DNA of 32,000 nucleotides from an uncultured archaeon (GTDB lineage: Archaea > Iainarchaeota > Iainarchaeia > Iainarchaeales > JAAZKV01): assembly GCA_964551375.1 (NCBI GenBank), contig CAZKBG010000001.1, forward strand, positions 30,001-62,000, given 5' to 3'. How positions within the stretch are numbered: the first letter of the stretch is position 1; every line of letters begins with the position of its first letter. A program made the translations under genes and the position numbers. Of the stretch, positions 1-32,000 are shown piece by piece. Under the pieces are notes generated by a model. The model worked only from the letters and a program-made list of their open reading frames with translations. It was not told where the DNA came from and did no database searches.

Positions 1-131
1 ATTTTCGCTTTCTTCTTAAGTATTTTGCATCCTTTTGACTTATTGTCTGTTTTTACGGGGGTGGCATAGATTTATATATAACCTCTGTAGGAATTACTTA
101 AATAACGAATTAACGTTATGTGGTGAATTAT

Positions 132-1589
132 ATGTTGTTACCGTGGTTAACATTGTTTGACTTTAGAAGTGCTCTAACAAACTTCATAAAGCCAAATAAA
201 ATCAACTATTCTGAAAAGAGCGATGACTTCGCAATACTTGTGCCTATTTTCAATGACACTAAGTACCTTACAAATATTGATTTCTTAAAGCGCTATCCTG
301 GGAAAGTAGTAATTTGCACTACTGATGTTGAAACTGACAAGTTTTACGCTGATTTGGATAAAATTGTTAAAAAGTATAATTTTAGTGTAATGAAATGTCC
401 TTTTTCTAAGGAAACTGTGAAAAATCCTTGGAAAATCTATCAAAAGACGCTTTTGGCCCATGATTATGTTCTTGGGGAGGCACTTGAGACGCTTAAAGCA
501 AAATATGTTATATTTGTTGATGCGGACACAACTTGCAAAACTGATTTAGCTTGTCTTGCGGGCTTAATGGAGAATAAAGATCTTGATTTAGCGTCATTAA
601 AAGTTATTCCGTCAAAAAAGAAGACAATAATGGAAAATTTGCAGTTTATCGAATATAATATTGCAATGAAGTCAAGGAAAATCTACCCTTGGTTAACAAG
701 CGGGGCTGCAATGATTGCAAAGAGAAAAATGATACAGGGCATAATGAAAAAGCACTCTTTATTCTTTAATGGGGGCGACATTGAAATAGGGAAACTTGCG
801 CACATGCATAATTACAAAATAGATTATATCCCTGTGACTTTTTACACTGATGTTCCGGATACACTTCCAAAACTTGTTAAACAGAGATATTCGTGGTTTT
901 GTGGTGCGTTTAGGCATTGTATCATAAATGCTCACACAAATTTGTTTAACCCAATATATTCGTTGTATTTCACAGTGATTATATTTATCATGCTTCCGTT
1001 GAAAGTGCACGAGCTTATATTTAATTGGTATCTTTTGCCGCCGCTTGTGATATTTTATCTTGTTATGACAGTGGTTACAAATTGGGAGCTTAGAAGTAAA
1101 TATATGCTTTTGTTCCCATTTTATTCCCTGTTCCAGGTAATTGTATTTCCGTTCCTTGGGGTTTACAGGTATGTGAAGACAGTCATTAAGACAAAGAATG
1201 TTGGGTTCATTAGAAAGAAATACAAAGACGGGTATCACCCATTGAGGTATGCTTTCAACATATTTGCAATACTTGTAATAGGCTTTACAATATTCAATAT
1301 TCATTTTGTTGAAAGAAGTTTATATCTTGTAAACATTGATCTTTTGGCTCTTATTGGGGTAAGCTTTAAGGATCCTTCGGCAATATCGATGTTTTTTAAC
1401 TCTTCAAAAATGTTTGTGGTAGTTACAATAGCATTTTTGGGGGTGTGGGGATTCTTGAAGACATTCTTCCATATAAAGGAATTTCATTTGCCAAAAATCA
1501 AAATACATTATTCAAAGTTTTCAAATGAAGTGAATAAGTTCTCAAATGAGGTATCAAAATCAGTATCTTATTTGTTTAGTGTGAGGTGA
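132..1589 (+). CDS. Membrane-integrated family-2 glycosyltransferase, processive (cellulose/chitin/hyaluronan-synthase-like) type
   Basis: ORF track 120..1589 (489 aa). It has the GT-A N-terminus FAILVPIFND, the DxD-type motif FVDADT, the acidic motif GGDIEIG and a Q-R-x-x-W-type motif (KQRYSWFCG). About 5-6 hydrophobic helices follow to the C-terminus. ATG at 132 is preferred over GTG at 120 because GGTGA (122-126) lies 5 nt upstream as a Shine-Dalgarno-like site. Confidence 0.8.
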   Translation: MLLPWLTLFDFRSALTNFIKPNKINYSEKSDDFAILVPIFNDTKYLTNIDFLKRYPGKVVICTTDVETDKFYADLDKIVKKYNFSVMKCPFSKETVKNPWKIYQKTLLAHDYVLGEALETLKAKYVIFVDADTTCKTDLACLAGLMENKDLDLASLKVIPSKKKTIMENLQFIEYNIAMKSRKIYPWLTSGAAMIAKRKMIQGIMKKHSLFFNGGDIEIGKLAHMHNYKIDYIPVTFYTDVPDTLPKLVKQRYSWFCGAFRHCIINAHTNLFNPIYSLYFTVIIFIMLPLKVHELIFNWYLLPPLVIFYLVMTVVTNWELRSKYMLLFPFYSLFQVIVFPFLGVYRYVKTVIKTKNVGFIRKKYKDGYHPLRYAFNIFAILVIGFTIFNIHFVERSLYLVNIDLLALIGVSFKDPSAISMFFNSSKMFVVVTIAFLGVWGFLKTFFHIKEFHLPKIKIHYSKFSNEVNKFSNEVSKSVSYLFSVR

Positions 1590-1595
1590 AAGAGT

Positions 1596-2576
1596 ATGGG
1601 TAAAATATTAGTAGCAGGATTTGGGTTCGTAGGAAGAGCCTATTCAAAATGGCTGAGATATATTGGAAATGATGTAAACGTGTACGCAAAACCGGAGGAT
1701 TATCCAAACATGGAGAAATTCGGGTTTGTACTGCCAAGCAAGAAAGAAAAATATGATGCAGCCGTAATATGCCTCCCTACTCCAACAACAGATGGATACT
1801 GCGACACTTCAATAGTTGAAAGCGTAATGGCTGATTTGAACAAGAACTACAAGATAGCGCAGTTTGTAATCAAATCAACTGTTCCAATTGGAACAACAAG
1901 AAAGATGGAAAATGCACTTGGTAAAAGAGTGCTATTCTATCCAGAGTTCTTAGAAGCAAAGAACCCTCTTGGAGGAGTATCAAACCAAAAGATAATCGCA
2001 TTCGGTTCGACAAAAACATTCTCAGAGAAAGAAAGAGCAAAACTGCTTGAACTGTTCTTCGGAGGAGCCGACAAGCCAAGCGCGCCAGCAGAATTTGTAA
2101 GCGCAGAAACAGCAGAATCACTAAAATACATACACAACTTGTGGCTAGCGACAAACATATCCTTTTGGAATGCAATGGTGAACAACTCCCAAATAAAAGA
2201 CACAGGGGTGGATACAAGCAAAGTGCTAAAACTAATACACAGAAGCGAGTACTTTGGAACACATCCTTGGGCAGTTGGAAAAGCATATGGGGGAGCATGC
2301 TTGCCAAAAGACATAGGCGCTTTCATTGGGTCCTCAAAACCTGAAGACGGGGTGTTTATGGACTTCTTAAAAATGGTTGACCTAGTAAACGACACAGTAA
2401 AAGGCGAAAAGAAAGACGAAAAAATACAAATAATCACGGCAAAAGCGGTTGCAGGAAAAAAAGTAATCAACCACTTCAACATAAGAAAGCCGATGTTCCA
2501 GCCTTTTAGGGGAAACGTTCTAATGGCAACGCAAAAGAAAAGTGAAAATACAATTGAATGCCTAAAGCTGAACTAG
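1596..2576 (+). CDS. UDP-glucose/GDP-mannose dehydrogenase family protein (short form)
   Basis: 326 aa. It has an N-terminal Rossmann motif (KILVAGFGFVGRAY) and the family catalytic-Cys motif GGACLPKD. GAGGTGA (1583-1589) lies 6 nt upstream of the ATG. The gene starts 7 nt after the GT2 stop, so the two are probably co-transcribed. It is shorter than typical family members and the usual C-terminal UDP-sugar-binding domain is not recognisable. Confidence 0.75.
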   Translation: MGKILVAGFGFVGRAYSKWLRYIGNDVNVYAKPEDYPNMEKFGFVLPSKKEKYDAAVICLPTPTTDGYCDTSIVESVMADLNKNYKIAQFVIKSTVPIGTTRKMENALGKRVLFYPEFLEAKNPLGGVSNQKIIAFGSTKTFSEKERAKLLELFFGGADKPSAPAEFVSAETAESLKYIHNLWLATNISFWNAMVNNSQIKDTGVDTSKVLKLIHRSEYFGTHPWAVGKAYGGACLPKDIGAFIGSSKPEDGVFMDFLKMVDLVNDTVKGEKKDEKIQIITAKAVAGKKVINHFNIRKPMFQPFRGNVLMATQKKSENTIECLKLN

Positions 2577-2600
2577 CTTTAGGATTCATTTCTTTTTTTT
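2561..2600 (+). terminator. Hairpin plus T8 tract at the end of the GT2/dehydrogenase operon
   Basis: A perfect 8-bp stem (cctaaagc 2561-2568 pairing with gctttagg 2576-2583) with a 7-nt loop overlaps the TAG stop. A T8 run follows at 2593-2600. Confidence 0.5.
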
Positions 2601-2648
2601 ATTAAAACTTTTTGTGCTGCAACATTTTAGTGTTAATTAATTGCTAAC

Positions 2649-2963
2649 TTATTTTTTTATGTGATAAGTAGTCTTAATGCACTTGTCTTTTGCTTTTACT
2701 ATTATTGGCTCTGTGATTCCTTTTTGCTTGAGAGGATTGTATTCAGTCCTCAATTGGAGGATGGATAGTTGTTTTCCTATTGTGAAAACGCTTTTTCCTG
2801 TGACGTCGCTGAGTTCGCAAAGGGTTAAAGGCTTTTTTTCAAGTGCTTGGACGATTTGTTTTTGAAGCGGGGAGAGTTTTGAAAGGATTTTTTTATCGCA
2901 GGCAGAAACAGGTGAGGGGAAGGATTCGTTTTTCGTAATGTTGTGCTCCTCATTTTTAGGCAT
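2649..2963 (-). CDS. Small winged-helix (HTH) transcriptional regulator-like protein
   Basis: 104 aa. The segment LSPLQKQIVQALEKKPLTLCELSDVTGKSVFTIGKQLSILQ has the helix-turn-helix/wing pattern of ArsR/MarR-like wHTH proteins. It lies divergent to the giant surface-protein gene. Confidence 0.55.
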   Translation of the reverse strand: MPKNEEHNITKNESFPSPVSACDKKILSKLSPLQKQIVQALEKKPLTLCELSDVTGKSVFTIGKQLSILQLRTEYNPLKQKGITEPIIVKAKDKCIKTTYHIKK

Positions 2964-3214
2964 TAGTTAAACCCCTAATATTTAACTTTCTAAGATTAAT
3001 TAGTTATACAACTGTTTTTAATCATTTCTGAAAGTGAATTGCAAAAATTTTCATAGAACTCTCAAAAGTTAATTTGTAAAATCAATCCTTGACTAAAAGA
3101 GAACGTATATATTGAAGTTCTGTGGTAAGTTATGCAAATCACTTGAGTTAACTCTTTTTTTGCCTTACATAGAGAGCGTGGCGGTGGTTTAAGTGTATAC
3201 AGAGAGGTGTATCG

Positions 3215-6200
3215 ATGGGCGATTGTAAAGGAGAGTGTGGATGTGACAGGTCTGACATTTTGGGGGCAAGGAAATTTTTAATTCCGTTTGCCATAGTTTT
3301 AGTATTATTAATGGCCGTGACGGCGTTTGCGGTGCCTTTAGAGGCGCTAGGCGCATCTGTTGGGCCGGACAACGTTACAGTAACAATAAGTCCAGGAGTA
3401 ACTAATTGTGATACTCTTGGAAAGGAATTTACGGTAACGGTAAAAAATGAATTAACAAATGTTCATGGAGTGTATGAAGTAAGAGTGTATAGAAGCGATA
3501 CGGGAATTGACGCAAATAGTTTTGTTTGCGGCTCTGCGCCAGTTGGATGGACTCTTTCTGATTATGCTGGGGGAGACCCTAATTTAGAAGATTATGGTTA
3601 TTGTGAATACAAAACCAGAATGACAGGCGCGTATGTAATAACGCCTGGAACAAGCCTTGACTTTAAGTTCAAAGCAACAATGATTAAAAGCGATGCTTGT
3701 GAAAGTGTTTTCACTATTTCTTCGCTTGACAACGGACAGCCAATAGGAGACCACGAGTGGGACAACCCTCAAGTACTCATTGACTGCACTCAACCAGTTG
3801 TTGACAAGAAACTAGGAACTCCATACTTCAATTTGGATGGAGACGATTACATAACTCAAAACACAATGATAGCAGTAACATCAAGCGACATGGAAAAATG
3901 CGACCTTGGCGTAAACAACTGCACAGTATATTACACAGTTAACGGAGTAGAGCAGAAGCCAATGGTAAAAGAAGGCGAGGAAGCTCTTGCATTTGAGTTC
4001 AACTTTGAACAGGACTCAAGACACGATGTTAACTTAGTATGTGTTGATAACGCAGGAAACTCGACAACAATAAAAGAAACTGATTTTGTTGAAACAGTTC
4101 CTCCAGAAACAACAAAAACATACGGAAAGCCGTTCTACGAAGTTGACGGAACATTGCACTATATTACAAGCGCAACTCCAATAGATTTCAACGCGGTTGA
4201 TCCAAGCCCTCACCCAAGCGGAGTGAAGGATTTGAATTATAGAGTTACTCTAATTGATGACAGCGTATGCTTCAGAGGATGCACGGATGTTGAAGGAAAA
4301 GGGGATTGGATAACTACAACTCCTAATACTACAATCACCATCGCTGAACAATCATGCCATCTAATAGAGTTCCAGTCAGTTGATAATCTTGGAAACTTGG
4401 AAAACCTAAAACACCAGTGCGTGTTTGTTGATAACACAGATCCATTATTAACAAAAGAAATTGGAACACCAAGCATAATCGGGGCAGATGTTAATTGGGT
4501 AAGACAAGACACACCAATAACACTGACTTGCGAAGACCAGCAGCCACACCCAAGCGGGGATGTAACAATAAGCTGGCAGATAACGCTTGACGGAAACTTA
4601 GGCGAAGTACAGAGCGTTAATGACAATACAACAACAATTTACTTCCCAGAAGACTCAGTACATGTGCTTGACGCATGGTGCACTGATGCAGTAGGAAATG
4701 AATCAGCACACGATGTGCAGCTATTCAAAGTAGATTCAACTCCTCCAGAACTAACAAAAACAATGCTAGGGACAGAAGATGTTGATTACGTTGGAGACTG
4801 CCCTCCAGAAAGCCCTGAAGATATCTGCTTTGTAGCTGATAATGGAAGAGGCGGAGTGAACGCAATAGTAAGCGACCCTGATCCAACAGGATACGGATGC
4901 AACGTTGACAGCTCAACATGTGCATACGAAGTTTGGTGGACAGCTACAGTTCAACAATGTAAAGATGCTGAAGGACAAGGTTATAACGATGTAAATGGCG
5001 AATGCCTGCTAGATGTTGGAAGATTCGATGAAAACGGAACAAATATCCTATTCAGAAAAGATTCCACACATAGACTTGTTATAAACTGTAAAGATGCTTT
5101 AGGAAACGAAATGACAACGGATGTTGAAGTATTCAAAGTAGATTCAACACCTCCAGTAACAACAAAAACATACGGTACTCCAACAGTAGTAAAGGGAGAT
5201 TACCGCTGGATAACAACAGACACAAACATTACTCTAGAAGCAACTGACAACAAAGTAGGAGTGGATGAAACATTCTACCTTGTTACACAAATGCAATTGT
5301 CAGAAGAAGAGTGCTCACAAGTGTGCTCTGATAGAGAAGTATTCAGTGTTTTAGATGTGGAAGTTCCAGAATTCATGGAATACGAAGGACCATTCACAAT
5401 CGCTGAAGATTCTTGCCACAAAATACAATACTACTCAGTAGACAAATTAGGAAATACAGAGAGAGTAAAAGAACAGTGCGTATTTGTTGATACTGCGGCT
5501 CCAGAAGTTGTAAAAACTATTGGGGATCCAAAAGTGATTGACGGCGAACTAACTTTCATCTCACAACAAACTCCAATAACTCTAACCTGCACGGATGTAA
5601 AACCACACCCAGTTGGGGACGTGAATTTAATGTACAGGTACAGAGTAAGCACTGACTGCCAGGATTGGAATGCATGGTCATCATGGATTGATCCACCGGT
5701 AGGACAGGGAGAAAAGACAATATACTTCGAAGAAGATTCCTGCCACCAGCTTGAATACACATGCTCGGACGGATTAGGAAACGCTACTGAAGTAGAATCA
5801 GAAATAGATATTGTAGACACACAAGCTCCAGAAATTGACATAAACGTAGTTGGACCACAAATCGAACAGGCATGCCCTGGCGATATGGACGGCAACTGCT
5901 TGTACATAGATGGAGTGACAAAATTAGTGGTAACTGCAGTTGATCCGCAGCCTCATCCAGTGAACGGCGTAACCTGTGATTGGGATTACAAAGTAAGCGA
6001 AGGAGAGAAGACAGGACAAGGTGCAGAAGGAGTAACACCACCATTTGAAATCAACTTCCCAGAACAGTCAATGCACTCACTAAAAGTAGTGTGCAGAGAT
6101 GCTTTAGGAAATGACAATGGATTAGTAACAGAATACATTGTAGACAAAACTCCTCCAGTAATAAAGAAGAAATATTTGGGACCATACTTCTCAGACAATA

Positions 6201-7498
6201 ATGGAGTAGAATGGATTAATTCCCTAACAGAAATAGAAATAACAGCGGAGGATCCATTACCGCACCCATCAGGACTGAAATCACTTGAATACAGAATCAG
6301 TCTTGTAGCGGACAACTACTGCACAAGCCAGGAAATATGCCAGGACGCAGTTGGAAGCGGAGAATGGAATGATGTGGAAGGAAACGTAAATGTAGGTGAA
6401 CAGTCCTGCCACTTAATAGAAATAAAGGCAACAGACAATGTTGAAAAGACAGCAACACACAAACAATGTGTGTATGTTGATAACACACCTCCAACACCAG
6501 TAAAGACAGTTGGAACACCTCACACAAAGTGGACACCAGGACAAAACGGACAGCCAGGAAGTATCTTCTATCCATGGATAAATGATGCATGCTGGGCTGA
6601 TGTGAACGGAATAGACTGCTGGAAAGTTCCACTATACACGCCAATATCACTACAGTGCAATGATCCACTACCTCATCCAGTGAACAATTCAAAAGTATGT
6701 TTCAACGTGGAGTGGGATGCAACAGACATAACACAGAAGTATTGTAGAGGCATGGAAGGAGAGATAGGAGAAGATGGTTACTGCTGCCTATCAAACACAA
6801 CAGATAACTTCTACTTCGGAGAAGAAACAGAGCATAACCTGAAGTTCTACTGCGCAGATGCATTAGGAAACAAGGGGCTTGTTGACGATGAGAAGTTCAA
6901 GGTAGAAGGAACACCATTTGAGATAGAATTAAACAAGAAATGGAATCTAATCTCAGTTCCATTCGTATTGCTAGACAGCAATATAACAACAGTTCTAGAG
7001 AGCGACAGCGAAAACATTGCGGGAGTATGGACATACGACGCTATCACAAACCAGTGGTACGTATATAACCCATCAAGCCCAAGCACAAGCAACTTAGATA
7101 CAATGGAGCCGGGAAACGGTTACTGGGTAGCTGCATATAATCCAAGTGTATTGGAAATAGCAGGTAGTTTATTCAGCCCAATAACAACACCTCCTGATAA
7201 AGCTCTCAAAGCTGGGTGGAACCTAATAGGTTACTATGGCACAGACGGACAGTCAGTATATGACGGCCCAGATCACGCCGGAAGACCAGCAAGCTGCGTG
7301 CTATACTCGCTAGGAGAAACTCTACTAGATAAAGGATGGACAGCGCTACTCGGATACTGGGAGCCAAACAATCCAAATGCATGGGAAGAATATAGCTACC
7401 CAAGCAGAATGGATCCAGGCGCAGGATACTGGGTTAACGCAACAGAAGACAGCACATATAGCTATTCAACAGTTTGCGGCGGATTCTTTCTTAATTAA
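3215..7498 (+). CDS. Giant secreted surface protein with nine tandem Ig-like adhesin-type domains and a conserved C-terminal WNLI/GYWV module
   Basis: Uninterrupted 1427-aa ORF with an N-terminal hydrophobic signal/anchor (FLIPFAIVLVLLMAVTAFAVP). The domain-boundary motif V-D-x-T-x-P-x-x-x-K-x-x-G-x-P recurs nine times. Each is preceded by an H-x-L/I-x-Y/F-x-S/C-x-D-x-L/A-G-N-x-E pattern and a D-P-x-P-H-P-S/V-G motif. A TTG at 3260 would give a more canonical signal peptide (MGARKFLIPF...), so the start is uncertain. Confidence 0.9.
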   Translation: MGDCKGECGCDRSDILGARKFLIPFAIVLVLLMAVTAFAVPLEALGASVGPDNVTVTISPGVTNCDTLGKEFTVTVKNELTNVHGVYEVRVYRSDTGIDANSFVCGSAPVGWTLSDYAGGDPNLEDYGYCEYKTRMTGAYVITPGTSLDFKFKATMIKSDACESVFTISSLDNGQPIGDHEWDNPQVLIDCTQPVVDKKLGTPYFNLDGDDYITQNTMIAVTSSDMEKCDLGVNNCTVYYTVNGVEQKPMVKEGEEALAFEFNFEQDSRHDVNLVCVDNAGNSTTIKETDFVETVPPETTKTYGKPFYEVDGTLHYITSATPIDFNAVDPSPHPSGVKDLNYRVTLIDDSVCFRGCTDVEGKGDWITTTPNTTITIAEQSCHLIEFQSVDNLGNLENLKHQCVFVDNTDPLLTKEIGTPSIIGADVNWVRQDTPITLTCEDQQPHPSGDVTISWQITLDGNLGEVQSVNDNTTTIYFPEDSVHVLDAWCTDAVGNESAHDVQLFKVDSTPPELTKTMLGTEDVDYVGDCPPESPEDICFVADNGRGGVNAIVSDPDPTGYGCNVDSSTCAYEVWWTATVQQCKDAEGQGYNDVNGECLLDVGRFDENGTNILFRKDSTHRLVINCKDALGNEMTTDVEVFKVDSTPPVTTKTYGTPTVVKGDYRWITTDTNITLEATDNKVGVDETFYLVTQMQLSEEECSQVCSDREVFSVLDVEVPEFMEYEGPFTIAEDSCHKIQYYSVDKLGNTERVKEQCVFVDTAAPEVVKTIGDPKVIDGELTFISQQTPITLTCTDVKPHPVGDVNLMYRYRVSTDCQDWNAWSSWIDPPVGQGEKTIYFEEDSCHQLEYTCSDGLGNATEVESEIDIVDTQAPEIDINVVGPQIEQACPGDMDGNCLYIDGVTKLVVTAVDPQPHPVNGVTCDWDYKVSEGEKTGQGAEGVTPPFEINFPEQSMHSLKVVCRDALGNDNGLVTEYIVDKTPPVIKKKYLGPYFSDNNGVEWINSLTEIEITAEDPLPHPSGLKSLEYRISLVADNYCTSQEICQDAVGSGEWNDVEGNVNVGEQSCHLIEIKATDNVEKTATHKQCVYVDNTPPTPVKTVGTPHTKWTPGQNGQPGSIFYPWINDACWADVNGIDCWKVPLYTPISLQCNDPLPHPVNNSKVCFNVEWDATDITQKYCRGMEGEIGEDGYCCLSNTTDNFYFGEETEHNLKFYCADALGNKGLVDDEKFKVEGTPFEIELNKKWNLISVPFVLLDSNITTVLESDSENIAGVWTYDAITNQWYVYNPSSPSTSNLDTMEPGNGYWVAAYNPSVLEIAGSLFSPITTPPDKALKAGWNLIGYYGTDGQSVYDGPDHAGRPASCVLYSLGETLLDKGWTALLGYWEPNNPNAWEEYSYPSRMDPGAGYWVNATEDSTYSYSTVCGGFFLN
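3782..6904 (+). repeat. Array of ~9 divergent Ig-like protein-domain repeats (100-135 aa each) inside the 1427-aa CDS
   Basis: Boundaries by eye at about aa 189, 292, 405, 506, 642, 758, 867, 976 and 1088 (IDCTQP, VETVPP, VDNTDP, VDSTPP x2, VDTAAP, VDTQAP, VDKTPP, VDNTPP). Confidence 0.75.
6476..7498 (+). repeat. Copy A of the shared ~340-aa C-terminal module (paralogous to 12005-13012)
   Basis: From VDNTPPTPVKTVGTPHTKWTPGQNGQPGSIFYPWINDACW to the C-terminus. It aligns colinearly with the C-terminus of the next protein, with many identical blocks (NGQPGSIFYPWIN, VNGIDCWKV, SKVCFNVEWDA, EHNLKFYC, NKKWNLIS, EPGNGYWVAA, LKAGWNLIGYYGT, RMDPGAGYW). Confidence 0.9.
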
Positions 7499-7525
7499 GA
7501 ATCCGTCCTTTAATTTTTTTAGGGG

Positions 7526-10500
7526 ATGAAGAACTTGAATGAAAATTTCAACAAGAAAGTGAACCTAAAAAAATTAAGAACAGTAATGATTATTGGAATG
7601 GTATTGGCAATCTCAATGATTGCCATTGCCTGTCCAACAACAACACTAACAACAACTCCAATAAATCCTAATTCTTACGGGTGGTTTAACCCAATAGTAA
7701 AAGTTTCTATTAATCTTTCACCAGGAAGCGTTCCTGGAATTATAAAATACACTTATGATTTAAACAAAAAAAGAACTCCTTACCCTGATTTGAATTGGCT
7801 GGGAGACACTAACTATCTTCACGGAATAAAAACAATCAGATACGCTGCTGTGGGAAAAGACGGAAGCAAAGAACCTGAAAAAACTTACACTGTGCAGGTT
7901 GATAGCATTGCCCCTGAAACTTTAGGATTCTCGCTTGACACCACAAATGGAGTAATTTACAATCCAGGCGCAAGAGCATTTGATATTAATTATGGGATAG
8001 TAAAAGTAAGGATAATATCAGGGGACAATACCTCTGGACTAAGCACCTGTCAATTAAATTTTGATTATAACGCGCTCAACCCGACAGCAGGGTGGGATGC
8101 TCCAACTCCAAACGTTGATTTAACTTATGGACACTTGCACTATTATGACACTAACGGGATAAAAGTAATTGTAATTAAATGCACTGATAAGGGACTTAAT
8201 ACTAGCACGCCAGCACTATCTCCATTTACATTTAGAGTAATTAATCCATATGATCGGACTCCTCCAATTTCAACACTAATAATAGATACTAACTCAACAA
8301 GCACGGAAGAATGTTATAATGACAAAGTGCTTGTTTCAATAATAGCTGAAGACCCGCAAAGCGGAGTGGCAGCAATAAAATACTGTATTGATACAAATGA
8401 CACTTGCGTTCCAAATATTAATTACACAACCCAGTTGCTTTTTACTGATGGAAAGAAATACTTGCGGTACAGGGCAATAAACCTGCACGGCGTGGAAGAA
8501 AACATAAACAGCGAAATGATTAACATTGATAAGAATGGATGCGGAAGAGAATGCGAACCCCACACAATAGGGTACTGGAAACAACCATGTAAAGGACACT
8601 ACGAACATGAAACACAAGCATCAATGCTTGGATACCTTGCGGAAATACAAGCGACAAGCGATTACTTTGACTTTATTTCAAGCTTTAATGGAATGTGCGA
8701 TATATTAGACCCTGATGAGCCCGCAACTATGAAGCAAAGGGCAAAACAACAATTTCTTGCACTTTGGCTGAACGTGGTGACAGACAAACTTTTCACTTAC
8801 ACTACAATAAGCCTCCCCGCATACACTGATGCGAACACAGTGGGCGGAGCAATAACAGTTATACAAAATAATATTAGCTCAAATTCCGAAAAAGCAAAAA
8901 CAATTGCTGACAAGTTAAACAATGGAATTGGAATTGTGGATTGTCAGCCCTCAAAACCGCTAAAGATAATTGCACAAAAAATTGTTTGCGAAAATGAAGC
9001 TGACTTGCCAAACTGGGGACTTGGTGGACCAAATATTACTGCCCTAACAGCGATGAGCTTTGTTGCAACCCACCCAGGATGCAAATTTGATTCTAACTGG
9101 TACTTCCAATGGGCAAAATCAGGCACCTCAAATCCTGGAAGCAACACAGGAGAAGCAGCACCAAACACAGGGTGGAAAACATTTGGACCAACCAATGCTC
9201 AGGGAGAGGTAAATATACTAATATCTGATTTTAACAAAACAAACAAAATTTGGGTAAGAGAAGTATTCAAACAAGGATACGTTTCGTTTACTTATGACAC
9301 AAACGGAAACTCAAATAATGTAAGCGCGGAAATTTACTGCTACAAGGATGTATTTAACTATGATAACTATGACAGTATTGGGGCTCCTCAATTAGGAAGG
9401 ACTTATTACTGTGTGGCATGGAATGCTATAAAAAAATATGAATGCACAAGCGACGCAAATTGCAGTGATGGAGTATATTGTAACGGAGCGGAGAAATGCA
9501 ATCTCCAAAATCACAAATGTGAAAAAGGAATACTTATTGATTGCAATTCATTAAACGATCAGTGCAATAGCGGAGTGTGCGATGAGAATGTTGATAAGTG
9601 CATAGCTAATCCTGTGCCAAATGGAACTACTTGTAATGATAATTTATTCTGCAATACTGGTGAAGTGTGCAATAATGGAAAATGTGGAAATGGGGGAGTA
9701 AGGGATTGCAGTGATTACAATATACTTGGAATATCAACTTGTCTTTGGGACCCTGATGGTTTAGATTATACTTGGGATTTTAGAAGTTCCTTTACAAGCA
9801 TTTGCAATGAAGAACTTGACAAGTGCGCTGTTGGCGATTACAACATAACACACATTGTTGATGAAAAGTGCGCTGAATGCCTTGGAGATTCTGACTGCCC
9901 TCAGCCGGAAAATGCATGCATGGAAAACAGATGCCAAAACTACAAATGCGCACTAACTCCAAAACCATCAACTACTTCGTGCAATAACGGGGCTTATTGT
10001 GACGGGGCTGATAGGTGTGATGGAAACGGAATGTGCCTTGCAACTGGGTCTAGCGTCGACTGCAGCGGGCTTGATGATCAGTGCAATAGCGGAGTGTGCG
10101 ATGAGAATGTTGATAAGTGCATAGCTAATCCTGTGCCAAATGGAACTACTTGTAATGATAATTTGTTTTGCAATGTTGGTGAAGTGTGCGATAATGGAAA
10201 ATGTGAAAGCGGACAGGCAAGAGATTGTAGCGACAATAATATACTTGGGATATCTTCATGTTTTTGGAATCCTGATGGTTTAGATTATACTTGGGATTTT
10301 AGAAATCCTTTCACAAGTATTTGTGATGAAGGGAATGATAAGTGTACAACTGGGGACTTAAACATTAATCACACAATTGATCCAAAATGCACTAAATGCA
10401 TGACGGACTCGGACTGCCCAGCGCTTGAAAATTCATGCATGGAAAATAGATGCATAGAATACAAATGCGTTGAAACACCAAAACCATCTCAAACAACATG

Positions 10501-13012
10501 TGACAATGGACTCTATTGTGATGGCGCTGATAGGTGTGATGGGAATGGAATGTGCTTTGCGACTGGGTCTAGCGTGGATTGCAGTGGACTTGATGATCAG
10601 TGCAATAGCGGAGTGTGCGATGAAAACCAAAATTCATGTGTAAAAACTCCTGCAAGAAACGGAGCAGCGTGTGATGATAACTTATTTTGTAATACTGGTG
10701 AAGTGTGCAGCAATGGAATTTGTGGAAACGGAAATACAAAAGACTGCAGCGAAAATAATATCCTTGGAGTATCATCCTGCTTGTGGATACCTGATGGTTT
10801 AGATTATACTTGGGATTTTAGAAATCCTTTCACAAGTATTTGTGATGAAGGGAATGATAAATGTACAACAGGGGACTTAAACATCAATCACACAATTGAT
10901 GAAAAATGTGCTGAGTGCATGATAGATGCTGATTGCCCAACGCTTGAAAACTCCTGTGCGGAGAATAAATGCTTAAACTATAAATGTGTTGAAACTCCAA
11001 GGCCGACAACAACAGTTTGTGATAATGGAACTTATTGTGATGGCGCTGATAGGTGTGATGGAAATGGGGCGTGTAAATCTACAGGTACTCCAGTAGATTG
11101 TAGTTCACTAAATAATCAATGCAATAGTGGAGTGTGTGATGAGAATATTGAAGGGTGCGTAGCACAGCCTGTGCCAAATGGAACTACTTGTAATGATGAT
11201 TTGTTTTGCAATACTGGTGAAATATGCCTTAATGGAACGTGTGGCGGTGGGCAGGCGAGAGATTGTTCAGGATTTAACTTAAACCCAATTGGACAGTGCG
11301 ATTACTTCCCTGATGGATATGCTTGGACTTATGACTACTTCCTTGGATTCTTAAGCCAGTGCAGTGAAGAACAAGACAAATGCACTGATGGCAACATAAC
11401 AATAACTTCTTACTGCAGCACAGAGAATTGCGACGCAGAATGTGAAACGGATCTTGATTGCAGCGCCCACTTTGATGGAAACGTGTGCAATTATAGGGGA
11501 CTTTGCGGAGCAGAGCCAAGCTGCGCATGCAGTTACCAAAAAGAACTTTGCCCTGCACCAGGAACAATAGTTGATGGGTACTGCTACTGGGGAAATGGAG
11601 CATGTACAAGCACTGGATGCGATTTGAACAAAACAAGAATGGATTGCTACAAGCGATGCGACCCAATACTTGGGCCTGTGGAACTTCCAATTATAAAAAC
11701 AACCAAATTTGTTGGACAGCCAAAATCCCATTGCAATTATTTAGGAGATTTAAACGAAGCAGAAGAATGTTTATTTGTAACTACTGCTACTGAATTTATG
11801 CTTGATTCAAACGATTCAAATGCAAGCACATATTACAGACAGAGATGGAAAGAGGATTATAACAGTACCTGGGGAAATTGGAGCGAGTGGAATGAATACA
11901 CTCAGCCGTTTAATTACCTTGAAGATTCAATACATGAACTTGAATATTATTCAATAAATGAAATTTGCGAAATCGAAGAAAAACACAATTATGAAATTGA
12001 CATAGTGGACACAAAAGCGCCAAGCGCAAAGAAAACAGTGGAGAACCCAAAAGTAAAATGGACTCCGTCAAAGAATGGACAACCTGGTAGCATATTCTAT
12101 CCGTGGATAAATAATGCGTGTTGGAATGATGTGAACGGAATAGACTGTTGGAAAGTAACTCTTGATACGCCAATATCATTTGACTGCAATGATTTACAAC
12201 CTCATCCATCAAACAACTCAAAAGTATGTTTCAACGTGGAGTGGGATGCTAATGACATCACGCCAAAATACTGTACTCAAATGCAAGGGACAATAGGGCA
12301 GGACGGTTACTGCTGTGTTCCTGATGATGCTAGAAAATTCAATTTCCTTGAAGAAACAGAACACAACTTAAAATTCTATTGTAAAGATGTGCTTGGAAAC
12401 AAAAGCCCAATTGATGATGAGAAATTCAAAGTAGGGGGAACAGAGTTTGAAATCCAATTGAATAAAAAATGGAACCTAATCTCAATACCATTTGCGCTCC
12501 TTGATAGCAATGTGGCTGAAGTAATTGATGAAATTGACCAAAATATTGAATCAGTGTGGACTTATGATGCATTTACTGATCAATGGTATGTGTATAGACC
12601 GCTAAGCCCAAGCACAAGCAACTTAGAAACAATAGAACCAGGAAATGGCTACTGGGTAGCGGCGCTCAACCCAGCAAAATTAGTTCTTGGAGGAAGCTTG
12701 TTTAATCCAATAGCAACCCCTCCTCAAAAATCGCTCAAAGCTGGATGGAACTTAATAGGGTATTATGGCACTGAAGGGCAGATGGGTTATTACGGACCAA
12801 TTGGCTCAGGAAAAACAGCAGGATGCGAACTATACTCGCTTGGAAACACAATTCTTGACAAAGGATGGACTTCATTATTCACATTTTGGGCGCTAAGAAC
12901 CCCAAGTCAGTGGCTAGATTTGAGCTATTACAACAGAATGGATCCAGGCGCAGGATACTGGATATCTGTGCCTAGTGATGATGTTTTAAGCTACTCTTCA
13001 ACATGCAGTTAG
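7526..13012 (+). CDS. Giant secreted cysteine-rich surface protein (Ig-like N-terminal domains, 4 tandem Cys-rich modules, shared C-terminal WNLI/GYWV module)
   Basis: Uninterrupted 1828-aa ORF with an N-terminal hydrophobic segment (VMIIGMVLAISMIAIA). The N-terminal third has VDSIAPET / DRTPPIST domain boundaries. The central part is four 173-aa Cys-rich modules. The C-terminal 335 aa are paralogous to the preceding gene. It starts only 27 nt after the previous stop. Confidence 0.9.
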   Translation: MKNLNENFNKKVNLKKLRTVMIIGMVLAISMIAIACPTTTLTTTPINPNSYGWFNPIVKVSINLSPGSVPGIIKYTYDLNKKRTPYPDLNWLGDTNYLHGIKTIRYAAVGKDGSKEPEKTYTVQVDSIAPETLGFSLDTTNGVIYNPGARAFDINYGIVKVRIISGDNTSGLSTCQLNFDYNALNPTAGWDAPTPNVDLTYGHLHYYDTNGIKVIVIKCTDKGLNTSTPALSPFTFRVINPYDRTPPISTLIIDTNSTSTEECYNDKVLVSIIAEDPQSGVAAIKYCIDTNDTCVPNINYTTQLLFTDGKKYLRYRAINLHGVEENINSEMINIDKNGCGRECEPHTIGYWKQPCKGHYEHETQASMLGYLAEIQATSDYFDFISSFNGMCDILDPDEPATMKQRAKQQFLALWLNVVTDKLFTYTTISLPAYTDANTVGGAITVIQNNISSNSEKAKTIADKLNNGIGIVDCQPSKPLKIIAQKIVCENEADLPNWGLGGPNITALTAMSFVATHPGCKFDSNWYFQWAKSGTSNPGSNTGEAAPNTGWKTFGPTNAQGEVNILISDFNKTNKIWVREVFKQGYVSFTYDTNGNSNNVSAEIYCYKDVFNYDNYDSIGAPQLGRTYYCVAWNAIKKYECTSDANCSDGVYCNGAEKCNLQNHKCEKGILIDCNSLNDQCNSGVCDENVDKCIANPVPNGTTCNDNLFCNTGEVCNNGKCGNGGVRDCSDYNILGISTCLWDPDGLDYTWDFRSSFTSICNEELDKCAVGDYNITHIVDEKCAECLGDSDCPQPENACMENRCQNYKCALTPKPSTTSCNNGAYCDGADRCDGNGMCLATGSSVDCSGLDDQCNSGVCDENVDKCIANPVPNGTTCNDNLFCNVGEVCDNGKCESGQARDCSDNNILGISSCFWNPDGLDYTWDFRNPFTSICDEGNDKCTTGDLNINHTIDPKCTKCMTDSDCPALENSCMENRCIEYKCVETPKPSQTTCDNGLYCDGADRCDGNGMCFATGSSVDCSGLDDQCNSGVCDENQNSCVKTPARNGAACDDNLFCNTGEVCSNGICGNGNTKDCSENNILGVSSCLWIPDGLDYTWDFRNPFTSICDEGNDKCTTGDLNINHTIDEKCAECMIDADCPTLENSCAENKCLNYKCVETPRPTTTVCDNGTYCDGADRCDGNGACKSTGTPVDCSSLNNQCNSGVCDENIEGCVAQPVPNGTTCNDDLFCNTGEICLNGTCGGGQARDCSGFNLNPIGQCDYFPDGYAWTYDYFLGFLSQCSEEQDKCTDGNITITSYCSTENCDAECETDLDCSAHFDGNVCNYRGLCGAEPSCACSYQKELCPAPGTIVDGYCYWGNGACTSTGCDLNKTRMDCYKRCDPILGPVELPIIKTTKFVGQPKSHCNYLGDLNEAEECLFVTTATEFMLDSNDSNASTYYRQRWKEDYNSTWGNWSEWNEYTQPFNYLEDSIHELEYYSINEICEIEEKHNYEIDIVDTKAPSAKKTVENPKVKWTPSKNGQPGSIFYPWINNACWNDVNGIDCWKVTLDTPISFDCNDLQPHPSNNSKVCFNVEWDANDITPKYCTQMQGTIGQDGYCCVPDDARKFNFLEETEHNLKFYCKDVLGNKSPIDDEKFKVGGTEFEIQLNKKWNLISIPFALLDSNVAEVIDEIDQNIESVWTYDAFTDQWYVYRPLSPSTSNLETIEPGNGYWVAALNPAKLVLGGSLFNPIATPPQKSLKAGWNLIGYYGTEGQMGYYGPIGSGKTAGCELYSLGNTILDKGWTSLFTFWALRTPSQWLDLSYYNRMDPGAGYWISVPSDDVLSYSSTCS
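9440..11640 (+). repeat. Tandem in-frame 519-bp (173-aa) cysteine-rich module, about 4 copies (last one divergent)
   Basis: The landmark CAGTGCAATAGCGGAGTGTGCGATGA (QCNSGVCDE) starts at 9560, 10079 and 10598. A variant (CAATGCAATAGTGG...) starts at 11117. The period is exactly 519 nt. Each unit has fixed Cys spacing (..NGxYCDGADRCDGNGxC..QCNSGVCDE..C..NGTTCNDNLFCNTGEVC..G.C..DCS..). Confidence 0.95.
12005..13012 (+). repeat. Copy B of the shared ~340-aa C-terminal module (paralogous to 6476-7498)
   Basis: From VDTKAPSAKKTVENPKVKWTPSKNGQPGSIFYPWINNACW to the C-terminus. At DNA level it shares exact stretches with copy A, for example tcaaaagtatgtttcaacgtggagtgggatgc at 6689-6720 and 12218-12249. 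Confidence 0.9.
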
Positions 13013-13102
13013 AAGATACGCTGGAAGATAAGTTGTTTTTGCCAATCAAGAAAGGTTTTTATGCACTTTGCAAAGGAATTATGATAGATAGTTAATTTGT
13101 TA

Positions 13103-13112
13103 ACTATAAAAG
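13103..13112 (+). promoter_or_regulatory. TATA-like box upstream of the 13138 start
   Basis: actataaaag is centred about 31 nt upstream of ATG 13138. This favours that ATG over the TTG at 13129 used by the ORF track. Confidence 0.45.
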
Positions 13113-13137
13113 AGGAGTATTTGGGGGATTGATTTTC

Positions 13138-14196
13138 ATGGGGTCAGCAAAGTATTTTTCAATGCTAATTTTTTCTATTTTTATTTTAGGAGTTGCTCTT
13201 GCGGCTCCAGGGATACCACACCAGTTTTATGGATTTGTGACAATCAACGGAGCGCCGGCAAATGGAGCGTTAATAGTTGCAAAAATAAATAACGTTGAAG
13301 TTTCAAGAACCCTGAGCTCAAACGGAAATTACGGGTACAATCCAAATATTTTCTATGTTCCAGACCCAAACAGCAACAACGCTGGAAAAAGAATTGACTT
13401 TTATTTAAGCGGAACGCTTGTAGCAAACAAATACTTTGAAAGTGGAACAAGCACAAAACTTGATTTTAATTTAGGAATAGCTCCATTTTGCGGAGACACT
13501 AGCTGCAACGCAGGAGAAACATGCTCAACATGCGCAACTGATTGCGGAGTATGCCCTTCAACAGGTGGCGGAGGGGGAGGCGGCGGTGGCGGAGGAGCTC
13601 CAGTAGCCCAAAGCATTAATGTTCAAGTAACAGGAAACTGCCTTGGAAAACCAATAGTATTGAAAGCAACAGCAGGAACAACAGCACTTGGCTCAGCAAC
13701 AGTAAGCGTAAAACACAACAACAATACTTCCCAAACAACAACAGATGCAAATGGCGGAATAACATTCACATTCAATGAACTTGGAAAATACGAGTTCACA
13801 GTAACAAAGAACTCCTATAGCCCTGCAACAAAACAAGTTGATGTATTAAACTGCACAGGGGAAACAACAAACACAGGGACTGGAAGCGGCGCAGGTGCTG
13901 ATTTATGCTCAAACAAAAACTGCAACGACTTAAACCCATGCACTGATGATTCATGCGCGCTAGGCGTATGCAACTATGCATTCAAATCAGATGGAACAAC
14001 ATGCGGAACAGAACTAACATGCCAGAAAGGAGAATGCGTTGCAAAAATTGTGGAACCAGTTAACACAGCTACTGGGGCAGGGGCTGCAACAGGATTATTC
14101 GCACTTGGAACAGATACTGCTATGCCAATAGTTCTTGTAATAGTAATAATTGCCATATTTGCAATACTATTGCTATTAAGCAGAAGAAAAAAGTGA
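13138..14196 (+). CDS. Cys-rich, tail-anchored surface protein with Gly11 linker and carboxypeptidase-regulatory-like beta-sandwich domain
   Basis: Signal peptide (FSMLIFSIFILGVALAAPG). Cys knot CGDTSCNAGETCSTCATDCGVC. Eleven consecutive Gly at 13564-13596. The segment VQVTGNCLGKPIVLKATAG...TTDANGGITFTFNELGKYEFTVTKNSYSP fits the CarboxypepD_reg-like pattern. A second Cys-rich block (NPCTDDSCALGVCNYAFKSDGTTCGTELTCQKGEC) resembles the modules of the 1828-aa protein. A C-terminal TM helix is followed by RRKK. Confidence 0.85.
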   Translation: MGSAKYFSMLIFSIFILGVALAAPGIPHQFYGFVTINGAPANGALIVAKINNVEVSRTLSSNGNYGYNPNIFYVPDPNSNNAGKRIDFYLSGTLVANKYFESGTSTKLDFNLGIAPFCGDTSCNAGETCSTCATDCGVCPSTGGGGGGGGGGGAPVAQSINVQVTGNCLGKPIVLKATAGTTALGSATVSVKHNNNTSQTTTDANGGITFTFNELGKYEFTVTKNSYSPATKQVDVLNCTGETTNTGTGSGAGADLCSNKNCNDLNPCTDDSCALGVCNYAFKSDGTTCGTELTCQKGECVAKIVEPVNTATGAGAATGLFALGTDTAMPIVLVIVIIAIFAILLLLSRRKK

Positions 14197-14224
14197 AAAT
14201 TAGTTAAATAAAAAAATGATTTGT

Positions 14225-14246
14225 TTGGCGGGCAAGAGCCTGCCAA
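14225..14246. terminator. Bidirectional terminator-like hairpin between convergent genes
   Basis: ttggcgggc (14225-14233), loop aaga, then gcctgccaa (14238-14246) form a 9-bp stem with one G-T pair. It is flanked by T-runs on both strands (aaaaaaa at 14211-14217 upstream, tttt downstream). It sits between the 14196 stop (+) and the 14270 stop (-). Confidence 0.5.
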
Positions 14247-14269
14247 AAATATTATTTTCCAAAGTAAAA

Positions 14270-14554
14270 TTACTTCTTCTTTTTTTTGTTCCCAAAAATC
14301 TTATCCCACTGACTTTGTTTAACCCCATGAAATCCTACTGTAGTGCCTATATTTGATTCAGAAATCCTTGGGGTAATATATTTTAATTTTGGCTGGAGAA
14401 CTTGCGCAGCCTTTGTATACGCTTGATGAGAATCAGCAATCCTTCTCTGGCTTCCGGTTTCAACAATCATCGGACCGTGGCGCGTGCCGGTTTCCTTATT
14501 ATGAAAAGTCATTACAAGTTTTCTTTTCGGACCTTTAGGTTTCATAAAAATCAT
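14270..14554 (-). CDS. Small basic protein with Lys-rich tail, probably co-transcribed with the pilin-signal giant protein
   Basis: 94 aa, rich in K/R, ending in WDKIFGNKKKKK. Its ATG lies 2 nt downstream of the TAA stop of the 904-aa gene on the same strand. No recognisable family. Confidence 0.5.
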   Translation of the reverse strand: MIFMKPKGPKRKLVMTFHNKETGTRHGPMIVETGSQRRIADSHQAYTKAAQVLQPKLKYITPRISESNIGTTVGFHGVKQSQWDKIFGNKKKKK

Positions 14555-14556
14555 CT

Positions 14557-17271
14557 TTAAACAAGTGGAACTATTTGAAGCCCTGCGATTTGAGAATACC
14601 CGCCTATTGAAGGAACATCAATCACAACAGTGTCGCTTCCTCCAACAGAAATATTAGAAAATACACTATACTGCTCTCCTTCCATCCATCTTGCAAGAGT
14701 GGCTGAGTGAGTTCCGGCATTTGTTTTAGTTCCTTGGCTTATGCCTCCAACAGAAAGAGTGTATTGGCAGGAAGTAGCATCCCAAGGGCTGCAATAAAGC
14801 ACAAAGTTGTAATCATTTGCGCTAAGCCCGGTTAGGGTAATGCTTGAAGCCGCGCCTGAGCGATAAATATAGCCGTTAAACATTGCATCATTTAGATTTG
14901 TGCTTCCACCCCACCCTCCGCCAAATCCTCCAAGCGTCATTGAAACCCCTGTAACATTTCCATTAGCATCAAGAACATTTGGAGAGCTCATGCTTGATGA
15001 AGTCAAGTTCCAATAGTAGGTGTTTCCATCATTATACATTCCGCTTCCAGAATATGATGAGGGGCTGTAATCAAAATTAATCGCTCGTTTTCTTCTTGCA
15101 TCCTGCGATGGGGTTTGCGCGGTTAAATTATTTGAAGTAATTATCTGCAGTCCTGACATGTTTTGCCCTATTGTAATTTTAATAGGGTCATTATAATCCG
15201 ACACATGAATGTTGTTAATTGTAGTGTACTGCTCTCCCGCCATCCACCTTGACAAAAACTTTGCATGCCCATTTCCGGCAGATTTTGAGCCGTAATTCAC
15301 AAGGTCAGTTGCAATTGTAAAGTTGTTCACAGTTGCGTCATCAGGAACGCCGTACAATACTAAATTGTAATCCCCTGCGGGAAGTCCAATTATTTTGACT
15401 AAACTTCCGTTGTAAATATATCCGTTAAACATTGAGTCATTCACTCCGCTTGTCCCTCCCCAGTTTCCAGCCATGTTTGAAATTACCGCAATCCCTTCTG
15501 TGGAATTATTATTCCCGTCCTTAATTGTGGATGATGTGGTGGTTCCGTTTGCAAGAGGATTCCATTTGTAAGTATTCCCATCGTTGAATTTTCCATTTCC
15601 AGTGTAAGAACCGTCCCCTCCGCAGTCAAAGTGAAGAGACTGCTTTAGATATGGATTTTGTTCAGAAGGAAGAGCTGTGACAAGGGAAGATCCGTTTACT
15701 GGAATAATCTGCCATCCTGAAATATTTGAGCTTACATTCACCTTAATTGGATCGTTATAATCCGAAACATGAACATTGCTGAATGTGTGATATTGTTCCC
15801 CCTCAACCCAGCTCGCAAGATTTCTATTGCTCCCTGAAGAAGTGCCTGCAGTTTTTGCACCATAGCTTGCAAGATCAGTTGAAACAGTGTGAGTATCAAC
15901 TCCAGTAGGCGCAACATAAAGAACAAGATTGTAATCCCCTGCAGGAAGACCGATTATTTTTGCGAGATTTCCTGTATAGCTGTAATTTTCAAACATTGAG
16001 TCATTAACTCCATTAGAAAGTCCCCAACCTCCAGTAAAGTTTGATGTAAAAGAAACTCCTGGGACTGCATTGTCATTTGCATCCTTTATTGAAGGCGAGT
16101 ATAAGGTAGTGTTACCAACAGTATTCCATTTATATGATTGGCCGTTGTTGAATTTTCCGCTCCCTGTGTAAAGACCACTCCCTGCAAAGTCAAAGAATAT
16201 TCCATAAGAAATTGGATTAGCAAGAACAGTAATTGTAATCAAAAAGTCGCTTGTGTTTGGGTTGCCAGCAGTGTCAATGCATCTGATATAAACATTATTA
16301 CTTCCAGTCGCAAGCCCGCTAATAGTTGCCGAGTGGGAAGTCACTGAATCAGTAAAACTATTGGTCATGCTTGCATATGCGACTCCTGTAGAAGTTGAAT
16401 ATCTGCAAGCCGCATTTTCATCCGTGGTGATTGTGAGTCCGTAAGTTGTAGTTCCAAACGCAAGCGCGCTGGGGTTTGAGCCTGATATAACCGGAGGGGT
16501 GGCATCAGCGCCAACTGTAATAGTTACAAGCGTGTCGTCTGAGATAGAGCTGTTTGAAACACTTTGACATTTAATATAAATATTATTGGCTCCAGTTACT
16601 AACGAACCCACAGTTGCTGAGTGGGTTAATTCACTTCCTGAAAAACTATTAGCTTGGCTGGAAAAAGCAACTCCACTAGAAGAATCATACTTACAATTAG
16701 CATTAACATCAGTGTTAATATCAAGAGCATAACTTGCTGTTCCATAAGCAAGGGTGGCTGGGTTTGATGCGCTGATTATTGGAGGCGCAGCAAGAGCAAC
16801 AGCTCCGCGTGCAATGCAATCAATGTAAAGTGTTCCATAATCCACTGTTTTTTCTAAACCAGCATCAGAAACATAATTTACTTTAACAGTGTAAGTCTTT
16901 TGATTCGGGGAGTCACAGGCGGGAAGGTTGCTCAATGAAAAGCTTTTCACATCATTTTGAGCAAATGAAAGACTTGAACCGATTGGATAATTTGTGTCAT
17001 TAATTATAAACCCGGTAATTCTAATTGTTTCCCCAGTGTTATTTTGGAGAACAAATAATCCATTAGCATCAGTTCCAATTGCAGCGTCATTTACTCCTAC
17101 AATTTGGGACATTGCATTTATTTTGCTTGATTTGGATGCTCCCCCCGAAGAGCTTTGGGCAGTTGTATCGACAAGAAGCCCGACAACAACAAGCGCAATT
17201 ACAATTACAATTGCAATAATTACAAGATATTCGATTGTCCCTTGGGCGCGGTTGTTTTTATTTTCAGCCAT
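14557..17271 (-). CDS. Large surface protein with archaeal class III (type IV prepilin-like) signal peptide and repeated beta-sandwich / lectin-like domains
   Basis: 904-aa ORF. The N-terminus is MAENKNNRAQGTIEYLVIIAIVIVIALVVVGLLV: a charged n-region, an RA|QGTIE site with Gln at +1 and Glu at +5, then a ~22-residue hydrophobic helix. Two ~93-aa repeats and three ~175-185-aa repeats follow. There is no C-terminal anchor. Confidence 0.9.
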   Translation of the reverse strand: MAENKNNRAQGTIEYLVIIAIVIVIALVVVGLLVDTTAQSSSGGASKSSKINAMSQIVGVNDAAIGTDANGLFVLQNNTGETIRITGFIINDTNYPIGSSLSFAQNDVKSFSLSNLPACDSPNQKTYTVKVNYVSDAGLEKTVDYGTLYIDCIARGAVALAAPPIISASNPATLAYGTASYALDINTDVNANCKYDSSSGVAFSSQANSFSGSELTHSATVGSLVTGANNIYIKCQSVSNSSISDDTLVTITVGADATPPVISGSNPSALAFGTTTYGLTITTDENAACRYSTSTGVAYASMTNSFTDSVTSHSATISGLATGSNNVYIRCIDTAGNPNTSDFLITITVLANPISYGIFFDFAGSGLYTGSGKFNNGQSYKWNTVGNTTLYSPSIKDANDNAVPGVSFTSNFTGGWGLSNGVNDSMFENYSYTGNLAKIIGLPAGDYNLVLYVAPTGVDTHTVSTDLASYGAKTAGTSSGSNRNLASWVEGEQYHTFSNVHVSDYNDPIKVNVSSNISGWQIIPVNGSSLVTALPSEQNPYLKQSLHFDCGGDGSYTGNGKFNDGNTYKWNPLANGTTTSSTIKDGNNNSTEGIAVISNMAGNWGGTSGVNDSMFNGYIYNGSLVKIIGLPAGDYNLVLYGVPDDATVNNFTIATDLVNYGSKSAGNGHAKFLSRWMAGEQYTTINNIHVSDYNDPIKITIGQNMSGLQIITSNNLTAQTPSQDARRKRAINFDYSPSSYSGSGMYNDGNTYYWNLTSSSMSSPNVLDANGNVTGVSMTLGGFGGGWGGSTNLNDAMFNGYIYRSGAASSITLTGLSANDYNFVLYCSPWDATSCQYTLSVGGISQGTKTNAGTHSATLARWMEGEQYSVFSNISVGGSDTVVIDVPSIGGYSQIAGLQIVPLV
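14560..16209 (-). repeat. Three tandem ~175-185-aa domain repeats (aa 355-904), lectin/CBM-like by pattern
   Basis: Shared blocks across three copies: FD..G.G.YTG.GKFN(D/N)G.(S/T)YKWN, GGWG...GVNDSMF.(N/G)Y.Y.G, IIGLPAGDYNLVLY, W..GEQY....N(V/I)HVSDYNDPIK, G(W/L)QI(I/V). Confidence 0.85.
16222..16788 (-). repeat. Two tandem ~93-aa domain repeats (aa 162-350) in the 904-aa protein
   Basis: PPIISASNPATLAYGTASYALDINTDVNANCKYDSSSGVAFSSQANSFSG..THSATVGSLVTGANNIYIKCQ aligns with PPVISGSNPSALAFGTTTYGLTITTDENAACRYSTSTGVAYASMTNSFTD..SHSATISGLATGSNNVYIRCIDTAGN. By eye this pattern recurs in many metagenomic Ig/Fn3-like surface proteins. Confidence 0.85.
17167..17271 (-). other. Class III signal peptide / pilin-like N-terminal helix (predicted prepilin-peptidase site RA|QGTIEY)
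   Basis: aa 1-35 of the 904-aa protein. This is the pattern known for archaeal pilins/archaellins and DUF361-type pilin-like proteins (Q at +1, acidic residue at +5, long hydrophobic stretch). Confidence 0.75.
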
Positions 17272-17294
17272 GACTTATGAGGGTATGGTTTCCT

Positions 17295-17304
17295 AAAATA
17301 TAAA
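17295..17304 (-). promoter_or_regulatory. TATA-like box upstream of the 904-aa gene
   Basis: The minus strand reads tttatatttt, centred about 29 nt upstream of the ATG at 17271. Confidence 0.5.
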
Positions 17305-17344
17305 CCTTCTTTTGAGCGGGTTTAGAGAATAATTTTGAGTTAAG

Positions 17345-17354
17345 ATTTTATAAC
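17345..17354 (+). promoter_or_regulatory. TATA-like box upstream of the 17376 start
   Basis: attttataac is centred about 27 nt upstream of ATG 17376 (the ORF track starts at GTG 17373). Confidence 0.5.
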
Positions 17355-17375
17355 CAACTAAGCCTTGTTTTAGTG

Positions 17376-17885
17376 ATGAAACAAAAAAAAGTAGTTGTGA
17401 ATGATAAGATGCAAAAAGGGTATGAATATTACTTGACTGAGCCCGCGGGGGAAAACTTCTCTGCTGAATTTAATCCCGAACTTACTCCAAAACAAATGCT
17501 TGAAATGGGCGTGTTTGGGGGGAAGTACATGACTGACTGCCAAGCGGAATTCCCTGTTGATTGGTTTAAGAAAGCAAAATTATCTCCTGAAAAGAAAAAT
17601 CCTAAATTAAATTACTTTGAAGTAGATGCATCCCTTCCTTTAAGCGAGTGGCAGAAAAAAGGATGGATTCACCCTGCTGATCCAAGAGGGTGGTTTCAAT
17701 GGTACTGCAGATATTATATGGGAAGAAGAATGGAAGGGGAAGATGAAAGGCAAATTAAAAGATGGAAAGCGATTAAGAGGCATGCTGGGATAATAAAACA
17801 AAGATGCAAGCCTGGCGAGATTTACTGCCTTCCACGAGCAAGGCAGGCTTTATTACACTGGGCGTATGATTCAAGACTTATTTAA
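17376..17885 (+). CDS. Conserved hypothetical protein (Trp/Arg-rich GWFQWYCRYYMGRR motif)
   Basis: 169-170 aa, a soluble-looking protein with ADPRGWFQWYCRYYMGRRMEGEDERQIKRWKAIKRH. I think I have seen this motif in widely scattered uncharacterised proteins but cannot name the family. Confidence 0.7.
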   Translation: MKQKKVVVNDKMQKGYEYYLTEPAGENFSAEFNPELTPKQMLEMGVFGGKYMTDCQAEFPVDWFKKAKLSPEKKNPKLNYFEVDASLPLSEWQKKGWIHPADPRGWFQWYCRYYMGRRMEGEDERQIKRWKAIKRHAGIIKQRCKPGEIYCLPRARQALLHWAYDSRLI

Positions 17886-17938
17886 AAAATGAATAAGTCT
17901 TTTTGAATATTTTTTACTATTTGCTTTTTAACAGTTAT

Positions 17939-18106
17939 TTATTTTACTGAAGCATCCATGATGCTTTGCTCAGTTGAGGAACGCTTATCCTTAAGCCATT
18001 TTTCGTTTCTGGCAAGTTCTTTTGCTGCTCTGTTAGCAGATTCGCTTTTAGCAGCGTCGCTTTTAGCTGATTCACTTTTTTCTACAGGTTTAATTTTTTT
18101 AGACAT
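17939..18106 (-). CDS. Possible small low-complexity protein (55 aa)
   Basis: MSKKIKPVEKSESAKSDAAKSESANRAAKELARNEKWLKDKRSS.... A TATA-like aatataat (minus-strand reading of 18128-18137) lies about 22-31 nt upstream of the ATG at 18106. The ORF track extends to 18139. It overlaps a mirror ORF on the + strand, so coding status is uncertain. Confidence 0.35.
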   Translation of the reverse strand: MSKKIKPVEKSESAKSDAAKSESANRAAKELARNEKWLKDKRSSTEQSIMDASVK

Positions 18107-18174
18107 GCAAATATTGTGCCCGCATGGCATTATATTCAAGTCAGTTTGAATAATTGGGTATTTACTTGGAAAAA

Positions 18175-18183
18175 GTATAAGTA
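18175..18183 (+). promoter_or_regulatory. TATA-like box upstream of 18206
   Basis: gtataagta is centred about 27 nt upstream of ATG 18206. Confidence 0.5.
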
Positions 18184-18205
18184 TTACTTTGGTTAAATTA
18201 TCTTT

Positions 18206-19114
18206 ATGCCTTTAAAGAAATTCGGATTCAGCTTAGGGTACAATGTAGGAAATGCTTTTTCTGCTAAAAAAAAGACTTCCAAAACTCAAAAACCAAAACC
18301 AGCTCAAGTTCCTGCCGTTTCTGCGCCTGTTCAGGCAAGAAAGAGATTAAAAGATTTTAGAGTGGTTGAACTTGGGCATGGAAAAGTTCCTGCAGGGTTA
18401 GTAAAAGTTGCTTCTAAAAAAAGAGGGCGAAAAACAAGCTTTTTAGGAGTGGAAACAGAAAAAGTAAATCTTGCCAAAGCGCTGAAACTTGCAGGCGCAG
18501 AAAAACTTCCGAAAAATTTAACATTTGAAAAAACATGCGCATTAAAAGCCTTGCAAAAAATGCCTTCTGGAAAAACGCACGTAGTATTTGCAAGCTATTT
18601 ATTGAATAATCTTTCATATAAGCGGGTTGTTAGAAGAGGAGGGGAAGCTGTGCCAATGGATGTTGCGGTTATTAATGAAGCAAAAAGAGTATTGGTTCCA
18701 GGGGGGAGATTTGTTGCAATTGGGGACAGGGGGAGCATAGATAAGTACATGGGACTGGCTGCTGCCAGCGGCCTTAAATTTCATGCAATTGCAATTCCTG
18801 ACGCAGTTGCGCAAAAATCACTTGCCCAATACATAAGAGAAAGAGGAACTCCTGCAGGAAGGGCGGATTATTTTATGAAATACATGCGAGGCGGACCTGA
18901 AGTGTTAATAGAATTTGAAATGATGGCCCAGCAGGGACTTGTGAAAGATTTTGGGGACATGGCGAAACCGACAATATACCTTTTAAGAAAACCAAAGGCT
19001 GAAGAGAAAGGAATAAAGCAAGTTGGAATTTATCACACTGTTTCTGGGACAGAAGCGTTAAATGAAAGAGAAAGAGCAATAGTGCGCGAAATACTAAGCG
19101 GACAAAATGAATAG
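18206..19114 (+). CDS. Hypothetical protein with class-I methyltransferase-fold-like core and basic N-terminal extension
   Basis: 302 aa. It has a Lys/Pro-rich N-terminus, then VVELGHGKVP (degenerate motif I), VVFASYLLNNL and AKRVLVPGGRFVAIGD (resembling the post-II/III region of Rossmann-fold MTases). The assignment is weak. Confidence 0.6.
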   Translation: MPLKKFGFSLGYNVGNAFSAKKKTSKTQKPKPAQVPAVSAPVQARKRLKDFRVVELGHGKVPAGLVKVASKKRGRKTSFLGVETEKVNLAKALKLAGAEKLPKNLTFEKTCALKALQKMPSGKTHVVFASYLLNNLSYKRVVRRGGEAVPMDVAVINEAKRVLVPGGRFVAIGDRGSIDKYMGLAAASGLKFHAIAIPDAVAQKSLAQYIRERGTPAGRADYFMKYMRGGPEVLIEFEMMAQQGLVKDFGDMAKPTIYLLRKPKAEEKGIKQVGIYHTVSGTEALNERERAIVREILSGQNE

Positions 19115-19153
19115 TTAAAGATAATAAAAATAGTTGGATTCAAAAAGGATAAT

Positions 19154-20707
19154 TTACTTTGAAGCCTGATTTCCAATTCTAACTCCATAATTAATGAATT
19201 TAGTTAACTTCATCTTCTGCGCGTCGTCATATGGAATAAAAAGAGGAACACAAGTTTTTTGAGTATTCTTGTTATATTCTTCAAAAAGCTTTTTCATCAA
19301 AGGCCCGTTATTCAAAATCTTAATTAAAGCCGAATCATAAAAATTTCCTTTTGAATTATAATTTCCCAAGTCAACGCTGATTCCAAATTTAGTTGCCCAT
19401 GATTTAATTGCATTTCCGGTTCCAGTTCCAATATACCCGTCAAAGCGCTCAATTTCAGAAACCCCGCTGTAATCAGCGCCAGCTTTATAAAACGCGTATT
19501 GGATACCTGCTGTTAAAGGAGCAAGCACTCCTGCATTATACGCTGTGCCTTCAACAAAATACCTGTCAAGAGAGCCATAAGGTGGAATTACGCAAGTATA
19601 ACTTGAAATTGAAGAGTATGAAGAAATCACGCCTTCATTTGATTTTAATAAAGCAAAAGCAACTGTTTTTCCTCCTGAAGAGGTTTCAAGAACTTTGCTA
19701 ATTTCTGAATCAGAAACTTGCGCTGAATTTTTGTTTCCAAAAAGAGCTTTAACCTCAGGATAAGTGAATAAGTTTCTTGCGCTTGAAATTCCAACCTGAT
19801 ACTCGCCATATGTCTTTCCTAAACCCAACCCTTCCCAAACAGAGCTGGCAACTTTTCTTAACCCTGTGGAGTTTCTTCCGCTTTCTTCAAAACGAATGTA
19901 TTCAAGGAGCTTATTGTAATACTCTTCCCTTGGCATTACTTTTGCGGCGTCATAATCACAGCCTCTGTTCACGCCTGCTGGGGTGTTTAAGTAAAGCACT
20001 TCAATTGGAGTGAATTGGCTTAAGAGAACTGAATCATCAAACACTCTTATCTCATTTGCATAAAGATCAGCAAACCTTGGCGCCCCGCTTGAAGTATTCC
20101 CAAGATAAATTACAACATGCGTGTATTTCACTTTTGAGTTTTTAGAATCAATTGTATTATTGTACTCGCTTAATGGAGTATAAACTCCAATTAATCTTCC
20201 CTTTGCAAGAATTCCATTACTAATAAGCGAACTAATAGTTTCCCCGTTTGAAATAACATGCGTGTTCATTTTATCAGCGTACTTTAATTCCCAAGCATCC
20301 GTTGAAGGGTAACATTCACCAAACAAATCCTTCGCCACGTACTTAACATACCTTGAGCAGTAAAACGGAGGAGTTTCACTTTCAGAATAAATTGGAATGC
20401 CAAGCTTTCCGGAACTTACTTCAACAGAGTGATATTTTGGAGATTCCCCTTTTGGCAGAATAGTGCTTGCCATTAAAAAACCTGAAGCGCTGGAAACTGA
20501 AGTTGAAGGCGGTTGTGTTATACTATTATCACCCAAAAGATTTGCATTAAAAATTTTCAAATAATCAGCGACTGATTTTCCTCCGCTTGAAGCGGTTGAA
20601 CCGTCGCTTGGAGGCAAAGGCGCATCAATTTGAGTAACCGCAAAAACAAAAGCAAAAAGCATTAATAGAGCCAGAAGCACTCCAATAACAAAAATTCCTT
20701 TTTTCAT
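19154..20707 (-). CDS. Secreted protein with putative papain-fold (NlpC/P60- or CHAP-like) Cys-His domain; possible second lysozyme-like region
   Basis: 517 aa with a signal/anchor (IFVIGVLLALLMLFAFVFA) and an S/T-rich linker. The segment PPFYCSRYVKYVAKDLFG is a candidate nucleophile Cys at a helix start. It is followed by GRLIGVYTP...KYTHVVIYLGNTS, which resembles the GDL-x-F...HVGIY-x-G pattern of NlpC/P60. Later, FEESGRNS...GEYQVG is faintly SLT/GH23-like. Confidence 0.8.
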   Translation of the reverse strand: MKKGIFVIGVLLALLMLFAFVFAVTQIDAPLPPSDGSTASSGGKSVADYLKIFNANLLGDNSITQPPSTSVSSASGFLMASTILPKGESPKYHSVEVSSGKLGIPIYSESETPPFYCSRYVKYVAKDLFGECYPSTDAWELKYADKMNTHVISNGETISSLISNGILAKGRLIGVYTPLSEYNNTIDSKNSKVKYTHVVIYLGNTSSGAPRFADLYANEIRVFDDSVLLSQFTPIEVLYLNTPAGVNRGCDYDAAKVMPREEYYNKLLEYIRFEESGRNSTGLRKVASSVWEGLGLGKTYGEYQVGISSARNLFTYPEVKALFGNKNSAQVSDSEISKVLETSSGGKTVAFALLKSNEGVISSYSSISSYTCVIPPYGSLDRYFVEGTAYNAGVLAPLTAGIQYAFYKAGADYSGVSEIERFDGYIGTGTGNAIKSWATKFGISVDLGNYNSKGNFYDSALIKILNNGPLMKKLFEEYNKNTQKTCVPLFIPYDDAQKMKLTKFINYGVRIGNQASK

Positions 20708-20783
20708 AACCCTTGCATAAAACTAATCCAATTACTAGTATTTATTTTAACTGGTGGAGGCAGGGTGGATTAAATTATAAGCT

Positions 20784-21230
20784 CTATCCTAATTTTGCAA
20801 TATCTTGCTCAAGTTTTTCCTTTTCCTGCTTGAGTTCTTTTATCAGCGCTTTTAATTGGATTTTATCTTTTTCAAGTATGGAAAGGATGGATTCTGTTTT
20901 ATCATACAACCTCTGCTCTTTCTCCTGCGCGCTTTCATTTAGCATTGTCCAAAGAAGAGAATTTTCAGCATGCAGTTTATTGTACTCCCTGCGCTTTATT
21001 GAAATGGCTTTATTCAATCTGTCTTGGAGGGTCAAATTCTCCTCAAGCTTTGAGCTAACTTCCGCTGCTTTGCTCTTAAGTTCGCTAATTTTAGCAAGCC
21101 TTTCTTCTTCCTTATTTTGCAAAATCTTATAGTGCCTTTTTCTAAAAACAGAAAAAACAACTAATCCCGCAACTCCAACAACCACAATTACTGTAATTGG
21201 AACAATATTCTCAAAGCCAATTGAACTCAT
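20784..21230 (-). CDS. N-terminally membrane-anchored coiled-coil protein
   Basis: 148 aa. It has a TM helix (VPITVIVVVGVAGLVVFSVF) followed by ~110 aa of heptad-like K/E/L-rich sequence. Confidence 0.75.
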   Translation of the reverse strand: MSSIGFENIVPITVIVVVGVAGLVVFSVFRKRHYKILQNKEEERLAKISELKSKAAEVSSKLEENLTLQDRLNKAISIKRREYNKLHAENSLLWTMLNESAQEKEQRLYDKTESILSILEKDKIQLKALIKELKQEKEKLEQDIAKLG

Positions 21231-21253
21231 TTAGTAAGTTAATGCAGTTTCAT

Positions 21254-21263
21254 CTTTATATTG
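21254..21263 (-). promoter_or_regulatory. TATA-like box upstream of 21230
   Basis: The minus strand reads caatataaag, centred about 28 nt upstream of the ATG. Confidence 0.45.
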
Positions 21264-21428
21264 GTTGCTGGATTTGGCGCTTTAGAGCATCTTTAAGTAT
21301 AATTTAGGGAGTTATTCTATTATGCTTATTAAAATTGAAAGCGTGGAAGTGAATGGAAAAATGATTCACTTAATTGGAATAAAATATAGCTTAATTGGGG
21401 TGTTTGGAAGAAAAGGGGATTATTTTTT

Positions 21429-22190
21429 ATGAAAACATCCAACCAACGATTAAAGCTTAGCGCGCTAAAAAAGCATATTGAAGGCGCGAAGCGAAAAGTG
21501 CGTGTAAAACAATCCGGATTTGCGAGGATTGGATACACTCCAGTGGGGAGAAAACTTGTTGCAAAGTTCCCTGGAATAATGCGCGCTTTTACAGCAGGGC
21601 GAGAGGCAATTTTAAGTGGAAAAGCGGCCCTATCAACCCATCAAATAAAAGGAGTGGGGATGGTAAAAGTAAGAAAACAAGCGCTAATTGAAGGAATAAT
21701 GCACACTCATGGATTTATTGTGGAAGCTACTGATGCCCGCCATAGGCGCAAATACTCGTTTTTTGTAAAAGAACAGGAGATGCCTGGAAGAAGCGCTGAA
21801 TTTAGAGCACACCTTGACATGGCACACCCTCAAATTAAAGCCCTTGAAAAAGCCTATTCCGCGCTTGGAAAAATTGCTGTTAAAGGAGTGGGGGGAGTGG
21901 AAGTTGCAGATTACTACTTGGCTTATACACAAGGAAATCATTCCTTTCTTGTCACAAAATTTTATTCTGATGCAATCAGCTATACTCACCTACCAACAGC
22001 AGAACGAAATCAAATTGCCCCTTTAATTGAACGCTTAAGACATGAATTTGAGAAAGGCGCGGTGGGAAGAGAAGTTACTGATGTATTCAATGGAATTTTA
22101 ATTCGAAACCTTCTATGGAGCTCGTCAAGAAAAAAACTAATAATGATTGATTTAAGGCCCAATATTAAAGTTGAAAATATGGGGTTCTGA
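21429..22190 (+). CDS. Hypothetical protein
   Basis: 253-aa ORF with balanced composition and no convincing motif. Confidence 0.65.
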   Translation: MKTSNQRLKLSALKKHIEGAKRKVRVKQSGFARIGYTPVGRKLVAKFPGIMRAFTAGREAILSGKAALSTHQIKGVGMVKVRKQALIEGIMHTHGFIVEATDARHRRKYSFFVKEQEMPGRSAEFRAHLDMAHPQIKALEKAYSALGKIAVKGVGGVEVADYYLAYTQGNHSFLVTKFYSDAISYTHLPTAERNQIAPLIERLRHEFEKGAVGREVTDVFNGILIRNLLWSSSRKKLIMIDLRPNIKVENMGF

Positions 22191-22348
22191 AAATCCTCTC
22201 ATGTGGCTGATTTATGCACTTATTTAATTTAAACATTCTCAAAATTATTGGGGAAATGTATAATAACTAGAATAATACTTGTTTTGCTAAATTTTAGAAG
22301 TATTTTGAAGAGAATTAGTATTGATTTTGTCCTAATCGAGGTTGTTAA

Positions 22349-22753
22349 GTGGATAAAGACGATGAGCTGCACTGTGGAATGCGTGCTTCAAATGAAGATG
22401 TTCCCTCGTCCTGTGAAGAGCGTTTCACAGGAGTTATTACAAGAATTCATGATGGCGCCGCGTATGATGCCTCAAGCTTTATGATAATTGATGGAAAAAC
22501 CGTTATATTCAATTTAGGCGGAGAAATGAACGCTGATATAAAAATGGGAAAATTAATCGGGTTTGAAGAAAATCCAAAATTTCCATATTCAGGCGGAGAA
22601 GAAGAACTCAAAACCAAATATGCTGGAAAGAAAGCTGAAGTGTTTGCATTAAGGCGCACTTATGACGGATTCAATAACAACGGGCAACTTGTTAGAATTA
22701 CTGAATATATTCTAATAGGTTCTGAAAAATACTATATAAAACTTTTAAAGTGA
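22349..22753 (+). CDS. Small hypothetical protein, paralog family member 1
   Basis: 134 aa (GTG 22349; alternative ATG 22379). It aligns with the 24281-24676 product: FTGVITRIHDGAAYDASSFMIIDGKTVIFNLGG...GKLIGF...KKAEVFA...GSEKYYIKL versus FSGKIYQIVNGAQWDATSFIVIEDKMVIFGVGG...GSLIGF...KKVEVFA...GNEKYFVKL. Confidence 0.7.
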   Translation: MDKDDELHCGMRASNEDVPSSCEERFTGVITRIHDGAAYDASSFMIIDGKTVIFNLGGEMNADIKMGKLIGFEENPKFPYSGGEEELKTKYAGKKAEVFALRRTYDGFNNNGQLVRITEYILIGSEKYYIKLLK

Positions 22754-22778
22754 AACTCTTCTTGTCAATACTTTAAGG

Positions 22779-22788
22779 TTTTAATATT
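22779..22788 (+). promoter_or_regulatory. TATA-like box upstream of the flavodoxin gene
   Basis: ttttaatatt is centred about 29 nt upstream of ATG 22812. Confidence 0.45.
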
Positions 22789-22811
22789 GTTTGGTTTTCA
22801 CTTAGGATAAT

Positions 22812-23273
22812 ATGAAAGCACTTGTTGTGTACTATTCAAGAACCGGAACGACAAAAACAGTTGCTGAAGCTATTTCAAAAGAACTTAGATGTGATTTGGA
22901 AGAAATTATTGATGAAAAGAACCGCACAGGGGTGCTTGGGTGGCTTGGCGGAGGAAAGGATGCAAGTCAAAAGAAACTCACTCAAATAAAGCCAATCAAA
23001 CACTCTCCAAAAAATTATGATTTGGTAGTTGTGGGCTCTCCAATATGGGCTGGATTAATGGCTCCTGCGTTAAGGACTTATCTTTCACAAAACAAGCCCT
23101 CAAATATCGCTGCTTTTTGCACAATGGGGGGAAATAATCCTGGAGCATTTTTTAAAGATCTTGATGAAAACTTTGGAAAACCGAAGACATGTGTTGCAAT
23201 CCAAACAAGCGAAGTAAAACAGGGCAAAACTCCTGAAAAAATAAAGGAATTTATCACACTGATTTCCAAGTGA
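22812..23273 (+). CDS. Flavodoxin-family protein
   Basis: 153 aa. MKALVVYYSRTGTTKTVAEAISKEL is the FMN phosphate-binding loop pattern. YDLVVVGSPIWAG is the second flavodoxin-like motif. Confidence 0.85.
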   Translation: MKALVVYYSRTGTTKTVAEAISKELRCDLEEIIDEKNRTGVLGWLGGGKDASQKKLTQIKPIKHSPKNYDLVVVGSPIWAGLMAPALRTYLSQNKPSNIAAFCTMGGNNPGAFFKDLDENFGKPKTCVAIQTSEVKQGKTPEKIKEFITLISK

Positions 23274-23328
23274 TGTTTAGTCTAAGTGGTGTTTTGTCTA
23301 AGTGATGCCTAATCTAAGCAAGGTTTAA
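23265..23328 (+). repeat. Four tandem 16-nt repeats (consensus TCTAAGTGATGYYTAR)
   Basis: tccaagtgatgtttag / tctaagtggtgttttg / tctaagtgatgcctaa / tctaagcaaggtttaa, starting at 23265, 23281, 23297 and 23313. The first unit overlaps the flavodoxin stop codon. A further taagtaagtgatag lies at about 23425-23440, just upstream of the next gene's TATA-like element. Confidence 0.8.
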
Positions 23329-23474
23329 TTTTTTAATAAATTTATTCTCAATTGGTTGTTTGACTTCAAATAGTATAATTTTTAAACACAAAAGATAAGC
23401 TAATGATAGAACTTGACAGTTGGTTAAGTAAGTGATAGCAGATTAATTGAATTTTGAAATGGAAGGGAATTTGT

Positions 23475-23792
23475 ATGGCGCTTGACATGGACACAATAAT
23501 TTTTGTTCTTGCGGGATTTTTTATTCTAATTGCGGTATTTTTCTTAATGTTGAGATTCTCAAGCAGTAAAATTGTGAAAAAATTCACTGTTGATAGCACT
23601 TTGCAGCAAAAAAATGATGAAAAATTTGCAAAGCTTTCAGCAAGCGTTGCCCAAAACTCAAAGGACATTGAACAAATTAAAAGAATGCTTAATGAAGAAA
23701 GAGTGTCTAAAGTAGGTCCTTATGATGATGTAATAGCTAAGCCAAATAACAGCACTCAAGCGGCTATTGATGCAATTACAAAAACAATATAA
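23475..23792 (+). CDS. Small single-pass membrane protein
   Basis: MALDMDTIIFVLAGFFILIAVFFLMLRF then a polar tail. A TATA-like gattaattgaatttt lies about 23-37 nt upstream of ATG 23475. It is preferred over the overlapping minus-strand ORF 23366..23668. Confidence 0.55.
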   Translation: MALDMDTIIFVLAGFFILIAVFFLMLRFSSSKIVKKFTVDSTLQQKNDEKFAKLSASVAQNSKDIEQIKRMLNEERVSKVGPYDDVIAKPNNSTQAAIDAITKTI

Positions 23793-23800
23793 ACAAGCTT

Positions 23801-24124
23801 TTATTTTTCCTGCTTCATTCCAAATCCTTTCTCTGGGAAACGCTTTTTTCCTTTTTTTACTTCTGTTCCATATTCTCTAAACAATGCGTCCCAATCAGCT
23901 TTTTTTATAGTGGCTGGGTCCGCCATTTTTCCAGGGGTGCTTCTTGTTACTACTCTATAAGCTCCTTTTGAGCCGTAAAGTACTGCATCCTTTTGCATCT
24001 GTCTGATTTCTGCATTTGCTGATTTTACAGACATTGTTTTTACTGGCTTTGTTTTTCCTGGCGCAAATCCGCAGGGCATGTGGGAAGAGTGGACTTGTCC
24101 AACCATTCGGATAGTTTTTCGCAT
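23801..24124 (-). CDS. Small basic hypothetical protein with Lys-rich tail
   Basis: 107 aa, K/R-rich, with KKADWDALF followed by a KKGKKRF tail. It lies divergent to paralog family member 2. Confidence 0.6.
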   Translation of the reverse strand: MRKTIRMVGQVHSSHMPCGFAPGKTKPVKTMSVKSANAEIRQMQKDAVLYGSKGAYRVVTRSTPGKMADPATIKKADWDALFREYGTEVKKGKKRFPEKGFGMKQEK

Positions 24125-24149
24125 AATAGTAATTCTTACTGCTTAGGAA

Positions 24150-24160
24150 CTATTTAACTT
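24150..24160 (-). promoter_or_regulatory. TATA-like box upstream of 24124
   Basis: The minus strand reads aagttaaatag, centred about 31 nt upstream of the ATG. Confidence 0.45.
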
Positions 24161-24233
24161 ATTTGATTAATTGCAACTCCCTTTTGAAATGAACACTATT
24201 TGTTGGACGTTAGTTAAATTTCCAAAAAGAAAG

Positions 24234-24248
24234 TTTAAGTAAAAGAAA
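24234..24248 (+). promoter_or_regulatory. Shared promoter 15-mer TTTAAGTAAAAGAAA (copy 1)
   Basis: Identical 15-mer also at 27025-27039. Here it lies upstream of the 24281 gene, whose ATG is preceded by GGTGG (24272-24276). Confidence 0.45.
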
Positions 24249-24280
24249 GCCATTAAATTGTGATAAATATTGGTGGTAAA

Positions 24281-24676
24281 ATGGTTGTTGAAGAAAAGTT
24301 CTCTGGGAAAATATATCAAATCGTAAACGGGGCTCAATGGGATGCGACTAGTTTTATTGTAATTGAGGATAAAATGGTGATTTTTGGAGTTGGGGGAGTA
24401 GCATCAGAGGGAAATCCTGACCAAGCCAAAAGAGGCTCTCTTATTGGATTTAATCTTGAAAAAAGCGGCTGGGAAAAGAAATGCTTAAATAAGAAAGTTG
24501 AAGTATTTGCAAAACTTTCTGAAAACTCTGATAAAATAGTTAAAAACAATAAACTTTCAGCAAAGCAGTACCTTGATGAGGGCGAAAAAGTTCCAAAAGA
24601 TTACTTGTATTTAACAAAAGTGAATAAAGTGTATACTTTGTACGGGAATGAAAAATACTTTGTGAAATTGGGCTAA
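24281..24676 (+). CDS. Small hypothetical protein, paralog family member 2
   Basis: 131 aa from ATG 24281 (the ORF track starts at GTG 24260). It is a paralog of 22349-22753 (see that entry). Confidence 0.7.
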   Translation: MVVEEKFSGKIYQIVNGAQWDATSFIVIEDKMVIFGVGGVASEGNPDQAKRGSLIGFNLEKSGWEKKCLNKKVEVFAKLSENSDKIVKNNKLSAKQYLDEGEKVPKDYLYLTKVNKVYTLYGNEKYFVKLG

Positions 24677-24679
24677 TTT

Positions 24680-25054
24680 TCACTTCTTTAGTTTTGCTTT
24701 TTGCTTGGCTTCATTTTCCTTCAACCTTGCTTTTACAATTTTCTTTACAAGGGTTTTTGGAATAGGGTGCTCAAGGGAAAAGTACAGCGTCCCAGTGGAT
24801 GCTTTAAACGGCTTTAATTCTTTCTCAAACTTTTTCATAGTTTTAGCGCTCATTACAAAAAAACTTAAGTGCCCTTTGAAAGCAGCATATCCTACAAGCA
24901 TTCCTCCGTAGAAAAAAATAGGCATTCCGTAGCTGATTTTCTCCGCCGCATCAGGAGCAGAGGAAATAATTGTTTTTCTAATATTATTTAATGCAGTTTT
25001 TTGTTCCTTTGGCAGGGCTTGGAAATACTCTGACACTGATTTTGCTTTATTCAT
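24680..25054 (-). CDS. DUF1801 / YdhG-like domain protein
   Basis: 124 aa. VSEYFQALPKEQKTALNNIRKTIISSAPDAAEKISYGMPIFFYGGMLVGYAAFKGHLSFF matches my recollection of the DUF1801 (YdhG-like) pattern. Confidence 0.7.
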   Translation of the reverse strand: MNKAKSVSEYFQALPKEQKTALNNIRKTIISSAPDAAEKISYGMPIFFYGGMLVGYAAFKGHLSFFVMSAKTMKKFEKELKPFKASTGTLYFSLEHPIPKTLVKKIVKARLKENEAKQKAKLKK

Positions 25055-25127
25055 GGTGACAAATACTACTGCGAAGAAGTTAATAGATTAACCTTTGCAT
25101 TTGGCGGATTAATTTTTGATTAATAAA

Positions 25128-25526
25128 TTAGTTTTTTGAGCCAGGGGGCTTTTTCTTTTTAATTTGTGGTTTAAATTTAGTCGGCTTTGACCATTTGAAT
25201 CCTTTAATATTTTTTAAGTTTTTAGAATAAGCTCCGCCAGGGCCGATTTGATGCCCAACTTGCGGTTCTTTTTCCAAATCTCTAACTATAATTGTAGTTG
25301 GGAGTCCTTCTTTCTGCCTTTGTTTTGCAAGCCTTTCTGCAAGTCTTTGTGCCTGATCCTTTTCTTCAAACCCTGCTGCAATTACTTGGTTTTTTCCTCC
25401 GTGAGAACGAGGGCCCATTACTTCGAGAGCTGCATTAGCGCCCTGCTTGCTACTTCTTGTAAACATTTGCCCAATTGGAGTTTGGTGCAAGTGGTATTTT
25501 TTCCCAGCCAAAATTTTTCTTTGCAT
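25128..25526 (-). CDS. Small basic hypothetical protein with Lys-rich tail
   Basis: 132 aa ending in KFKPQIKKKKPPGSKN. The central part GGKNQVIAAGFEEKDQAQRLAERLAKQRQKEG...TIIVRD is faintly DUF2188-like (weak). Confidence 0.6.
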   Translation of the reverse strand: MQRKILAGKKYHLHQTPIGQMFTRSSKQGANAALEVMGPRSHGGKNQVIAAGFEEKDQAQRLAERLAKQRQKEGLPTTIIVRDLEKEPQVGHQIGPGGAYSKNLKNIKGFKWSKPTKFKPQIKKKKPPGSKN

Positions 25527-25546
25527 AATGAACTAATTTATTTGAA

Positions 25547-25556
25547 TTATTTAAAG
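25547..25556 (-). promoter_or_regulatory. TATA-like box upstream of 25526
   Basis: The minus strand reads ctttaaataa, centred about 25 nt upstream of the ATG. Confidence 0.5.
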
Positions 25557-25588
25557 CTATCCTGGCAACTGAAAGTAGATTTTGCCAG

Positions 25589-26212
25589 TTAGTTTTCTTC
25601 ATTAACCATTCTTGCAAAGTGCCCTATAATTAGAACTACATATCCTAAAGCAAGAACTGCTACAAATATGTTCATTACATTCATGGACAATAAAACCGCA
25701 ATTTTTGCAATGAATGAGCTTTGAGCTGAAACATTGATTGCGCTAAATACTGCTCCAATTAACCATGCTACAAATGCAATTCCTGCTGCTGAAATTATTG
25801 GCTTTATGAAGTACTTGAAGTGTCCAAGCGATTTTGAAATGTACTCCATGTAGCTGAATAATAACCCGGCAGCAAAAAACCAAGCCAAGTTGGCTGAAAC
25901 AAACCCAGTTAAAGAAGTAATGAAAGTGCTTCCAAGTCCGCCGTTAATCCAATTAATTATCCAAACAATTATTACTAAAACAACAATTCCAATAATGCTT
26001 CCAATTAAAGGTCCTATAATTCCAAAAGGGTGCCAAGTGCAGTCCCACTTTTCCTTGAAGTGCTTGCCTTTTTTCTCAAACATGCTTTCCATTTTTCTTT
26101 CAAAAGCTTCGCCTTTTTTCTCCATCTTCTTTCCAAAGCGCTCTCCCCACTCGTCCCAATACTCTTCATCGCTTAATCGTCTTGAGGTTTTTGCTTTAAC
26201 TTTTTTAGCCAT
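25589..26212 (-). CDS. Integral membrane protein (about 4 TM) with charged N-terminal region
   Basis: MAKKVKAK..., an E/K-rich ~60 aa stretch, then four hydrophobic helices. The ORF track starts at GTG 26221. A TATA-like atttaaatat (minus-strand reading of 26240-26249) lies upstream. Confidence 0.75.
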   Translation of the reverse strand: MAKKVKAKTSRRLSDEEYWDEWGERFGKKMEKKGEAFERKMESMFEKKGKHFKEKWDCTWHPFGIIGPLIGSIIGIVVLVIIVWIINWINGGLGSTFITSLTGFVSANLAWFFAAGLLFSYMEYISKSLGHFKYFIKPIISAAGIAFVAWLIGAVFSAINVSAQSSFIAKIAVLLSMNVMNIFVAVLALGYVVLIIGHFARMVNEEN

Positions 26213-26298
26213 TAAAATCACTTAAGTAACGGCTTTGAAATATTTAAATGTTGTTTTGGGTAATTTGAGCAGGGGGAAAAAGTTTAATAGCGGAGCAA

Positions 26299-26928
26299 TT
26301 AATTTGTGCCCGCTATTTTTCCTGCAACAATTGATGCAAGAGCTGTTGCTTCTGCGCTCCCCGCAGTAGTTGTTACTGAGACAAGTTTTGCTGCGTATAC
26401 TCCTTGAGCAAAATTAAATCCCATGTTCTTGCATGAAACATCGCCGATATTTAAAGAGTCCTTCCCAGCGCATCCCCAAATGCCTGTAACATAGCTCTGT
26501 GCAACTGTGGCGCTGCTTGCTTTTAAAATTGCAATATTTCCGCTTGGCTTCATTTCAGTTCCTTCCATTGGAACAGGATCAAGCCAAATAGCGTTGCATC
26601 CATCTTTAATTGATTTATAAGTAACTTCAGTGCCTGCTGAAAGCTTTAATGAACTAACAATATCTTCTTTTGAAATAAAATTTGCGCAGTTAATGCTTGG
26701 CGAGGTTGGTTCATTACCTGAAACTTCTCCTGTTCCTGGATTTGTAACTGGATTATCAGAAGCATCTACATTACTCCCGCTTCCAGCCGGAACAGTAGCG
26801 CTGCCGTCTGAAATAAAATTAAAATCCGAATTTGCATCAGCATTATTATTTGCTGGTGTTTGAGTGCATCCAAATAAAACAAAAGCGCTCAACAAAACTA
26901 AAACTATTGCCATAATTTTCTTACTCAT
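26299..26928 (-). CDS. Secreted lipobox-type protein
   Basis: 209 aa. The signal peptide MSKKIMAIVLVLLSAFVLFGC|TQTP has a Cys immediately after the hydrophobic core. A low-complexity N/S/G linker and a globular domain follow. Confidence 0.75.
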   Translation of the reverse strand: MSKKIMAIVLVLLSAFVLFGCTQTPANNNADANSDFNFISDGSATVPAGSGSNVDASDNPVTNPGTGEVSGNEPTSPSINCANFISKEDIVSSLKLSAGTEVTYKSIKDGCNAIWLDPVPMEGTEMKPSGNIAILKASSATVAQSYVTGIWGCAGKDSLNIGDVSCKNMGFNFAQGVYAAKLVSVTTTAGSAEATALASIVAGKIAGTN

Positions 26929-26957
26929 AAAATCACACTACAAGTAATGCCCAAGTC

Positions 26958-26967
26958 GTATATAAAA
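26958..26967 (-). promoter_or_regulatory. TATA-like box upstream of 26928
   Basis: The minus strand reads ttttatatac, centred about 34 nt upstream of the ATG. Confidence 0.45.
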
Positions 26968-27024
26968 CTGATGATTTGTGCTTTTGATTAAGGAAAGTTT
27001 AAGGCAATGGTTTATCCAAGAAGA

Positions 27025-27039
27025 TTTAAGTAAAAGAAA
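27025..27039 (+). promoter_or_regulatory. Shared promoter 15-mer TTTAAGTAAAAGAAA (copy 2), TATA-like, upstream of 27055
   Basis: Identical to 24234-24248. It is centred about 25 nt upstream of ATG 27055. Confidence 0.5.
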
Positions 27040-27054
27040 ATACCTTATTATTTT

Positions 27055-27654
27055 ATGCCAAATAATTCCAATAAACCCTCAAAAGTCCGCCTCACTGGCG
27101 CAGCTCGAGAGGAGAGATTAACAGTTCTAAAATCAGCAAGAAAATTTAAGGAACTTAATTTGTGGTACGCAAAAGAAGCACGAAGAATGGGATTAACTAC
27201 TGCGAAAATTGCTCACGGGGTGGGCGCTGAAATTCAAATCTTTATTTTAAAAAAGCTAAAATTAGAAGAGCAAGCAAAAAAGCGCGCAATAGAACTCATC
27301 ACAGAAGATGGGCGAAATATGGTTTTAATGGTGGAAGCCAATGCAAGAATTCCTTATAAAAAAGCAGATTTTATTGCAAGGATTGACCATGCGTTAAAAA
27401 TATTGCCGGATGTTAAGGAAGCTCTCATAAAAGAAGTTCCTCATGGAAAAGAAATTATTAAAGGACTTCCAGGGGTTAGAGAAAAACTCGCCTCAGACCC
27501 AAGAACAACCTCTGTAGGCGGAGCAGGAATAATGCAGGATATTTCTCTGATAAATCTCCTCAAACTCCAGCAAATCCTTGGAAAAGAAAAATTTAGCGAA
27601 TTAACAAGGCTAACTGCGCAAACAATGGATGAAGTTAGGAAAAGAGGATATTGA
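27055..27654 (+). CDS. Hypothetical protein
   Basis: 199-aa ORF, K/E/R-rich and probably helical. No motif recognised. Confidence 0.65.
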   Translation: MPNNSNKPSKVRLTGAAREERLTVLKSARKFKELNLWYAKEARRMGLTTAKIAHGVGAEIQIFILKKLKLEEQAKKRAIELITEDGRNMVLMVEANARIPYKKADFIARIDHALKILPDVKEALIKEVPHGKEIIKGLPGVREKLASDPRTTSVGGAGIMQDISLINLLKLQQILGKEKFSELTRLTAQTMDEVRKRGY

Positions 27655-27834
27655 AAAAAAGGAATTTAATTTTTTAAAATAACTCTCATTAAATAACTCA
27701 TTTTGTTGGACATTAATTTTGCTAATGTTTTTACAGTTGTGATATTTTATTTGTTTTTCATATATAGTGTATATTTTTACTTTATTCTCTTAACTTAGAA
27801 GGTTTTTTCGAATTATCGTCTCAAGTATATCCTC

Positions 27835-28647
27835 GTGGTTGAAATGAGAAAAGAATCCGCGGTTTTAGTTGAAAAGACAATGAATGCCCAGAGTGATATT
27901 TGGGGAACAAAAGCGAGTGATTGGGCAACTTATCAGGAGCCCGCGCATATTGCAATTTACAGCGCAGTACTTTCAGAAACAGGCGCCGGGGTTGGAAAGA
28001 AAATTCTTGATGTTGGGTGCGGAACAGGATTATTTTTAGAAATGGCTTCAAAAACCGGTGCTGAAATCACCGGAGTTGATTTCTCTCCAGGATTTCTTGA
28101 ATTTTCAAAGCAAAGACTTCCAGAAGGAGATTTTCACTTAGCTGAAATGGAAAAGCTTCCATTTGCTGACAATACCTTTGACGCAGTGGTTGGAGTAAAT
28201 TCCTTCCAATTCTCAAAAGATCCCGTTAAAGCGTTTAAGGAAGCAAAAAGAGTGTCAAAAGACAAAGTAATAATTAGTTTTTTCACTTCTCCCAAAGAAA
28301 ATGACTTATTTGATTTCATCTCAAGCGTTCGCCCGTTTATGCCTCCTGAATTTTCAAACGGACCAACCCCGTTTACTCTTTCAAAAGAAGGAAAATTTGA
28401 AGAAGTTGCAAAAAATGCGGGACTTAAAATTATTGATAAGTTAAACGTAGAATCGCTTTGGACATATCCAAATATGGAAATCGCTCTAAAAGCTCTTGGC
28501 TCTTCAGGCCCTGCTGCAATGGCAATGAAAGGCGCAGATGCTAAGAAAGTAAAGGCTTCAATTGAATCTGCCCTAAAAAAGCACGAGACAAAAACAGGAT
28601 CTATTCAATTAAGGAACCGATTGAATTACTTTGTAATGCAAAAATAA
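27835..28647 (+). CDS. Class I SAM-dependent methyltransferase
   Basis: ILDVGCGTGLFLEMA (motif I), EITGVDFSP (motif II acidic residue), FDAVVGVNSFQF and a KRVSKDKVIISFF region, typical of the Methyltransf_11/25 type. The start is ambiguous (GTG 27835, ATG 27844 or ATG 27880). Confidence 0.85.
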   Translation: MVEMRKESAVLVEKTMNAQSDIWGTKASDWATYQEPAHIAIYSAVLSETGAGVGKKILDVGCGTGLFLEMASKTGAEITGVDFSPGFLEFSKQRLPEGDFHLAEMEKLPFADNTFDAVVGVNSFQFSKDPVKAFKEAKRVSKDKVIISFFTSPKENDLFDFISSVRPFMPPEFSNGPTPFTLSKEGKFEEVAKNAGLKIIDKLNVESLWTYPNMEIALKALGSSGPAAMAMKGADAKKVKASIESALKKHETKTGSIQLRNRLNYFVMQK

Positions 28648-28736
28648 TTGTGTGATTCATAAATATTTCTCAAAGTCTTTCGTATTAAAAGATTGTCAAA
28701 ATCACAATATATGGGACACTTTTTATTTTTGAAAAG

Positions 28737-28746
28737 CTTAAATAAT
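28737..28746 (+). promoter_or_regulatory. TATA-like box upstream of 28771
   Basis: cttaaataat is centred about 30 nt upstream of ATG 28771. This favours that start over the TTG at 28693 in the ORF track. Confidence 0.45.
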
Positions 28747-28770
28747 TCCTCAACCCCCTATCATCTGTTT

Positions 28771-29355
28771 ATGCCACCAGGGGTTTATCGAAAAATCAAA
28801 CGCTTTATTGCAAAGAAAAAAGCAAGAGTAATTCGCACAGTTCCAGTTACAATGGAAGAACTCTTGACTAAACCAATCTATTTCCAAGCAGGGGCTAAAA
28901 AAGCTCAGCAAAATAAGAGCTCAAGTTTTGCTTTCAAAAATAAGTACAGAATGCATGACTCTTTTTTGTCACGTTACAAAGGGAAGATAAAAGTTTTTGC
29001 AGACATAGGGTGCGCGCTTAATCAAGGTGCCCCAGCAACGCAAGCATCAAAAAAAGCCCTTGGGGCAGGCTCAAAAGTATACGCTGTTGACATCTTCCCG
29101 CTGCCAAAAGGCCACAAACCTGTTAATTTTATTCCAGTAATTCACTCAATAGTAAAGGGGAAACTGCCTCAGCAATGCGATGCAATAAGAATGGCAAACT
29201 TATCGAATCACCTTACTCCTGAAGAGAACCGCGCGGCACTAATTCATGTTCATGCAAGCCTAAGAGAAGGGGGATTTTTACTCGGCGCAAGACTCGACGA
29301 CCAATTCATCCTCCAAAAAAGAGGGGCTGGATTTAGGATAGTTGCAAGATTTTGA
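28771..29355 (+). CDS. Hypothetical protein with degenerate methyltransferase-fold-like core
   Basis: KVFADIGCALNQG (motif-I-like), SKVYAVDIFP (motif-II-like) and ASLREGGFLLGA. The assignment is weak. Confidence 0.6.
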   Translation: MPPGVYRKIKRFIAKKKARVIRTVPVTMEELLTKPIYFQAGAKKAQQNKSSSFAFKNKYRMHDSFLSRYKGKIKVFADIGCALNQGAPATQASKKALGAGSKVYAVDIFPLPKGHKPVNFIPVIHSIVKGKLPQQCDAIRMANLSNHLTPEENRAALIHVHASLREGGFLLGARLDDQFILQKRGAGFRIVARF

Positions 29356-29370
29356 TGACACTCTGAAACT

Positions 29371-29402
29371 GATACATAACAATTAGTCTCACTTTTAGTT
29401 TC
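29371..29402 (+). repeat. Left copy of an imperfect ~32-nt direct repeat flanking the 29417-29806 gene
   Basis: gatacataacaattagtctcacttttagtttc compared with gatacataactttgaactcacttttgatttag at 29868-29899. The shared blocks are gatacataac and ctcactttt. Confidence 0.6.
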
Positions 29403-29416
29403 TGGTGTGTGTTTGT

Positions 29417-29806
29417 TTAATTTGGGGTGTTAGGGTTGTATTCAAATCCTTGGGGCATGGGGTATTCTTCAAAGCAATTGTTTTGGTCATGTCTCCATAT
29501 TTTTTCACAAGAAGCATCGCATTTTTCCTTATTGTATTCGGCTGCATCTATGCATATACTATTGCATGATTCAAATTTAGAAGTTGCTTTGTCTGTGCAG
29601 TATTCGCTAAGCCCTTTCCATAATTGGTAGTCAATTCTATGAGTTTGGCTGTTTAAGTCGCCGGCCCTTGCCTCAAGAACTGCAACTTTGTTTTCAAGAG
29701 CAGCAATCTTCGCTGCGCTGGGGTCATCAGCAACTGATTGAGTGCATCCGAAAATGAATGTTAAAGCAATTAGTGTGATTATTAAAAATCCAGTTTTAAA
29801 TTTCAT
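29417..29806 (-). CDS. Secreted lipobox-type Cys-rich small protein
   Basis: 129 aa. The signal peptide MKFKTGFLIITLIALTFIFGC|TQSV has the same FGCTQ junction as the 26299-26928 product. A coiled segment and eight further Cys follow. Confidence 0.75.
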   Translation of the reverse strand: MKFKTGFLIITLIALTFIFGCTQSVADDPSAAKIAALENKVAVLEARAGDLNSQTHRIDYQLWKGLSEYCTDKATSKFESCNSICIDAAEYNKEKCDASCEKIWRHDQNNCFEEYPMPQGFEYNPNTPN

Positions 29807-29826
29807 GACTTAGTAAGGTTTTCCTG

Positions 29827-29836
29827 TTATAAATAT
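29827..29836 (-). promoter_or_regulatory. TATA-like box upstream of 29806
   Basis: The minus strand reads atatttataa, centred about 25 nt upstream of the ATG. Confidence 0.5.
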
Positions 29837-29867
29837 CTTTCTAAAACGCTGGACTAATACATAACTT

Positions 29868-29899
29868 GATACATAACTTTGAACTCACTTTTGATTTAG
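29868..29899 (+). repeat. Right copy of the imperfect direct repeat flanking the 29417-29806 gene
   Basis: See 29371-29402. An extra partial copy (atacataact) lies at about 29856-29865. Confidence 0.6.
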
Positions 29900-30218
29900 G
29901 CTTCTTTTAGTCTTGTCCTTTATTTCCAAGGTCGCCTCAATCCTTTGGTGACCCAAAATTTTCGCGCAAAAACCTGACGTAACCCTTCATTTTGGCACGT
30001 CAACTGACGTAAAGAATTGATAAAGTCCTTCATTTAGCCAATTTGACGCACTTTAGAGTTTCGTCTGATTTTGAAAGTGGCTCAAAATGCCCTAAAATCA
30101 ACCCTTTTTCAATGCGTAATGTCGGATAATCATTCTTATCCGGTATTTCCCCTTCACAAAATATGTAAGTTTTTTTAAAAGTGCCCTGAATAATTTAGTA
30201 GTGGAAGTCCGCCACCGT

Positions 30219-30230
30219 GGGGGTGGCATA
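30219..30230 (+). promoter_or_regulatory. GC-rich 12-mer GGGGGTGGCATA directly abutting a TATA-like element (second copy at 57-68)
   Basis: Exact 12-mer at 57-68 (followed by gatttatatata) and at 30219-30230 (followed by aataaagg). At 30211-30227 it also forms a hairpin (gccacc gtgg ggtggc). Confidence 0.4.
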
Positions 30231-30327
30231 AATAAAGGTGGCCTAAAATCAAAAGTATGGAAAACAGCCCCTATATTGTTATGTATAAAGTAAGATTAAT
30301 ATTTGAGTTTGGCAGTTAATTTTCCTT

Positions 30328-30516
30328 ATGAAAGCGCCAAAAACAATAACAAGCCGAGGAGTCCTTGGACTTAGGACTTCAAAAAAAGCCAGGCCAATGA
30401 GTTCAACAACTGCTTGGGCAGCTGGGGGCCAAAATCCAGCTAGGAAAATGACTCGAAAACAGGAGCGGCTGATGAAAGATTATCTGCGCTACTTGGAAGA
30501 GAATCGCAAACAATGA
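30328..30516 (+). CDS. Possible small basic protein (62 aa)
   Basis: It is the only ORF of 60 aa or more in a ~1 kb region. It is K/R-rich, with an AT-rich TATA-like sequence (gattaatattt) about 25-35 nt upstream. No homology recognisable. Confidence 0.35.
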   Translation: MKAPKTITSRGVLGLRTSKKARPMSSTTAWAAGGQNPARKMTRKQERLMKDYLRYLEENRKQ

Positions 30517-30847
30517 CTGGGGTTATCGCAGACAATGAATTGAATTGTTGTCCACAGATCTATCCAAATCAACACACAAAACAAACCCTATTTTTTCATT
30601 AAACTGATTTTAAGCATTTTTGACTAATTTCAGCCTAAATTTGAACTTTATTTGTTATGGTGGCTTATGGCTAATTAGTGGCTAAAGTTAGATAATGGTT
30701 ATTTTGAAGGGGGGTTGGGGATTGTAAAAAATGTCCAAGAAAGTGAGTGAATTTATTGAAAAACATAATTTTTGAGGCAGGTAAAGCCCAAAATAGTTAT
30801 GTTTAATTAAGGAATAAAGTGTTTCTTTTGCTAATAGTTTTTTCAAC

Positions 30848-31723
30848 TTATTTTTTAAAGGTTTTTGGCTTGGTTGATTTTTGCTTTGCCCAAGTATCGC
30901 TTCCACGGGCAAGAGCAATATTGGCAGCTACTTTGCGATACACTTTAAGCCCTGACCTAATGGCTCTTTTTATTGGGGTTCCTTTTTGTTTCTGCCCCTT
31001 TGGCGGGCCAAGTTTATCCAATAAAGGAGTAAGGCTTGGGTAGTATTTTTTTATAAGCGTTCTTGAAACCTCGTTTCGCTTATGTAGCCTCAAAGTATCA
31101 AGCAAAGTTGGGGCATATGAATAAACATGCGCTTCATTAACCACTCTAAATCTTCCCCACAATTTTAAAGTCAAAAAAGTGTCTTCATGAATTCGCTGAT
31201 CTTTTGGCATGATAATCTTTCTTGCCTCTTCCCTTCTAATGGCATAGCATCTCCCGTGAATTATTCCTTGGGTGAATGAATCAGGGTTGATTTTTGTTTT
31301 CATCACCATTTTCTTTGCGGGTTGAAATTTAGTCAATTTTTCATTCACATAAATCGCCTTTGCGCTTGCCGCGGCAAGGTTTGGCTCTTTATGGAGAGTT
31401 TTGAGCAGCTTTCCAAAACTATCTTCTTTTAGCACAACATCAGCATCAGCAAACAACAATACTTTTGACTTTGGATTGCTTCTTCTGACAAGCTCCATCC
31501 ATGCATTATTTTTTCCCTTTTCTTGTAGAACAAGCACTCTCACATGCGGGTCGCGCTTGGCAATTTCCAGCGCAATTCTTTCGCTGTTATCAGTGCTTCC
31601 ATTGATGCAAAATACAAGCTCTTTTTCAGCTGATGTTTTCCAAAGTCCGAGTCGGGTTATATTTTCATAAATATTTCTGATTGACTCTTCTTCGTTATAT
31701 GCCGGAATGCAGATTGAGAACAT
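30848..31723 (-). CDS. Family-2 glycosyltransferase (soluble GT-A type)
   Basis: MFSICIPAYNEEESIRNIYENI is the classic GT2 N-terminus, and LLFADADVV is the DxD motif. ATG 31723 is preferred over TTG 31768 from the ORF track, because the GT2 motif normally lies at the extreme N-terminus and a TATA-like box sits about 27 nt upstream. Confidence 0.85.
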   Translation of the reverse strand: MFSICIPAYNEEESIRNIYENITRLGLWKTSAEKELVFCINGSTDNSERIALEIAKRDPHVRVLVLQEKGKNNAWMELVRRSNPKSKVLLFADADVVLKEDSFGKLLKTLHKEPNLAAASAKAIYVNEKLTKFQPAKKMVMKTKINPDSFTQGIIHGRCYAIRREEARKIIMPKDQRIHEDTFLTLKLWGRFRVVNEAHVYSYAPTLLDTLRLHKRNEVSRTLIKKYYPSLTPLLDKLGPPKGQKQKGTPIKRAIRSGLKVYRKVAANIALARGSDTWAKQKSTKPKTFKK

Positions 31724-31745
31724 GAAGTAATTAGTTTTGTCTATG

Positions 31746-31755
31746 GTTATATACT
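31746..31755 (-). promoter_or_regulatory. TATA-like box upstream of 31723
   Basis: The minus strand reads agtatataac, centred about 27 nt upstream of ATG 31723. Confidence 0.5.
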
Positions 31756-31860
31756 TTTGTAAGGGCAAGAGCAGCTTTTTGGCAAGTGATTTTTTAAAAA
31801 AAAATCAAAAACCCTTAGTGAATATATTTTGTTTTAAGGAAAAAGAGTATTCTATTGGGC

Positions 31861-32000
31861 TTATTTTTCAAGAACTGAAAATGCATGTTTCCATATATTC
31901 TGCCTTGCGCCATATCTTACCCAAAGAACAACAAGCGCTTCAAGCCAATAGGACTCATTAATTTCGCCTAAATCAATTATTTTTTCCCAGCCTAATTTTT
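31861..32000 (-). CDS. Possible 3' end of a gene running in from beyond the window edge
   Basis: The minus-strand frame reads ...KLGWEKIIDLGEINESYWLEALVVLWVRYGARQNIWKHAFSVLEK then stop (TAA, complement of 31861-31863). It is open to the window edge. Only 45 codons are visible, so it is tentative, but it looks more protein-like than the overlapping + ORF 31737..31961. Confidence 0.35.
   Translation of the reverse strand, partial: KLGWEKIIDLGEINESYWLEALVVLWVRYGARQNIWKHAFSVLEK

What the first reader, a model, noticed from the sequence alone, without database searches (positions are those of the whole stretch)
3215..17271. 14-kb cell-surface island of four modular giant or Cys-rich proteins, a candidate host-attachment system of an episymbiotic archaeon
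Four adjacent genes (1427, 1828, ~352 and 904 aa) total about 13.5 kb, which is more than 40% of the window. All carry secretion signals and consist almost entirely of repeated extracellular modules: Ig-like adhesin repeats, disulfide-rich modules, a CarboxypepD_reg-like domain and lectin-like triplicated domains. The genes are linked by shared parts. Proteins 1 and 2 share a C-terminal module and the Ig-like repeat type. Proteins 2 and 3 share the Cys motif (..C..D.C....C.......GTTC...L.C..GEC). The fourth gene converges on the others and uses a pilin-type signal. A wHTH regulator and a polysaccharide-synthase pair sit immediately upstream. In a small AT-rich archaeal genome, this much investment in surface proteins suggests a cell-cell or host-adhesion apparatus. 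None of the modules has a function I can assign.
Basis: partly seen in the sequence, partly recalled or inferred. Interest (0 to 1): 0.75.

Follow-up and report, generated by a model that had tools for sequence, protein, structure and literature searches.

The report
Tethered giant surface proteins, DPANN and CPR
Three of the four genes form a previously undescribed cassette, two secreted giant proteins followed by a small membrane-anchored partner, that recurs across many tiny archaea (DPANN) and, with a different anchor, in tiny bacteria (CPR), so it is probably a general way these cells tether long proteins to their surface.

Summary
The four ORFs and their modular make-up are real. They are not one unit.

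P1 (1427 aa), P2 (1828 aa) and P3 (352 aa), with a divergent ArsR-type regulator, form a conserved cassette. The roughly 190-aa C-terminal domain shared by P1 and P2 closes giant proteins in 78 loci of DPANN species genomes. In 64 of 86 testable cases a P3-like gene starts within 600 bp downstream. That gene encodes a signal peptide, a conserved N-terminal beta-sandwich and a C-terminal membrane helix.

In CPR bacteria the same C-terminal domain ends otherwise unrelated giants. There it is followed by a P3-N-domain-plus-dockerin protein, then a membrane-anchored protein that is cohesin-like in two of five cases.

I infer that P3 tethers the anchorless giants to the membrane, an arrangement like SlaA/SlaB. 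P1 is the canonical family member and P2 is an accessory variant. P4 is a separate pilin-signal protein found in none of the related loci.

Neither docking domain matches Pfam or any solved structure specifically. I found no description in the literature searched. Binding, lattice formation and host attachment remain untested.

The parts
2649..2963 (-). ArsR-family HTH regulator, divergent from P1
   Evidence: Pfam HTH_5, E 1.4e-6. Homologs at 44-62% identity lie divergently upstream of the giant in L004, L009, L012, L017 and L036.
3215..7498 (+). P1, the canonical giant (1427 aa). It is acidic, has an N-terminal hydrophobic signal and no membrane anchor.
   Evidence: It aligns end to end with giants of L003 (45%), L026 (42%), L008, L021, L004, L067 and L052.
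3791..6922 (+). About 10 tandem OmpL47-type Ig-like repeats of P1 (aa 193-1236)
   Evidence: Self-BLAST of fragments. NCBIfam NF047446, 112 bits against a cut-off of 40.
6923..7495 (+). C-terminal domain of P1 (aa 1237-1427), an internally duplicated WNLIS...GYW beta domain and the proposed docking domain
   Evidence: It is the most conserved part of the family. AF2 model pLDDT is 84. CPR giants share it at 32-37% identity.
7478..7507 (+). Hairpin with an 11-bp stem and T-rich tail across the P1 stop codon; a possible attenuator before P2
   Evidence: The overall count of such sites is not above the shuffled control.
7526..13012 (+). P2, the accessory giant (1828 aa, 6.8% Cys)
   Evidence: Its first roughly 1400 aa find relatives in only 0-7 loci, best in L013.
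8870..9421 (+). P2 domain at aa 449-632, shared with four unrelated multidomain proteins (P0002-P0005)
   Evidence: 43-52% identity. No Pfam match.
9422..11647 (+). Four Cys-rich repeats of about 173 aa in P2 (aa 633-1374)
   Evidence: 48-80% identity for the first three repeats, lower for the fourth. No Pfam match.
11885..13009 (+). C-terminal module of P2 (aa 1454-1828): one OmpL47-type repeat plus the docking domain (12443-13009)
   Evidence: 62% protein identity and 71% DNA identity to the P1 module.
13138..14196 (+). P3, a small tail-anchored partner (352 aa)
   Evidence: P3-like genes follow the giant in 64 of 86 cases.
13213..13485 (+). P3 N-domain (aa 26-116), a beta-sandwich and the proposed receptor for the giants' C-terminal domain
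   Evidence: AF2 pLDDT 92-97. Conserved motif PG.PHQFYG.VT.NG. The family also occurs with dockerin in CPR.
13618..13854 (+). P3 second beta-sandwich, CarboxypepD_reg-like
   Evidence: PF13620, 31.9 bits against a 32.3 cut-off. AF2 strands at pLDDT 50-67.
14122..14184 (+). P3 C-terminal transmembrane helix followed by an RRKK tail
   Evidence: AF2 helix at aa 329-349. The same architecture is seen in nearly all 66 P3-like proteins.
14224..14247 (+). GC-rich hairpin with a T-rich tail just after the P3 stop codon; a terminator-like end of the cassette
14557..17271 (-). P4 (904 aa), not part of the conserved cassette. It has a class III signal and a pilin-like N-domain (aa 1-155), 2 Ig-like repeats (aa 161-352) and 3 repeats of a 187-aa module (aa 358-904).
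   Evidence: One full-length homolog exists (P0009, 73% identity). No hit in any of the 78 loci.

Best explanation
ArsR, P1, P2 and P3 form a conserved surface-tethering cassette.

Proposed mechanism:
- P1 and P2 are secreted rods built from Ig-like domains and probably stabilised by disulfides. Neither has an anchor of its own.
- Their shared C-terminal domain of about 190 aa docks onto the N-terminal beta-sandwich of P3.
- P3 sits in the membrane through its C-terminal helix. The giants are therefore held on the cell as a fibrillar or S-layer-like coat.
- P1 is the canonical, widely conserved subunit. P2 uses the same dock but displays different outward modules, including the Cys-rich repeats.
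- P4 is an independent protein with a pilin-type signal.

Shown: the domain architectures, the synteny, the distribution across lineages and the alternative anchors.

Inferred: the physical binding of the C-terminal domain to the P3 N-domain, and the nature of the resulting structure.
For: 1. The C-terminal module defines a large family: 335 representatives at E<1e-30, mostly 1400-2000 aa, with the module at the extreme C-terminus.
2. It occurs in 78 loci of MAGs labelled Iainarchaeum, Micr-, Aenigmat-, Woese-, Pace-, Nano-, Nanohal- and Altiarchaeota.
3. A P3 N-domain gene starts within 600 bp downstream of 64 of 86 C-terminal domains. Seven of the exceptions are non-terminal giants of tandem arrays in which one P3-like gene follows the last giant, as in the window.
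4. Nearly all of the P3-like proteins recovered have a signal peptide, the N-domain, a variable middle and a C-terminal TM helix with a basic tail. The giants end without any anchor.
5. Domain-fusion logic from CPR bacteria. Giants built from unrelated domains (Big_5, MBG_2, beta-helix) end in the same C-terminal domain (32-37% identity, E 1e-20 to 1e-29). They are followed by a protein with the P3 N-domain plus Dockerin_1, then by a protein with a signal peptide and a C-terminal TM helix. That third protein has weak Cohesin hits in 2 of 5 cases.
6. The C-terminal domain is the only part shared by P1, P2 and the CPR giants.
7. A partial Mantel test gives r(C-domain, P3N | adjacent module) = 0.23, p about 5e-4. 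The converse gives 0.12, p = 0.08. This is weak support.
8. The AF2 models are confident for both proposed partners.
Against: - There is no direct test of binding.
- Fold searches gave only generic beta-sandwich matches.
- Gene adjacency could reflect co-expression or assembly rather than docking.
- The cohesin assignment of the third CPR gene rests on weak precomputed hits. My own Pfam scan of two other examples (L079, L081) found none.
- The Mantel correlations are low.
- The taxon labels of MAGs may include mis-binned contigs.
- No expression data are available.
Confidence: 0.55

Rival explanations
1. True two-component S-layer. P1 forms the regular outer lattice of the cell and P3 is its stalk, as SlaA and SlaB do in Sulfolobales. 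This is a specific version of the tethering model.
For: - P1 and its partner match SlaA and SlaB in size, gene order and anchor logic. SlaA is about 1400 aa from my own knowledge, and the anchor-less-plus-TM-stalk layout is described.
- P1 is acidic (223 D+E against 85 K+R) and has 13 N-glycosylation sequons.
- Full-length orthologs occur in many lineages.
- SlaB (8qox_B) ranks 4th among PDB matches of the P3 model.
- One paper states that no DPANN S-layer protein has been determined.
Against: - The SlaB match has TM scores of only 0.14-0.18.
- The P3 model has no long helix outside the signal peptide and the TM segment, so no coiled-coil stalk.
- P1 has 3.5% Cys, whereas S-layer proteins are described as poor in sulfur amino acids.
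- Tandem arrays of up to three different giants share a single anchor, which suits interchangeable fibrils better than one lattice former.
- The S-layer candidates proposed for Micrarchaeum, Nanoarchaeum equitans and Nanobdella are different proteins of about 100 kDa; the Micrarchaeum one carries PF05123.
Confidence: 0.25
2. One reading: the four genes together are a dedicated host-attachment apparatus of an episymbiont.
For: - All four products are extracellular and modular.
- OmpL47-type repeats are named after a Leptospira surface protein.
- P2 carries unique Cys-rich modules, and P4 carries a triplicated module on a pilin-like stem.
- The cassette is found in DPANN and CPR, the two radiations of ultra-small cells, which I know as mostly episymbiotic.
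Against: - P4 is not syntenic with the others in any related locus.
- P1 is conserved end to end across phylum labels rather than diversified.
- The cassette is also present in MAGs labelled Altiarchaeota, a lineage I know as free-living.
- No ligand-binding domain was identified.
Confidence: 0.2
3. P3 is not an anchor for the giants. It is instead an assembly, secretion or maturation factor, or an unrelated co-expressed membrane protein, and the giants are released or attached by other means.
For: Adjacency alone does not prove binding. The P3 N-domain has a common transthyretin/CarboxypepD_reg-like fold.
Against: - The P3 N-domain is always joined to an anchoring device: a TM helix in DPANN, or a dockerin next to a TM protein (cohesin-like in two cases) in CPR.
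- One P3-like gene serves arrays of giants.
- The giants' most conserved part is the extreme C-terminal domain.
Confidence: 0.15

Closest known systems
SlaA/SlaB two-component S-layer of Sulfolobales
   Same: A large secreted multi-Ig outer protein without an anchor is encoded just upstream of a small protein with beta-sandwich domains and a C-terminal TM helix. The sizes are similar.
   Different: There is no sequence relation, and fold similarity is only generic. P3 lacks a coiled-coil stalk. The giants are Cys-rich and can occur as tandem variants. Lattice formation is unknown.
Cohesin-dockerin anchoring of surface scaffolds (cellulosome-type systems)
   Same: Surface proteins are tethered by a modular protein-protein dock. 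The CPR version of this cassette uses a dockerin adaptor next to a membrane protein that is cohesin-like in two cases.
   Different: The window's P3 has no dockerin. The proposed C-terminal-domain/P3-N-domain pair is a different, uncharacterised pair of beta domains. No carbohydrate-active enzymes are involved.
Leptospira OmpL47 and other fibrillar adhesins built of tandem Ig-like repeats
   Same: P1 and P2 contain OmpL47-type repeats (NF047446). Their architecture is rod-like.
   Different: The OmpL47 equivalog model is not met (111 bits against 250). The organism is an archaeon, the anchoring differs, and there is a conserved C-terminal domain absent from OmpL47.
Proposed S-layer proteins of DPANN archaea (Micr_00292, which carries PF05123, with NEQ300 and MJ1_0160)
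   Same: They are secreted, glycosylation-prone, Ig-rich proteins of DPANN cells.
   Different: PF05123 is not found in P1-P4. Those proteins are about 100 kDa (about 1000 aa for MJ1_0160), and Micr_00292 is poor in sulfur amino acids.
Archaeal type IV pilin-like proteins with class III signal peptides (relevant to P4)
   Same: P4 has PF04021 above its cut-off. Its N-domain is shared with a family of 500-650-aa GLUG-motif proteins.
   Different: P4 has a C-terminal extension of about 750 aa with a triplicated module known from only one other protein. No pilus assembly genes lie in the window.

Membership tests
SlaA/SlaB S-layer (Sulfolobales) | A large anchor-less outer protein and a small C-terminally TM-anchored protein encoded side by side | tested here: met
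   P1 and P2 end without a TM helix. P3 has a helix at aa 329-349 followed by RRKK. The gene order is conserved.
SlaA/SlaB S-layer (Sulfolobales) | Sequence or specific fold homology to SlaA or SlaB | tested here: not met
   No PDB sequence hits. Foldseek ranks SlaB 8qox_B 4th, but at TM 0.18/0.14.
SlaA/SlaB S-layer (Sulfolobales) | Coiled-coil stalk in the anchor protein | tested here: not met
   The AF2 model of P3 shows helices only in the signal peptide, a 4-residue turn and the TM segment.
SlaA/SlaB S-layer (Sulfolobales) | Formation of a regular 2D lattice; very high abundance | not testable with these tools
   This needs cryo-ET or freeze-etch imaging, and proteomics.
Archaeal S_layer_N-type S-layer proteins (PF05123) | N-terminal S_layer_N domain | tested here: not met
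   No PF05123 hit at E<=0.1 in P1-P4.
OmpL47-type beta-barrel domain proteins (NCBIfam NF047446) | Domain model score above the curated cut-off of 40 bits | tested here: met
   P1 scores 112 bits and P2 49.2 bits.
Leptospira OmpL47 (NCBIfam NF047441 equivalog) | Full-length equivalog score of at least 250 bits | tested here: not met
   P1 scores 111 bits and P2 36 bits.
Cohesin-dockerin systems | Dockerin (PF00404) on the adaptor and cohesin (PF00963) on the anchor | tested here: not met
   Window P3 has neither domain. In the CPR counterparts the dockerin is met (45.7 bits, L081). Cohesin is seen only as weak precomputed hits in L084 and L085.
Class III signal peptide / type IV pilin-like proteins (P4) | PF04021 at the N-terminus above its cut-off | tested here: met
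   24.1 bits against 23.7, at aa 7-29.
Class III signal peptide / type IV pilin-like proteins (P4) | Neighbouring prepilin peptidase or assembly ATPase/platform genes | tested here: not met
   No such Pfam families among the window ORFs scanned.
CarboxypepD_reg domain (PF13620) in P3 | Score above the gathering threshold of 32.3 bits | tested here: inconclusive
   31.9 bits, E 1.7e-7, at aa 185-240. AF2 gives a beta-sandwich at low confidence.
Lectin / carbohydrate-binding modules (P4 triplicated domain) | Recognisable lectin or CBM family or fold | tested here: inconclusive
   No Pfam hit at E<=10 and no PDB profile hit.
New family proposed here: giant with WNLIS-GYW C-terminal domain plus P3-N-domain anchor | C-terminal domain at the extreme C-terminus of a giant, followed within 600 bp by a gene with the P3 N-domain joined to an anchoring device | tested here: met
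   Window: P2 ends at 13012 and P3 starts at 13138. The pattern holds in 64 of 86 DPANN cases and in 4 of 4 complete CPR contexts.

The most novel reading that the evidence does not exclude
The WNLIS-GYW C-terminal domain and the P3 N-domain are a new protein-protein docking pair, functionally like cohesin-dockerin. The pair is shared, probably through transfer between the domains of life, by DPANN archaea and CPR bacteria. It builds the outer fibrillar coat of these ultra-small cells, and that coat carries interchangeable giant 'heads' such as P2 that make contact with hosts.
Probability: 0.3. Interest if true: 0.85.

Novelty: new variant of a known kind. Interest (0 to 1): 0.68.

Why it matters
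How DPANN and CPR cells build their envelopes and hold on to hosts is largely unknown. A 2023 preprint on Nanobdella states that no DPANN S-layer protein has been determined. A 2021 protein-family survey found no DPANN-wide specific families and few unknown DPANN families shared with bacteria.

A cassette with two recognisable domains gives a concrete and searchable target for several approaches:
- HMM surveys of genomes;
- complex prediction and binding assays;
- antibodies, and cryo-ET of enrichment cultures.

The cassette is present across many DPANN lineages and, with a dockerin adaptor in place of the membrane helix, in CPR bacteria. This also raises the question of gene exchange between the two radiations.

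Tried and rejected
- Word-indexed homology search with whole P2 found only 5 hits and missed even P1. The exhaustive profile search was needed.
- Exact look-ups of the window's proteins for their contig found nothing. The source genome is not among the species representatives scanned.
- The first genome scan used patterns that were too specific and found nothing.
- Foldseek against PDB and BFVD gave only generic tandem Ig/FN3 matches.
- Links considered and rejected:
  - the Micrarchaeum harzensis S-layer protein, which is PF05123-type;
  - the Altiarchaeum hamus protein, which has an S-layer-like N-terminus, is 97 kDa and was modelled with a propeller-like fold;
  - the essential dockerin protein SEML1_0315 of Southlakia, a 927-aa protein in a different gene context.
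- My guess that ORF 19154-20707 is a murein hydrolase found no support.
- P1 and P2 C-terminal modules are 71% identical at the DNA level, so there is no sign of recent gene conversion.
Full report
**Observation.**
- P1, 3215-7498 (+), 1427 aa
- P2, 7526-13012 (+), 1828 aa
- P3, 13138-14196 (+), 352 aa from the ATG that follows a GGAG-type motif
- P4, 14557-17271 (-), 904 aa

All four sequences exist in public data as singletons at 90% identity, on one NCBI contig of 946,135 bp.

Fragment self-comparison confirms the modular build:
- P1 has about ten repeats of roughly 110 aa (aa 190-1240).
- P2 has four Cys-rich repeats of about 173 aa (aa 633-1374). The first three are 48-80% identical to one another.
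- P4 has two repeats of 96 aa and three of 187 aa.

P1 and P2 share their last 374 aa at 62% identity. Pfam recognises almost nothing. The exceptions are the class III signal peptide of P4, just above its cut-off, and a CarboxypepD_reg hit in P3, just below its cut-off. NCBIfam identifies the P1 and P2 repeats as OmpL47-type domains. Upstream lie a GT2, a UDP-glucose dehydrogenase-like gene and an ArsR-type regulator. The Cys motif said to link P2 and P3 is only a loose similarity.

**The C-terminal module defines a large family.** A profile of the P1/P2 C-terminal module was scored against 1.84 billion representative proteins. It gave 335 hits at E<1e-30. Nearly all are 1000-2700 aa (median about 1540 aa), and nearly all carry the module at the extreme C-terminus. 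Conservation is highest in the last roughly 190 aa, which hold motifs such as KKWNLISVPF, PGWGYWV, GWNLIGYYG and MDPGAGYW, along with invariant cysteines further upstream in the module.

A scan of one genome per species with these motifs returned 78 loci. Their labels include Iainarchaeum, Micrarchaeota, Aenigmatarchaeota, Woesearchaeota, Pacearchaeota, Nanoarchaeota, Nanohaloarchaeota and Altiarchaeota. A few labels may reflect mis-binning (Methanosarcinales, Omnitrophota). The best matches are Iainarchaeum and Micrarchaeota MAGs at 58-59% identity.

P1 aligns end to end (aa 19-1424) with giants of L003 (45%), L026 (42%), L008, L021, L004, L067 and L052. It is therefore the canonical family member. 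The first roughly 1400 aa of P2 find relatives in only a handful of loci.

**Synteny.** I searched all window ORFs against the 78 loci.
- The N-terminal domain of P3 (aa 26-145) is encoded within 600 bp downstream of 64 of the 86 C-terminal domains that have enough downstream sequence.
- Seven of the 22 exceptions are non-terminal giants of tandem arrays. In those arrays (L002, L006, L008, L010, L030, and L011 with three giants) a single P3-like gene follows the last giant, as in the window. Three further cases have the P3-like gene slightly beyond 600 bp.
- An ArsR homolog lies divergently upstream of the giant in the five closest loci.
- No module of P4, and neither polysaccharide gene, is syntenic.

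The P3-like proteins (222-560 aa) nearly all have an N-terminal hydrophobic signal, the conserved N-domain (PG.PHQFYG.VT.NG.PAPDG...), a variable and often Cys- or Gly-rich middle, and a C-terminal TM helix followed by a basic tail. P1 and P2 have no anchor.

**A bacterial counterpart.** A profile of the P3 N-domain found 150 proteins. Many are about 200 aa, carry a type I dockerin, and come from CPR bacteria: Nealsonbacteria, Paceibacterota, Parcubacteria and other Patescibacteria.

I examined five gene contexts. One lies in a 675,639-bp Nealsonbacteria record (CP179890.1), flanked by Mur-ligase, FtsW/RodA-family and Glyco_transf_28-family genes. The order is always the same:
1. A giant of 1307-2210 aa. 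It is built from other domains (Big_5, Big_12, MBG_2, beta-helix), yet its last roughly 180 aa are the same WNLIS-GYW domain (32-37% identity to P1, E 1e-20 to 1e-29). This gene is cut off in the fifth context, L085.
2. A small protein with the P3 N-domain plus a dockerin.
3. A protein of 233-278 aa with a signal peptide and a C-terminal TM helix with a basic tail. Weak Cohesin hits were seen in two of the five.

So the P3 N-domain is always joined to a membrane-anchoring device. In DPANN that is a TM helix. In CPR it is a dockerin next to a TM protein that is cohesin-like in two cases. The domain always follows a giant ending in the WNLIS-GYW domain.

**Structure.**
- The AF2 model of the P1 C-terminal module is confident (mean pLDDT 84, pTM 0.70) and almost all-beta. 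By my reading of the strand pattern, the last 190 aa form an internally duplicated beta domain.
- The P3 model has a very confident N-terminal beta-sandwich (pLDDT 92-97), a second low-confidence sandwich, disordered linkers and the TM helix. It has no coiled coil.
- Foldseek against PDB and BFVD gives only generic Ig/FN3 arrays or transthyretin-like sandwiches. SlaB of Sulfolobus ranks fourth for P3 but with low TM scores.
- No Pfam, NCBIfam or PDB sequence family covers the C-terminal domain, the P3 N-domain, the P2 Cys-rich repeat or the P4 triplicated module.

**Interpretation.** The best-supported reading is that P3 tethers the giants. The giants are Sec-exported, and their conserved C-terminal domain docks on the P3 N-domain. 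The P3 helix holds the complex in the membrane.

The evidence is comparative. It rests on conserved adjacency across many lineages and both prokaryotic domains of life, one anchor gene per array of giants, complementary presence and absence of anchors, the swap between anchor types, and a weak but significant excess covariation between the C-terminal domain and the P3 N-domain (partial Mantel r = 0.23, p about 5e-4).

Binding itself was not tested. Whether the product is a regular S-layer or a coat of fibrils is open.
- For a lattice: the SlaA/SlaB-like logic, the acidity of P1 and its sequons, and its wide conservation.
- Against a lattice: the Cys content, the interchangeable tandem giants, and the missing stalk.

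Two hairpins, one across the P1 stop codon and one after P3, would fit graded expression and termination of the cassette. Such sites are no more frequent than in shuffled sequence.

**P4.** P4 has a class III signal and a roughly 110-aa N-domain. It shares these with a family of 500-650-aa GLUG-motif proteins. It also has two Ig-like repeats that are common in DPANN and CPR surface proteins, and a triplicated 187-aa module known only from one 73%-identical homolog on a 4-kb contig. It is a pilin-like surface protein of unknown binding specificity and is not linked to the cassette elsewhere.

**Literature.** The candidate S-layer proteins proposed for Micrarchaeum, Nanoarchaeum and Nanobdella are different proteins, and so is the Altiarchaeum hamus protein. 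A DPANN protein-family survey reported no DPANN-wide specific families and few unknown DPANN families shared with bacteria. My searches for dockerin or cohesin in CPR bacteria, and for DPANN surface systems, found no description of this cassette. This is absence within the held library, not proof of novelty.

**Verdict.** That unit is a conserved, cross-domain tethering cassette rather than an organism-specific attachment island. It is a new variant of a known kind (an anchored giant surface protein, or a two-component coat) built on two uncharacterised domains.

Noticed in passing
window 7478-7507 and 14224-14247 (+): There are two terminator-like hairpins. One has an 11-bp stem spanning the P1 stop codon just before P2. 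The other is GC-rich with a 10-bp stem and lies right after P3. The overall count of such sites is not above the shuffled control.
   Followed up: partly
window 22349-22753 (+) and 24260-24676 (+): These two small ORFs (134 and 138 aa) are paralogs: 38% identity, E 1e-16. Neither has a significant Pfam match.
   Followed up: partly
window 19154-20707 (-): This 517-aa protein has an N-terminal signal-like segment and no Pfam, NCBIfam or PDB match. My impression of NlpC/P60-like and transglycosylase-like motifs was not supported.
   Followed up: yes
window 14270-14554 (-): A 94-aa, very basic ORF lies directly downstream of P4. The contig of the only P4 homolog has an 89-aa gene in the same position, so the pair may be conserved.
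   Followed up: no
window 26299-26928 (-) and 29417-29806 (-): Both ORFs have lipobox-like N-termini (..VLFGC and ..FIFGC), suggesting lipoproteins. Several other small, highly basic ORFs without Pfam matches lie in 23.8-25.6 kb.
   Followed up: no
L031:1046-2725 and L011:1462-11463: L031 encodes a 559-aa P3-like protein with three tandem P3 N-domains. L011 has three giants in tandem followed by one P3-like gene.
   Followed up: partly
window 8870-9421 (P2 aa 449-632): This domain is 43-52% identical to a segment of four otherwise unrelated multidomain proteins. Those proteins carry VWA, DUF4215, Laminin_G_3 or SpaA domains (P0002-P0005). The domain itself has no Pfam family.
   Followed up: partly
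window 3001-17000: The island has a higher G+C content (0.39-0.42) than its flanks (0.34-0.39). It also has a strong positive AT skew over P1, P2 and P3.
   Followed up: no

Follow-up and report, generated by a model that had tools for sequence, protein, structure and literature searches.

Two giant proteins encoded in the window (the whole 32,000-nucleotide stretch of archaeal DNA analyzed here), P0001 and P0002, end in the same module, and we think it probable that this module serves as the constant end for docking in a modular surface-display cassette, with its terminal domain (the CTD) docking on the product of a partner gene that lies downstream; the binding itself is inferred, having been neither shown nor modeled. 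To our knowledge, the means by which DPANN archaea and CPR bacteria hold large surface proteins and recognize their hosts are largely unknown.

A first-pass annotation of this DNA had reported two giant open reading frames of 1427 and 1828 aa with a colinear C-terminal module of about 340 aa, and both the reading frames and the shared module are indeed present, although the shared stretch is slightly longer: residues 1050-1421 of P0001 align with residues 1454-1827 of P0002 over 374 columns with two gaps and 62% identity (BLASTP, E 2e-147). The module comprises one OmpL47-type Ig-like domain followed by the ∼190-aa CTD (Table 1). Its DNA identity had been called patchy, which agrees with an overall nucleotide identity of 66%, third codon positions that are 50% identical, and longest exact runs of 32, 28, 24, and 21 nt. 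The module was also thought to be maintained by selection, and it is under purifying selection, as pN is low (0.17-0.23) against a saturated pS (0.68-0.77); for the part corresponding to P0001 residues 1100-1230, the copies have 72.5% amino acid identity, with pN 0.169 and pS 0.767.

The regions upstream of the module had been described as unrelated, but both giants carry OmpL47-type domains above the NF047446 cut-off of 40 bits (112 bits in three stretches for P0001, 49.2 bits for P0002) and so are not wholly unrelated. The Ig-like domain preceding the CTD resembles these repeats, in that it aligns with the internal repeats of P0001 at 26-28% identity (BLASTP) and copy 1 contains their 'PLPHP' motif, although its own match to NF047446 was left unchecked. 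The likeness to Leptospira OmpL47 does not extend to orthology, because P0001 and P0002 reach only 111 and 36 bits with the equivalog model NF047441, whose cut-off is 250, and OmpL47 lacks the CTD. P0001 is the canonical full-length family member: ∼23 homologues of 1400-1550 aa align collinearly with all of it past residue ∼15, at 35-41% identity. With most relatives, P0002 has in common only the part from residue ∼1450 onward, and its Cys-rich repeats are the variable 'cargo' part of the giant; Tandem Repeats Finder reported no repeats in the island, and the 519-nt repeats came from a separate repeat search.

Table 1. Positions in the window of the two giant genes, their shared module, and the partner gene
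Feature	Positions	Strand	Description or basis
Giant protein 1 (P0001, 1427 aa)	3215..7498	+	Signal peptide, ∼10 OmpL47-type Ig-like domains, CTD
Giant protein 2 (P0002, 1828 aa)	7526..13012	+	Signal or lipobox-like N-terminus, OmpL47-type domains, helical/beta region, four Cys-rich repeats, shared module
Ig-like part of shared module, copy 1 (P0001 aa 1050-1230)	6362..6904	+	BLASTP
CTD copy 1 (P0001 aa 1231-1427)	6905..7495	+	Conservation among 187 relatives
Four tandem Cys-rich repeats in P0002, 519 nt (173 aa) each	9539..11615	+	Repeat search; identity 71-86%, spacing 519 nt
Ig-like part of shared module, copy 2 (P0002 aa 1454-1636)	11885..12433	+	BLASTP
CTD copy 2 (P0002 aa 1637-1828)	12434..13009	+	63% identical to copy 1; HMM E 3e-86
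Partner (adaptor/anchor) gene, 352 aa	13138..14196	+	Homologue directly downstream of CTD genes in 43/45 loci
Conserved N-terminal domain of partner	13204..13488	+	Alignment of 36 partners
C-terminal anchoring device of partner ('TGLFAL' motif, ∼20-residue TM helix, RRKK)	14089..14178	+	

Within the CTD a ∼95-aa 'WNLI...PGxGYW' unit is duplicated, the two halves being homologous (hhalign probability 95%, E 2.7e-8); in copy 1 the units read KKWNLISVP...PGNGYW and GWNLIGYYG...PGAGYW. Copy 1 contains a conserved Cys pair (C1361 and C1421), and in family members a tail of 0-16 aa follows the conserved last Cys. As modeled by AlphaFold2 from an alignment of 70 sequences (pLDDT 91.8, pTM 0.89), the CTD is a compact all-beta domain; a single-sequence prediction of the 334-aa module was unusable (pLDDT 34). 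Sequence searches of Pfam, NCBIfam, and PDB returned no match to the CTD, and the C-terminal 330 aa of the two giants match no Pfam family at E≤0.1, and hence no dockerin type I (PF00404). Foldseek comparison of the model with PDB and BFVD likewise gave no match at E≤0.001 (best PDB E 0.07, TM≤0.23), and any description of the CTD as a new fold is limited to comparison with these solved (PDB) and viral (BFVD) structures. A match to a known catalytic domain would have told against the anchoring role first suggested for the module, and it has no match to any catalytic or other known domain. Kelch repeats were considered for the CTD and rejected: a PDB profile search gave only ∼27-residue motif matches to designer Kelch proteins, no single stretch passes, and Foldseek finds no propeller, and we read these matches as a blade-like hairpin motif only.

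The C-terminal ∼190 aa define a very large family, whose members lie almost always at the very C-terminus of proteins that are otherwise unrelated in N-terminal architecture, with 5044 cluster representatives at E≤1e-3, 1503 at E≤1e-10, and 189 at E≤1e-30. Among the matches listed, the CTD reaches the C-terminus in nearly all cluster representatives, and the architectures that precede it include VWA, LamG, PKD, DUF4215, MopE, and CBM; the 284 matches from DPANN lineages have diverse N-terminal Pfam domains. The module need not be terminal: at least five copies lie inside one protein of 3424 aa (P0205). The first-pass annotation had suggested checking archaeal genomes for a family of such C-terminal domains on otherwise unrelated surface proteins, which is what we observe, but the family is not archaeal only, and CPR bacteria carry versions that lack the Cys pair. 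An N-terminal signal-like stretch is present in 135 of 167 full-length relatives, and, as had been noted for the two giants, there is no C-terminal TM anchor in P0001, P0002, or any of the 167.

Distribution of the family is patchy. A CTD is found in 26 of the 215 genomes of the window's phylum, and the cassette is absent from all 37 further genomes in the family to which the window belongs, an apparent acquisition in the window's genome; no relatives were found on viral contigs, leaving a viral origin unsupported. Genomes carry one to four giants, whose N-terminal modules are adhesin-like and highly variable. In a tree of CTD copies, which is without support values, some copies from the same locus cluster and others do not.

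The T9SS C-terminal domain of Bacteroidota is likewise beta-rich, conserved, and placed at the very C-terminus of secreted proteins that are otherwise unrelated, and it could be imagined that the CTD, sitting at the end of diverse cargo, is a sorting or export signal of this type, with the partner as an assembly factor recognizing the CTD, later removed. We regard this as very improbable. The T9SS domain is about half the size of the CTD, is cleaved, and needs an outer-membrane machine, whereas in archaea both that machinery and an outer membrane to be crossed are missing; searches of NCBIfam and Pfam gave neither a T9SS CTD match nor one to any sorting-signal model; and the conserved residues of the partner's N-terminal domain (see below) are structural, the His of its PHQF motif being N, T, or Q in several members.

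A set of 80 CTD loci was obtained with a wider alignment and a metagenome scan; narrower peptide patterns applied to genome contigs had yielded only five. Adjacent pairs of CTD and partner genes number ∼100 in this analysis. A partner homologue adjoins the CTD genes in 43 of the 45 loci of at least 6 kb, on the same strand and mostly 50-250 bp downstream. All but one of the 26 CTD-positive genomes in the window's phylum have a partner at E≤1e-35, and in 23 the two are adjacent on the same contig. The same holds in a second phylum, where the partner is adjacent in all nine genomes that have a full CTD, and divergent CTD-like matches, many covering only one unit, also adjoin partner-like genes. 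There is one partner per array of one to three giants, always at the 3' end in arrays of two or three. In one genome of Woesearchaeota (G215), 160 kb separate the full CTD gene from the partner, which adjoins only a CTD fragment. The co-occurrence shows functional linkage, not contact, because adjacent genes share history. Nor is co-transcription of the partner with the giants established, because the partner gene has its own TATA-like box, at 13104-13111.

No other conserved neighbors of the cassette were found, whether sugar genes or the gene for a 903-aa class III signal-peptide protein. This bears on a reading in which the CTD would be a distal ligand-binding or lectin-like domain for glycans of the host or of the cell's own surface, and the partner a separate co-adhesin and not a receptor. 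Like many carbohydrate-binding modules, the CTD has a high Trp, Tyr, and Gly content, and the island is flanked in the window by genes for glycosyltransferase and UDP-glucose dehydrogenase; however, these sugar genes are not conserved neighbors, the giants would be left without a means of staying on the cell, and a constant ligand tip does not explain strict pairing with a partner that is conserved only in its N-domain. We consider a lectin-like role improbable.

The partner consists, in order, of a signal peptide, the conserved N-domain, a Cys knot, a Gly11 hinge, a CarboxypepD_reg-like domain, a second Cys block, the 'TGLFAL' motif, a TM helix, and an RRKK tail. The CarboxypepD_reg-like assignment is borderline by score (PF13620, 31.9 bits, E 1.7e-7, gathering cut-off 32.3), and precomputed annotation lists PF13620. 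The N-domain, with the consensus 'PGIPHQFYGxVxxNGxPAxxG...KYGYxP...FYVNG' from 36 aligned partners, begins immediately past the predicted signal-peptide cleavage site, with a highly conserved mature N-terminus, and it is the sole region of the partner conserved across relatives that end in a TM helix and those that end in a dockerin. It has no Pfam or PDB match, neither it nor the CTD matches cohesin or dockerin models, and it is not homologous to the CTD unit (hhalign probability 0.1%).

An anchoring device is observed on nearly all complete partners. Among 89 unique proteins of the partner family, 67 have a TM helix, 13 a dockerin, and three a dockerin-like tail; the TM helix is the form in most DPANN loci, and an xTGx motif precedes it in 42 of the 67. 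This tail, an (I/P)TGFFGL-like motif followed by a TM helix and basic residues, resembles, in its motif only, the PGF-CTERM signals processed by archaeosortase, and the genome has an exosortase/archaeosortase-family match. Nonetheless, the motif differs from PGF and lies ∼5-10 residues from the helix, and the tail matched none of the NCBIfam sorting-signal models at E≤1.

Since the predicted mature N-terminus is exactly where the N-domain begins, and conservation there is so high, the CTD and N-domain might instead be head-to-tail polymerization modules (for example, through strand donation from 'PGIPHQFYG') that build fibers or chains and not a simple anchor. Chaining would be permitted by P0167, in which the partner N-domain and a CTD occur in one chain behind another CTD gene. 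We give this possibility little credence, because an anchoring device, and not a CTD, is present on almost every complete partner, and the P0167 fusion is known only from a single short contig (2.9 kb).

The partners of CPR bacteria have a C-terminal dockerin (PF00404, 25-33 bits; cut-off 22.9) and are followed by a gene for a cohesin with a TM helix. This gene is called a cohesin on the basis of precomputed PF00963 matches and of the source names of homologues that are 84-92% identical; the third gene's own sequence gave no cohesin match in Pfam, NCBIfam, or PDB. At one archaeal locus (L092), a small gene with a signal and a TM helix follows the partner. The window's partner is not of the dockerin type, having a TM helix at its end, and the dockerin/cohesin feature was met only in the CPR relatives.

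How would a docking cassette of this kind work? The giants would be exported by Sec by means of a cleavable-looking signal peptide, with no membrane anchor of their own, and the CTD, through its two WNLI...GYW units, would bind the conserved N-domain of the partner, the proposed socket. The partner in turn would be fixed to the cell by its C-terminus, using the predicted TM helix and basic tail in the window's case and at most DPANN loci, whereas its dockerin in CPR bacteria may instead engage the cohesin with a TM helix from the next gene. Several giants with different N-terminal binding parts could share one common anchor, which would explain why the same module is under purifying selection while the remainder of the two giants differs. 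A surface-adhesin role for the variable parts is, like CTD-partner binding, inferred. Attachment was one of the roles first put forward for the module, and it is strengthened by the co-occurring membrane-tethered partner gene and the anchor-less giants, but physical docking is still an inference. The P0167 fusion also counts in favor of docking, within the limits of its single contig, whereas the arrangement in G215, the internal copies in P0205, and the missing Cys pair of the CPR versions count against it. The arrangement is reminiscent of the cohesin-dockerin system of the cellulosome, in which a constant docking module ends many secreted proteins and its receptor is on a cell-tethered adaptor (for the CTD and partner, binding has not been shown), but the CTD is ∼190 aa, all-beta, and made of two units, whereas dockerin is ∼60 aa and Ca-binding.

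A further alternative is an S-layer of the type formed by SlaA and SlaB in Sulfolobales, in which the ∼1450-aa giant is the outer lattice, the partner the membrane stalk, and the CTD the lattice-to-stalk joint. Gene order and sizes match those of slaA and slaB, with adjacent same-strand genes for a large, Ig-rich, anchor-less protein and then a smaller one (∼350 aa) that has a signal peptide and ends in a TM helix, and P0001 is conserved at full length in ∼23 relatives. The S-layer proteins and anchors of DPANN archaea are moreover unidentified: none of their S-layer proteins has been determined and anchor assignments there are only proposals (10.1101/2023.10.27.564410). A SlaA/SlaB-like model has been put forward for Nanobdella (10.1101/2023.10.27.564410), and one was considered for Micrarchaeum (10.1101/2021.04.28.441871). 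We nevertheless view an S-layer as unlikely. The cassette is restricted to 26 of the phylum's genomes and is absent from the rest of the window's family, the number of giants per genome varies and their N-terminal modules are adhesin-like, and the cassette crosses into CPR bacteria, where the tether is of the cohesin-dockerin kind. Several paralogous giants with swapped N-terminal parts here use one anchor, and there is no similarity to SlaA/SlaB in sequence (Pfam) or in fold (Foldseek), although only the CTD was modeled and the presence of SlaA/SlaB entries in the PDB copy searched was unchecked.

Returning to the docking cassette, a more general proposal, which we hold only tentatively, is that the CTD, as a new fold, and the 'PHQFYG' N-domain are an undescribed docking pair, parallel to dockerin-cohesin and common to the ultra-small DPANN and CPR episymbionts, in which interchangeable giant adhesins are held on one anchor and specificity is swapped through the N-terminal cargo. 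The cassette offers a concrete, testable answer as to how surface proteins are anchored in a sizeable subset of DPANN and CPR lineages, and it may be exchanged between archaeal and bacterial episymbionts. It contributes two new domain families for annotation and contains thousands of natural cargo variants, and thousands of 'hypothetical' giants could be read as anchored surface proteins.

The two giant secreted proteins, P0001 and P0002, share a colinear C-terminal module, as the first-pass annotation had described: residues 1050-1421 of P0001 and 1454-1827 of P0002 align by BLASTP with 62% identity over 374 columns and two gaps (E 2e-147). The patchy DNA similarity noted there, with exact runs of about 20-32 nt, likewise holds, the copies being 66% identical with longest exact runs of 32, 28, 24, and 21 nt; third codon positions are 50% identical. 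By Nei-Gojobori counting, pN and pS are 0.169 and 0.767 for the Ig-like part, and 0.229 and 0.682 for the terminal domain (CTD, the last ~190 residues). Synonymous sites are saturated between the copies and replacement changes are held down, and the module is therefore under purifying selection, as had been proposed. The age of the duplication claimed at the same time also follows, although separate acquisition of the two copies remains an alternative. The further claim that everything upstream differs is too strong, because both giants carry OmpL47-type barrel/Ig-like domains (NF047446), and the first part of the module is itself a further copy of this repeat, with a 'PxPHP' motif, that aligns weakly with internal repeats of P0001. 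P0001 is a canonical family member, collinear with ~23 relatives from residue ~15 to its end, and P0002 has only its last ~375 residues in common with most relatives.

Several local features accompany the giant genes. Four tandem 519-nt (173-aa) Cys-rich repeats in P0002, 71-86% identical in DNA, suggest recent internal expansion of its variable part, and the hydrophobic stretch at its N-terminus closes with a lipobox-like 'IAIAC', such that P0002 might be N-terminally lipid-modified, unlike P0001. An inverted repeat followed by a T-run, terminator-like or attenuator-like, spans the P0001 stop codon only 27 nt ahead of the P0002 gene start.

Positions of the giant genes, the partner gene, and associated features in the window
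Feature	Position	Strand	Remark
104-aa ORF	2652-2963	-	upstream of P0001 gene
Compositional island	3000-14000		
P0001 ORF	3215-7498	+	1427 aa; same strand as P0002
CTD copy 1	6905-7495	+	in P0001
Inverted repeat GGATTCTTTCTTAATTAAGAATCC	7480-7525		
P0002 ORF	7526-13012	+	1828 aa; same strand as P0001
P0002 N-terminus	7526-7660	+	
Cys-rich repeats	9539-11615	+	in P0002
CTD copy 2	12434-13009	+	in P0002
TATAAAA box	13104-13111		
Partner gene	13138-14196		product P0003; directly downstream of P0002 gene
903-aa protein gene	14557-17271	-	convergent to cassette

A word-indexed search with the CTD matched 284 proteins, with source names spanning Diapherotrites/Iainarchaeota, Micrarchaeota, Woesearchaeota, Aenigmarchaeota, Nanoarchaeota, Pacearchaeota, and Nanohaloarchaeota, and with very diverse N-terminal Pfam domains (DUF4215, MopE, VWA, LamG, PKD, CBM, integrin-like). 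With exhaustive HMMER searching, the number of matched cluster representatives is 5044 at E<=1e-3 and falls to 1503 at 1e-10 and to 189 at 1e-30. The anticipated family of C-terminal domains on proteins with diverse N-termini thus exists; the match reaches the C-terminus in nearly all of the HMMER matches listed, with only 0-16 residues beyond the last conserved CTD Cys. P0205 (3424 aa), recovered in the HMMER search, is an exception in placement: a two-unit CTD-like module recurs at least five times within the chain, each copy matching at E 1e-12 to 1e-18. Among 167 full-length relatives, 135 have a signal-like hydrophobic N-terminal stretch, typically '...AFA|xH', and none has a C-terminal TM helix; the CTD-bearing giants are secreted proteins without an anchor of their own.

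The CTD has no sequence match in Pfam, NCBIfam, or PDB. Its most conserved positions among 187 relatives form two similar blocks (KKWNLISVP...W.YD...W...PGxGYW and GWNLIGYYG...YWE...W...PGAGYW), and a Cys pair is conserved at 95% and 98%. Its two halves align as homologues by hhalign (probability 95%, E 2.7e-8), and the CTD is therefore an internal duplication of a ~95-aa unit. The AlphaFold2 model, built from an alignment of 70 sequences from the window and fetched loci, is confident (pLDDT 91.8, pTM 0.89) and all-beta apart from short helices; Foldseek found nothing significant for it in PDB (best E 0.07, TM<=0.23) or BFVD (best E 0.035). Any claim of a new fold rests on this predicted model and is limited to comparison with solved and viral structures. 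Kelch identity was rejected, as short profile matches to designer Kelch proteins reflect only hairpin-motif resemblance.

The 352-aa partner protein, P0003, begins with a signal peptide, followed by an N-domain and then by Cys-/Gly-rich variable parts, and closes with 'TGLFAL', a TM helix, and RRKK; the conserved N-domain (~95 aa, 'PGIPHQFYGxVxxNGxPA..G') starts where the mature protein is predicted to begin. Of the 45 fetched loci with a length of 6 kb or more, 43 have a partner homologue 3' of the CTD gene on the same strand, in most with a gap of 50-250 bp, and CTD genes have no other conserved neighbor in these loci. Of the 215 genomes of the window's phylum, including a MAG labelled Candidatus Iainarchaeum, 26 carry the CTD; the partner (E<=1e-35) is found in 25, every one CTD-positive, and in 23 its gene is next to the CTD gene on one contig. 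In G057, the CTD-positive genome left over, the CTD match is only weak and partial. In a second phylum (301 genomes around a Woesearchaeota MAG), an adjacent partner is present in each of the nine genomes that carry a full CTD, and weaker CTD-like matches, many of one unit only, also precede partner-like genes; among the proteins with such matches are one of 224 aa that is CTD only and a divergent giant of 1700 aa. Arrays of two or three giants always end with one partner, so the window's layout of two giants and one partner is the rule, not an oddity.

A minimal pair (L132 2117-4427, G256:C2) has a 224-aa protein with little beyond a signal anchor and two WNLI...GYW units, then, after a 1-nt gap, a 544-aa partner-like protein with a mid-chain TM helix and a long charged cytoplasmic tail. 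In the window, a TATAAAA box lies ~30 nt upstream of the partner ATG, past the T5 run after the P0002 stop, and the partner gene may have its own promoter.

The best-supported reading, which we consider somewhat better than an even bet, is that the CTD would plug into the partner N-domain and that this joint would keep the otherwise free giants on the cell. Functional coupling of the CTD and partner genes is much more certain than physical contact, and a rival reading makes the CTD a distal lectin-like tip.

The endings of 89 unique partner-family proteins are a TM helix plus basic tail (67), a type I dockerin (13; PF00404, above cut-off), or a dockerin-like helical tail (3); most of the others look truncated, three or more of them at the end of a locus, and the fusion P0167 is also among them. 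We conclude from these endings that the partner C-terminus is exchangeable yet in every case a device for attachment to the cell; the only constant elements of the cassette (CTD giants plus partner) are the partner N-domain and the giants' CTD. Dockerin-type cassettes begin with a giant whose CTD (E ~1e-31 to 1e-33) lacks the Cys pair; the partner comes next, and the third gene product, of ~240-253 aa, has a signal peptide, a single domain, and a TM helix. Close homologues of this third protein carry cohesin domain PF00963, their source names being cohesin-domain proteins of Sungbacteria, Vogelbacteria, Paceibacterota, Jorgensenbacteria, and Berkelbacteria. The contigs with these cassettes are bacterial; one encodes a bacterial-type LeuRS (954 bits) and another MurG and an M23 peptidase. 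In archaeal locus L092, too, the gene after that of a dockerin-like partner encodes a small signal+TM protein.

P0167 (538 aa; L131 1232-2848, a Logan contig) joins a signal peptide, partner N-domain, Cys-rich part, Ig-like domain, and CTD, and its gene is directly behind another CTD-ending gene. The fusion is compatible with heterotypic interaction, but is known from a single short contig; it represents a natural 'chain link' or else an assembly chimera. Head-to-tail polymerization of CTD and partner is a further rival, as is a CTD that acts as a cleaved sorting signal. The genome has, at locus L117, an exosortase/archaeosortase-family match (G000:C1:832140-832877, minus strand; PF09721, 35 bits, above cut-off) with three internal TGA codons, which could be relevant to the partner's '(I/P)TGFFGL + TM + basic tail' ending or may be a broken gene.

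The cassette is patchy: 12% of the genomes of the window's phylum carry it, and it is absent from the 37 other genomes of the window's own family and from the 21 of its genus. An S-layer of the SlaA/SlaB type, another rival, is disfavored by this distribution and by the variable, multi-copy giants. According to published work, the S-layer proteins of DPANN archaea and their anchors have yet to be determined (10.1101/2023.10.27.564410; 10.1101/2021.04.28.441871). No conserved flanks surround the cassette among the fetched loci. The island is slightly richer in G+C than its flanks (0.40-0.42 versus 0.35-0.38), and its AT skew is strongly positive, reaching 0.27; together with the absence from the 37 family genomes this makes horizontal acquisition possible, or else the composition may simply reflect an amino-acid effect. 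When CTD copies are placed in a tree, drawn without support values, paralogues from one locus group together in some cases and not in others. Repeated duplication is plausible, and so is horizontal transfer, also between DPANN and CPR. The 903-aa protein has an N-terminal signal peptide of class III (type IV pilin-like; PF04021, 24.1 bits), and lies outside the conserved cassette because only one other locus (L045) has a homologue. The 104-aa ORF is conserved at this site only in L004, L041, and L042, the three closest loci.

The literature searched contains no description of such a CTD/partner module. The principle of a docking module and tethered adaptor is already known from cellulosomes and SlaA/SlaB; unlike that principle, the CTD and partner N-domain are both unassigned families. 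As proposed, one anchor would serve several giants with different N-terminal binding parts, and this sharing would account for selective upkeep of the module in the window.

Follow-up and report, generated by a model that had tools for sequence, protein, structure and literature searches.

The window analysed here is a stretch of 32,000 nucleotides (C1:30001-62000, C1 being the contig) from an uncultured archaeon of the Iainarchaeales. The gene of interest lies on the minus strand at 14557..17271, where the ORF encodes a 904-aa protein whose translation begins MAENKNNRAQGTIEYLVIIAIVIVIALVVVGLLV; it is situated in an island of further giant surface-protein genes. A TATA-like box read from the sequence (TTTATATTTT, 17295..17304, minus strand) is found 24-33 nt upstream of the ATG, a position consistent with the archaeal TATA-to-start distance, and the predicted box implies that the transcript would be leaderless or carry a very short leader. 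Immediately downstream, on the same strand, is a small gene whose basic product has a Lys tail (14270..14554). In the convergent intergenic region a T7 tract (14210..14216, minus strand) follows a weak hairpin, and the two together might conceivably act as an archaeal terminator for both genes. In its predicted mature form the protein is calculated to be acidic (pI 4.55) and holds 22 N-glycosylation sequons, features that fit the surface character of the protein.

The original prediction took the N-terminus for a pilin-type class III signal, and profile searches agree. Residues 7-29 match the Pfam model PF04021 (Class_IIIsignal) with 24.1 bits for the full 904-aa protein and 27.0 bits for the N-terminal module alone, where the curated cut-off is 23.7 bits; 11 of 12 aligned pilin-module sequences pass the same model. 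On this match, prepilin peptidase is predicted to cut after Ala9 and to remove the leader peptide MAENKNNRA (residues 1-9, 17245..17271, minus strand). At the predicted junction, the short charged leader MAENKNNRA is followed by QGTIEYLVIIAIVIVIALVVVGLL, which places Gln at +1 and Glu at +5 (QGTIE), a QxSxE-type motif with Thr in place of Ser, ahead of a hydrophobic helix. The same junction, (R/K/S)(G/A) followed by QGTIEY, is common to 12 paralogues. In the mature pilin, the hydrophobic alpha1 helix spans residues 10-35 (QGTIEYLVIIAIVIVIALVVVGLLVD, 17167..17244, minus strand). Its first 24 residues are identical (24/24) to those of a 153-aa pilin encoded at C1:425173-425634, and the helix is near-identical in 11 further paralogues, where as many as 24 of the initial 30 residues of the mature form agree. 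The corresponding coding DNA has just 51-64 of 90 nucleotides in common among paralogues (57-71% identity), which rules out recent gene conversion as the source of the shared helix and points instead to selection on the helix itself.

The helix is followed by a Ser-rich linker and a putative globular pilin domain (residues 36-155, 16807..17166, minus strand) with a conserved Cys pair, C119 and C152. Judged by alignment, residues 1-155 make up a complete pilin module. Eleven paralogues, 153-646 aa long, are 31-43% identical to residues 36-155, and the module aligns end-to-end with those of pilin size (153-227 aa; some are 216-227 aa) with the Cys pair kept. The 153-aa pilin stops one residue past its second Cys (alignment A5), at the point where the passenger of the 904-aa protein begins. 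Against solved archaeal pilins in the PDB, the profile of the module gives non-significant E-values of 0.39 and 1.4. Within the archaeal lineage, every one of the family's 37 other genomes carries the module, in most cases with 8-19 copies, and so do 152 of the 196 genomes of the order, where the matches listed have open frames of 159-1236 aa; in metagenomic proteins it precedes GLUG or beta-helix passengers. These sequence matches place the 904-aa protein in a pilin-plus-passenger family that is specific to the lineage and very large, and since hundreds of proteins there begin with this module, finding a single 904-aa gene of this kind is not surprising. Its architecture is that of a modular pilin, an N-terminal pilin module joined via a linker to modules not specific to pilus biology: both passenger types, Fn3-like and jelly-roll, are also present in non-pilin bacterial proteins. 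How large the protein is relative to a structural pilin, put at about 10 times at the outset, depends on the comparator, since the mature protein is roughly 6 times as large as the 153-aa pilin whose helix it shares, and roughly 9-15 times as large as the 61-102-aa pilins encoded in a locus at C1:634-641 kb.

The passenger opens with two repeats of about 96 aa that are 50% identical to each other (self-BLAST, E 1e-23 to 1e-30). Both lie on the minus strand, repeat 1 at residues 161-256 (16504..16791) with the conserved Cys pair C193 and C235, and repeat 2 at residues 257-352 (16216..16503) with the conserved pair C289 and C331. Their assignment as Ig/Fn3-like, already suggested from the letters, is supported as Fn3-like: a search with the A6 profile hits chitinase A1 in its Fn3 domain (1k85, E 0.006) as well as Fn3 domains of titin, and among 12 homologous segments Pfam reports Pur_ac_phosph_N in eight and fn3 in four, with both copies in the window scoring below every threshold.

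The rest of the protein consists of three repeats of about 185 aa (R1 to R3, residues 353-538, 539-724 and 725-904), which are 40-53% identical (self-BLAST, E 1e-21 to 1e-58). The triplication was correctly called from the sequence, and the motifs then quoted, IIGLPAGDYNLVLY and GEQY...HVSDYNDPIK, are located in repeats 1 and 2. The domain has no match in Pfam, NCBIfam or the PDB, by sequence or by profile, and no arCOG or Pfam family could be matched to it. An AlphaFold model of R2 (pLDDT 75.6, pTM 0.78) is a beta jelly-roll sandwich whose best Foldseek matches in the PDB are CBM35, CBM6, CBM36 and CBM61 (E 5e-5 to 1e-3); an earlier, shallower model of the repeat gave the same CBM-type result. 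The likeness is one of fold, with TM scores of 0.35-0.55 (target-normalised up to about 0.55) at 10-16% identity, and the Pfam CBM models return nothing at a meaningful E-value (CBM_4_9 in one of 26 members at E 0.85). What the original prediction called lectin/CBM-like is thus seen in the model as a CBM6/35/36-type jelly roll, and the fold suggests that the domain may bind carbohydrate.

The three copies, all on the minus strand, have not evolved at the same pace. Compared with the orthologue P0002, R2 (15100..15657) is conserved at 87% identity, and R1 (15658..16215) and the C-terminal R3 (14560..15099) are fast-evolving at 55% and 60%. Identity along the stalk is 76-88% (about 85% over the protein outside R1 and R3), so that the stalk diverges far more slowly than R1 and R3, a pattern that would fit ligand-facing modules in these two. 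R3 is also the copy nearest (47%) to the lone domain copy in P0039, the other class III-signal protein that has one. None of the order's 195 other species genomes has the triplicated domain. Its family comprises about 330 clusters at 50% identity, with neither a Pfam entry nor a solved structure, and is otherwise known almost only from giant surface proteins, the few named members being verrucomicrobial.

We searched the genes of the 1.09-Mb genome with profiles for the machinery that a pilin would need. The window, as noted from its letters, holds no ATPase, platform or peptidase gene; the nearest are at C1:94.6-97.9 kb, and there are none within about 47 kb. The genome as a whole encodes two Peptidase_A24 prepilin peptidases (C1:639114-640226 and C1:697030-697839), both with the two Asp motifs and one of them bearing Arc_PepC / Arc_PepC_II domains, together with seven PilB/FlaI-type (T2SSE) ATPases and ten T2SSF matches that make up five platform gene pairs. 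Because peptidases and several complete assembly cores are present, the absence of machinery, which the original prediction had proposed as grounds for abandoning the pilin reading, does not apply. Among these loci, the one at C1:420-431 kb combines an ATPase and two platform genes (PilC) with the 153-aa pilin. As the 904-aa gene has no assembly gene closer than some 47 kb, it is the identity of the helix that links the protein to this locus. No pilin-like N-terminus was seen among the ORFs of the nearer locus at C1:94.6-97.9 kb, which therefore gives no basis for pairing it with the 904-aa gene.

The small gene next door calls for a separate explanation. Its longest ORF is 94 aa and starts 2 nt past the stop codon of the 904-aa gene, as first described; the corresponding entry in the protein collection (P0207, 91 aa, pI 10.6) and its orthologues start at the position of Met4 (14545), so that the gap is probably 11 nt. 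It has no Pfam or NCBIfam match. Orthologues at 85% identity (P0209, downstream of P0002) and at 56-58% (in the congener G128) rule out a spurious ORF, and weaker homologues occur in two other families. A dedicated partner of the adhesin, be it a chaperone, a regulator or a co-displayed subunit, would be expected to be co-transcribed and translationally coupled with it, and the arrangement here would suit this idea: the small ORF is on the adhesin's strand, 2-11 nt past its stop, with no clear promoter between, and the pair is adjacent too on the sole other adhesin-bearing contig (P0002, 901 aa, and P0209, 89 aa, with a 10-nt gap). At about 85% identity, however, adjacency on that contig is expected anyway. 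In G128 the orthologue is flanked by two PCNA genes, lies on the opposite strand and has its own TATA-like box, and that genome has no copy of the triplicated domain; in the source genome the two PCNA genes adjoin each other without the small gene between, and the homologues in the two other families do not neighbour class III proteins either. The proteins themselves (pI 10.6-11.2, no signal peptide, Lys tail) suggest a cytoplasmic, nucleic-acid-binding type. On synteny we reject the partnership that had been proposed, which we consider quite unlikely, and take the small gene, from its distribution, to be a real, conserved and independently mobile neighbour unrelated to the adhesin.

We think that the 904-aa protein is probably an archaeal modular type IV pilin and adhesin. 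The class III signal would insert the protein into the membrane, where one of the two A24 peptidases would cut off the 9-residue leader (MAENKNNRA before QGTIEY...). With its alpha1 helix and pilin domain of about 120 aa, the protein could then be handled by a type IV filament machine in the same way as the 153-aa pilin, the likeliest machine being the ATPase and two platform proteins at C1:420-431 kb. This would leave the C-terminal 750 aa, two Fn3-like spacers and three CBM-like jelly rolls, outside the cell, displayed on a pilus or short pseudopilus, either at its tip or thinly spread along it, as a multivalent adhesin that probably has as its ligand a glycan of a host cell or particle. It should be said that the body of a filament may not accommodate so bulky a passenger of 750 aa, and that one helix in twelve or more proteins could equally be a membrane-anchoring device.

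The same signal could also be used differently, in that the leader is cleaved but the protein never enters a long pilus: alpha1 would keep the protein membrane-bound or part of a short stub, as in a pseudopilus or a bindosome-like assembly, and the class III signal would serve to sort and anchor a dozen surface proteins. Besides the bulk of the passenger, it would account for twelve paralogues with very different C-termini having one helix, much as the bindosome proteins of Sulfolobales do (PMC13705601), and for a gene that lies far from any pilus locus amid genes for giant surface proteins. Nevertheless, what has been kept is, judged by homology, a whole globular pilin domain with its Cys pair and not the helix alone, and bacterial pilins with comparably large modules do enter pili (PMC8179133). 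The neighbouring genes scanned include no ABC transporter and the protein has no substrate-binding-protein domain, which tells against this reading in general and leads us to reject a classical bindosome substrate-binding protein in particular. We regard an anchor or pseudopilus of this sort as possible but somewhat unlikely. If, on the other hand, the motif only looks like a class III signal, the N-terminus would be an uncleaved transmembrane anchor and the protein a type II membrane adhesin independent of pilus machinery. A full-protein Pfam score barely above the cut-off and a window without assembly genes could be read in this way. Yet the junction and helix match, residue for residue, those of a pilin whose gene belongs to a type IV pilus locus, all but one of the module sequences pass PF04021, both peptidases in the genome are intact, and the amino acids of the helix are under strong constraint though the DNA has diverged; we find an uncleaved anchor very improbable. 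Of the interpretation first offered for this locus, then, an adhesin built on a pilin survives as the best reading, and the partner ORF and the classical bindosome do not.

Archaea with small genomes (DPANN-type) are believed to rely on attaching to other cells, and to our knowledge their adhesins are almost uncharacterised; nor do we know of any experimental dissection of the pilin-plus-passenger design other than in bacteria. The 904-aa protein is a clean archaeal case of this design and supplies handles for its study in the form of a site where cleavage is predicted, two peptidases that might carry it out and a locus that might assemble the protein. It also exposes an uncatalogued domain family whose modelled fold suggests glycan binding, and the uneven divergence of R1 to R3 singles out modules for work on specificity. 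As a speculation, which we rate as unlikely in its entirety, the repeat of about 185 aa could be a new glycan-binding (CBM-like) family of which this archaeal lineage grafted three copies onto a pilin, with R1 and R3 as rapidly diversifying determinants of an episymbiont's recognition of host surface glycans and the shared alpha1 helix allowing one pilus machine to display a dozen or more interchangeable adhesins.

Bacteria are well known to have modular pilins that carry lectin or vWA modules: in Streptococcus sanguinis, PilB joins a pilin to a vWA module and PilC a pilin to a ConA-like lectin (Raynaud et al. 2021, PMC8179133; PMC9934059). The survey in PMC8179133 was confined to bacteria and makes no mention of archaea. 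Like PilB and PilC, the 904-aa protein has a class III signal, a small complete pilin module, a linker and bulky modules that are putatively ligand-binding, and likewise the passenger is a predicted lectin-type beta-sandwich and the whole a proposed filament-presented adhesin. The differences are that it is archaeal, with an Epd/PF04021-type Q+1 signal and not the IPR012902 motif, that neither pilin modules nor passengers share sequence homology with the bacterial ones, that its passenger has five domains (two Fn3-like and three jelly rolls) instead of one module, and that its gene is far from any pilus locus.

Among archaea, class III-signal adhesin-like and galactose-binding-domain proteins have been described for type IV filament systems, and large Ig-fold adhesin-like proteins in type IV filament loci (PMC13705601). 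The Epd-type System 1, reported in Nanobdellati/DPANN, has two platform genes per ATPase (PMC13705601), as do the loci of the source genome. In contrast to the adhesins of such loci, the 904-aa gene is dispersed outside any of them; in contrast to the adhesin-like proteins of System 1, its product belongs to a multi-copy paralogous family, with mostly 8-19 members per genome in its own genus, and its passenger domain is unmatched in arCOG and Pfam. In Sulfolobales, one bindosome machine serves several sugar-binding proteins (PMC13705601). The 904-aa protein resembles GlcS, AraS and TreS in being of non-pilin size, in combining a conserved class III N-terminus with diverse C-termini across its family, and in being encoded away from the single machine that would serve it; it differs from them in retaining a putatively complete globular pilin domain and in lacking a substrate-binding-protein fold or an adjacent ABC transporter. 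The jelly-roll model resembles CBM6, CBM35, CBM36 and CBM61 (for example PDB 2w1w, 7ay3, 8j3x, 2xon) with a Foldseek E of about 1e-4, whereas the repeat is about 55 residues longer at the low identity given above, lacks a Pfam CBM match and has conserved motifs of its own (YxWN, NDxMF, EGxQY and GLQI). The triplicated domain also occurs in giant Ig I-set repeat surface proteins of Verrucomicrobiota (for example Pedosphaera parvula WP_007415680.1): although these are bacterial, have Sec signals and no pilin module and alternate the domain with Ig I-set, they carry 2-6 copies of the same domain of about 185 aa, with profile E-values down to 1e-66.

The 904-aa protein is encoded on the minus strand of the window (ORF 14557..17271), begins with MAENKNNRAQGTIEYLVIIAIVIVIALVVVGLLV and has a TATA-like box (TTTATATTTT) 24-33 nt upstream of the ATG of its gene. 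The class III signal model PF04021 matches residues 7-29, with a score of 24.1 bits for the full-length protein and 27.0 bits for its N-terminal 165 aa (curated Pfam cut-off, 23.7 bits). Self-comparison resolves a leader peptide (residues 1-9), a hydrophobic helix (10-35), a Ser-rich linker (36-59), an N-terminal domain (60-155), two ~96-aa repeats (161-256 and 257-352; 50% identical) and three ~185-aa repeats, R1, R2 and R3 (353-538, 539-724 and 725-904; 40-53% identical). Given this layout, the signal match and the TATA-like box, the original prediction of a large multi-domain protein with a pilin-type class III signal was correct, well beyond chance expectation. Just upstream, on the plus strand at window positions 3215-13012, giant proteins of 1427 and 1828 aa have OmpL47-type beta-barrel domain matches (NCBIfam NF047446), and the gene thus forms the end of a surface-protein island.

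Comparison with other proteins of the same genome reveals what the N-terminal part is. PF04021 has 29 matches in the genome, and the mature N-terminus QGTIEYLV(I/V)(I/V/M)A(I/V)VIV... is common to 12 of its ORFs, always behind a short, basic leader whose last residue is G or A. The first 24 mature residues of the 904-aa protein are identical to those of a 153-aa pilin on the same contig (C1:425173-425634), whose gene lies directly behind those for an 802-aa ATPase and two platform proteins and is followed by six more genes with pilin-like N-termini. Because the helix-coding DNA is identical among the paralogues at just 51-64 of 90 nt, recent gene conversion is ruled out as the source of the shared helix, and its amino-acid identity appears instead to be kept by selection. 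Residues 1-155 are 31-43% identical to eleven paralogues of 153-646 aa; in this alignment (A5) the Cys pair C119 and C152 is near-invariant, the 153-aa pilin stops one residue past the second Cys, and PF04021 is passed by 11 of the 12 sequences. From the alignment, the Cys pair and the point at which the short pilin ends, we infer that the 904-aa protein is a whole pilin with a passenger of ~750 aa appended. A profile of the module against solved archaeal pilus subunits gave non-significant matches (8q30, E 0.39; 6w8u, E 1.4).

The same module is widespread in the lineage: a profile search finds it in 152 of 196 species genomes of the order. Each of the 37 other genomes in the window's own family has it, mostly at 8-19 copies per genome and, among the matches listed, in open frames of 159-1236 aa. 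In metagenomic proteins the pilin module is followed by GLUG or beta-helix passengers.

The window had been described as lacking peptidase, ATPase and platform genes, and it does lack them, the closest lying at C1:94.6-97.9 kb. The source assembly (1.09 Mb, 10 contigs, 93% complete), in which the window spans C1:30001-62000, contains two Peptidase_A24 genes, each with both catalytic Asp motifs and one with archaeal Arc_PepC / Arc_PepC_II C-terminal domains in addition. It also contains seven T2SSE-family ATPases over the Pfam cut-off and five pairs of T2SSF platform genes, ten genes in all, with an ATPase beside every pair. The original prediction hinged on a prepilin peptidase and pilus machinery being present elsewhere in the genome, and both are found. 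At C1:94623-97923, a 474-aa ATPase and two platform genes adjoin a 1553-aa surface protein. We see no pilin-like N-terminus among the ORFs of this locus, so its machine may depend on class III proteins scattered elsewhere, for example those at C1:44557, 66469 and 70199.

Now we consider the passenger. The ~96-aa repeats, each with a conserved Cys pair, have counterparts in a large number of surface proteins from bacteria and archaea; their profile matches Fn3 domains of titin and that of chitinase A1 (1k85, E 0.006), and the Fn3-like Pfam model Pur_ac_phosph_N matches 8 of 12 homologous segments, which favours the Fn3-like part of their description as Ig/Fn3-like. For the ~185-aa repeat, searches of Pfam, NCBIfam and PDB sequences were negative, both with the single repeat and with a profile of 26 sequences, and the order's 195 other genomes do not have it. 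When 1.84 billion cluster representatives were searched exhaustively with a profile, 328 proteins came up at E <= 1e-3, the top match being P0002, a 901-aa metagenomic orthologue of the adhesin that is 73% identical. The matched proteins are usually large and have the domain in 2-6 copies, alternating with Ig I-set domains in several of those scanned. The few named carriers are giant proteins of Pedosphaera and Verrucomicrobiae (e.g. Pedosphaera parvula WP_007415680.1), and among 150 listed carriers the class III signal occurs in P0002 and in P0039 (457 aa, a single copy) only. Judged by these searches, about 330 clusters make up the family of this domain, which has neither a Pfam entry nor a solved structure; its conserved motifs are NxDFG...G.AA.G..DxWN, DPMY, YxxYxYGHG, W.EG.QYV.F and GLQI.

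An AlphaFold model of the repeat from a 14-row alignment (pLDDT 75.6, pTM 0.78) has beta-rich, jelly-roll-like secondary structure, the same fold class as an earlier model from a 3-row alignment. Its closest PDB matches are CBM35, CBM6, CBM36 and CBM61 modules and equivalent receptor-binding domains in larger proteins (Foldseek E 5e-5 to 1e-3, target-normalised TM to about 0.55, identity 10-16%). With CBM-type matches in structure and none in sequence, the label 'lectin/CBM-like' is valid for the fold class and fails for membership of a CBM sequence family. In an aquifer metagenome (L010:276-7836), the 611-aa protein P0118 has two copies of the domain behind a plain transmembrane anchor. Its gene is about 3.5 kb from that of a 756-aa T2SSE ATPase, so in other uncultured organisms the domain may have a connection to type IV filament systems.

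Quantitative comparison with P0002 shows that the protein has diverged unevenly: identity is 77% for signal peptide and helix (residues 1-35), 85% for the pilin domain, 87.5% and 76% for the Fn3-like repeats, and 55%, 87% and 60% for R1, R2 and R3. The six ~185-aa copies of the two proteins pair one-to-one (R1-R1, R2-R2, R3-R3), and the triplication is therefore older than the divergence of the two lineages. Change in R1 and R3 has been much faster than in R2, and even over their length. This pattern points to either diversifying selection or a relaxed constraint acting on two heads out of three, and is consistent with ligand-facing modules under the former.

The small ORF behind the adhesin gene had been placed 2 nt after its stop codon. 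This holds for the 94-aa frame (14270..14554, minus strand); the start lies at the Met4 position in the protein-collection version and in all orthologues, so 91 aa is the probable length of the product and 11 nt that of the gap. Conservation shows the frame to be a genuine gene: P0209, an orthologue of 89 aa with 85% identity, is encoded 10 nt downstream of P0002 on the same contig, a 90-aa orthologue (56-58% identical) occurs in the congener genome G128, and weaker homologues in two other families share the C-terminal motif HG.P..W..IFGKKKKK. The protein is highly basic (pI 10.6-11.2) and has no signal peptide or family match. The idea that it is a dedicated partner of the adhesin is not borne out, since the triplicated domain is missing from G128, where the orthologue is flanked by two PCNA genes, on the opposite strand and with its own TATA-like box. 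The two PCNA genes of the source genome, 77-82% identical to their G128 counterparts, lie side by side at C1:580870-582477 with no small gene between them. At the given divergence, shared ancestry alone would predict the adjacency of P0002 and P0209. We see no clear promoter or strong terminator in the sequence between adhesin and small gene, and their co-transcription in the source genome is possible.

The Lys-tailed ~90-aa proteins form a small uncharacterised family of patchy distribution (window 14270-14554, minus strand; L002:1501-1773), whose gene has changed neighbourhood within one genus: in G128 it is flanked by the PCNA genes, here it follows the adhesin. It is convergent with a surface-protein gene at window 13129-14196 (plus strand), as it is in G105, a genome of another family (L004:1849-3204, minus strand). 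Each of these two surface proteins has at its C-terminal end a block rich in Cys (CxDxNPCTxDxC...), a transmembrane helix and a basic tail, and the arrangement may be a synteny remnant or coincidence.

The best-supported reading, which we hold to be probable, is that the 904-aa protein is a modular type IV pilin. An A24 peptidase would remove the leader, cutting between MAENKNNRA and QGTIEY, and a type IV filament machine would handle the helix and pilin domain; the locus at C1:420-431 kb is the most likely one because its short pilin has the identical helix. The Fn3-like stalk and three jelly-roll heads would then project from the filament tip, or sparsely from its shaft, and act as a multivalent adhesin whose ligands are probably glycans. 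The main rival, by analogy with bindosomes, is that the pilin handle would be a mere anchor, set in the membrane or else part of a short pseudopilus (PMC13705601). We consider this rival tenable but rather doubtful. An uncleaved transmembrane anchor we regard as very unlikely, given the two A24 peptidases in the genome.

As a modular pilin, the protein fits an already known kind. Bacterial examples are experimentally established in S. sanguinis PilB (vWA module) and PilC (lectin module), and more than 1,200 modular pilins in 264 architectures have been catalogued, in bacteria only (PMC8179133, PMC9934059). A 2026 survey of archaeal type IV filaments describes System 1 loci with two platform genes in Nanobdellati/DPANN and covers large Ig-fold adhesin-like proteins (PMC13705601), and the 904-aa protein fits equally among such class III signal adhesin-like proteins. 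What sets it apart from both groups is a five-domain passenger built in part from an uncatalogued domain family, the fast evolution of R1 and R3, and the location of its gene in an island of giant surface proteins, far from any pilus locus.
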